A stretch of DNA of 62,609 nucleotides, the filler included, from Nemertoderma westbladi (taxonomy: Eukaryota > Animalia > Xenacoelomorpha), in assembly GCA_032718475.1 (NCBI GenBank). It is 4 parts of 4 records of this genome, joined end to end, with 100 filler letters (N's around TTAATTAATTAA, not from the genome) between each part and the next. Parts side by side here need not be neighbours in the genome. Positions count along the whole stretch, not along the records: positions 16,186 to 33,042 come from JAUCBJ010006789.1; 3 more parts are not named here. One strand, given 5' to 3'. The notes below the pieces were generated by a model that saw nothing but the letters and a program-made list of their open reading frames with translations, was not told where the DNA came from and searched no databases. Shown here in pieces: positions 1 to 62,609 of the stretch (position 1 is the stretch's first letter; each line of letters opens with the position of its first letter). The position numbers were made by a program, and so were the translations under genes.

Positions 1-46
1 AAATTTTGGCAGGTTAAACTGCTAAAGGTCTTCAAAAGCGCGAACA
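1..46 (-). mobile_element. Start of a probable 3' LTR (TG...) preceded by a polypurine tract
   Basis: Minus strand reads TAAGGGGGGATAAC|TGTTCGCGCTTTTGAAGACCTTTAGCAGTTTAACCTGCCAAAATTT. A near-identical sequence starts at TG 32954 on the plus strand, and the similarity begins exactly at TG. Confidence 0.55.
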
Positions 47-281
47 GTTATCCCCCCTTAATCATCATCTTGAATGCAGATCCATTGCTGGAGAATGTAG
101 ACTCAACCCGCTTTAAAGTATTTGTTAAAGCGATTTCACATCGTTAGACTAATAAAATAATCAGGAGTAAGTTATGTGCTAATCTAAACACATTATGAAA
201 CAGTATAATATTACAAACTGAGTGTGAATTTGTAGTAGTACTACAACTAGTACTCAATATAATATTATTGTTTTTTTTTAG

Positions 282-1027
282 AAAGCACGACAACCTTTGT
301 GAAATTTATTATCAATGTAACCACAGAAGAATGTAACGATTTCATATGTAAGAAACCAGCCATGGAAGAATTCAAGAGTGACATCTCACTTGTTGTAATG
401 GAAATAGCGACAATAGGAAGTATTGATGTCTATTGCGGATCTATCATTGCGGAAATAGAATTTATTGATATATCAATGAACCTAACTACAAATGAGTTCA
501 TCAACGTTTTATCAGATCATTTCGATGTATATTATGAAAGCAAATTGATTAAAATTGATGGGAAATATCGTAACATTGATGCAATAATCCACCAGGCGCC
601 GATACCCTATAACATCACCTATTCCCCATGCTCTGACTTCACAATTAGTGATATAGTATTAGCGATCACATTAGAATTCGCTCAAGAAGTAGGAAAAATG
701 AATTACCTCTTAGGGCAATTGGTTTGCTTTGGTAAAGGAGATATTTACGGTATGACACCTTTAACCATCTACGTTTATGACGATATGAAGGGCATTTTGA
801 CAAGAGGCATAAACGAAGGCTTCGAGCAATATATTGGCAATACACTCATAAGAATATCACCAAAACCAGTAACAACCCCCGGCACTACCATTGCGAAAAC
901 CATTACCGAGACAACCACATTGGAGGAAACCACGACTGTAGCAACAAGCACACAAGACAGCGCTGAAACCGTTAAGGCTTCCAACTATATTATTTTCTTC
1001 GTTACACTTTATGTCTACTTGATTTGA
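282..1027 (+). CDS. Probable terminal exon of a cell-surface glycoprotein: SEA-like domain, Thr-rich stalk, C-terminal hydrophobic GPI-type signal
   Basis: Poly-T/AG acceptor ends at 281; open frame to TGA at 1025-1027; GSIIAEIEF resembles the SEA G|SVVV motif; TTPGTT...ETTTVATST stalk; ends SAETVKASNYIIFFVTLYVYLI with no cytoplasmic tail. Confidence 0.6.
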
Positions 1028-1099
1028 AGTAAAGTCAAGTTGGGAAACTGATACTTTATTTAATTATTACGGTATTATTTGTCTTTAACTTATTAACGA

Positions 1100-4000
1100 A
1101 CATTGGCTGGAAATTATTTCTCAGTAACTTATATCTAACGAGAATAAACTGGATAATATTATCTTTCTATAACCTAAATTTAACTTATATTTATCGAAAA
1201 TTAAAAGGATATTAATTATCTGTAACTATATTTATTGATATTTAACGGGATATAAAAGATTATTTATCTGTAACTTATATTTATTGAGAGTTAACATGAT
1301 GTTATTTGTAACTTATATTTATTGATATTAACACGACATTATTTATCAGTAACAAATATTTATTGATATTTAACACAATATTATTTATCTGTAACTTATA
1401 TTTATTGAGATTAACACGATATTATTTATCTGCAACTTAAATTTATCGAAAATTCGCTGGATATTATTTATCTGTAACTTATATTTATTGAGATTAACAC
1501 GATATTATTTATCTGTAACTTATATCTATTGAGATTAACACGATATTATTTATCAGTAACTTATATTTATTGAGATTAACACGATATTATTTATCTGTAA
1601 CTTATATTTATTGAGATTAACACGATATTATTTATCAGTAACTTATATTTATTGATATTTAACACAATATTATTTATCTGTAACTTATATTTATTGAGAT
1701 TAACACGATATTATTTATCTGCAACTTAAATTTATCGAAAATTCGCTGGATATTATTTATCTGTAACTTATATTTATTGAGATTAACACGATATTATTTA
1801 TCTGCAACTTAAATTTATCGAAAATTCGCTGGATATTATTTATCTGTAACTTATATTTATTGAGATTAACACGATATTATTTATCTGTAACTTATATTTA
1901 TTGAGATTAACACGATATTATTTATCAGTAACTTATATTTATTGATATTTAACACAATATCATTTATCTGTAACTTATATTTATTGAGATTTAACACGAT
2001 ATTATTTATCAGTAACTTATATTTATTGAGATTAACACGATATTATTTATCAGTAACTTATATTTATTGAGATTAACACGATATTATTTATCTGTAACTT
2101 ATATTTATTGAGATTAACACGATATTATTTATCTGTAACTTATATTTATTGAGATTAACACGATATTATTTATCTGTAACTTATATTTATTGAGATTTAA
2201 CAGGATATTATTTATCAGTAACTTATATTTATTGAGATTAACACGATATTATTTATCTGCAACTTAAATTTATCGAAAATTCGCTGGATATTATTTATCT
2301 GTAACTTATATTTATTGAGATTAACACGATATTATTTATCTGCAACTTAAATTTATCGAAAATTCGCTGGATATTATTTATCTGTAACTTATATTTATTG
2401 AGATTAACACGATATTATTTATCTGTAACTTATATTTATTGAGATTAACACGATATTATTTATCTGTAACTTATATTTATTGAGATTTAACAGGATATTA
2501 TTTATCAGTAACTTATATTTATTGAGATTAACACGATATTATTTATCTGCAACTTAAATTTATCGAAAATTCGCTGGATATTATTTATCTGTAACTTATA
2601 TTTATTGAGATTAACACGATATTATTTATCTGCAACTTAAATTTATCGAAAATTCGCTGGATATTATTTATCTGTAACTTATATTTATTGAGATTAACAC
2701 GATATTATTTATCTGTAACTTATATTTATTGAGATTAACACGATATTATTTATCTGTAACTTATATTTATCGAAAATTCGCTGGATATTATTTATCTGTA
2801 ACTTATATTTATTGAGATTTAACAGGATATTATTTATCTGTAACTTATATTTATTGAGATTTAACACGATATTATTTATCTGTAACTTATATGTATTGAG
2901 ATTAACACGATATTATTTATCTGTAACTTAAATTTATCGAAAATTCGCTGGATATTATTTATCTGTAACTTATATTTATTGAGATTAACACGATATTATT
3001 TATCTGTAACTTATATTTATTGAGATTTAACAGGATATTATTTATCTGTAACTTATATTTATTGAGATTAACACGATATTATTTATCTGTAACTTATATT
3101 TATTGAGATTAACACGATATTATTTATCTGTAACTTATATTTATCGAAAATTCGCTGGATATTATTTATCTGTAACTTATATTTATTGAGATTAACACGA
3201 TATTATTTATCTGTAACTTATATTTATTGAGATTAACACGATAATATTTATCTGTAACTTATATTTATTGAGATTTAACACGATATTATTTATCTGTAAC
3301 TTATATTTATTGAGATTAACACGATATTATTTATCTGCAACTTAAATTTATCGAAAATTCGCTGGATATTATTTATCTGTAACTTATATTTATTGAGATT
3401 AACACGATATTATTTATCTGTAACTTATATTTATTGAGATTAACACGATATTATTTATCTGCAACTTAAATTTATCGAAAATTCGCTGGATATTATTTAT
3501 CTGTAACTTATATTTATTGAGATTTAACAGGATATTATTTATCTGTAACTTATATTTATTGAGATTAACACGATATTATTTATCTGTAACTTAAATTTAT
3601 CGAAAATTCGCTGGATATTATTTATCTGTAACTTATATTTATTGAGATTAACACGATATTATTTATCTGTAACTTATATTTATTGAGATTAACACGATAT
3701 TATTTATCTGCAACTTAAATTTATTGAGATTAACACGATATTATTTATCTGTAACTTATATTTATTGAGATTAACACGATATTATTTATCTGCAACTTAA
3801 ATTTATCGAAAATTCGCTGGATATTATTTATCTGTAACTTATATTTATTGAGATTAACACGATATTATTTATCTGCAACTTAAATTTATTGAGATTAACA
3901 CGATATTATTTATCTGTAACTTAAATTTATCGAAAATTCGCTGGATATTATTTATCTGTAACTTATATTTATTGAGATTAACACGATATTATTTATCTGT

Positions 4001-7000
4001 AACTTATATTTATTGAGATTAACACGATATTATTTATCTGCAACTTAAATTTATCGAAAATTCGCTGGATATTATTTATCTGTAACTTATATTTATTGAG
4101 ATTTAACAGGATATTATTTATCTGTAACTTATATTTATTGAGATTAACACGATATTATTTATCTGTAACTTAAATTTATCGAAAATTCGCTGGATATTAT
4201 TTATCTGTAACTTATATTTATTGAGATTAACACGATATTATTTATCTGTAACTTATATTTATTGAGATTAACACGATATTATTTATCTGCAACTTAAATT
4301 TATTGAGATTAACACGATATTATTTATCTGTAACTTATATTTATTGAGATTAACACGATATTATTTATCTGTAACTTATATTTATTGAGATTAACACGAT
4401 ATTATTTATCTGTAACTTATATTTATTGAGATTAACACGATATTATTTATCTGCAACTTAAATTTATTGAGATTAACACGATATTATTTATCTGTAACTT
4501 ATATTTATTGAGATTAACACGATATTATTTATCTGTAACTTATATTTATTGAGATTAACACGATATTATTTATCTGTAACTTATATTTATTGAGATTAAC
4601 ACGATATTATTTATCTGTAACTTATATTTATTGAGATTAACACGATATTATTTATCTGCAACTTAAATTTATTGAGATTAACACGATATTATTTATCTGT
4701 AACTTATATTTATTGATATTAACACGATATTATTTATCTGTAACTTATATTTATTGAGATTAACACGATATTATTTATCTGTAACTTATATTTATTGAGA
4801 TTAACACGATATTATTTATCTGCAACTTAAATTTATTGAGATTAACACGATATTATTTATCTGTAACTTATATTTATTGAGATTAACAAGATATTATTTA
4901 TCTGTAACTTATATTTATTGAGATTAACACGATATTATTTATCTGTAACTTATATTTATTGAGATTTAACAGGATATTATTTATCTGTAACTTATATTTA
5001 TTGAGATTTAACAGGATATTATTTATCTGTAACTTATATTTATTGAGATTTAACAGGATATTATTTATCTGTAACTTATATTTATTGAGATTTAACAGGA
5101 TATTATTTATCTGTAACTTATATTTATTGAGATTTAACAGGATATTATTTATCTGTAACTTATATTTATTGAGATTAACACGATATTATTTATCTGCAAC
5201 TTAAATTTATTGAGATTAACACGATATTATTTATCTGTAACTTATATTTATTGAGATTAACACGATATTATTTATCTGTAACTTATATTTATTGAGATTA
5301 ACACGATATTATTTATCTGTAACTTATATTTATTGAGATTAACACGATATTATTTATCTGTAACTTATATTTATCGAAAATTTGCTGGATATTATTTATC
5401 TGTAACTTAAATTTATCGAAAATTTGCTGGATATTATTTATCTGTAACTTATATTTATTGAGATTAACACGATATTATTTATCTGTAACTTATATTTATC
5501 GAAAATTTGCTGGATATTATTTATCTGTAACTTATATTTATCGAAAATTTGCTGGATATTATTTATCTGTAACTTAAATTTATCGAAAATTTGCTGGATA
5601 TTATTTATCTGTAACTTATATTTATTGAGATTTAACAGGATATTATTTATCTGTAACTTATATTTATTGAGATTTAACAGGATATTATTTATCTGTAACT
5701 TATATTTATTGAGATTTAACAGGATATTATTTATCTGTAACTTATATGTATTGAGATAAACACGATATTATTTATCTGTAACTTAAATTTATCGAAAATT
5801 TGCTGGATATTATTTATCTGTAACTTATATTTATTGAGATTTAACACGATATTATTTATCTGTAACTTATATTTATTGAGATTTAACAGGATATTATTTA
5901 TCTGTAACTTATATTTATTGAGATTTAACAGGATATTATTTATCTGTAACTTATATTTATTGAGATTTAACAGGATATTATTTATCTGTAACTTATATGT
6001 ATTGAGATTAACACGATATTATTTATCTGTAACTTAAATTTATCGAAAATTTGCTGGATATTATTTATCTGTAACTTATATTTATTGAGATTTAACAGGA
6101 TATTATTTATCTGTAACTTATATTTATTGAGATTAACACGATATTATTTATCTGCAACTTAAATTTATTGAGATTAACACGATATTATTTATCTGTAACT
6201 TATATTTATTGAGATTAACACGATATTATTTATCTGTAACTTATATTTATTGAGATTAACAGGATATTATTTATCTGTAACTTATATTTATTGAGATTAA
6301 CACGATATTATTTATCTGTAACTTATATTTATTGAGATGAACACAATATTATTTATCTGTAACTTATATTTATTGAGATTAACACGATATTATTTATCTG
6401 TAACTTATATTTATTGAGATTAACACGATATTATTTATCTGCAACTTAAATTTATCGAAAATTCGCTGGATATTATTTATCTGTAACTTATATTTATTGA
6501 GATTTAACACGATAATATTGATCTGTAACTTATATTTATTGAGATTAACACGATATTATTTATCTGCAACTCAAATTTATCGAAAATTCGCTGGATATTA
6601 TTTATCTGTAACTTATATTTATTGAGATTTAACACGATAATATTGATCTGTAACTTATATTTATTCAGATTAAACACGATATTATTTATCTGTAACTTAT
6701 ATTTATTGAGATTAAAACGATATTATTTATCTGCAACTTAAATTTATCGAAAATTCGCTGGATAATATTGATCTGAAACTTATATTTATTGAGATTAACA
6801 CGATATTATTTATCAGTAACTTATATTTATTGAGATTAACACGATATTATTTATCTGAAACTTATATTTATTTAGGTTTAACAGGATATTATTTATCTGT
6901 AACTTATATTTATTGATATTAACACGATAATATTGATCTGTAACTTATATTTATTGAGATTTAACAGGATATTATTTATCTGTAACTTAAATTTATCGAA

Positions 7001-7030
7001 ATTTGCTGGATATTATTTATCACTAACATA
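1100..7030. repeat. AT-rich tandem array, 41/42-bp unit
   Basis: Consensus TATTTATTGAGATTAACACGATATTATTTATCTGTAACTTA (41 bp); 42-bp variants carry GATTTAACAGG or ATCGAAAATTCGCTGG; edges are degenerate. Confidence 0.98.
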
Positions 7031-7361
7031 TATACACCATGGCGCCCGTAATATAGTGTCATTTTCTGATGAGACGGTCTGATGAGAGAAAATGGGAATG
7101 GCCACTCCCCTCGAACACATTCCTACTCCATTTTACACACGCCTACTAACCACACATTTACCACTACCGACAGACAATTACCACACCGACCATACCGATA
7201 ACCTCCTCGCCTTAAGGGGACCCCCATGAAAACGTGACCATGTCTCTTGGGGCTATCCCCGACATCATCTAGACTCACACTCACCATAACTACTGTATAA
7301 TGGATTATCTTGTTCCTTCCGGTAATGTTTATTTATGCAGATTTACTTTACTTATTTGATG

Positions 7362-8000
7362 TCAATTAAACAATTTCAATTTCAATTTCAAGATAAAATC
7401 TATTTGTTTTTTCCGAATTAACGACCTAGGGTCCGGCATGTTAGATTCAATAAACAGGCTGTCTCTGCAGACATTCTGTCTGACACTCAGCGCTAATGTA
7501 AGCATATTTGTGTATTGTTTGCAAACACAATCAAATTTCCCGCCAACCCAGGTTTCACACCCATACAGGATCGACGATAACGTACCGCTTCGAAACACAA
7601 GAAGTTTTAGCCATATCGGAGGGTTATAGTGCTTTGCTACAAAGGCATTAAATTTTGATACCTGCTTCACTTTGTCATCACAATGGAGCTTTATAGCATT
7701 ATTTAAACCACCCGTTTGGGCAATCGGCGAACCTAAGTACAAATAGCTCGAACAATTCTGTATGATGACTGGCTCAATAGAATAATTATAACAACTAATA
7801 TTAATTTCTTTTAAATCAAGCGGCGTTGTAGGTTCAAATACCATGAATTTTGTTTTTTTAAGATTTAACTTCATACCATATTCAGCACAAAATTCTAGAA
7901 CAACAAGAAGTTTCTCTATACATACTTTCCTAGAAGTTGCCAAGATTACAGAATCGTCCATTAGTAATATAATCCAAGTCAAGAATCCATCAGGGGTGAA
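7362..8000 (-). mobile_element. Non-LTR retrotransposon RT C-terminal fragment with an MDD catalytic motif
   Basis: LLMDDSVIL...EFCAEYGMKLNLKKTKFM...YLYLGSPI...ILYGCETW match RT domains 5-7 and the thumb region of APE-class LINEs. Confidence 0.85.
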
Positions 8001-8599
8001 ACGAGACAACATTGACACGTATGTTGTTTTATTTTATTTGGCTGATGATGATTATTTTGGAATATATCGAAACGTACCATGGGATTATTTAGTTGTTCGT
8101 TAATATTGCTTTTCTTGATTAAACTACGTTACCCAACTGGAACCTCGGTTACTTCAAAACTCATAAAATAAATAACACGTTCTAGAATTTTGTGTATTTA
8201 TTAAATAGAATAAATGGCCTGCAGCGAACAATAATTCTTGCAATCTTTGAACGCATTTATCTCAGCTGTTTCTCAACGAAATTCAAACATTGTTACATAT
8301 TTGGAATCCTTGCAACGCAAGCTTTCTATTGATGTGAAAAAATTACGACTAAAGTGAAGAATGTCAATGATACAGAGGGTGCGATATCGCAAAAGACACT
8401 TTTTCAAAACGCTTTTGAATAAAATTTAAAGGCGAAATCGAAAATTCCGGCTTCATGGTAACAACCACGGTGAGTTGAACTAGTGGTGTTTCAAATTTCA
8501 AACAATATGATAAATATTTGTAGGAAAATATGGGGGGGGGGGGGGGGGGGTCCGTGTCATCAGAAAATGACACTATATTACGGAAAATGATATATATAA

Positions 8600-9928
8600 C
8601 TAATAATAAGATTCTATTAAATCGCATCAGGGATCCCATTGAGAGACTGCTCCGTGGAAATCAGAATGGTTTCCGTAAAGGTCGTGGGACCATGGAGCCC
8701 ATTTTGGCACTTAGAAGGATAATTGAAGAATTATCAAAAAAGATAGACAGGCATCTGGCTGTTATCTTTGTTGACTTCTTCAAGGCCTTTGATTCAGTCT
8801 CTCGCTCACGTATGTTCAGCATACTTTCATTATATGGGATTCCTGATGAAATTATTGCAGCAATCAGATCAGATCATACGATGGTTCGACAACATTTGTG
8901 TCTACTGTTGACGGTGACACAGAACCATTTGAAGTGTTATGGGGCGTCCTCCAAGGAGACACACTTGCACCATTCTTGTTCATTATTGTGGTTGACTATG
9001 TTCTACGCATGTCCTTAGATCATCATAATGATGATGGGGTGATGATAACTCCACCTACTGGCTGCAGAAGTCGAGGAAATCCTGCCAAGTACCTAACTGA
9101 TCTAGATTTTGCTGATGACTTAGGAGTACTCTCAGAATCATTAGAGGGAGCCCAACGGCTCCTCAGCTCATTAGAACATGCTGCTTCTAGTGTTGGTCTT
9201 TTTACTAACTCCAGAAAGACCAAAATTATGACAGTTAACTTTGAAAGGCCTCAGCAAGTCTCTGATCGGATGAGCATAATCTCAAAGGATGGTATGCTTG
9301 AGCATGTGGACGACTTCTGTTACCTGGGATCATGGATCCGGAAGTCAGGTGAGGACCTTCGAATACGTAAGGGAAAGGCATGGGCAGCCTTGAATAGGCT
9401 TTCCAGGATTTGGAAGTCACCGAGAATTAATTGGAAACTTAAAGTCCGATTATTTAGAGCAGCAGTAGTTCCAGTACTCCTCTACGGGAGTCCATGCTGG
9501 GCTCTAACTGCTGAGGACACCTAATCTCTGGATGGCACATTCACAAGAATGCTACGCCGGGTTCATTGTGTCAAGTACTATGCACACATCTCCAACCAGA
9601 CACTATATAACATTGGAGGTGTCTCATTGGTTCCTCCAAGCTTGACACTAGAACAAAATCGCCTCCGCTTTGCAGGACATTGCTTTCGCCGTGAGGACCA
9701 GCCAGTGCATAATCTTTTACTTTGGCAGCCTCATGGAGTGAATAAGCATGGTGGACAGCCCATGACTTTCTTGAGACGCATCTTAAAGGACACAGGCCTT
9801 AAAGATGCGGATGATCTAGCAAATGTCATGGGTGATAGGGAGTTGTGGCGGTGCAATTTTGTTGACAAGCCGGCACAGCATTCTTAAAAATGCAGCTGCA
9901 ATGCAGCATGCCGATCCTAGTAGTAGTA
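8600..9928 (+). mobile_element. 5'-truncated RTE-clade LINE (RT region) with frameshift/stop and (TAG)n tail
   Basis: NQNGFRKGR, FVDFFKAFDSV, GVLQGDTLAPFLF, DLDFADDL, FCYLGS, LRFAGHCFR; ends CCGATCCTAGTAGTAGTA. Confidence 0.92.
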
Positions 9929-9949
9929 TATTGCTCAGTTACCCGATTG

Positions 9950-12110
9950 TTCGAAGACCTTCGCATGTTGGCAGGGATCCTAATTTATATTAGACTTGAC
10001 ATTACTTATCTGTCCAAATCTTAACCCTATTACCACTGGGGGGGGGGGGCGAATCGGCCCCTTCCTAGTTTTTAGTTGCTGTAACTATGCAACCACACTA
10101 CGTACCGGCCCAATTTTTTGTGAGAATTAGCCAAATTTAATGCCGCATCTTTTGCCGTTGCGCCGTTGCAATTGGATTTCTACTTTTCGATGTGGGTGCC
10201 ACCTCAAAATTTGGTCTCCAGCACCAAATTTTTTGAAATTTTCGAATTTTACAAAGTCATTCGTGATTTAGTAATTATTTATGTTTGGGCTATTTTTATT
10301 TATTTTTATTGGTTTGGATCACTCTAATGCTCTATACAAGTATGTAAGTGTAGTGGTACGTCATTTTTGGAGCACCAAATTTAGGGCGTGGCACTTTAAA
10401 AATTTAAAAATTACTTTATTCGGAAAATTTACTAAAGTTCTGATTTCGAAGCATTTTTATTGGTTTTCTGGAGCGCTGAATCGATTAAAAGTAGTATAGA
10501 AGCCTGAAGACTTAGTGGTTCGCCATTTTTGGTGCACCAAAATTAGGGCGTGGCACTTGAAATTTTGAAAAATACGAGATTCGGAAAATACACTAAAGTT
10601 TTGATTTGCAAAGCATTTTTATAGGTTTTCTGGAGCGCTGAATCGATTGAAAGTAATATAGAAGCCTGAAGACTTAGTGGTTCGCCATTTTTGGTGCACC
10701 AAAATTAGGGCGTGGCACTTCAAATTTTGAAAAATACGAGATTCGGAAAATTCACTAAAGTTTTGATTTCAAATTAATTTTATAGGTTTTCTGGAGCGCT
10801 GAATCGATTGAAAGTAATATAGAAGCCTCAAATCCTTTGTGTACGTAATTTTCGGTGCACCAAAATTAGGGCGTGGCACTTCAAATTTTCAAAATTACTT
10901 TATTCGGAAAAAACACTAAAGTTTTGATTTCAAAAAATGGCTAACTTCTAAGTCTTCAGGCTTCTATATTACTTTCAATCGATTCAGCGGTCTGGAAAAC
11001 CTATATAAATTCGTTAAAATTTCAATTTTGGTTTATTTTCCGAATCTCGTATTTTTCAAAATTTGAAGTGCCACGCCCTAATTTTGGTGCACCAAAAATG
11101 GCGAACCACTCAGTCTTCAGGCTTCTATATTACTTTCAATCGATTCAGCGGCCCAGAAAACCCATAAAGATGCGTTGAAATAAAAAAATTAGGGGCATTT
11201 TCTGAATATCTAATTTTTCAAAATTTGAAGTGCCACGCCCACTTCTTAGGTGCACGAAAAATAGCATCCACTTCAATTTTTGGAAGTGGAATATAATCAC
11301 ATTCGATTCAGCGTCTTGAAAAACCTACTAAATCTAGCCAACACTGCCACACTATTAGTTTTTAGAAAACGAAAAATTTTGTAATTTTGTCCTGGGACTA
11401 CTTTTATTTTTCATCAAAATTATGAGTCCCTGCTTATGAAAATTTAATTTTTTAAGGTTTGGTAGTGTTCATCTATAGTTGTTTCAGCAACAGCCCAAAT
11501 TTTGTAGGATTTCATTGGACGACTACAAAAATATAGTGGGTGGGCCGAATCGCCCCCCCCCCCCCCCCCCCAGTGGTGCTAATGGTCAAAACACCCCAGT
11601 GGTAATAGGGTTAAGGTTGGTTTACAGATAGCATAATAACTGCTGTCATGAAGTTATTGTGTGAACAATCCTCCGATAAGGCCGAAGTGTTTAGTTCACA
11701 CTTCCTCAATTTATTTCAGAATAGAGAGACGCGCCCTTAATGTTCAACGGCAAAAAGATAGTAGTTTTCTTTTTTTCTTAAATGATTTTATTTTCTTCCC
11801 TGTGAATATCAGGGTCTATCATTGGGCAGTTGCAGCCTTTTGCCCAAATTCCTCGACGATTTACTATTATGACTCCATGAAACAGGATGGGCCAATCCCT
11901 CACTGATCAATGCCATAAAGCGATGGACATCCTGTAACCATTGAACCTCTTAAAATGACCAAATCAAAAAGAAAATTTAGCAAAATGGAGTCCAATGTGG
12001 TGTATATGTGTGCCGATTTGTCAAGATGTTATTAGATGACGACTCCTTGGAAGGAATTAATGATTTTTCAATGTTATCTTACCGTATTCATCTGTGTGAT
12101 TTGGTAAAGC
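9950..12110 (+). pseudogene. Decayed Ulp1/SENP-like (C48) cysteine protease interrupted by a piggyBac-like MITE
   Basis: Removing the MITE joins DITYLSKS*GWFTDSIITAVMKLL...VFSSHF. Later frames give FIFFPVNIRVYHWAVAAF...IYYYDSM and *QNGVQCGVYVCRF, i.e. His-Asp-Cys triad motifs with stops and frameshifts. Confidence 0.8.
10025..11610. mobile_element. Non-autonomous piggyBac-like element
   Basis: TTAA|CCCTATTACCACTGGGG ... CCCCAGTGGTAATAGGG|TTAA (TTAA at 10021-10024 and 11611-11614); subterminal inverted repeat GGCGAATCGGCCC/GGGCCGAATCGCC; internal ~160-bp repeats. Confidence 0.9.
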
Positions 12111-12769
12111 AATATGCCATACTAGCCATGACCCACCTCCAACAAAGCCAATACACCATTAATTATCCATTCAAATTTTCCTTCGCTAGTAATTCCTAGT
12201 AATTCCTGACGTGAAATCTCTGCCCTACATACATTTATCAATTAATAACCAGATGTTTTCCTCAAATAATACTTTACACCTTCCCTCCCTGACTTATTTC
12301 ACATCTCAAACAAACCAAAACCCATAATAATATGACCTTTATTAATTCCATTCTACATTCTGACCTAATCCAGCAACATATATGACAAACGATAATTTTA
12401 ATTTACTGCTGATAACTTTAATTTTGATTTTGACATGGAGTTAAGGTACTGACTGGTACAGTAAGGTTATAGATATAATTATATGATGTTAGACAACCAC
12501 GACTTTAGAGGGATTGTGATATATGAGGGAATAAGACCCCATTTCCTATTTTATTGTTTTCATATTAAGGTTATAGATGTAAACTCCTAAGGCATATAGC
12601 AGTAGCTGCTGCCTCTTTTTCATCAGATATCAGAATGATCCTTAAAACTTATACGCGCATTTCGTGAAAGTGGACATTTGGTTTCCTAACTGCTACTACA
12701 GGACCATCGCGGTGCTTTATCACCTACTGGTTAAATACGGCCTGGTGGAGGGTCAGATCAGAATACAAA

Positions 12770-12822
12770 AAACTAAACTAAACTGAACTAAACTGAACTA
12801 AACTGAACTAAACTAAACTGAA
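12770..12822. repeat. (AACTA/AACTG)n pentanucleotide microsatellite
   Basis: Read directly from the sequence. Confidence 0.9.
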
Positions 12823-13155
12823 TACAGTGCCTAATGATATACAGTATCTTCCTCGATGTCACTTGATCTCCCAGCAGATTCTTATTCTTGAAATGTCTGT
12901 AGAATCAAACCACACTCAACTTCGAAGTGAGAATCCACATCTGTTAAAAGTATTGACTAACGTACAACAATAATACTAAAATTAACAACAGGATCTACTT
13001 GCTGCTGTTTTCTTAGATAGTGATGCTGAACAATGGATAGTATAGTCTACGTGGGAACTTACTCATCCACGGAGTCTCCTATCTTCCTAAGGAGAAAGCA
13101 AGAACAACGTTATCCAAATTAGAACCAAAGCTTCATAAACACGATAAGAAGCCCC

Positions 13156-14203
13156 GACAGACAGGATCGGTATGCTGCATTGCAGCTGCATTTTTAAGAA
13201 TGCTGTGCCGGCTTGTCGACAAAATTGCGCCGCCACCACTAGCTATCACCCATGACATTTGCTAGATTATCTGCATCTTCAAGGCCAGTGTCCTTTAAGA
13301 TGCGTCTCAAGAAAGTCATGGGCTGTCCACCATGCTTATTCTCTCCATGAGGCTGCCAAAGTACGAGATTATGCACTGGCTGGTCCTCACGGCGAAAGAA
13401 ATGTCCTGCAAAGCGGAGGCGATTTTGTTCTAGTGTCGAGGTTGGGGGAACCAATGAGACACCTCCAATGTTATATAGTGTCTGGTTGCAGATGTGTGCA
13501 TTGCACTTGACATAGTGAACCCGGCGTAGCATTCTTGTGAATGTGCCATCCAGAGATTTGGTGTCCTCAGCAGTTAGAGCCCAGCATGGACTCCCATAGA
13601 GGAGTGCTGGAACTACTGCTGCTCTAAATAATCGGACCTTAAGTTTCCGATTAATTCTCGGTGACTTCCAAATCCTGGAAAGTCTATTCAAGGCTGCCCA
13701 TGCCTTTCCCTTACGTATTCGAAGGTTCTCACCTGACTTCTGGATCCATAATCCCAGGTAACAGAACTCGTCCACATGCTCAAGCATACCATCCTTTGAG
13801 CTCATGCTCATCCGGTCAGAGACTTGCTGAGGACTTTCAAAGTTAACTGTCAAAACTTTGGTCTTTCTGGAGTTAATAAAAAGACCAACACTAGAAGCAG
13901 CCTGTTCTAATGAGCTGAGGAGCCGTTGGGCTCCTTCTAGTGATTCTGAGAGTACTCCTAAGTCATCAGCAAAGTCTAGATCAGTTAGGTACTTGGCAGG
14001 ATTTCCTCGACTTCTGGAGCCAGTAGGTGGAGATATCATCACCCCATCATCATTATGATGATCTAAGGACATGCATAGAACATAGTCAACCACAATTATG
14101 AACATGAATGGTGCAAGTGTGTCTCCCTGGAGGACGCCCCATAACACTCCAAATGGTTCTGTGTCACCATCAACAGTAGACACAAATGTTGTCGAACCAT
14201 CGT
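13156..14203 (-). mobile_element. Second 5'-truncated copy of the same RTE family, with a 12-bp TSD
   Basis: Protein closely similar to the 8898-9887 copy; flanked by ATAAGAAGCCCC at 13144-13155 and 14204-14215. Confidence 0.92.
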
Positions 14204-14439
14204 ATAAGAAGCCCCACAACATCAACAGGTGCAAGAACATAGTGATTATCTTTGGCGCAATGAAACCTACCTAACTCACTATACCAGACACTCACCAAGG
14301 CAACTACGTATATGAGGGAAAATTTTCTTCATGGTGAAGATTTTGCTTCCAAGTTTAGAAACAGCAAATCAGATTGCCAATTTTAAGTCAGTATTGAATG
14401 GATATTATATTACTATAATATTGAAACATTATGGATAGA

Positions 14440-14770
14440 TCTGAGCAACTTACTGCTGTGCGCCGTGTACAACCCACCCGGAGCAAGTAAAAGCAAATTT
14501 CTAAAACAGCTAGCTCCCAAATTGAAACAGCACACGTTTTATCCCAAAATACTAAAATAATGGTCCAGGGAGATTTCAACATAAATATGCTAAAAATAAA
14601 CAAACATTCAAAATAAATTAATAATATAATGACTTTATATAATCTGTCGCTCCTGAATATGTCCGACCCAACTAGAATAACCGACAAATCCGAAAGATTA
14701 ATTGATTTGGTACTGACAGATATTAATAGAACAAACATACAGGACTGCTCCTTTTTTCCGTGTAATGATG
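14440..14770 (+). mobile_element. LINE APE endonuclease C-terminal fragment (CR1/L2-like)
   Basis: AVYNPPGAS, IMVQGDFNINML, PTRITDKSERLIDLVLT. Confidence 0.8.
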
Positions 14771-14779
14771 AGTGTAATG

Positions 14780-15200
14780 AGTACTCCCTCACCACTACAG
14801 ATTTTAAGGGGGGGGGGGGGGTCGGGGGGGGGGGGGGGGGGGGGGGGGGGGTACACCCCCCTTCAGGTCAAAATTTTCTTTTTTTGTTTTTTTATTTCAT
14901 CTAGAATAGAATTTAATGCGGATTTCAAATCTGGAAACGGCTTAGCGAGATCTCCTTTACTTCTCGAGTAATGGCTGGTTTTCCGTCTGTATGTCTGTCT
15001 GTCTGTCCATCGAAATATTAAAAAGAGCATAAAATAAGCAATTTGAAATGTTTACTGTTAGGATTTTTCTTAATATCGATGTCTGTTTTAATATTTTGAA
15101 TTATCTAATCACTATGTCTGTATCTCAGTCTGTCTCTCAGTTTGTCTGTCTGTTTGTATGTCTGTCTGTCCGTCAACAAGTCCGTCAAATTTTAATTAAT
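14780..15200. repeat. Probable non-autonomous interspersed element with poly-G and (GTCT)n tracts
   Basis: Interrupts the APE fragment; (TGTC)n runs near 14985 and 15115-15185 recall DINE-1/Helentron-type elements. Boundaries uncertain. Confidence 0.35.
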
Positions 15201-16085
15201 ATATATTTAATAGATATTTGTGAGTTTTGTATTACATATTGAACAGTTGTCTAATGGACTAGTTGTCTACTAGTAATAACAAATGTGAACCATCATATAA
15301 CAATAGCTAGTAATAATTATTCTGGGAAACAACCATAAACTTATTTTTTTTAAATTCCGCAGGCTCTGAGAATAATTCACGTGCTGCGCGAAGTCTTCAT
15401 GTGCAGCATGAACTTTTCATGTGCCGCGTGAAGGCTTCTCATTCTGATCAAAAAGCTTTCCGAGGTGCTCGATTAATTAACGTGCTTTATGAAGAATTTA
15501 AGTGCTACGTGAAACCTTCACCTGCTGCGCAAATGTCTCACGTGCTGCGCGAAGGTTTCACATGCAGCGCAAAGCTTAATGTTCTGTGTAAAGGCTTATT
15601 ATAAAATTATGTGGAAATTTGTATATAATTTTGAATGTTTCTTAAGGTTATCTCATTATTCCATGACTATTTATTACTAAATGACGAAATAGTATGCGAT
15701 CAAATCAAGAAGCCAAAATGTAATTTGTTCACGTGCTGCGCGAAGTGTTTTTTGGCAAGCACTCTAAAATTATTTTAACAGGTTGTTAAAAGTGGGTAGG
15801 GGTTTTTTTGAACCAAATTTCATGAAATCCATTGAGAAATCACAAAATATGGATAGGGGATAACCAATGGGAAAAGAAAAGGAGATACCAGTACTGAAAA
15901 ATAGCGGGAACATTTGAAATATATTGTTCTTAAACTTGAAATGCGTTTATCTCGGAATTTTTTTTTTCACATTCAAAATACTACTACTCGGCCATTTCTT
16001 AACCAATTTTCGAAATTTTTTTTTTATTTGATTTCTTTTCGGTTTTTGATCAAAAGTTATCGGTTACAATTTTGAATTGTGCCAT

Positions 16086-16185
16086 NNNNNNNNNNNNNNN
16101 NNNNNNNNNNNNNNNNNNNNNNNNNNNNNTTAATTAATTAANNNNNNNNNNNNNNNNNNNNNNNNNNNNNNNNNNNNNNNNNNNN
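16086..16185. other. Artificial contig linker
   Basis: 44 N + TTAATTAATTAA (stops in all six frames) + 44 N. Confidence 0.97.
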
Positions 16186-16440
16186 TTTCTGAAACTTTAA
16201 CATCACAGATGGATAAGATAGCTCTACATTTTATCCATTTAATCTTAATACAAAAAGTTTTTGCTTCTTGTAGTAAATAAGGGCCAAACTTAGGAAATCT
16301 GTATTTTCTTGAAATTTAGCCTAAAATTAGGCACTCAAAATGCGATATATCGGCTTAAATTGCATTTTTCCGTAAATCCTTCAAATTAGTTTCTTAGAAT
16401 TGCTTTGGGCACATCCGTACCAAATTTCATGAAAATCTGA
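16186..16440 (-). repeat. Interspersed repeat, inverted copy of 20101-20355
   Basis: TTTCTGAAACTTTAACATCACAGATGGATAAG...AAATTTCATGAAAATC is the reverse complement of 20101-20355 with scattered mismatches. Confidence 0.85.
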
Positions 16441-19400
16441 GCAAGTTAAGTATTTTTGGAAGTTTGACAAATTTTGGCGAATTTTTTTTTCATTTTTTCA
16501 TTTTTTTTTATTTTAGCCTCAGATTACCTCAAAATATACTATATAGGTACATTTTGGTGTGCTGAATCCGAATATGCATGCCATTTTCGATTTCAACGTT
16601 GTGTGTAGGTATGACAGACAAATAAAAAAAGTCCGTTAAATGGCCGTCTTTTTGAAAGTCTGAGCTTTAGTTTAAGAACTTCCTAGGAATTATATTTTCT
16701 AAAACTGTGCTCAATTAAAGAACGTTTTAGGGTAAGAAAAATGACGCTGGCAACTATTTATATGAGTTGGCCCAACCAACCCAATTTTACTCCAAACCGT
16801 CAAATTTTCACCGATTTTTAACGAAATTAACCAATTTTCACCACAAAATTACATATTTATAAAAAATAAAACAACTTCCTAGGAATTATATTTTTTTTAA
16901 CTTTGGTCATTTATAGAACATGATAATAGAACAAAATTGACATATTCCAAAATTTTCAAGAGTTGCACGAACCTGGTCAATTTTGTGGTCAAATCTGGCT
17001 TACGTAGCCACAATTTGGCAATTCCCGGCTCTTAAACTCTTATAGTTTAAAAATCATACCGATTATAAATATATTGAGTATAGCAATTCTAAACGCATTA
17101 ATTTCCGTACGTAACAATGAAAATTTCATCGAATACGGTCGTGTTGCACCAGAGTTACAGCGATTTTTATAATTGCACATCGTATTAAAAGTTTCATTAT
17201 TGTTGTATTATTTGACCATTTTGAAATTCCCTCCATCAATCCATTTGAATATCATAACATGATGGCCTACATCAAACACTTAGCCAAAGCCAACCAATGG
17301 TACAGCTCTAGCCAATAACATATAATTTGTATCCTAGCAACGGCAACACTTTTTGTAGTGTGAGGCAGGGACAAGGCGCCTTGGGCAAGAATGATGGCTG
17401 TGTAGCAGTTCACTGCAGTTACCGATAGTGTTTGATTTTATATACCGGTCTGCCCCTCCACTGGAACGCCTGCTGCAGTACTGCAGTAGCGTACCACCGC
17501 CTGTACTTTCACAGGCCTTACTACAGTAGGCCTACCTGCCTACTACTGTACTATACATTTCACTTGTATTCTAGGCTTGTCTGCATGTTATCAGGTTTGG
17601 TACGCTGTATGCAGGCAGCAGGCAGGCAGGTATGGTCTGACGGTTGTTGTATAATTAAATTTAGGCCTATTTCAGTAGCCTATTTCATTTATTATTTGTT
17701 AATTTTTAGTGAGCCTAATACTGTGATTGTACTAGGCCTAGCATTTTTGTTTTCTCATGTTCTTTCAGTAGGCCTAACCAATCCACATTCACCCATTTGG
17801 CTAATAACCTCAGGATTTTAGTAAACTCATGAGACAATCTGCCTGCATTATAGGCCTACTGCAGTTCTAAACTTCAAGTTCGGAAGTTGTAATCCTGTAA
17901 TCCTTATATCCGAGGATCCCTATTGGGTGGGGATCACTTGCAGCTTATCCTAACGAATCGTCTCCTTCTGCATATAGATGACTGCTGAGTCTTCAACGTT
18001 GATGACACAAACTGGCGGACTGGGTGCCAGCACGTTTGCGATAACATTCTCGCATATCTCTGGACGGCCAAGGTCGAGAGAGGGTCGTACTGGAACTCTA
18101 TCATCGCGACTTCCGGCCCTTCGCCTCGTTTCTCCGACGCAATGCTGAAAGATGCAAAAGTGGACCTACTGCTCGAATCCGGTGGGAAAACTACTGGTAG
18201 TTCCAATCGTATTGTACGTATACGTAAGCAGGACTTCGCTAAAAGCAAACATGCATGTGAAACTAAAGAGACTTCGTGGTATCGGTACGATTACAGTGCG
18301 TGGTTTCTGGAAATTGCAACGTTTACCGGATGAAATCTTAGGCTCTAGAATCAGCGGCATGAAATACTGAAATACAAAGTGCAAAACTTTCGTGGGTCAA
18401 CTGCGGTAGAGCAATTCAGTGCAACAGCAAGCGATGAGTTATTATGGGTTGCGTTCTGGAGCGAGTTGGGATCCCCAGTTTAAATTCGCGAGTGGTTCGG
18501 TGTCTATCAGTCGACCAGACACGCTTTGGTTCGTTGAGTTTTTAACTTTCATGTCTTCGTTTCATCCAAACCGCATCCGGGTAGGGATACCAAACCACCG
18601 CATTATTTAATGCTTTTTAATTTTGTTATTGTCTATCGATTGACGTATATATAACCTGTGCCTATATTCAGTTACTGTGTTAACATTTATGACGTCGTAT
18701 TGGTTTAAATGTATGCCCATGTATTAATTATTTGTGGTCCTACTGTATATTGCCATGAGCAGAAATTATTTTATTAATTGAACAAATTAAATTCACAATT
18801 TAGTATTGAATCTTTAATATATTATACAAAATAATAATAATATTTATTATTATGTAAATATATTAATAGTATAAACAGCTATAGCTATATACCATAAATA
18901 TATTGTTATATTTCATAATTAAAATTTGTTTAATAAATTACTTTGCATTTTGTAGAAATACTGATATTTTTTAGCGTATTTACAAAAGCAAAGAATAAAA
19001 AATGTGCTTTTTCGATAATTATGCAAATAAATTTTTTATTTTAATGCAAATACTTACAGTAATATTAACCAAGTATTTTGTTAAACAGTAAAATTTAGTT
19101 TTCATTCTTTGATATATTTTTTTTTGTTGGTTTTAAATAAAATTTGAAACATTTTTGGTACTAAACAAGATCCCCAATGTCCCGTCAACACCTTGGGTTG
19201 ACGAGAGGGACATTGGGGCTAATCTCTAATAAGGAATTCTACCCCCCCCCCCCCCCTCCTTACTTTCGGACTAACAATTAGTAAATTGTGGATTTCAGTT
19301 TCCAACAATTCCATTTAAATCGCACTCTTAATGAACAGAACTTCACAGTCTAGTCCAATATTAAAATTGTTTGTGAATTCGAATTGTTTGTGAAACATAT

Positions 19401-19949
19401 ATGTTTCATCATAATATTAATTTTTTTACAGCTTTAATATTATACTGACATCGTAGATGTTACTGAAAGATGGCACAACCGAATTTTATTTAGTAGGTAT
19501 AGGGCCTAGACAGCAAACTTGTGGTGCTGTATGTTGGTACAGTACATTAATAGTTGTTATGGGTAAAATTAATTATTGCGGAATTTCAGAACAGTAATAA
19601 TATTAATAATGTTAATAACCTACTGTATTAGGTTTATGATGTTTGGGATGCATATTTGGTGTACAGAATCGATAATGGATATACCCTGTGTTCCTATTAA
19701 AGTACTGATAATGTAATAATAAATATGATTATTGCTTATTTGTTTTTTTAAATAATATAAATAAGATATTAATTATTATAAAACAAATAATCTTAATGAT
19801 GAAATTATTAAGAGTTAATTAAGCCACCGCAAACTGACGTTACAAGGCGGGAAATTTGAGACTACTACTAAGACAAACACAGTAACTTGGACTGGCAGAC
19901 ATGAGTGTGGTTCTATGTACTAATACAGTAATGCGATATTTGTGTAAGT

Positions 19950-21107
19950 ATTTGGGGAGTATCAAGAGAGGTGGGAGAGGCTGATTTTCCTCTATTGCTG
20001 CTGGCTTTTCTATTCCTCCGTTTCTTTACCGACCACCCCCCCCCCCCCCCCCCCCCCTCTCTGTCTACCACCCTCCCTCCCCTAGCACCCGCACCCCTTG
20101 TTCGGATTTTCATGAAATTTGATACAGATGTGCCCAAAGCAATTCTAAGAAACTAATTTGAAGGATTTATGGAAAAATGCAAGTTAAGCCGATATATGAC
20201 ATTTTGAGTGCCTAGTTTTGGGCTAAATTTCCAGAAAATACAGATTTCCTAAGTTTGGCCCTTATTTACTACAAGAAGCAAAAACTTTTTGCATTAACAT
20301 TAAATGGATAAAATGTAGAGCTATCTTATCCATCTGTGATGTTAAAGTTTCAGAAAAATATAAGCAGACAATTCGGAGAAAACCACTTTCTACCATAACC
20401 TATTTTGTCAACTTCCAAAATTACAATTTTTCGGCCCCAATTTCCGGCCCTTAATATTCAAGCAACGCACAATATCAATAACAGTAATGGAACTCCCATC
20501 TTCCCTCTATATAACGCAAGTGGAACGGTTTCGTTCTAATTAAAAGATACAGAGTTATAATGATTTAAAAATTGTCAAAAATATCCAAATTTGGCCCAAA
20601 ATTGGCCAAAAGTTGAATTATTGGAATACTGTTTAATATTTTTGGCCAATATTTTGACCCGATGAACAACTGTATTGGATATGTATTCGGTATGAGTTTC
20701 AATCGAAATGGCCAAGCTGCTTTGGTGATAGTGAGAAAACAATGTAAAAATTTACCATTGGGATAATTTTTGGGTAAAATTAAAATGTGGCCAAAATGGC
20801 CAAATTTGGCTAAACGAAATTTTTTAATGAAACTTGCAAATTTATCCGCGCACAAAGTCTCCGGAGAACATTTGAAGATTTCAGTCACCTTCATCCCGAA
20901 TTTCACCAATTAGTGCTAGAAGTTTCCAAATTGGGGCAAAAATCCACTTTTGGTTGCCAATTTGGAAATGTTGGGGAACTAAATTGAAAAAACAAAAGCG
21001 TACAAAATTCTTAGAATAACAAAAACTACAAACGTGGCAAATTTCAGAGAATATAATTCCTAGGAAGTTGTAAAACGCCCCGAGTAAGCTCCACTTTCTA
21101 TATACTA
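19950..21107 (+). repeat. Non-coding interspersed repeat element, family unassigned
   Basis: Contains the segment that is inverted at 16186-16440 and an AATATAATTCCTAGGAAGTT motif also found inverted near 16680 and 16875. Boundaries approximate. Confidence 0.5.
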
Positions 21108-21142
21108 ATGTTGGAACGCCTACGCCCGGTGTGGGAGAATCC

Positions 21143-22544
21143 TCACGAAGGATCCTCCCACGTTGTGTTGTTTTTAGGTTTACATAAGAACCGCATATCC
21201 GACGAGGTATGTTCAGATTGGTCTCTTAGATGAGGGTTTGGGAAGTGTTGATGTGGATAATCATGTCTACTCACTCTGTGCTTCTGATACTGCTGGTATG
21301 TTTGACTTTGGTGTCGAGATGATTCTGGGGCATGTCTCCAAGAGTTCCTCACATACTCCGTATGCCTATTATTATCTTGCGGGATAGATTTATATTGATT
21401 ACCATTATAGTTGGCTTGAATGTTATTGTGTCAGTATGAATCCCTAGAGGTTTTGTAGTGTAGATCAAACCCTTTATTATTCCGCTTCATATCTGTGCTG
21501 CTTCTACTGCTTCCGTTTGTTGGAAGGGGTGCTTCGTTGGGTTTCTTGTTCGTATCTCGTTTGATGTTGCTTAAAGTTGTTGTGTTCATTCTTGCTACTA
21601 CCTTGTGATTTTCTTAGATTGACAGTTTCTTTGGAAACATTATTTAGATTCGCCAAGAAATCAGTCTGTTGTTGTAGAAGTATGGTAATTTTGGTATCAT
21701 TATCTAGTTCACTATATTTGTTTTCAGTCTTAATGTTGTGCTGCATCTGGATCTTTGATTTGAAGGTTGGTTTGGCAGGTCTTTTTGGTTCTTGCCAGGT
21801 GTCATTGTTTTTGAGGACTTGTTCTAGAGTAGAGGGACATTTCACTGATGGGTTTGTGATTATTACAGAGTCTTTTCTTATGTTTGTTGGTACCTGACTT
21901 CCTTGCAGGGATTCACCTTTATTTTCCTTTATGCTGTATGAGTAAGTAGGATCCATTTCAGTTTCATTTGAATTGTCTGATATATTATCTACTGTTATAT
22001 ACTCATCAGTCTCTGATGGTGAAGATATGTCAGTTGTAGAAGTTGTGGACTTCTAGATATGTCAGTTGTAGAAGTTGTGGACTTTTTCTAAGCCAAGTGG
22101 CACTAGGGACCTAGCAAAAATTTCTTTTGGATTTTGCATGATGCTCTCCGCCCTGGCTGTTTCAATGAATTCATATGATGTCATAGCTTTGCTGAGTTTT
22201 GTCAGAGACATATTCATTGCCTCTGTTGATGTTTCCTTTGGTTGTGTCTTCGGGGAATTCATAGTGGGATTCCTCGGATTTGGTTCTTGATAAATAAACT
22301 GCTGCCTGAGCCTAATATTATTATGTGCTTCACTGTCACAGCCGATTTCAATAGCAACAGGCTTTGTGCAGGGAAGGTTATCTAATGAATTGGTGCGACG
22401 ATGATTGCATTGGTTAATCTTGCTAGCCTTTCTAGTGTTATGATGTTCCGTTCCCTTCTTTTGGGAAGCAGATTGAGAAGTGTATACTGGTTGTGTAATT
22501 CGAACATCTTTCATACATGTTCTTAACCACCCAGTTTCGAACAC
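21143..22544 (-). pseudogene. Decayed long low-complexity (Q/N/S/T/K-rich) ORF, possibly a LINE ORF1 relic
   Basis: Three consecutive same-strand ORFs of similar composition; a 32-bp-period duplication at 22023-22084 lies at one break. No diagnostic motif. Confidence 0.35.
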
Positions 22545-22617
22545 CTATGCTTCTCTCCTTGGGATTGATTGGAGGGCAAGATGAATGGCTTTTCAAGAAG
22601 AATGAATTTTTTTAGCT

Positions 22618-23520
22618 TATGAAATTTCTTCAGTAAATGCGAGACTGCTGTAATCATCTATTTTTTTAGTAAAAAATAATAAACTTACAGTATATATGTT
22701 AAAAACCAAACATCACGCTACAGAAAAAAATATTAACTTAAAATTTTTCACAAACTTATTAACTGTAAACAGTATCTAGCATATATCCAACGTTTAATTT
22801 TACATTTATTTTTAGTCAAAGGTAGATTCACTGACATTGTTCTAGAACTTAATAGAAATGTGAGCTAGACATTGAAGCACTATCTTAAGGTAGGTGTGAC
22901 AATGTGTGAAATATAATTCATGTATTATGATCAAGTGAGATATTGTTATGATTATAAAAGCTAGTTTGTTTGTTTAGTTAATAAAATAAGGTTTTAATAG
23001 TTAATAATAATAATTAATTCAATAAGGTTATGAAGTCATATTATAAGATTATAAGGTTATAAGGTCGGTCAATCCATAATCGATACACAAATAGTATGTT
23101 ACAACTGGAAATACAAGTGTTAACTACATTTGTCGTGGAAAATAAATAATCGACACACGGGAAAAGATGTTCTATTTACACCACCTAGAGAAATGAATAA
23201 TTTGGCAATTATCAAAGAGGAAATACACTCTACTCCCGCTGGGCGGCTTTATCCTGAATAAATTTAGAAACGCCTTCAAAGGGAACATGAATCTAACTTT
23301 GAGTAAAAAAAAATGTTAAATTTAATGTTGCCTATATATAATGCTAGATACTGTTTTCAGTTAATAAGTTTGTGAAGAATTTTAAGTAAATAGTATACAA
23401 GTTAATATTGTTTCTATAGGGTGATGTTTGGTTTTAAACATATATACTGTAAGATTATTATTTTTTACTAAAAAAAATAGCTGATTACAACAGTCTCACA
23501 TTTACTGAAGAAATTTCATA
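22618..23520. mobile_element. Foldback/MITE with ~190-bp terminal inverted repeats
   Basis: TATGAAATTTCTTCAGTAAATGCGAGACTG... at 22618 versus ...CAGTCTCACATTTACTGAAGAAATTTCATA ending at 23520. Confidence 0.8.
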
Positions 23521-23746
23521 TTTTTGAATAAATATAACAGTACTTACTCAGTTTTAAGGCTTACATTTTAATTTTCACATTTTTTACTCAAAATAGATAG
23601 ATAGATAGACAGTTTGTTGTCAAAGAATAGTTGAGGAATGTCTCGCAAAGTTTATTCATGGAATTTTTCAGTGAATCTAATTTCGCAATAAAAAAATGTC
23701 AAATTAATAGTGCTAAAACCCAACATCACTCTGTAGAAACAATATA

Positions 23747-24650
23747 TTATAAAAAATTTAATATTGTTACCAAACGACCATACAAGTAATGGTGGAAATG
23801 TTGACAAGCCCAGTTTAGAACCCACAACTCCAAGAAGTGTGGTGCATCATATTGCTGTTGATCATTGTTTATATGTTTTGATGCATAAGCAATAATGAGG
23901 TGTAATTTGTTGTCAATGGTGCTAATCTGTGAAAGTATGGAGACAAAACCATTGCCACTTGCATCAGTTTCAAGTACAAATTCATTGTTGAAGTCCGGGT
24001 ATTGTAAAACCGGTGTAGTGATAAGTCGATTCTTTAGTTCCAAAAATCCTAACCGTGTTTAATTTGTCCAAACAAAAGGCGTAATTTTTTGGAGTAAATT
24101 ATATAAAGGTTTTGCGATTTTTCCGTAACCTTCAACAAAACGCCAGTAATAATACGTTAATCCAAGAAAGATTCACACTTCTTTTATATTTCGAGGTTCA
24201 GGGTAATTTATAACTTTTCGATATTATTGCTGGATCAGGACTAATCCCATTTCGTGAAATAACATGTGCCAGATATTTTATTTCTATCTGACTAAACTTA
24301 CATTTCTTTTGTTTCAACTTCAGATTTACTTTCTTAATCCGTTGTAAGACAAGTTTCAGTTGCTCTGTAAATGTAATTGATTTTACTAATATATCATCAA
24401 TAAATACATGGAATTGTTTATCTTCTTCAGTTGAAATGCCGTTCAATAATTTCTCCATAGTTGGTTGGAAAGTAGCTGGTGCGTTACATAATCCGAAGGA
24501 AAGTACTATGAATTCATAAAATCCAGAGCAACAATTAAATGTTGGTTTAGGAATGTCTCTATATGACATCGGGATCTGTCTGTAGCCGGTAGCCAAATCA
24601 AGTGTTGAGATATATTTCGAGGGCTGTAAATCATCTAATATATCATCAAA
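23747..24650 (-). mobile_element. Ty3/gypsy pol relic (RT and RNase H)
   Basis: YISTLDLATGYRQIPM, FGLCNAPATFQ, VFIDDILV, KCKF...YLAHVIS, PVLQYPDF...LETDASG...IAYASK...FHHYLYGR. Confidence 0.93.
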
Positions 24651-26560
24651 AAAGCAGCCGCTTGTAATGCATGTAACTGCTCTTTATCATTGAAACGACA
24701 CATGTATATACTCGCTGCACACAACTGCAATCACTACGATTTGCATTTTCTTTTGCAATTTGGATTTTGTAACAACAAATATTCCGATTGGGATATAAAG
24801 GTAATCCCTAAAAATTCTGAAAGGTATATTTCACTGAGTATACATATACCGGTGAAAGATCAAAAAACGAAAATCGAGCTACGTGTCTTAGACACATATC
24901 AATTTTTATCCTTTTCCCTAAGTACTTTAGTTGATTGTTCAACAAAGGATATAGACAGCGAGGATATAACATCAGTTCTACCAATTACTGAACAGCAAAT
25001 GAAATATTTTTATCCGAATTTAAATAATGCAACAATTAAACGAAAAGGTACATTTCCCTATGAGTATCTGACAGATTTAAATAAATTCAATGATTCGAAA
25101 TTACCATCAATAGACAAATTTTATAGTAAATTAACACAAAATACCTGTACACCCGAGGATTATAGTTTTGCCAATGCATCATGGAGTCAGTTTGACTGTT
25201 CAAATCTCAAGGATTATCTTTTAGCATACTTAAAACTCGATGTTTGTCTCCTCGCTGATATATTTGAGAACTTTAGGAGAGTATGTAGACAAAACTACGA
25301 ATTAGAAGTAGTTTACTATTGCAGTATCGCAGCTTTCACTTATGACCTGAAATACAATAAATGTAAGTTAGCATTAATAAAAGATTACCAAACATACAGA
25401 GATTTTGAAGCATCTATTAGAGGCGGGGTTTCATTCTGTCGAAAGCATTACATAGAATCAAATATACCCGAAACTGATATTATGATCCAAGCAAGGAAGC
25501 GTGTCATATTTTCAATATAGATTTTAATTCCTTGTATTCGGGTAATTTAAGTAAAAAGCTACCTGTTTCAGGTTTTGAACAACTCAACGTTACATATTTA
25601 GAGAATGCTACTCCTGAACAACTAATGAACTATTTAACAAATCTTGATACTGAAGGGGATATTGGGTTTTTCTTAATTTGCGATTTGAAATATCCCAAAG
25701 ATATTCATGATCATACATTAGAACTACCCTTAGCCCCAGAACATTTAAGTATAAATGAAACAATGCTTTCACCATATATGAAAGATCAATTTAATAATGT
25801 ATGTAAACAAAGAGGTACTAATAGCAAGTATAAGATGTGTGCACCAAAACTTATTTATGTTGACACAATTCAATAAAGAATTTTATCATGTAAATTTAAA
25901 ACTGTTAAAATTTTATATAAAACAAGGTTTAATTGTTACTAAGCTACATAAATTGTATTCTTTCCATCAAGACTTTGTATTTAAACCCTATATAGATTTT
26001 AATATTAATCAAAGACGTTTAGCAAAAACTTATATTGAAACAGCTGTTGCAAAGCTGCTGAATAACTCGTTATTTGGTAAAACGATAGAGAAGATACGAG
26101 ATCGCTGTGATTTCCGTATTGATAATAGCAATGAGAAATGCGATCAATTGGTGAAACATATAAATCACAAAAATTTCATGATTTATAACAATTCCTTATT
26201 GGGACACTTATTAGTAAAAGGCAGAGTGACACTAGATAAACCCATTTATGTAGGTAGTACTGTCTTGGATTTGGCAAAACTTGATATGTATGAGCTGTAC
26301 TATGATAGATTACTACCTATTGAGAAAGAATTAAACTGCCGAATTGAAATTGTAGCATCAGATACTGACTCACTCATCGGATGTAGTAAGACAAAAAGAC
26401 GAGTTGTGCTCACGAGAGATTAAGGAAGCTGTATGTTTACGTCCAAAGTTATATTCAATTTTGGAATGGAATGAAACGAATATACGACGGGCGAAAGGAA
26501 TAACAAGAGCTGTAGTGGATAAAAAAATTTGCCACGAAGATTATTCACACAATTTTATAT
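24651..26560 (+). mobile_element. Polinton/Maverick-type protein-primed DNA polymerase B relic (frameshifted)
   Basis: ACNACN, HNCNHYDLHF (ExoII), KGTFPYEY, YLKLDVCLLADIFENFR (ExoIII), IRGG, DFNSLYS, KLLNNSLFGKT, SDTDSL, LRPKLYS, AKGI, in order across four frames. Confidence 0.9.
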
Positions 26561-28311
26561 CTCCACTCTCTAAACTGACTCTAACTTCACTTTAGCTCCA
26601 CTCTAACTCCACTCTACTCTATCTTACTCTCGGACCCTTCTGTCCCCTTACTCTGCCTCTTACTGCTCGCTCCGCACATTTGAATTGCACCCGTATACTT
26701 TCCACATGCGTCAACACCTCCTCTCACTATCTCCCTGTACTCCTGTACTCAACCCTTACTCGTTTCGCTCCACTCAGTTCTGACGAGCCTCAACCTCCCC
26801 TTCCGTGCCGTCGCACTCAAGAAGTGTGATTTGTCTAGTGTCTCGTCCTCCTGTCATAGTCAATTGGTCCCCAGTCCCAGTAGCTAGTTGGAAAAGGATA
26901 CATGACTATAGTACTTACTTTGATTATATTGATTCTAATTATACTCTATTGATTATTACATACGTACATACTAATTGCACTTTTGTTAAATTTGCACTTA
27001 GGAGTTCGTATTACTTTGCATGTGGTGCCTTCCAGGCATCCCCACATCTCCCCCTCCAAGTCCTAGTTTGCTCCTCCTGTCTTCGGGAACCATCTCAGTT
27101 CCTTCCCTCTGTTGTTGTCCTGTCTCGGTCGCTTCCTTGTTGTCGTCACTTCTTTGTTCTTATCCTCTTTAAGGCTCCTCATTCTAGCCGTTACCTTCTT
27201 ACTGATCCCTGTGGTCAATTCCTTGGGCGCTGGTGTTATTAGCTCCCGGTATCGCTTCGTAGGTGGCCCTTCCTAATGCCCCTCCTGCTTCCCCCTAGTA
27301 GCGTCCCACAAGATCATCTTCATGGTCCGCGGCACATGCTCCGCCAGGAAATCTCTGAACTCTCCCCTGTTCTCTGGCACCCATCTATCTAAATACCTCT
27401 GCGTATTGATCACTCCACAATACGATGCCGCTGTCGCTACTTCTTGATAAGTAAACGGAAGTCTCCGCTTAATGATTTCCAGGTGGGCCTCCTGGTTAAT
27501 ATTGAAGAAACCCCACCGGAACTCCTGGGCCTTCATTTTCTGCCACGTCATGACACCGACGTCGGCCCACTCCTCGAAGATCTTAAACTTCTCCTCATCG
27601 TCCATCCAGTCGCACTGGCACCCATAGTGCCCCCGGAAGTTACACTTAGAAAACCGGTTGTGCAACTGCGGACACACCCCCATCCTATGACTCGACTCGC
27701 GGCAGTAGAGGCAACTCATCCCCTTCTGGAATCAATACAAGCAGCTCTTTTCCTGGTGAGTAAGCCTCCCGCAGTTATCGCAGCCGTGTATCGACACATC
27801 CCGCCGCAAGTCGTCTTTTGCCCTAAGTGGTCTCCTAGGTCTATGGAGCCATTGGTAAGCAAACTTCTGGACGTTAACGTCTCTGTCCATGTCTACGTCC
27901 TCGTCTCGCCTCGGCATCGTTTCTCCAAACACTATCCGTGGTGCCGTTCCCGGTTGCTCGCCCAACCTGATGGTGCTCCCTGCGAAATCCATCACCGGCT
28001 CCTCATACAGCCAGGCCCGCTTGCCGGGTTTATCCCAGAAGGCCCTCGCCCCGCTGGCCATCACCACTCTCCCGCCAACCCAGTCAGTGTCTGAATGGCC
28101 GATCCTCTCGATGGGTGGCATCTCCCCGAACTCGTCGTCATCCTCATCCCCCGCTGGGAGTGGATCCAATCCCGGTATCCCGGGAGACCCACTGTGTCCC
28201 TTCCCACCTTGGCTCTTGCCCGTAACTTTCCATCCTTCCAGTTCTCTCGGTCTCTTTCTCGCGAAATCGCCCTCAGAGCCCGCTGGCATGGGCATCGCGT
28301 GCAATCCTGAT

Positions 28312-30511
28312 TAGGGTTCAACAGAAGGCACTTTATGGGGCCGAACCGAACCGAACCGAAGCAGGGCCAACTTCGGGCCGAACCGAACCGAATCCGAACC
28401 GAAGTTCTGAAAGTTAGCAAGTTATGGTCATCAATTCGTATTTACGTCACTATACTGGCTGACTGGCAGTGGCAGACTGGTACCTATTTGGTCTGTGGAC
28501 TTAGCGAGAAAGCTATGATTAATTAAAAAAATAAGTACTACAAAATAAAATGGCAATATTTACATTAGGCCTACTGTACATTACTAACCTAAACTACTGC
28601 TGTACTGTATACTTACTTTATGCATGCACTTACTGTATATGCACCACATTTTCACCCGTAGTAAGCCGTACAGTAGTAACATCAAATTTAAAAAACCTCA
28701 CTAAAAGTACAGGTAGTCTTTCCGTCTTTGTAATACTATTTATATGAGATAGTAGGTATATTTGGTATTATGTATCAAAGTTATGATTAATTAAAAATTA
28801 GGTACCGGTACTACAAAGTAAAATTGCAATATTTAGCCTAACCTAAACTACTATATAATTAAGCTAATTTTGAAACTACCCAAGTAACCTGTAAACAATT
28901 ACAAAAATAATGCCATTTAAATGGAAGTTCAGTCCAAAATTAAGGGTGTAAACGTTAAGCAGACAGTGGTGCAGACAGTGGTGCAGATTGCAGACACCTG
29001 GTGCGGCCAGTGGCAGTGGTGCAGACACTGGTGCAGACAGTGGTGCAGCGTGCAGACAGTGGTGCAGCGTGCAGACACCTGGTGCGGACAGTGGTGCAGA
29101 CAGTGGTGCAGACAGTGGTGCAGACAGTGGTGCAGACAGTGGTGCAGACAGTGGTGCAGACAGTGGTGCAGACAGTGGTGCAGACAGTGGTGCAGACAGT
29201 GGTGCAGACAGTGGTGCAGACAGTGGTGCAGACAGTGGTGCAGACAGTGGTGCAGACAGTGGTGCAGACAGTGGTGCAGACAGTGGTGCAGACAGTGGTG
29301 CAGACAGTGGTGCAGACAGTGGTGCAGACAGTGGTGCAGACAGTGGTGCAGACAGTGGTGCAGACAGTGGTGCAGACAGTGGTGCAGACAGTGGTGCAGA
29401 CAGTGGTGCAAACAGTGGTGCAGACAGTGGTGCAGACAGTGGTGCAGACACTGGTGCAGACACTGGTGCAGACAGTGGTGCAGACATTGGTGCAGACAGA
29501 CATGCCGACACTGGTGCAGACAGTGGTTCAGCCACTTCTGCAGACAGTGGTGCAGACACTGGTGCAGACAGTGGTTCAGCCACTTGTGCAGACAGTGGTG
29601 CAGACACTGGTGCAGACAGTGGTGCAGACACCTGGTGTAAATACCAGAGTACCACAAAACACAATACCACCAGGCACTATTATATTATATTTTATCATAG
29701 ACTTTATTATCTACAAATATGCGAGTAACTACTGAAAGGTTCTACATGAAGTAGGGAGGACGTATTGTAGTACAAGTCGAGGTGCTTGCGGGTGAATGTG
29801 CCCTGATTACAAATAATTATGAGAGGTGTGTACGAAAGTAATTAAGTGCAGACTGCACCAGGTGCCTGCACCACTGTCTGCACCAGTGTCTGCACCACTG
29901 TCTGCCCCAGTGTCTGCACCACTGTCTGCACCAGTGTCTGCACCACTATCTGCACCACTGTCTGCACCACCGTCTGCACCACTGTCTGCACCACTGACTG
30001 CACCACTGTCTGCACCAGTGTCTGCACCACTGTCTGCACCAGTGTCTGCAACACTGTCTGCACCAGTGTCTGCAGCACTGTCTGCACCAAGCTGCCAAGT
30101 GTCTGCACCACTGTCTGCACCAGTGTCTGCACCAGTGTCTGCACCACTATCTGCACTACTGTCTGCACCAGTGCGTGCACCACTGTCTGCACCAGGTGTC
30201 TGCACCACTGTCTGCATCTCTGTCTGCACCACTGTCTGCATCTCTGTCTGCACCACTGTCTGCACCACTGTCTGCTCTGCACCAGTGTCTGCTTAACGTT
30301 TACACTCCAAAATTAATTAGTACAACCTGACAACGATGGACAGATTGATTAGTCTTACTGTCTTCTGATCTTAGCTCAATCAGTCAATGTAATTTTTGGA
30401 ATATTTAGCAAAGTTTGCTCCGGGCTTCTGCAGTATCAATTGCAGAAGCCGAACCGAACCGAAATTGCCAAACTTCGGCCCGAACCGAACCGAAGCTTCT
30501 GTTGAGCCCTA
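28312..30511. mobile_element. Non-autonomous hAT-like element (2.2 kb) with 8-bp TSD
   Basis: ATCCTGAT|TAGGGTTCAACAGAAG ... CTTCTGTTGAGCCCTA|ATCCTGAT; subterminal (CCGAA)n clusters at both ends. Confidence 0.92.
28958..30292. repeat. 12-bp minisatellite (GGTGCAGACAGT)n in two oppositely oriented arms
   Basis: Plus arm about 28958-29637, inverted arm about 29850-30292; both flanked by inverted GTGTAAACGTTAAGCAGACA. Confidence 0.95.
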
Positions 30512-32319
30512 ATCCTGATGTCGACTGTTTTGGCGATTCTTCCGTCCATCCTAGCTCCTCCCCCAGAGACTCGCCCGAGCTCCCTGATCCCCACCGTAAC
30601 TCGTCCAAGTTCTGGGCCTCGAACCCGTATTCCTCTCCTCTAGCCTACGCCTCTCTTTCATCTGCCTCCCTCCTTTCTCGTCTGGCGATTTCTTCCAATC
30701 GCTTCGCCTCTAGTCTATCTGCCTCTAGCTTCTCCCACCTCTGATATGGTGTATCCACCTCCCTGTATACTAGATATCGGCAGTTGTAGTATACTGACTC
30801 ACCCTTCAGCCCCGGGTGGTCTGCCAGACCCTCGAAGGCCACCTTGAAGGCTCTTCTGTAGTTCAGGGGTGATCCTGACAGCAGAAACGCCGTTGGCTAT
30901 CTTCCAATAACCACGGCCATGAATAGGTTTAGTAAACCTATCATTATCCAATCCTCCTGCAGGATATATCGCTTCTGATATATCTTTATCGTTCCTCTCC
31001 GGAATTGATACACCTCCTGTTTCCCTGGCCTCGCTCCCCACTTTAACGAGTTCGCTAACTCCGCTCCGTACACCTCCCTGAATTTACCCCAGTCCATCGG
31101 ATTGTGGCAGATGAGCCCCATGAGCTGGCCCATCGCCACTGCTCCGCAATGTCCTGTGTTCTCTACTAATACCAACCCGGCTGGCCCTGTCTTGGCCGTC
31201 TGCATGTCCAGGAGGTTGGTGGTCTCCGGTCCGACGATCCTCTCCACATCGTCGCGGATCGCCGATCCCACCTTCATCATCGACTTCTCCCTTACTAGAT
31301 TCTGCACCGCCCTTGGCAACTGGATCAACTCCGGCCCGCTCTTCTTCCCATACGTTCCCAGATCGAACAGGAATATGTCCCCATTTGGTGCAGCCAAATG
31401 TAGAAATATGGTTCTGGCCGACCCCGCCGACCCTCTTCTCGAACCCTCGTCGTCTTCCACGGTCCCTTCGTCGTCTAGGACCATGTATCCTTCCCTGCTG
31501 ACGGGCTCTACGAGTCTCTTCCAGTCCTTTCTCGGTGGTTCCCTCGGATACTTCGGTATCCCGAACTTCGCCTCGTCTCCCTTCACTACGTAGTTGACGT
31601 AGCGACGGTATCCCGTAGGTCCCGACCAGCCGCCTCTCGTGCACCTCCCTGAAATGGTCCAGCAGTGCTCGCGCCTTGTGACCCTTCTCTAACCGCTCGT
31701 AGTATCCCCTCGTCTTCTCCTCCGGATGCCTCTGGGTGAAATCTACTAGTATCTCCTTTCCACCTCTTTCCGCCTTTCTCTTCCTGACAAGTCTCTCCGC
31801 CATTACAAACTCTCCCAATCGCTCACCCACAAGGTGGTGCCTTACCAAGGCTCAAATTAGATGAGTGATGTAGTTAGGAAGGTCTGTGCGGTCCGATAAT
31901 GGCCTATCTCTCTCAGAACACTTGGTTTTGTGTTATATTTTACCTATGTACCCCCCAAAGTGCTAAATTTTCCTAAATTCCCGGCATCTGTCAGTTGCTT
32001 TTATTATGTTCTAGAATTTTCTGCCTACTGTTACCATAATTTATTGAATTTTATTTGTAATACTAATTTTAATTCTGCTATTGTGCTATTAATACTCATA
32101 ATGGGTTATTTTGTCTAAATAACCCCTATGGTTTGCATACAGTGTAGACTAGCTATTCCCTACTGTGCTAGTCTGCACCAGGTAACCTCCTGGCCCTGTA
32201 TCAAACATTCTGACCTACTCTACGGGCTGTGCATTACAGTATTCTGTCTCGTGCGGCCTACACAGTCTGTCCTGCTGTACCCACGTGCCCCCCTCTCACT
32301 TCTTACTACTAACCCTACT

Positions 32320-32950
32320 AACTCTGTAACTCTACTAACTCTCTAACTCTTACTAACTCTCTAACTCTTACTAACTCTCTAACTCTTACTAACTCTCTAA
32401 CTCTTACAAACTCTCTAACACTTACTCCACTAACGGTACTATGTACCCTATTACCCTCTAACTCTTACTAACGGTACTACATACCCTCTTACATTCTAAC
32501 TCTAACTCTACTAACTCTAACTCTACTAACTCTCTAACTCTTACTAACGGTACCATGTACCCTCTTACTCTCCAACTCTTACTAACGGTACTACGTACCC
32601 TCTTACTCTCTAACTCTTACTAACGGTACTATGTACCCTCTTACTCTCTAACTCTTACTAACGGTACTACATACCCTCTTACTCTCTAAATCTTACTAAT
32701 GGTACTACGTACCCTCTTACTCTACTAATTCTTACTAACGGAACTATGTACCCTCTTATTCTCTAACTAACTCCACTAACGGTACTGCGTACCCTCTTGC
32801 TCTCTAACTCTTACTAACGGTACTATGTACCCTCTTACTCTCTAACTCTTACTAACTTCTACTAACGGTACTGTGTACCCTCTTACTCTACTAACTCTTA
32901 CTAACTTCTATCTGCCTACTTACTTACTACTACGTACTATCTACTATTAC
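32320..32950. repeat. C/T-rich tandem repeat (18-bp unit expanding to a 38-bp unit)
   Basis: ACTCTCTAACTCTTACTA, then ACTCTCTAACTCTTACTAACGGTACTATGTACCCTCTT. Confidence 0.9.
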
Positions 32951-32953
32951 TTT

Positions 32954-33042
32954 TGTTCGCGCTTTCAGACCTTTGGCAGTTTAACCCGCCAAATTAGGAT
33001 GTCTTCTAGATATTAAATCGCTTTTTAGCCTATGACAAATAT
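32954..33042 (+). mobile_element. Probable LTR 5' end running into the contig end
   Basis: TGTTCGCGCTTTCAGACCTTTGGCAGTTTAACCCGCCAAATT matches the reverse complement of 1-46. Confidence 0.55.
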
Positions 33043-33142
33043 NNNNNNNNNNNNNNNNNNNNNNNNNNNNNNNNNNNNNNNNNNNNTTAATTAATTAANN
33101 NNNNNNNNNNNNNNNNNNNNNNNNNNNNNNNNNNNNNNNNNN
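33043..33142. other. Artificial contig linker
   Basis: 44 N + TTAATTAATTAA + 44 N. Confidence 0.97.
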
Positions 33143-33599
33143 GTTGGAAAGCCCACTTTGAAAAGCTCCTCAATAATGACAGGGTATTGCCTGATAACTT
33201 TATAGAAGTAAAAGTGTCTCTTATCATTCTCAATATTAAATCATCAACTAATGGAAATGAATAGGTTAACAGTGACCGGTTATTCTAACCAAAACAATAA
33301 ACTAAAGTGCACAAAACAGATTACTGTTTAATTTTGGAGGGTAATCAGCTGTTATTTGCATCAATTCTCCACAGGAGAGGGATGAATCTTGTTTGCGTCG
33401 AAATCGACCACCCCACCTCTGGTATTATATTTGTTGTGGGAAGATCCAAACGAATGGATTTCAACCAAACCTACTTCCACCTCTAATATACATGTACTGT
33501 ACTGTACATTGTACAGTACAGTACCGTAAGTATACATTTAACATTTTACTAATACAGAAACAACTAATTAATTAATTAACTAATAAAGAAGCAACAAAC

Positions 33600-34630
33600 T
33601 AATTCAGGAAGCCAAGAACAAACAACGTCTCCAGAAACAGCCCAAGGTGGAGGAGGTGAGTGGGAAAGTGTCCGACTGTTTCCCCCCTGAACGAGTTCAC
33701 ACGATTGAGCGGGCTGCTTCGGAACGGACCTCAGGCTGGCTTACGGTCGCCCCAGTCTCACGTCACCACTTTGACCTGTCTGCCAACGAATTCCAGGATG
33801 GTCTTTCCCTCCGATATGGACGTCCCCTGGTTGGTGCCCCTGCGAGGTGTGATGGTTGCAGGGAAGTATTTACCACAACCCACGCGCTCGATTGCAAGAA
33901 GGGTGGCCTGGTAACCCTCCGCCACAATGAGGTTCGGGACATCCAGGGCGACCTTTTCAGTCTCACCTTCCCTGAGTCATGCATAGTGCGGGTGCCGGTG
34001 ATTCGTGAGTCCGACGAGGAGCATGGAGTGGTGGGTCTACGTGCAGACCTTTAGGTAAGGGGCTATTGGCAGCCACAGAGACGGGCATTATTCGATGTTC
34101 GGGTCGTTGACCCCGATGCCCCCTCATACGTGTCGCGTCCGACAGCCTCCATACTGATTGATGCTCAGCATGAGAAGAAGACGAAATACCACGACGCCTG
34201 TGCCCTTCGTCAGGCCGATTTTACCCCTCTTGTGGTAACGGTGGATGGCGTGATTGCCCCTGAGTACTCCATGGCGTTAAAGAGGCTGGCCGACAGGTTA
34301 CCCACGAAATTGGCAAAGCCTTACAGCTGTGTCATGGGATGGGTGAGGGCACGCCTCTCCTTTGGGGTCCTGAGGTCAACTTGTGCCGGCTTAAGGGCGT
34401 CGTCGAGGACAAAGTGGCGTAGTATTGCGGCAGAGGATGGCGCTGGAATCCACTTAGGTTTACGTATCTGAGACTGTATGGTGTAATGCGTATATGCCAG
34501 ATTACATCTCTTTATTTGCTAAACATGTCATATTTTCTACAGTTATTGTATTTTCAACTCTTTGGTGTTATAGTATACGAGTCTAATATAATTCAACCAG
34601 AAAAGAAATACAGAAACCATAATAAATAAA
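33600..34630 (+). mobile_element. 3' end of a CRE-like non-LTR retrotransposon (zinc knuckle and restriction-like endonuclease)
   Basis: SGWLTVAP...LSLRYG, CDGC...HALDCKKGGLVTLRHNEVRD, RADL*VRG...FDVRV, EKKTKY, FTPLVVTVDG; one in-frame stop; A-rich end near 34620. Confidence 0.85.
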
Positions 34631-36044
34631 GGATTTTTCGCCTAATTAGTTCATATTCATTATCAGTAAGACGGATCCGGCACCCTTCTACAGTAATATT
34701 TCACTAAAGAGGCCTACTCTCACCATCAGCACAGCTGAGTAACGCAATTGTCAAGGCACAAATCAGGAGCAGGAAATCCCCAAACTATACATCCATTCAC
34801 ACACGTTTTGCACCATGCAAGATTGTTGCAATGTTTGGTACAAGGCAAGTCATTGTCGTTGTATCTAAACAATAAAAATAAATATAGAATCATAACATTA
34901 CGTAACTGCTGTACTCCGTGTAGGCCTACTTTAATGGGGGGGGGGGGGAGTAGCACCCCCAAATTGAACCTCACATTTTTGTGTCTATATACCCTAAAAT
35001 TGGGTGAAAATTATTTTTTGTGCTACTAAACATCGTGTGGGCTGTTTAAGAATAGCCAAACCAAATATTTTTAAAATTGGCTCCAAAATGGCTCTGAATG
35101 ACCAAAAGTGCCTTTTTGCGCCAAGGGCTATTTCTCCACCAAAATTTGTTGAAATTTGTCGAAATTTAGAATATAAGTTCAGAAGACCCCTGGATCCAAT
35201 AATTCTGAACAAATTTTGCCTCAAATGTTCTGGAGCCTTTTTAGAACAAAAAGGCAAAAAAAGGTCCTGTTTCGATCCTTTTTGATATAAAAAGGCACCA
35301 TGGCAATTCCAGCCAAATTTGTTCAGAAGAGTTATGGACAAAGGTATTTTGAACAAGTGTAAAAATTTCAGCTCAGTTTCATTTCAAACTCAGCTCAGTT
35401 AAAATTGGCGGAGAAAATCCTTTTTCATGAAAAAAAGTCATTCTGAGATAAAGGTGTTTAAAAGTTTAAGGAACAATTCAAACCTTCCCGCTATTTTAGA
35501 TACCATTTTTCTTTGTTCAACGATAACTTTGTCAAAAATGAATGAAATTCAACGAAATTTGTTTTTATTGTATAATTTGTATATTATATTATACTGTATA
35601 TATATCATGTTATATATTTGTATATTATATATTAGTATATAGTGTAATTTGTCTTTGTTATAACACAATGTAAACAGTATAAACTCAGATGCTAAATCAG
35701 CTGGAGGAGAGTATATGTAACGTTATACTATACCTGCACTCTCTACTGTATTACTCTACCTTTGACGAAAACACCCCAATGTCAACATCCCAAAACAAAT
35801 TAAGTAAATGATAGTTAGTCGCACTGCCGAAGTCATCATTCCAGGAATTTGCTTTTAAACCTATGGATGTTTATAGATATTATATAAGCATTATCAGTTA
35901 GTCACGACGAAAACCGTCTAAGACAGCTCCTTCCTCATTGTGCCCATTTTTTCATTTTTGGCGTATATGTTGCTTTTTTTGCATTATATTTAAATGGCCT
36001 ATTTTATTATTTAGTAATCATTTACAACCAATCATCAATAACTT

Positions 36045-39000
36045 AGAAACAATAGTTTTATACAGAGATGAAGAAGAAGGGGCTAGGTTTAATACCACAA
36101 TAAACAATAGAAACAGAGATGGAGAAGGGGCTAGGTTTAATACCATAAGAAACAATAGTTTTATACAGAGATGAAGAAGAAGGGGCTAGGTTTAATACCA
36201 TAAGAAACAATAGTTTTATACAGAGATGAAGAAGGGGCTAGGTTTAATACCACAAGAAACAATAGTTTTATACAGAGATGAAGAAGGGGGTAGGTTTAAT
36301 ACCACAAGAAACAATAGTTTTATACAGAGATGAAGAAGAAGGGGCTAGGTTTAATACCACAAGAAACAATAGTTTTATACAGAGATGAAGAAGAGGCTAG
36401 GTTTAATACCACAAGAAACAATAGTTTTATACAGAGATGAAGAAGAAGAGGCTAGATTTAATACCACAAGAAACAATAGTTTTATACAGAGATGAAGAAG
36501 GGGCTAGGTTTAATACCACAAGAAACAATAGTTTTATACAGAGATGAAGAAGGGGCTAGGTTTAATACCACAAGAAACAATAGTTTTATACAGAGATGAA
36601 GAAGGGGCTAGGTTTAATACCACAAGAAACAATAGTTTTATACAGAGATGAAGAAGGGGCTAGGTTTAATACCATAAGAAACAATAGTTTTATACAGAGA
36701 TGAAGAAGGGGCTAGGTTTAATACCACAAGAAACAATAGTTTTATACAGAGATGAAGAAGTGGCTAGGTTTAATACCATAAGAAACAATAGTTTTATACA
36801 GAGATGAAGAAGGGGCTAGGTTTAATACCACAAGAAACAATAGTTTTATACAGAGATGAAGAAGAGGCTAGGTTTAATACCACATAAACAATAGTTTTAT
36901 ACAGAGATGAAGAAGAAGGGGCTAGGTTTAATACCACATAAACAATAGTTTTATACAGAGATGAAGAAGGGGCTAGGTTTAATACCACAAGAAACAATAG
37001 TTTTATACAGAGATGAAGAAGGGCTGAAGGGGCTAGGTTTAATACCACAAGAAACAATAGTTTTATACAGAGATGAAGAAGGGGCTAGGTTTAATACCAC
37101 AAGAAACAATAGTTTTATACAAAGATGAAGAAGGGGGTAGGTTTAATACCACAAGAAACAATAGTTTTATACAGAGATGAAGAAGAAGGGGCTAGGTTTA
37201 ATACCACAAGAAACAATAGTTTTATACAGAGATGTAGAAGAGGCTAGGTTTAATACCACAAGAAACAATAGTTTTATACAGAGATGAAGAAGAAGAGGCT
37301 AGGTTTAATACCACAAGAAACAATAGTTTTATACAGAGATGAAGAAGGGGCTAGGTTTAATACCACAAGAAACAATAGTTTTATACAGAGATGAAGAAGG
37401 GGCTAGGTTTAATACCACAAGAAACAATAGTTTTATACAGAGATGAAGAAGGGGCTAGGTTTAATACCACAAGAAACAATAGTTTTATACAGAGATGAAG
37501 AAGGGGCTAGGTTTAATACCATAAGAAACAATAGTTTTATACAGAGATGAAGAAGGGGCTAGGTTTAATACCACAAGAAACAATAGTTTTATACAGAGAT
37601 GAAGAAGTGGCTAGGTTTAATACCATAAGAAACAATAGTTTTATACAGAGATGAAGAAGGGGCTAGGTTTAATACCACAAGAAACAATAGTTTTATACAG
37701 AGATGAAGAAGAGGCTAGGTTTAATACCACATAAACAATAGTTTTATACAGAGATGAAGAAGAAGGGGCTAGGTTTAATACCACATAAACAATAGTTTTA
37801 TACAGAGATGAAGAAGGGGCTAGGTTTAATACCACAAGAAACAATAGTTTTATACAGAGATGAAGAAGAAGGGGCTAGGTTTAATACCACAAGAAACAAT
37901 AGTTTTATACAGAGATGAAGAAGGGGCTAGGTTTAATACCACAAGAAACAATAGTTTTATACAGAGATGAAGAAGTGGCTAGGTTTAATACCATAAGAAA
38001 CAATAGTTTTATACAGAGATGAAGAAGGGGCTAGGTTTAATACCACAAGAAACAATAGTTTTATACAGAGATGAAGAAGAAGGGGCTAGGTTTAATACCA
38101 CAAGAAACAATAGTTTTATACAGAGATGGAGAAGGGGCTAGGTTTAATACCACATAAACAATAGTTTTATACAGAGATGAAGAAGGGGCTAGGTTTAATA
38201 CCACAAGAAACAATAGTTTTATACAGAGATGAAGAAGAAGGGGCTAGGTTTAATACCACAAGAAACAATAGTTTTATACAGAGATGGAGAAGGGGCTAGG
38301 TTTAATACCACATAAACAATAGTTTTATACAGAGATGAAGAAGGGGCTAGGTTTAATACCACAAGAAACAATAGTTTTATACAGAGATGAAGAAGTGGCT
38401 AGGTTTAATACCATAAGAAACAATAGTTTTATACAGAGATGGAGAAGGGGCTAGGTTTAATACCACAAGAAACAATAGTTTTATACAGAGATGAAGAAGA
38501 AGGGGCTAGGTTTAATACCACAAGAAACAATAGTTTTATACAGAGATGGAGAAGGGGCTAGGTTTAATACCACATAAACAATAGTTTTATACAGAGATGA
38601 AGAAGGGGCTAGGTTTAATACCACAAGAAACAATAGTTTTATACAGAGATGAAGAAGAAGGGGCTAGGTTTAATACCACAAGAAACAATAGTTTTATACA
38701 GAGATGGAGAAGGGGCTAGGTTTAATACCACATAAACAATAGTTTTATACAGAGATGAAGAAGGGGCTAGGTTTAATACCACAAGAAACAATAGTTTTAT
38801 ACAGAGATGAAGAAGAAGGGGCTAGGTTTAATACCACAAGAAACAATAGTTTTATACAGAGATGGAGAAGGGGCTAGGTTTAATACCACATAAACAATAG
38901 TTTTATACAGAGATGAAGAAGGGGCTAGGTTTAATACCACAAGAAACAATAGTTTTATACAGAGATGAAGAAGGGGGTAGGTTTAATACCACAAGAAACA

Positions 39001-42000
39001 ATAGTTTTATACAGAGATGAAGAAGAAGGGGCTACGTTTAATACCACAAGAAACAATAGTTTTATACAGAGATGAAGAAGAGGCTAGGTTTAATACCACA
39101 AGAAACAATAGTTTTATACAGAGATGAAGAAGGGGCTAGGTTTAATACCACAAGAAACAATAGTTTTATACAGAGATGAAGAAGGGGTTAGGTTTAATAT
39201 CACAAGAAACAATAGTTTTATACAGAGATGAAGAAGGGGCTAGGTTTAATTCACAAGAAACAATAGTTTTATACAGAGATGAAGAAGGGGCTAGGTTTAA
39301 TACCACAAGAAACAATAGTTTTATACAGAGATGTAGAAGGGGCTAGGTTTAATACCACAAGAAACAATAGTTTTATACAGAGATGAAGAAGGGGCTAGGT
39401 TTAATACCACAAGAAACAATAGTTTTATACAGAGATGTAGAAGGGGCTAGGTTTAAAAACACAAGAAACAATAGTTTTATATTATATACAGAGATGAAGA
39501 AGAAGCTAGGTTTAATACAACAAGAAACAATAGTTTTATACAGAGATGAAGAAGGGGCTAGGTTTAATACCATAAGAAACAATAGTTTTATACAGAGATG
39601 AAGAATTGGCTAGGTTTAATACCATAAGAAACAATAGTTTTATACAGAGATGAAGAAGAGGCTAGGTTTAATACCACAAGAAACAATAGTTTTATACAGA
39701 GATGAAGAATTGGCTAGGTTTAATACCACAAGAAACAATAGTTTTATACAGAGATGAAGAAGAGGCTAGGTTTAATACCACAAGAAACAATAGTTTTATA
39801 CAGAGATGAAGAATTGGCTAGGTTTAATACCACAAGAAACAATAGTTTTATACAGAGATGAAGAAGAGGCTAGGTTTAATACCACAAGAAACAATAGTTT
39901 TATACAGAGATGAAGAAGGGGCTAGGTTTAATACCACAAGAAACAATAGTTTTATACAGAGATGAAGAAGGGGCTAGGTTTAATACCACAAGAAACAATA
40001 GTTTTATACAGAGATGTAGAAGGGGCTAGGTTTAAAAACACAAGAAACAATAGTTTTATATTATATACAGAGATGAAGAAGAGGCTAGGTTTAATACCAC
40101 AAGAAACAATAGTTTTATACAGAGTTGAAGAAGGGGCTAGGTTTAATACCACAAGAAACAATAGTTTTATACAGAGTTGAAGAAGGGGCTAGGTTTAATA
40201 CCACAAGGAATACTAGTTTTATACAGAGATAAAGAAGAGGCTAGGTTTAAAACCACAAGAAACAATAGTTTTATACAGAGATGAAGAAGAGGCTAGGTTT
40301 AATACCACAAGAAACAATAGTTTTATACAGAGATGAAGAATTGGCTAGGTTTAATACCACAATAAACAATAGTTTTATACAGAGATGAAGAATTGTCTAG
40401 GTTTAATACCACACGAAACAATAGTTTTATACAGAGATGAAGAAGGGGCTAGGTTTAATACCACAAGAAACAATAGTTTTATACAGAGATGGAGAAGGGG
40501 CTAGGTTTAATACCATAAGAAACAATAGTTTTATACAGAGATGAAGAATTGGCTAGGTTTAATACCACAAGAAACAATAGTTTTATACAGAGATGAAGAA
40601 GGGGCTAGGTTTAATACCACAAGAAACAATAGTTTTATACAGAGATGAAGAAGGGGCTAGGTTTAATACCACAAGAAACAATAGTTTTATACAGAGATGT
40701 AGAAGAGGCTAGGTTTAATACCATAAGAAACAATAGTTTTATACAGAGTTGAAGAAGGGGCTAGGTTCAATACCACAAGAAACAATAGTTTTATACAGAG
40801 ATGGAGAAGGGGCTAGGTTTAATACCACAAGAAACAATAGTTTTATACAGAGATGAAGAAGGGGCTAGGTTTAATACCACAAGAAACAATAGTTTTATAC
40901 AGAGATGAAGAAGAGGCTAGGTTTAATACCACAAGAAACAATAGTTTTATACAGAGATGAAGAAGAAGGGGCTAGGTTTAATACCACAAGAAACAATAGT
41001 TTTATACAGAGATGAAGAAGAGGCTAGGTTTAATACCATAAGAAACAATAGTTTTATACAGAGATGAAGAAGGGGCTAGGTTTAATACCACAAGAAACAA
41101 TAGTTTTATACAGAGATGAAGAAGGGGCTAGGTTTAATACCACAAGAAACAATAGTTTTATACAGAGATGAAGAAGAAGGGGCTAGGTTTAATACCATAA
41201 GAAACAATAGTTTTATACAGAGATGAAGAAGGGGCTAGGTTTAATACCACAAGAAACAATAGTTTTATACAGAGATGAAGAAGGGGCTAGGTTTAATACC
41301 ACAAGAAACAATAGTTTTATACAGAGATGAAGAAGAAGGGGCTAGGTTTAATACCACAAGAAACAATAGTTTTATACAGAGATGTAGAAGGGGCTAGGTT
41401 TAAAAACACAAGAAACAATAGTTTTATATTATATACAGAGATGAAGAAGAAGCTAGGTTTAATACAACAAGAAACAATAGTTTTATACAGAGATGAAGAA
41501 GGGGCTAGGTTTAATACCATAAGAAACAATAGTTTTATACAGAGATGAAGAATTGGCTAGGTTTAATACCATAAGAAACAATAGTTTTATACAGAGATGA
41601 AGAAGAGGCTAGGTTTAATACCACATGAAACAATAGTTTTATACAGAGATGAAGAATTGGCTAGGTTTAATACCACAAGAAACAATAGTTTTATACAGAG
41701 ATGAAGAAGAGGCTAGGTTTAATACCACAAGAAACAATAGTTTTATACAGAGATGAAGAATTGGCTAGGTTTAATACCACAAGAAACAATAGTTTTATAC
41801 AGAGATGAAGAAGAGGCTAGGTTTAATACCACAAGAAACAATAGTTTTATACAGAGATGAAGAAGGGGCTAGGTTTAATACCACAAGAAACAATAGTTTT
41901 ATACAGAGATGAAGAAGGGGCTAGGTTTAATACCACAAGAAACAATAGTTTTATACAGAGATGTAGAAGGGGCTAGGTTTAAAAACACAAGAAACAATAG

Positions 42001-45000
42001 TTTTATATTATATACAGAGATGAAGAAGAGGCTAGGTTTAATACCACAAGAAACAATAGTTTTATACAGAGTTGAAGAAGGGGCTAGGTTTAATACCACA
42101 AGAAACAATAGTTTTATACAGAGTTGAAGAAGGGGCTAGGTTTAATACCACAAGGAACACTAGTTTTATACAGAGATAAAGAAGAGGCTAGGTTTAAAAC
42201 CACAAGAAACAATAGTTTTATACAGAGATGAAGAAGAGGCTAGGTTTAATACCACAAGAAACAATAGTTTTATACAGAGATGAAGAATTGGCTAGGTTTA
42301 ATACCACAATAAACAATAGTTTTATACAGAGATGAAGAATTGGCTAGGTTTAATACCACACGAAACAATAGTTTTATACAGAGATGAAGAAGGGGCTAGG
42401 TTTAATACCACAAGAAACAATAGTTTTATACAGAGATGGAGAAGGGGCTAGGTTTAATACCATAAGAAACAATAGTTTTATACAGAGATGAAGAATTGGC
42501 TAGGTTTAATACCACAAGAAACAATAGTTTTATACAGAGATGAAGAATGGGGCTAGGTTTAATACCACAAGAAACAATAGTTTTATACAGAGATGAAGAA
42601 GGGGCTAGGTTTAATACCACAAGAAACAATAGTTTTATACAGAGATGTAGAAGAGGCTAGGTTTAATACCATAAGAAACAATAGTTTTATACAGAGTTGA
42701 AGAAGGGGCTAGGTTCAATACCACAAGAAACAATAGTTTTATACAGAGATGGAGAAGGGGCTAGGTTTAATACCACAAGAAACAATAGTTTTATACAGAG
42801 ATGAAGAAGGGGCTAGGTTTAATACCACAAGAAACAATAGTTTTATACAGAGATGAAGAAGAGGCTAGGTTTAATACCACAAGAAACAATAGTTTTATAC
42901 AGAGATGAAGAAGAAGGGGCTAGGTTTAATACCACAAGAAACAATAGTTTTATACAGAGATGAAGAAGAGGCTAGGTTTAATACCATAAGAAACAATAGT
43001 TTTATACAGAGATGAAGAAGGGGCTAGGTTTAATACCACAAGAAACAATAGTTTTATACAGAGATGAAGAAGGGGCTAGGTTTAATACCACAAGAAACAA
43101 TAGTTTTATACAGAGATGAAGAAGAAGGGGCTAGGTTTAATACCATAAGAAACAATAGTTTTATACAGAGATGAAGAAGGGGCTAGGTTTAATACCACAA
43201 GAAACAATAGTTTTATACAGAGATGAAGAAGGGGCTAGGTTTAATACCACAAGAAACAATAGTTTTATACAGAGATGAAGAAGAAGGGGCTAGGTTTAAT
43301 ACCACAAGAAACAATAGTTTTATACAGAGATGAAGAAGAGGCTAGGTTTAATACCACAAGAAACAATAGTTTTATACAGAGATGAAGAAGGGGCTAGGTT
43401 TAATACCATAAGAAACAATAGTTTTATACAGAGATGAAGAAGGGGCTAGGTTTAATACCACAAGAAACAGTAGTTTTATACAGAGATGAAGAAGAAGGGG
43501 CTAGGTTTAATACCACAAGAAACAATAGTTTTATACAGAGATGAAGAAGGGGCTAGGTTTAATACCACAAGAAACAATAGTTTTATACAGAGATGAAGAA
43601 GAAGGGGCTAGGTTTAATACCATAAGAAACAATAGTTTTATACAGAGATGAAGAAGAGGCTAGGTTTAATACCACAAGAAACAATAGTTTTATACAGAGA
43701 TGAAGAATTGGCTAGGTTTAATACCACAAGAAACAATAGTTTTATACAGAGATGAAGAAGAGGCTAGGTTTAATACCACAAGAAACAATAGTTTTATACA
43801 GAGATGAAGAAGGGGCTAGGTTTAATACCACAAGAAACAATAGTTTTATACAGAGATGAAGAAGGGGCTAGGTTTAATACCACAAGAAACAATAGTTTTA
43901 TACAGAGATGTAGAAGGGGCTAGGTTTAAAAACACAAGAAACAATAGTTTTATATTATATACAGAGATGAAGAAGAGGCTAGGTTTAATACCACAAGAAA
44001 CAATAGTTTTATACAGAGATGAAGAATTGGCTAGGTTTAATACCACAAGAAACAATAGTTTTATACAGAGATGAAGAAGAGGCTAGGTTTAATACCACAA
44101 GAAACAATAGTTTTATACAGAGATGAAGAAGGGGCTAGGTTTAATACCACAAGAAACAATAGTTTTATACAGAGATGAAGAAGGGGCTAGGTTTAATACC
44201 ACAAGAAACAATAGTTTTATACAGAGATGTAGAAGGGGCTAGGTTTAAAAACACAAGAAACAATAGTTTTATATTATATACAGAGATGAAGAAGAGGCTA
44301 GGTTTAATACCACAAGAAACAATAGTTTTATACAGAGTTGAAGAAGGGGCTAGGTTTAATACCACAAGAAACAATAGTTTTATACAGAGTTGAAGAAGGG
44401 GCTAGGTTTAATACCACAAGGAACACTAGTTTTATACAGAGATAAAGAAGAGGCTAGGTTTAAAACCACAAGAAACAATAGTTTTATACAGAGATGAAGA
44501 AGAGGCTAGGTTTAATACCACAAGAAACAATAGTTTTATACAGAGATGAAGAATTGGCTAGGTTTAATACCACAATAAACAATAGTTTTATACAGAGATG
44601 AAGAATTGGCTAGGTTTAATACCACACGAAACAATAGTTTTATACAGAGATGAAGAAGGGGCTAGGTTTAATACCACAAGAAACAATAGTTTTATACAGA
44701 GATGGAGAAGGGGCTAGGTTTAATACCATAAGAAACAATAGTTTTATACAGAGATGAAGAATTGGCTAGGTTTAATACCACAAGAAACAATAGTTTTATA
44801 CAGAGATGAAGAATGGGGCTAGGTTTAATACCACAAGAAACAATAGTTTTATACAGAGATGAAGAAGGGGCTAGGTTTAATACCACAAGAAACAATAGTT
44901 TTATACAGAGATGTAGAAGAGGCTAGGTTTAATACCATAAGAAACAATAGTTTTATACAGAGTTGAAGAAGGGGCTAGGTTCAATACCACAAGAAACAAT

Positions 45001-48000
45001 AGTTTTATACAGAGATGGAGAAGGGGCTAGGTTTAATACCACAAGAAACAATAGTTTTATACAGAGATGAAGAAGGGGCTAGGTTTAATACCACAAGAAA
45101 CAATAGTTTTATACAGAGATGAAGAAGAGGCTAGGTTTAATACCACAAGAAACAATAGTTTTATACAGAGATGAAGAAGAAGGGGCTAGGTTTAATACCA
45201 CAAGAAACAATAGTTTTATACAGAGATGAAGAAGAGGCTAGGTTTAATACCATAAGAAACAATAGTTTTATACAGAGATGAAGAAGGGGCTAGGTTTAAT
45301 ACCACAAGAAACAATAGTTTTATACAGAGATGAAGAAGGGGCTAGGTTTAATACCACAAGAAACAATAGTTTTATACAGAGATGAAGAAGAAGGGGCTAG
45401 GTTTAATACCATAAGAAACAATAGTTTTATACAGAGATGAAGAAGGGGCTAGGTTTAATACCACAAGAAACAATAGTTTTATACAGAGATGAAGAAGGGG
45501 CTAGGTTTAATACCACAAGAAACAATAGTTTTATACAGAGATGAAGAAGAAGGGGCTAGGTTTAATACCACAAGAAACAATAGTTTTATACAGAGATGAA
45601 GAAGAGGCTAGGTTTAATACCACAAGAAACAATAGTTTTATACAGAGATGAAGAAGGGGCTAGGTTTAATACCATAAGAAACAATAGTTTTATACAGAGA
45701 TGAAGAAGGGGCTAGGTTTAATACCACAAGAAACAGTAGTTTTATACAGAGATGAAGAAGAAGGGGCTAGGTTTAATACCACAAGAAACAATAGTTTTAT
45801 ACAGAGATGAAGAAGAGGCTAGGTTTAATACCACAAGAAACAATAGTTTTATACAGAGATGAAGAAGGGGCTAGGTTTAATACCATAAGAAACAATAGTT
45901 TTATACAGAGATGAAGAAGAGGCTAGGTTTAATACCACAAGAAACAATAGTTTTATACAGAGATGAAGAAGAAGGGGCTAGGTTTAATACCATAAGAAAC
46001 AGTAGTTTTATACAGAGATGAAGAAGGGGCTAGGTTTAATACCACAAGAAACAATAGTTTTATACAGAGATGAAGAAGAGGCTAGGTTTAATACCACAAG
46101 AAACAATAGTTTTATACAGAGATGAAGAAGGGGCTAGGTTTAATACCATAAGAAACAATAGTTTTATACAGAGATGAAGAAGGGGCTAGGTTTAATACCA
46201 CAAGAAACAATAGTTTTATACAGAGATGAAGAAGAAGGGGCTAGGTTTAATACCATAAGAAACAATAGTTTTATACAGAGATGAAGAAGGGGCTAGGTTT
46301 AATACCACAAGAAACAATGGTTTTATACAGAGATGAAGAAGAAGGGGCTAGGTTTAATACCATAAGAAACAATAGTTTTATACAGAGATGAAGAAGAGGC
46401 TAGGTTTAATACCATAAGAAACAATAGTTTTATACAGAGATGAAGAAGAAGGGGCTAGGTTTAATACCATAAGAAACAATAGTTTTATACAGAGATGAAG
46501 AAGAGGCTAGGTTTAATACCATAAGAAACAATAGTTTTATACAGAGATGAAGAAGAAGGGGCTAGGTTTAATACCACAAGAAACAATAGTTTTATACAGA
46601 GATGAAGAAGTGGCTAGGTTTAATACCACAAGAAACAATAGTTTTATACAGAGATGAAGAAGAAGGGGCTAGGTTTAATACCATAAGAAACAATAGTTTT
46701 ATACAGAGATGAAGAAGGGGCTAGGTTTAATACCATAAGAAACAATAGTTTTATACAGAGATGTAGAAGAGGCTAGGTTTAATACCACAAGAAACAATAG
46801 TTTTATACAGAGATGAAGAAGAAGGGGCTAGGTTTAATACCACAAGAAACAATAGTTTTATACAGAGATGAAGAAGTGGCTAGGTTTAATACCACAAGAA
46901 ACAATAGTTTTATACAGAGATGAAGAAGAAGGGGCTAGGTTTAATACCATAAGAAACAATAGTTTTATACAGAGATGAAGAAGGGGCTAGGTTTAATACC
47001 ATAAGAAACAATAGTTTTATACAGAGATGAAGAAGAAGGGGCTAGGTTTAATACCACAAGAAACAATAGTTTTATACAGAGATGAAGAAGAGGCTAGGTT
47101 TAATACCACAAGAAACAATAGTTTTATACAGAGATGAAGAAGGGGCTAGGTTTAATACCATAAGAAACAATAGTTTTATACAGAGATGAAGAAGGGGCTA
47201 GGTTTAATACCACAAGAAACAATAGTTTTATACAGAGATGAAGAAGAAGGGGCTAGGTTTAATACCATAAGAAACAATAGTTTTATACAGAGATGAAGAA
47301 GGGGCTAGGTTTAATACCATAAGAAACAATAGTTTTATACAGAGATGTAGAAGAGGCTAGGTTTAATACCACAAGAAACAATAGTTTTATACAGAGATGG
47401 AGAAGGGGCTAGGTTTAATACCACAAGAAACAATAGTTTTATACAGAGATGAAGAAGAGGCTAGGTTTAATACCACAAGAAACAATAGTTTTATACAGAG
47501 ATGAAGAAGAAGGGGCTAGGTTTAATACCACAAGAAACAATAGTTTTATACAGAGATGAAGAAGAAGGGGCTAGGTTTAATACCACAAGAAACAATAGTT
47601 TTATACAGACATGAAGAAGAGGCTAGGTTTAATACCACAAGAAACAATAGTTTTATACAGAGATGAAGAAGGGGGTAGGTTTAATACCACAAGAAACAAT
47701 AGTTTTATACAGAGATGGAGAAGGGGCTAGGTTTAATACCACAATAAACAATAGTTTTATACAGAGATGAAGAAGAGGCTAGGTTTAATACCACAAGAAA
47801 CAATAGTTTTATACAGAGATGAAGAAGAAGGGGCTAGGTTTAATACCACAATAAACAATAGTTTTATACAGAGATGAAGAAGAGGCTAGGTTTAATACCA
47901 CAAGAAACAATAGTTTTATACAGAGATGAAGAAGAAGGGGCTAGGTTTAATACCACAATAAACAATAGTTTTATACAGAGATGAAGAAGAAGGGGCTAGG

Positions 48001-51000
48001 TTTAATGCCACAAGAAACAATAGTTTTATACAGAGATGAAGAAGAGGCTAGGTTTAATACCACAAGAAACAATAGTTTTATACAGAGATGAAGAAGAAGG
48101 GGCTATGTTTAATACCATAAGAAACAATAGTTTTATACAGAGATGAAGAAGGGGCTAGGTTTAATACCACAAGAAACAATAGTTTTATACAGAGATGAAG
48201 AAGGGGCTAGGTTTAATACCACAAGAAACAATAGTTTTATACAGAGATGAAGAAGGGGCTAGGTTTAATACCATAAGAAACAATAGTTTTATACAGAGAT
48301 GAAGAAGGGGCTAGGTTTAATACCACAAGAAACAATAGTTTTATACAGAGATGAAGAAGAAGGGGCTAGGTTTAATACCATAAGAAACAATAGTTTTATA
48401 CAGAGATGAAGAAGGGGCTAGGTTTAATACCATAAGAAACAATAGTTTTATACAGAGATGTAGAAGAGGCTAGGTTTAATACCACAAGAAACAATAGTTT
48501 TATACAGAGATGGAGAAGGGGCTAGGTTTAATACCACAAGAAACAATAGTTTTATACAGAGATGAAGAAGAGGCTAGGTTTAATACCACAAGAAACAATA
48601 GTTTTATACAGAGATGAAGAAGAAGGGGCTAGGTTTAATACCACAAGAAACAATAGTTTTATACAGAGATGAAGAAGAAGGGGCTAGGTTTAATACCACA
48701 AGAAACAATAGTTTTATACAGACATGAAGAAGAGGCTAGGTTTAATACCACAAGAAACAATAGTTTTATACAGAGATGAAGAAGGGGGTAGGTTTAATAC
48801 CACAAGAAACAATAGTTTTATACAGAGATGGAGAAGGGGCTAGGTTTAATACCACAATAAACAATAGTTTTATACAGAGATGAAGAAGAGGCTAGGTTTA
48901 ATACCACAAGAAACAATAGTTTTATACAGAGATGAAGAAGAAGGGGCTAGGTTTAATACCACAATAAACAATAGTTTTATACAGAGATGAAGAAGAGGCT
49001 AGGTTTAATACCACAAGAAACAATAGTTTTATACAGAGATGAAGAAGAAGGGGCTAGGTTTAATACCACAATAAACAATAGTTTTATACAGAGATGAAGA
49101 AGAAGGGGCTAGGTTTAATGCCACAAGAAACAATAGTTTTATACAGAGATGAAGAAGAGGCTAGGTTTAATACCACAAGAAACAATAGTTTTATACAGAG
49201 ATGAAGAAGAAGGGGCTATGTTTAATACCATAAGAAACAATAGTTTTATACAGAGATGAAGAAGGGGCTAGGTTTAATACCACAAGAAACAATAGTTTTA
49301 TACAGAGATGAAGAAGGGGCTAGGTTTAATACCACAAGAAACAATAGTTTTATACAGAGATGAAGAAGAAGGGGTTAGGTTTAATACCACAAGAAACAAT
49401 AGTTTTATACAAAGATGAAGAAGGGGGTAGGTTTAATACCACAAGAAACAATAGTTTTATACAGAGATGAAGAAGAAGGGGCTAGATTTAATACCACAAG
49501 AAACAATAGTTTTATACAGAGATGAAGAAGAGGCTAGGTTTAATACCACAAGAAACAATAGTTTTATACAGAGATGAAGAAGAAGGCGCTAGGTTTAATA
49601 CCACAAGAAACAATAGTTTTATACAGAGATGAAGAAGGGGCTAGGTTTAATACCACAAGAAACAATAGTTTTATACAGAGATGAAGAAGAAGGGGCTAGG
49701 TTTAATACCACAAGAAACAATAGTTTTATACAGAGATGAAGAAGGGGCTAGGTTTAATACCGCAAGAAACAATAGTTTTATACAGAGATGAAGAAGAAGG
49801 GGCTAGGTTTAATACCACAAGAAACAATAGTTTTATACAGAGATGAAGAAGAAGGGGCTAGGTTTAATACCACAAGAAACAATAGTTTTATACAGAGATG
49901 AAGAAGGGGCTAGGTTTAATACCACAAGAAACAATAGTTTTATACAGAGATGAAGAAGAAGGGGCTAGGTTTAATACCACAAGAAACAATAGTTTTATAC
50001 AGAGATGAAGAAGAAGGGGCTAGGTTTAATACCACAAGAAACAATAGTTTTATACAGAGATGAAGAAGAAGGGGCTAGGTTTAATACCACAAGAAACAAT
50101 AGTTTTATACAGAGATGAAGAATTGGCTAGGTTTAATACCACAAGAAACAATAGTTTTATACAGAGTTGAAGAAGGGGCTAGGTTTAATACCACAAGAAA
50201 CAATAGTTTTATACAGAGATGAAGAAGGGGCTAGGTTTAATACCACAAGAAACAATAGTTTTATACAGAGATGAAGAAGGGGCTAGGTTTAATACCACAA
50301 GAAACAATAGTTTTATACAGAGATGAAGAAGAGGCTAGGTTTAATACCACAAGAAACAATGGTTTTATACAGAGATGAAGAAGGGGCTAGGTTTAATACC
50401 ACAAGAAACAATAGTTTTATACAGAGATGAAGAAGAAGGGGCTAGGTTTAATACCACAAGAAACAATAGTTTTATACAGAGATGAAGAAGAGGCTAGGTT
50501 TAATACCACAATAAACAATAGTTTTATACAGAGATGAAGAAGGGGCTAGGTTTAATACCACAAGAAACAATAGTTTTATACAGAGATGGAGAAGGGGCTA
50601 GGTTTAATACCACAAGAAACAATAGTTTTATACAGAGATGGAGAAGAAGGGGCTACGTTTAATACCACAAGAAACAATAGTTTTATACAGAGATGAAGAA
50701 GGGGCTAGGTTTAATACCACAAGAAACAATAGTTTTATACAGAGATGAAGAAGGGGCTAGGTTTAATACTATAAGAAACAATAGTTTTATACAGAGATGG
50801 AGAAGAAGGGGCTACGTTTAATACCACAAGAAACAATAGTTTTATACAGAGATGAAGAAGGGGCTAGGTTTAATACCACAAGAAACAATAGTTTTATACA
50901 GAGATGAAGAAGGGGCTAGGTTTAATACTATAAGAAACAATAGTTTTATACAGAGATGGAGAAGAAGGGGCTACGTTTAATACCACAAGAAACAATAGTT

Positions 51001-51045
51001 TTATACAGAGATGAAGAAGGGGCTAGGTTTAATACCACAAGAAAC
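36045..51045. repeat. About 15-kb satellite array, 52-bp unit (55-bp variant with an extra GAA)
   Basis: AAGAAACAATAGTTTTATACAGAGATGAAGAAGGGGCTAGGTTTAATACCAC repeated head to tail. Confidence 0.99.
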
Positions 51046-52429
51046 GGTACTACCGGTACCGGTACTCTTTCCAGCAATAAGCTATTCAATAGCCCAGCAG
51101 CCTGCGTGGTTGCCAGGCCAGTTGTTTAGAAGGCCGTGATTCCCCCGAAAAACGCATAATAAAATTTCACAATTAGCCGTTTAGTTGTTAAAAGGTGAAA
51201 ATATTTTATCGTGCGTTTGTGGCTGCCAAAACGTGAGGCTAGTCCCCCACTGGTACGTACGGACGTCATAAATCATTTTCAGACTTTGTATGAGTTCGTA
51301 TTGTCAAAATTACAGTTCCGGTGCTCCACTGGTAAGACATAATAAGTCAAATGTCTTCTATTCTCTGTATTAGGTATCGCATTGAGTCGGGCCCAAATTC
51401 AATAAGGTGTAAGCCAAGATCTTAGTATTCTATTATCGGCTGCACTCACAACTCACTCACTCCTAAATGTGAAGTGAATTCCTTGCGAAATATTTAGCTG
51501 TATAATTCGCCTTTTTTTCTCGCTTCTACAGTACAGTAGTACTGGATACTTACAAACTTACCTTACTAACTTATGTTTCAAATATAATATAATGAATAAT
51601 GTGACTTTTAATTAAAATTTAGTTACAGACTTTTAAGAAATTTCTTCGTACCAGCACGCACTAATGATATAGGGAAAAATCTTCACTACTTTGATTTAAT
51701 CCCATCTGATACCTTGACTGCGCTGCCCGACATTATATCTTTTATTCACCTAGACATACACTCAGGCACTATTTTGATTTTACCACCTGTCACATCATAA
51801 TCAATATGAGTCACAACACTGTTCTTATTCTTATGGCGTGCCCCAATAAAATTGCTATTATATGTTAATTTTGTTTGGTTATCGGGTAAAAATAATAACA
51901 GATGGCGAAATAAGGGGTGTAATATACTGTACAGTAGCCAGTAGGGACTCTGCCGAAGATAAGTACCACGATCTCAACTGCGCTTATGTCCCTCCATAGC
52001 AGGCCTTGCTAACCAACAAAAAACCACGAACTGTTTATATATCGCAATAATTTTATTTAGTAATTTTAAATTATAGTTCGGCCAGTATATTTATATTGTA
52101 TTAACACAATTTTAACAATTTTAAAAGAAATAAAAGCTTTTACCCCGTTAGGGGTGTACCGTGGGATATTAATTATAGGCCTATATATTATTATTATGCG
52201 GTGATCGGATAAGTGCAGACATGGGTAAGATGAACAATAGGTCAATAGGGGAGGGGACGTATGTGCAAAGGCAAAGCGTCCTTTTTAATACTAATATTAA
52301 AATACTAGTAATACTAACAACAGTAAATACTAGTATTAAAAGGATGACTCGTGGAAAGGTGACGGATACTTCTGTATAGTATGTCTACAGTATATTTGAA
52401 AACGAGGATCACAGTAAAATCAGTGGTTC

Positions 52430-52513
52430 CATGGAATACTAAATATAGATCTATCTATATTAGATATTATATATTATATATCTATATAGATATTCTATAT
52501 TTAGTATTCCATG
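52430..52513. mobile_element. 84-bp palindromic MITE with a 7-bp TSD
   Basis: GTGGTTC|CATGGAATACTAAATATAG...CTATATTTAGTATTCCATG|GTGGTTC. Confidence 0.8.
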
Positions 52514-53016
52514 GTGGTTCCTGTTGCGGATCCCATCGAAGCAATGACGGATCCAACATCCAACCAAGTAGGATCCGCGGATCCTAGAAACTCTGGATTT
52601 GCGGATCCAATAGTCTACTGTGGATCAGCTGATCCCATAGACACCATTGTGTCACCTTTACGTATCTTTCTTATGGTGTCTGCTGTTTACAAATTTGTAA
52701 AAAGCGGATCCCAATCATACAATGGAATTTCATGATTGTTGAACAGTAGGCCATGTCCCGGTTCCATATGTCAGTCGAAATTGTCTCCATGTGAAATATG
52801 CCCCCCGGGCATAATCGCTTAGCGCGTAATGCAATTTTTAGAATGCAATGATGTATTGCATGATAATTTTACTTTATTTACCTTACTGTACAACACATTG
52901 AAGTATAATTAATTATTTTAAAATAAATAGCTAACATGTCCAGTCATTTTTTTATAACATCAAATTATCTAATATTAGCTAAATAATAAAAATAGGGACA
53001 TAATAAAAGGGGCTAG

Positions 53017-53967
53017 AGTTCCGTATAGAACTGCATTTTTAAAACATATGTCATTGTTACTATGGCAACATTGAAGAGTTCTAGAACAATAGAAAAGTAT
53101 TATATACTATTAAATAAAATAAAAAATATAATGTTCTAGAACATATAACTAGTTTTTTTTTAATTTTAAAATAGCTAGTAAATTTAAAAAATATCCAATT
53201 TGTAGATAAATTTTCTAATAAATAAATAATAAATTTTTTTGTATTACTAGCTATTCTAAATTTGAAAAATAACTAGCTATATGTTTTGGAACATTAAATT
53301 ATTTGTATTATTAATGCACTAAAATAGTGTATAATACATATAATATTAAATACCGGTAAATAAAATAAAAAATAATAATGTTCTAAAACATATAGCTAGT
53401 TTTTTTTTAACTAACTAACTGTAGCTAGTAAATTTAATAAATAATACAATTTGGTACCGGTAAAATTTTTTTTAATAATAATAATAATATTGGTTATTTA
53501 TATAGCGCTTTTCTACGCTCAGCATACTCAAAGCGCTTTTGTTATCATTACCCCAGCAAACCCATTATCCATTATACCGCTGGGTTGGCGTAGGCACTAA
53601 TGTCTAAAGTGTCTTGCCTAGGGACACAATAGTGCGAAATTTCTACAGCCTTTAGTCGGATTCGAACCTGCACCACCAAACACTATTGTGTAAGCAGTTC
53701 AGGCGCCGTATCCACTCGGACACTGCGACATTACATTAATGAATTAATTAATTAATTACGTTAATTACATTGATTAATAATATAAATAAATAAATTTTTT
53801 TTACTAGCTATTTTAAATTTAAAAAATTACTAGCTATATGTTCTAGAACAATAATTTTTTTATTTTATTTTTGTTAGTGTATATTATATATTTTTTGTTC
53901 TAGAACTCTTAACTGTTGCCATGGTAACAATGATTTATGCTATAAAAATGCAGTTCTATACGGAACT
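53017..53967. mobile_element. Foldback element with long imperfect TIRs
   Basis: AGTTCCGTATAGAACTGCATTTTTA... versus ...TAAAAATGCAGTTCTATACGGAACT; inverted similarity continues well inward. Confidence 0.85.
53473..53729 (-). mobile_element. tRNA-derived SINE with an L2-like 3' tail, inserted in the foldback element
   Basis: A box GTGTCCGAGTGG, B box GGTTCGAATCC, central GTGTCCCTAGGCAAGACACTT, tail AAGCGCTTTGAG...AAAAGCGCTATATAAAT followed by (ATT)n. Confidence 0.85.
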
Positions 53968-54184
53968 GGTTCCATAAAAGGTTTTTAATGTTGCTGTTAA
54001 TATAACTTTTTAAAAATGTTGCAGCAATTTGTTGGACCCCTTTACACACATAAACTTATGTTGCGCAATGTTTCTGAATGTGTCTTTTGTTTTGAAACTT
54101 TTGCTTAAAAAACAAAAGTTACTCCATGTGAGGAGGGGGTCCTTAAACATAAACATAATAATACTTAAGATAAAATATAATCGC

Positions 54185-54469
54185 TAGTAACGGATAGAAA
54201 TTAGTCGTTGTTACCAGCTTTGTGGCTTTAGTAACGGATATAAATTAGTAGTTGTTACCAGCTTTGTGGCTTTAGTAACGGATAGAAATTAGTCGTTGTT
54301 ACCAGCTTTGTGGCTTTAGCAACGGATATAAATTAGTCGTTGTTACCAGCTTTGTGGCTCTAAATTAGTCGTTGTTACCAGCTTTGTGGCTTTAGTAACG
54401 GATATAAATTAGTCGTTGTTACCAGCTTTGTGGCTCTAAATTAGTCGTTGTTACCAGCTTTGTGGCTTT
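54185..54469. repeat. 44-bp tandem repeat (with shorter deletion variant) running into the contig end
   Basis: TAGTAACGGATAGAAATTAGTCGTTGTTACCAGCTTTGTGGCTT. Confidence 0.92.
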
Positions 54470-54569
54470 NNNNNNNNNNNNNNNNNNNNNNNNNNNNNNN
54501 NNNNNNNNNNNNNTTAATTAATTAANNNNNNNNNNNNNNNNNNNNNNNNNNNNNNNNNNNNNNNNNNNN
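54470..54569. other. Artificial contig linker
   Basis: 44 N + TTAATTAATTAA + 44 N. Confidence 0.97.
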
Positions 54570-55811
54570 AATAGTTAGGCCTATACAGGCAACCCATTTT
54601 ATAGGTGTGAATTTTAGTAGATAATTTTGGACAGCTTGAAATCTTGTGGGATCACGTCATAGCTTGTGCTGTGCATATATTTTATGAACATAGCTTGGGC
54701 ATGATTTATATACATAGTTTATTTCATATATCTGCACCTTTATTTATTTTAGTGTATATGTGGTGCCTTGTTATCGATACACGAAATATTATTTAGTTGT
54801 CAATAAATTTATATATAGATATATACGTTCGGGCTGAAGGGCCACTTTTGTATATCAAAAGTGGCCCTATTGCGACTTGGGGGGTATTAAAAAGTGGCCC
54901 TTTAGCCCCTTTTTGGCCCTTTAGCCCGAAACCGCAAACGGGCTTGGATGGCCCTTTGTGTATATGTTTCCTCTAAAAAGTTATGCACCTTCATTTTATT
55001 ACTAAATGAAAACACAATTTTCGGGCCACTTACCAAAATGTATAAAATGGAATTAGGGCCAAAAAAGTCAAAAGGGCCAAAATTTGCCAAAATTGGCCCT
55101 CTTACTGTCTGGAATAATATATCATTGGCCCGAACTGAGCTTACTATATAGTGAAGAAAGAAAGGGCCATAACAGGCCCTATTTAATCTGACTTCATATG
55201 AAATTTATCAAATTAGTTGAGAAGGAAACGGGCCGAACTGAAAATGAGATAAAATAACATTAGGGCCATTATACAGTGGCCCTTTTGAAACCAATTTGAT
55301 CCTATAAATAAACTGAGCTGAGAATTTGAGTGGCCCACTTGTTTCAAAATTGATTTATTAAATAAAATGACCCGAATAATAATATAATATGCTATAAATA
55401 TTCTTTATAAATAATGATTATTAGTAATTTTATTTTTTAATGTTTAATACCTGTAATAAATATTACACCCTGGGGAGGGGACGTTTGTTAGTTAGTACTT
55501 TACACACCAATTTACTGTGTAAAATTACAGGCACAGACACTGATAATTTGTAGTACCTTACACGTCAATTTAATGTGTAAAATTACAGGCGCGGACACTG
55601 ATAATTTGTTTAAAAGGCGTGAGAAATAAGTAAATTGTATTTGAAATTGTTAAATTACAGGCGCAGACAATGTTAATTTGTTTAAGGTGTGAGAAATAAG
55701 CCATTGAATTCAGCATTAAAAGAGGTCTCAGAATATATATAGTTTCCCATACTTTGTGAAATTCATTTTTTTAACATAGTTTTAGCCACTTTTATTGAGA
55801 ATCACCTGTAT

Positions 55812-56467
55812 ATCCTAAGAGCTTATGGAATACCAGAGGTAATTGTGGCTGGTATTGGATTATTATATTGTGACACAGAAGCTCAGGTATTCTCACCAGT
55901 TGGTGAAACTGAGTTCTTCTCAATCCTGGCTGGCGTACTGCAAGGTGTCACATTGACAGTTGGCACCATTACAATTTGTAACTGTACTGGAATACGCAAT
56001 GAGGATGGCCACAAAGGGTGAAGATCTAGGATTCACACTACAAGAACGCAGAAGTAGTAGATATCCGACAATTACAGACACCGACTTTGCGGATGACATA
56101 GCCCGGCTCTCTAATACGCTAGCAGCAGATGCACAGCTACTACTAAATAAAGTGGAGAGGGCTGCTAAGGAGGTTGGATTGCATATAAATGCTACCAAGA
56201 CCGAATTCATGACCTTTAATGTTGATGGAAACTTGACAACCATTGATAATAATCAACTAAGGAAGGTTGACGACTTCCACTACCTTGGGTCATGGATAGT
56301 GAGTAGCAAAAAAACATAGAAGTTAGGAAAGCAAAGGCATGGGTTGGGTGGCTCTTATCAAAAATGGATTCCATCTGGAAATCATCTCTCCAGGCACCTG
56401 AAGACTAAGTTCTTTCGAGCCACAGTGGCAAGTGTACTTTTATATGGGGGTGAGACCTGGACACTGA
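55812..56467 (+). mobile_element. RTE-clade RT fragment, inverted partial copy of the element at 57325-59720
   Basis: DTDFADDIA, GLHINATKTEFM, DDFHYLGSWI; close nucleotide match to about 57710-58310. Confidence 0.9.
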
Positions 56468-56538
56468 TTAATTAATAAATCGAATTAAATAAGACAGTTA
56501 AATTATTTCAACCAATAATTATAATAATAAGACAGTTG

Positions 56539-56965
56539 AATTATTTCAACTGATAAATATTGTTAGTTTTAAATGAGACCTGGGTTTTTTCGACCTATAA
56601 TTATAGGTGGTATCCAGCAGATCTATTGATGATTCATTTCTACACATGCTTCACTTACCGTACCAGTAGCACTGTACCAGTACTGCGTTACAGCAGTACT
56701 GGCATCCACATCCACATACTGACATATAGATAATCCAGAAGTTTTTCCAGTACTGTAAGGCCAACAACAGTAGGTAGTACTGTTGTACCAGTATACTGCA
56801 TAGTACTGCAGTACTGGTACAGTGCTACAGGTACGGTAGTAAGTGATCAAGTATGGAAGTGAATCATCAAGAGATCAGTTGGATACCAGCTGATCTACAT
56901 TTAATATAGGTAGAAATAATTCATGTCTAATTTAAAACTAGCTATAATTATCGGTTGAAATAATT
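56539..56965. mobile_element. Imperfect foldback/MITE
   Basis: Nested inverted segments such as AATTATTTCAAC/GTTGAAATAATT, TTGATGATTCA/TGAATCATCAA and GTAGCACTGTACCAGTACTGC/GCAGTACTGGTACAGTGCTAC. Confidence 0.7.
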
Positions 56966-57324
56966 AATTTATAACTTATTTAAATCGAGCTATAATATCA
57001 AGCAAAATAATTAAACAGACAACATGTTTTAAATCAACCAATAATATTAAGCGAAATAATGTAGTTTTGAAACATTATTTAAATCGATCAATAATATCAA
57101 TCAAAATAATTCAGCATGGCAAAAATTATTTAAAACTATCAATATTACACTCGTATTAAATTATTGATTCCATTAATAATTATCCATTAATTTCAGCAGA
57201 AATGTGTACTAGTAGATCCAACATTAATATTATTATAATCATACTTTATCACAAAGATAAGTATAGAGTAATGGTAAGCACAAAAGAGGTACCACTGGAA
57301 ACGATAATTTAGTATAATGATTAA

Positions 57325-59720
57325 CTACTACTACTACTAGGTCGAGCGAACTCGGACAGTGGAAATGAGATCCTTCCAGGCTTCCCGATTCTCCATAGTT
57401 GTCGTAATTTCGTTTCTCCCTTGTTCAGTATCCCTTTCAAGTTGATCTATATATGTTATGGCCGGTCGTCCACGACTAGGCTTTCCATGAGTTGGTTGCC
57501 AGAGAAGTAGATCTGGTATGACCTCCTCTTTACTTTGCCAGCAGTGCCCACTGAATCTTAATCTGCGTTCATGGAGGGTGGTTGATACAGGTGGTATTGT
57601 ACCATAAAGCTCAGCGTTTGTCATGTGTTGTCTCCAGCTGATGTTTAGGGCTCCCCTTAGTAGTCTTGTGTAGCAACCATCAATTCGTTGTTCAAGTGAT
57701 TTAGTCAGTGTCCAGGTCTCACCCCCGTATAAAAATACACTCTCCACTGTGGCTCGAAAGAACTTAGTCTTTTGGTAGAGCTACCCAAGCCTTTGCTTTC
57801 CTAACTTCTATGTCCTTTTTGCTACTCTCTATCCATGATCCAAGGTACTGGAAGTCATCGACCTTCCTTAGTTGATTATTATCAATGGTTGTCAAGTTCC
57901 CATCAACATTAAAGGTCATGAATTCGGTCTTTGTAGCATTTATATGCAATCCAACCTCCTTAGCAGCCCTCTCCACTTTATTTAGTAGAAGCTGTGCATC
58001 TGCTAGCGTATTAGAGAGCAGGGTGATGTCATCCGCAAAGTCGGTGTCTGTGACTGTAGTTGCCGGATATCTACTACTTCTGCGTTCTTGAAGTGTGAAT
58101 CACAGATCTTCACCCTTTGTGGCCATCCTCATTGCGTAATCCAGCACAATTACAAATAGTAATGGTGCTAATGTGTCACCTTGCAGTACGCCAGCCAGGA
58201 TTGAGAAAAACTCAGTTTCACCATCTGGTGAGAGTACCTGCGCTTCTGTGTCACAATATAACAATCCAATGCCAGCAACAATTACTTCTGGTATTCCATA
58301 AGCTCTTAGGATTTCAAGCATTTTACCTCTATGGATGGAGTCGAATGCCTTCTTGAAGTCCACAAAAGTCATGACTGCGGGGAGATTCTTTGATTTAATT
58401 CCTTCAATCAGTCTCCGTAGTGCAAGTATCTGAGCTATTGTTGATCTTTTGTTGATCTTATTGGCTCTTACGCAGTAGTTTCTCTATGTGAGGCCTAATC
58501 CTATATAGAATCATTTTATTGTATATTTTGGCAGCTACCATATGCAGACAGATCCCACGATAGTTTGTTGGTATGCCGAGGTCTCCTTACTTGGGGAGAG
58601 GCTTTAGTTGACCTTTAGTCCAAAGTGGTGGTGGCTTTTCCCCTTTTAACATCCGGTTGCAAACATTCAATAATGGTCTGTTTAGCACTCCGGTGTTCCA
58701 TACCTCCGCTGGGATTTCATCTAATCCACTCGTTTTATTATTGGACATGCTTTTAATGCTTCTTTGGAGTTGGGCAGGTGTGAAGTCCCCTGTTTCTATA
58801 GGTAGTGTCTTGTCATATATTTTCCTTGTAGGGCTGACCTCGATGTTTGGTGGCTGCCCAAGCAAGTTGCTGATGTGATTTTTCCACTTCCCAACACGTT
58901 CTTCAGGACTATCGGCTTTGAGGCGCCCCTTTGCACAACTTTTCCGACTAGATACCTCATTTACAGTTTGCCAGGTAAGTCTTGATTGTTGCTGTATGTG
59001 AGCAGTTGTAATTGCTTCAGTTTTATCCTGTATGTACTTTTCCTGGCTGATGTTGTAGGCCAATTTAAGATCGTCCTTAGCTTTCTCAACCTTGTTGATG
59101 TTTTCAGTTGTTGGTTGTTCGGTTTTAACTTTGTAGGCTATCTTAAGATCTTCTCTCTTACAAGTAACCTCAGAGTTTTGCCATGGCACATACTGTTTTC
59201 GTTTGGGTTTCTGGGGGATATGCCTCTTAGCTTATTCCTTGTGGGCTGTTATTATATTCTGGTATATTGAATCGGTGGATTGGTCTTCATCCATTGACTG
59301 AAGTGCTTCATAGCGGTTTTGAACTTCTACTGTATAAGCATCCTTTCTAGCATTGTCAGTTCTGAGTTTCACCCAGTCATAGTAGACTTGCTTGCTTGTA
59401 CTGGGTTTGCTGGCTCTCAAACTGAGTCCTATCTCTGCAGTCACAATTCTGTGGTCCGAACCAATTAGGTTGAACGAGCTGTATGCCTTGCAGTTGATCA
59501 TGCTGTTTCTCCACTTTTTGTTTATAAGGATGTAATCCAGTTGTGCTTTGGTTCCATTAGGGTATTGAAAGGTCCATAGCTTCCCCTTACTCTTTTCGAA
59601 TGTGTTGTTTGTTGGTATCAATTCACATTCTTCCATTAGGTCTAAAAGTAAGTACCCATTTCTGTTAGAACTAGTGTTATAGGTGTAACCCTTGATGTCT
59701 TCTGGGCCAATTTCAATAAT
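57325..59720 (-). mobile_element. 5'-truncated RTE-clade LINE (APE C-terminus and RT), second family, (TAG)n tail
   Basis: QLDYILIN...SDHRIV, FVDFKKAFDSI, GVLQGDTLAP, DFADD, LRFSGHCW; the stop codon is the first TAG of a (TAG)n tail. Confidence 0.93.
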
Positions 59721-61539
59721 GATTAACACGACGTCTATATAATTTAGTAAATAATGAGGTAACATTAATAAAGATATTCTAACACATGAAATAGAGACTG
59801 TGGATTCCCGTGGGTATGTAGCTCAAAATGTCTGAAATCTGAGTTCATGTGTCTAATTTCCATTGGTTACCAGTTAATAACAATCCGTGCATAGCTGTGA
59901 GTTTATTTTATTTAAATAAGCAAAAGGTCGTTTATGCACGAAATACTACAGAAATTTGATATATTCATTATATTATTAGAACCAGCACGTGTTTCACCGT
60001 CTGAAAATATAATTTTTTTATAATTTTTAGTTCCCAGACTTAAAACATGTTTGTATCAAAAGTATGCTTAAACTTTATTTTATTCTTCCAGGGCAGTTTT
60101 TGTTTCGACACGAATGCTTTGAAGGGATCAGCCATGGCGCGCATCTCTTATGCCTTGCATTCTTAAGTGGTAGCTAAATGAGTACTAGAGTTTATTCTGG
60201 GGAGTATAGTTTGTTCTGAGGGAGATCAATAGAAATAAGTCATCAGACTTTGTGCGCAATCCCTGGCCTAAAGGATGAAGAAAATTTACATTTTTACTTT
60301 TATAAATGAAGCAAAAAAAAAAGCAAGCAAACAGTCCGCCGAGGCCGGAGGCGACGAAAAGATTCGTCTTTCGACAGCTGCTAACCGAGTGTAGGGGGTG
60401 GGGTGGGCGCTACTAATATCCCAAGATTTGCTTCCAGAAATTTAACTGGTACTTTTATAAATAACCAACAAAGTATCCATCGGATTGGTGTGAATTAAAT
60501 GGTAAACCAAAAATTAAACTTCAGTGATTCATTCATTCCACGCCATATATTACGCGCTCTTCATATATTATTTTTTTTTAATTTACGCCCCCATGCGGGA
60601 CAATTGAAAACTTTAATTATTAAATATATATTAATAAAATATTTAATACAATCTATAAGTACTGTAAAATATTAGAAATTAAGACATAATTAAATATTAC
60701 CCTTAAAAATAACCAAGTAAAGGTTATATAAATGCTAGACTTCGAAGTGATGGGGAAGAGGTACAGATTAGCACATGGTATCGGTTAGCTGCTGTTTCGC
60801 CGCAGTGTTTACTAATACAATCCATCAAGGAAAGGTCGTGAAATGAGGCTGAGTTCATGCAGATCAGATTGTGGAAACCATGGCCTTTGTAATAACGTGT
60901 CGATTTGATTGATTTCCACGCTTCCATGTTGAACAGCTAAAAGCTGGGCCTGCAGTGTAGTTTCCATTTTCATGTCTTATTTAAAATATATTTCATGATG
61001 AATTAGTTGTCGTTTCTGTGCAATTTATATACTAATTCGAGTTTTGGTTAATCTGAATTGTTATCCATAATTATTTTGTTTTAATTATTATATTCAATTA
61101 AATTTATTTTACACTTGTAATTATTTTTATAAGTATTGTAAATCAAATTTCAGTCAGACTGTCAGTCTTCGGCCATATTTTTGTTTCCCCTCTCCCCTGA
61201 TCTCGCTGACACCTCTGTGATCATCTACATTCCTTTCTCAACCAATATATGGCTCTTATATCCATAATGTAATATGGTTAAAATGGAAAAACAATAATAT
61301 TACCTCATTAATTAGAGTTTCATTAACTCAAGCTCAATTCCAATTCATTTATCTAATATCCTTACGCTTTCCCTTTTCTCCCTCACCTTCGACTTCCACT
61401 TATTTCACACCGATTGTTGGAATATTTCGGAATATATTTAGATTATATTATAACTACATTTTATGTTATTATTTATATTATTTTATTACATTTTATGTAT
61501 AATGATTGCGTTCAAATCTTTAAATTGCACAATGCACAC

Positions 61540-61795
61540 GATGTTCATAACTTACCACAACTGGTAAAACAGCGGCCATGATTATTGTATATATCTGAAA
61601 GTAGTAATACTTTGGGTTTTCGAAGTCAGATATGCAAACCAGCATGCGTGAATCGTAGGTGTGATTTCCCCAGCCAACGTGTGCAGGTAGATCTATGATG
61701 ACGTTAGATATCCATATGGAGGTAGTAATGATGAGTGACCTAAATACATTAGTATTATTCATATAATCGACATAATGTTAATCAGGTCCACACAC
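61540..61795 (-). pseudogene. Class A GPCR exon relic (TM4-ECL2-TM5, melatonin-receptor-like)
   Basis: After a TTGTAG acceptor: VCGPD*HY...SIWISNVIIDLPAHVGWGNHTYDSRMLVC...YFQIYTIIMAAVLPVVVSY; contains an in-frame TAA. Confidence 0.55.
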
Positions 61796-62609
61796 CTACA
61801 ATAATAGATATTCGCGTTCGAATCTACAAACAACAGATTGCAGCCACAGCGCTCAACCAACTGAGATACCTCGCCTTCAGTATAATACAATCTATAAGTA
61901 AATTGCATATATAATCAATAACAACTGAACACGAAGTAAGCGAAGCCTTAACAAACTTATGGTTTTCATTAACGAATTGTCTGTCGTCCTTGTAAATTTT
62001 GATTGCTAATGACCCAATGTCATTCCTTGGTGAAATTAAACTGAACATACTGAACTTTGTGCGTATGTAGTCCGTCAAAAGTTTAGAATGAATCTGAAGT
62101 TTGGTCAAAAATCAGACAGTTTGGCAGTCGGTACCAGTAGTTTCAGACTTTTGATAAAATCGAAATAAGTCAGACAATCATTGATGAAATTAAGCCAAAC
62201 TTGGTACGTATGCAGTCTCGTGATTCGTGAAGGCCATACAAACGAGTAGTGCTCAACTGCAACTCAGAGAAGCATGATCCGTCTGGTCTTATAATTATAT
62301 TTTATAACCTACTGTACTAACAATTATAAACTAGTTATAGGAGAGGATCCAGAATAACCGCAATAATAAGAATGAAATGGATATTTACTTTTGAATTTAT
62401 TTCTTATATTTTTTTCAAATTTTTTTCACCAAGGATCGTGACCAAGGAGTGACCATTTTTAAATGGCATGATTTAAAATGCACAAAGTATAGTATGTCCG
62501 ACTGTTGCACAGAAATGTCGGTCTATCGTATTTCCCGGTCTATTCTTACATATACAGCTGCGTATAAAACTATGAAATATAATTATAAATTGACTTACTT
62601 TTTTATGGT

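What the first reader, a model, noticed from the sequence alone, without database searches (positions are those of the whole stretch)
27063..31803. Hidden ~840-codon gene fusing a DEDDy 3'-5' exonuclease to three CCHC zinc knuckles
Seen: deleting the hAT insertion plus one TSD joins ...PKQSTSG|LHAMPMP... in frame. From about 31610 to 27063 one frame is broken only by single stops (TAG at 30897, 30645 and 27273; TGA at 27732). One probable frameshift near 31610 links it to an ATG at 31803. The N-terminal part has ExoI (VLDDEG), LHLAA/LFDL, LP..V..L...KVG...DD (ExoII) and a shifted ExoIII (YILQED). The C-terminal part has three CX2CX4HX4C knuckles (first Cys of the third is Phe) and a basic tail. 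The region is GC-rich, purine-skewed on the sense strand and shows no apparent intron, unlike its AT-rich surroundings. Known: WRN-exo/EXD1/EXD2/MUT-7-Nibbler DEDDy enzymes trim nucleic acids including small RNAs; DEDDy ORFs occur as cargo in bdelloid rotifer and nematode retroelements; tandem CCHC knuckles typify Gag/ORF1 and Air1/2-type RNA binders. Inference: I do not recognise this fusion as a named family. It could be an exonuclease-bearing Gag/ORF1-like protein of an unclassified mobile element, or a lineage-specific RNA-trimming or anti-silencing factor.
Basis: partly seen in the sequence, partly recalled or inferred. Interest (0 to 1): 0.85.

Follow-up and report, generated by a model that had tools for sequence, protein, structure and literature searches.

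The report
Transposon-borne exonuclease with zinc knuckles
This broken gene is one copy of a many-copy repeat family whose variation points to selection on the protein; it likely encodes an RNA-trimming nuclease joined to predicted RNA-gripping zinc knuckles, and it is probably the extra gene of a retrotransposon whose core genes are missing from this window.

Summary
A 2,200-bp TIR element with an 8-bp TSD splits a ~842-codon minus-strand frame (31803-27063) that has four internal stops. Public DNA contigs of organism A show a repeat family: 2,124-4,468 records at 80-100% identity per run and stretch in three runs. They show the empty insertion site, lack three of the four stops, and carry net 20 nt more at the frameshift. 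Family polymorphisms fall on third codon positions (14 of 18, p=1.4e-4); this copy's private changes do not (5 of 28). The N-terminal half aligns in register to DEDDy ExoI/ExoII (hhalign 28.4; 0 of 200 shuffles), though Pfam, folding and fold searches gave nothing. The knuckles match LIN28/nucleocapsid pairs. No relative was found in any protein or contig search. A purine tract plus TG right after the stop suggests the ORF3 slot of an LTR retrotransposon, but gag, pol and a second LTR are not in view. Known precedents: DEDDy ORF3s of bdelloid retroelements, and trypanosome TbRND (DEDD plus four CCHC). New variant of a known kind.

The parts
31612..31803 (-). N-terminal ~64 codons from the ATG; basic/charged, no family
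   Evidence: 4 of 6 polymorphic sites at third positions of this frame; Pfam only sub-threshold hits
31595..31600 (-). Frameshift lesion of this copy: other copies are net 20 nt longer here and keep one frame
   Evidence: loose ends at 31594 and 31601 in runs X1-X3 (table 7)
30900..31499 (-). Likely DEDDy/DnaQ 3'-5' exonuclease domain: ExoI D-x-E (31475, 31469), ExoII D (31250), ExoIII Y-x3-E/D (30968-30953)
   Evidence: hhalign to 12 RNase D/NrnC/PolA domains, score 28.4, E 0.0013, 83 columns; 0 of 200 shuffles, best of 56 window ORFs; W-x-ARP and F-x8-Q-x2-Y-x3-E motifs
30520..30899 (-). Helical and E/R-rich (coiled-coil-like) linker with two stops in this copy
   Evidence: stop at 30647 not shared by other copies
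28312..30511 (.). Non-autonomous hAT-type TIR element, 16-bp TIRs, internal 12-bp tandem arrays in both orientations, 8-bp TSD at 30512-30519 and 28304-28311
   Evidence: empty site in run X2; superfamily named from the 8-bp TSD by my own knowledge
27783..28311 (-). G/P/D/E-rich linker and a short unassigned region
   Evidence: no hit
27612..27782 (-). Three CCHC zinc knuckles (27782-27741, 27713-27672, 27653-27612; third with Phe for the first Cys in this copy)
   Evidence: zf-CCHC_4 E 0.0037, below the curated cut-off; LIN28 E 0.0025, all 18 PDB hits are LIN28 or retroviral nucleocapsid/Gag
27063..27611 (-). Predicted helical region and basic tail, end stop 27065-27063
   Evidence: AlphaFold pLDDT 42; no fold match, best Z 3.7
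27047..27057 (-). 11-nt polypurine tract followed by TG, 5 nt after the stop: PPT-like
   Evidence: only run of 10 or more purines followed by TG in 26550-33040 on this strand; a 712-nt contig of run X5 spans 26988-27699
26560..27046 (-). Non-coding tail, candidate 3' LTR, cut at about 26550 against a truncated PolB; no terminal CA seen
   Evidence: covered by many contigs, with deletion forms joining 26886 to 27496 in three runs
31804..32950 (-). Non-coding purine-rich leader with a 38-bp tandem array (32429-32856); cut by another short repeat at about 32954 and an N gap at 33043-33142
   Evidence: contigs cover it up to the end of the laid stretch at 32300

Best explanation
This is a decayed copy of a multi-copy mobile gene that likely encodes a DEDDy 3'-5' exonuclease fused to three CCHC knuckles, and it probably sits in the accessory (ORF3) slot of an LTR retrotransposon whose gag-pol part is cut off here. 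Shown: one ORF, a large repeat family, third-position bias among family polymorphisms, private lesions and a later hAT-type insertion in this copy. Inferred: the knuckles grip single-stranded RNA, as in LIN28, nucleocapsid and TbRND, and feed its 3' end to a two-metal D-E-D-E/D site, so the protein trims RNA 3' ends. The most likely use (about 35%) is eroding small silencing RNAs or their precursors aimed at the element; trimming the element's own RNA, primer or cDNA ends (about 30%) and a binding-only pseudo-nuclease role (about 20%) are close alternatives.
For: Repeat family: 2,222, 2,124 and 3,374 records laid on 30300-32300 and 2,725, 3,876 and 4,468 on 24300-28900 (the latter includes the PolB and gypsy flanks) in runs X1-X3; up to 56 contigs at one site; run X5 12 and 88 records. 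Selection: 14 of 18 polymorphic sites at third positions, p=1.4e-4, against 5 of 28 private sites. DEDDy: z about 7; the next best window ORF, 22.6, is the proofreading half of the neighbouring PolB, an internal positive control; ExoIII part 13.6, 1 of 150 shuffles. Knuckles. ORF3 slot: unique PPT-like tract plus TG directly after the stop; intronless; precedent in PMC5408684. Mechanistic model: TbRND zinc fingers hold RNA upstream of the 3' end (PMC7797062, passages).
Against: No gag, RT, integrase, PBS or second LTR is linked to the ORF in this window; the tail has no terminal CA. The LTR reading rests on one 11-nt tract. Pfam, NCBIfam and PHROGs give no exonuclease hit; phmmer against PDB none; hmmsearch --max with my own profile ranks the query only 13th among 2,002 sequences; a global hhalign run failed to align. 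ExoIII has Glu where RNase D has Asp, or an Asp one residue late, with about 10 extra residues after the W-x-ARP motif. The selection count uses only rows that the tool displayed (40 of 380 and 40 of 518); 46 lay in the ORF and were counted, and three stop-codon rows were left out. No homologue in another species, so conservation of the catalytic residues is untested.
Confidence: 0.5

Rival explanations
1. The same exonuclease-knuckle gene is cargo of another kind of mobile element (Penelope/Terminon-like, DIRS/Ngaro, a DNA transposon, or the neighbouring Maverick-like element).
For: No LTR pair is seen; DEDDy ORFs also ride on Athena/Terminon elements; a high-copy PolB lies tail-to-tail 500 bp away; purine-rich repeats flank both ends.
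Against: No hammerhead or other fitting Rfam match at E up to 1 (one snoRNA match below cut-off); no TIR between leader and tail (0 inverted 9-mers); PolB is cut short at the junction and has 32% G+C against 52-56%; PPT plus TG fits LTR elements.
Confidence: 0.27
2. The ORF is the Gag/ORF1 itself, or the only gene of a non-autonomous element: the knuckles act as nucleocapsid and the exonuclease is an N-terminal add-on, so the element would be copied by another element's RT.
For: Knuckle pair matches retroviral nucleocapsids; more than 1.1 kb of non-coding leader with tandem repeats precedes the ATG and no pol fragment lies in it; no pol follows the ORF.
Against: No capsid-like domain was detected; knuckles also match LIN28 better than NC; the leader does not repeat the tail, and the 5' side is cut by another repeat and a gap, so the absence of gag-pol is uninformative.
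Confidence: 0.13
3. An expanded host gene family (TbRND-, EXD- or MUT-7-like RNA trimmer), of which this is a pseudogene.
For: Purifying selection; the domain order equals that of the host enzyme TbRND.
Against: Thousands of contig records at 80-99% identity with shared non-coding flanks and internal-deletion forms; no intron; no similarity to known host enzymes in PDB or among 1.84 billion representatives.
Confidence: 0.06
4. The N-terminal half is not a DnaQ-fold domain; the motif match is chance.
For: Pfam, PDB and fold searches blank; weak HMMER rank.
Against: Four consecutive elements (ExoI strand, two strands, helix, ExoII) align in register over 83 columns and beat 200 of 200 shuffles; ExoIII-type motifs follow at the expected place.
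Confidence: 0.12

Closest known systems
DEDDy ORF3 of bdelloid LTR retrotransposons Juno and Vesta, and of Athena/Terminon elements (PMC5408684, passages read; PMC6431247 passages)
   Same: DEDDy-type exonuclease carried as a family-specific accessory ORF of a mobile element; last catalytic set altered (DEED there); function undemonstrated.
   Different: Here about 850 aa with a coiled-coil-like linker and three CCHC knuckles ('zinc knuckle' and 'CCHC' do not occur in that paper's main text; a Cys-His-Cys motif is noted in Vesta2/5); very high copy; link to gag-pol not shown; sequence relationship not testable (those proteins were not available).
TbRND, Trypanosoma brucei RNase D (PMC7797062, abstract and passages read; PDB 7c42, 7c45)
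   Same: N-terminal DEDD 3'-5' exonuclease plus C-terminal tandem CCHC fingers; in TbRND the fingers hold RNA and the enzyme lowers guide-RNA levels.
   Different: TbRND is a host mitochondrial enzyme of about 375 aa with four fingers and a 28-residue linker; here three fingers, about 300 residues between the domains, mobile, no detectable sequence match. Likely convergent.
LIN28 / retroviral nucleocapsid knuckle pairs
   Same: CX2CX4HX4C pairs with similar spacing (E 0.0025 to 0.99).
   Different: No cold-shock or capsid domain; a third knuckle follows after a P-x2-H linker.
WRN-exo, EXD2, MUT-7/Nibbler, EXD1, Egalitarian
   Same: Same DEDDy superfamily; my reference profile finds all of them in PDB.
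   Different: No direct match of the query to any of them; which subfamily is nearest could not be tested, as no eukaryotic reference sequence was at hand.

Membership tests
DEDDy (DnaQ-like) 3'-5' exonuclease | ExoI D-x-E at the end of the first strand | tested here: met
   LDDE aligned to LDTE
DEDDy (DnaQ-like) 3'-5' exonuclease | ExoII Asp after strand 4 | tested here: met
   KVGSAIRDD aligned to KFLHAGSED, Asp in the same column
DEDDy (DnaQ-like) 3'-5' exonuclease | ExoIII Y-x3-D | tested here: inconclusive
   Y-x3-E followed by D; aromatic-x8-Q-x2-Y spacing as in 6 of 12 references; 1 of 150 shuffles reached the score
DEDDy (DnaQ-like) 3'-5' exonuclease | RNase H-like fold / Pfam PF01612 match | tested here: inconclusive
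   model pLDDT 34; fold searches uninformative; no Pfam hit
DEDDy (DnaQ-like) 3'-5' exonuclease | metal-dependent 3'-5' activity | not testable with these tools
   needs an assay
CCHC zinc knuckle proteins | CX2CX4HX4C motifs | tested here: met
   two perfect, one degenerate in this copy
LTR retrotransposon with accessory ORF3 | multi-copy dispersed repeat | tested here: met
   (many variants; dispersal inferred, contigs are short)
LTR retrotransposon with accessory ORF3 | polypurine tract next to a TG-started 3' LTR | tested here: met
   27057-27047 then TG, unique in 6.5 kb
LTR retrotransposon with accessory ORF3 | two LTRs (TG...CA), PBS, TSD | tested here: inconclusive
   tail truncated near 26550, 5' side cut by a repeat and an N gap; no second copy of the tail in the window
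LTR retrotransposon with accessory ORF3 | gag-pol upstream on the same strand | not testable with these tools
   no genome held; the gypsy RT at 23747-24649 is downstream, behind the PolB, and its copies continue differently at 24649
TbRND (kinetoplastid RNase D) orthologue | sequence homology and single-copy host gene | tested here: not met
   no PDB match at E up to 10; repeat family
Penelope-like Terminon cargo | hammerhead ribozyme, Athena RT nearby | tested here: inconclusive
   no hammerhead in 26000-33100; element ends not seen
Maverick/Polinton cargo | within TIR-bounded element with intact PolB | tested here: inconclusive
   adjacent PolB is truncated at the junction and differs in composition

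The most novel reading that the evidence does not exclude
A very successful mobile element of an unplaced class carries, perhaps as its only gene, an exonuclease that has converged on the TbRND design (DEDD domain plus tandem CCHC knuckles) and destroys the host's small silencing RNAs: a transposon-encoded, catalytic suppressor of the piRNA/siRNA defence that would explain the family's high copy number.
Probability: 0.2. Interest if true: 0.8.

Novelty: new variant of a known kind. Interest (0 to 1): 0.52.

Why it matters
DEDDy cargo of retroelements has been described for rotifers, with no function shown (PMC5408684). Here the cargo is in a very abundant family under apparent purifying selection and carries its own RNA-binding module, in the layout of a solved small-RNA-trimming enzyme (TbRND). 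That gives a concrete, testable model for what such cargo does, and a one-protein assay for whether transposons fight small-RNA silencing with a nuclease.

Tried and rejected
Homologue searches, all blank: word-index protein search for longer forms of each half and near-length forms of the knuckle part; phmmer of the exonuclease half over 1.84 billion representatives gave 1 hit, P0001, a repeat protein judged spurious; related loci in metagenome, viral and prokaryote genome contigs; plasmids by tblastn. The knuckle half was not run against the representatives library (cap). The ESM Atlas could not read the sequences. Single-sequence AlphaFold models were poor (pLDDT 34 and 42) and their fold searches uninformative; these say nothing against the fold. 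No RNA holder listed, so expression is open. No genome held. I first took TGT at 26382-26384 as an LTR end and rejected it: 26384-26545 is the C-terminal part of the PolB in another frame. The match of 32954-32993 to window 5-46 is another short repeat, not an end of this element. I could not obtain WRN/EXD2-like reference sequences, so the profile holds only bacterial RNase D, NrnC and PolA domains. A collection scan with a two-knuckle motif was not done, so distant relatives of the knuckle half remain unsearched by motif. Literature: no paper held all of DEDDy+exonuclease+zinc knuckle+retrotransposon, transposon+exonuclease domain+zinc knuckle+DnaQ (68), Terminons+DEDDy+zinc finger, or the BEL/Pao/nematode terms; some searches gave listings only, plus one passage of PMC6338049 naming DnaQ-like domains as known LTR accessories. 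Repbase/Dfam entries and subscription papers were not searchable and may hold this family; supplements were not read.
Full report
Observation. The window is repeat-rich eukaryotic DNA, likely animal (inferred from its RTE-like, gypsy, hAT-type and Maverick-like fragments); no genome is held. Four internal stops (first bases 30899, 30647, 27734, 27275), an end stop at 27065 and an out-of-frame ATG at 31803 give about 842 codons.

It is a repeat family. Three DNA runs of organism A from two studies hold the stretch. Laid at 80% identity, runs X1-X3 gave 2,222, 2,124 and 3,374 contig records on 30300-32300, and 2,725, 3,876 and 4,468 on 24300-28900; run X5 of a third study gave 12 and 88. Summed depth is no copy number, but up to 56 distinct contigs cover single sites, all 30 bins are covered in X1-X3, and internal-deletion forms recur (26886 to 27496 in three runs). 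Six X2 contigs show the empty insertion site. Three of the four stops are not shared by the other copies; the fourth is not among the displayed rows. At 31594-31601 other copies are net 20 nt longer, which joins the ATG frame to the main frame. So the family has one ORF of about 850 codons and this copy decayed after insertion.

Selection. Of the displayed difference rows (40 of 380 and 40 of 518), 46 lie in the ORF, apart from three stop-codon rows that I left out. Sites polymorphic in the family (share under 0.9 in X1): 14 of 18 at third positions, p=1.4e-4. Sites where this copy differs from nearly all others: 5 of 28. This is what a coding family with a neutrally decaying copy gives, and it supports the ATG frame too (4 of 6). 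The rows are the tool's best-supported subset, not a random one.

Exonuclease half. Pfam, NCBIfam, PHROGs and PDB sequence searches are blank; the single-sequence model has pLDDT 34 and gave no usable fold match. I built a 12-sequence alignment of bacterial RNase D, NrnC and PolA exonuclease domains, which finds WRN, EXD2, MUT-7, EXD1, Egalitarian and TbRND in PDB. hhalign places ExoI, two strands, a helix and ExoII in register over 83 columns (score 28.4, E 0.0013, probability 18.6). None of 200 shuffles reached it (mean 12.7, sd 2.2, max 20.5); it is the best of 56 window ORFs, ahead of the PolB proofreading half (22.6), while hmmsearch --max ranks it only 13th among 2,002 sequences. In the C-terminal part W-x-ARP aligns to the conserved pre-ExoIII motif (1 of 150 shuffles), followed by F-x8-Q-x2-Y-x3-E-D; a global alignment failed. 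I put DnaQ-fold membership at about 0.85 and catalytic activity at about 0.65.

Knuckle half. Two perfect CCHC motifs, the only ones in six frames outside the simple repeat, and a third with Phe; all 18 PDB hits are LIN28 or retroviral nucleocapsid/Gag (best E 0.0025). The helical region behind them has no match.

Element class. Directly after the stop lies an 11-nt purine tract followed by TG, the only such site in 6.5 kb; from my own knowledge this is how a PPT meets a 3' LTR. The tail runs about 490 bp and abuts a C-terminally truncated B-family polymerase at about 26550, without a terminal CA. The leader has no ORF over 75 codons, a 38-bp tandem array, no 12-mer shared with the tail, and ends at another short repeat and an N gap. 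No tRNA gene and no ribozyme were found. The ORF3 slot of a truncated LTR retrotransposon fits best, but gag-pol is not seen, so this step is inferred (about 0.5).

Relatives. None in 1.84 billion representatives (one spurious repeat protein), in the word-index searches or in viral, metagenome and prokaryote contigs (28, 29, 49, 50, 86). These collections hold few eukaryotic repeat proteins, so this shows an orphan in these libraries only.

Mechanism. Shown: anatomy, family, selection signal. Inferred: knuckles bind single-stranded RNA and present the 3' end to the DEDDy site, as the fingers of TbRND do (PMC7797062, passages and abstract). For a selfish element the likeliest gain is loss of small silencing RNAs; processing of its own RNA, primer or cDNA, or a binding-only role as in EXD1/Maelstrom (named in PMC5408684), remain open.

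Comparison and novelty. It works like TbRND but is no orthologue; it likely belongs with the DEDDy accessory ORFs of retroelements (PMC5408684, PMC6431247, PMC5718144, PMC6338049; passages only). My searches found no paper that holds such cargo with CCHC knuckles, within the library's limits. Unchecked notes of this scan report Rrp6-like exonuclease plus knuckle ORF3s in gypsy elements of other genomes; no look-alike of this sequence is indexed. They are leads, not support, and they suggest that the theme recurs. Verdict: real, new variant of a known kind, interest 0.52.

Noticed in passing
window 24653-26545 (+): Fragmented Maverick/Polinton-type protein-primed PolB (exonuclease part, motifs DFNSLY, KLLNNSLFGK, DTDSL; names from my own knowledge), frameshifted, with a deletion near 26384 and a truncated C-terminus; very many contigs in all runs, far deeper in X2 than in X3 of the same sample. 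No relative in viral contigs.
   Followed up: partly
window 23747-24649 (-): Decayed gypsy-type RT and RNase H (Pfam RVT_1 E 2e-22, RT_RNaseH_2 E 8e-22), abutting the PolB at 24649/24653.
   Followed up: partly
window 28312-30511: The hAT-type insert holds two 12-bp arrays in opposite orientation (57.6 and 35.3 copies), forming a long internal inverted repeat, and GGTTC subterminal repeats.
   Followed up: no
window 35960-51000: About 15 kb satellite of 52/55-bp units with higher-order structure and strong strand skew.
   Followed up: no
window 33587-34471 (+): C-terminal fragment of a non-LTR element with a zinc-finger and restriction-like endonuclease look (CRE-like, recalled); one stop; no Pfam hit.
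   Followed up: no
window 8524-9918 (+), 13163-14270 (-), 55920-56319, 57337-59822 (-), 7362-8033 (-): Several RTE-like non-LTR fragments (by eye); two form a 1,043-nt inverted pair at 95%.
   Followed up: no
window 263-1027 (+): Open 254-codon frame with a Thr-rich stalk and a hydrophobic C-terminus, like a membrane-anchored surface protein; no Pfam family.
   Followed up: partly
window 5-46 and 32954-32993: Two copies (88%) of a short repeat end in opposite orientation; one marks the 5' cut of the element studied.
   Followed up: partly
window 16086-16185, 33043-33142, 54470-54569: Three N gaps, each with a 12-nt insert in the middle.
   Followed up: no
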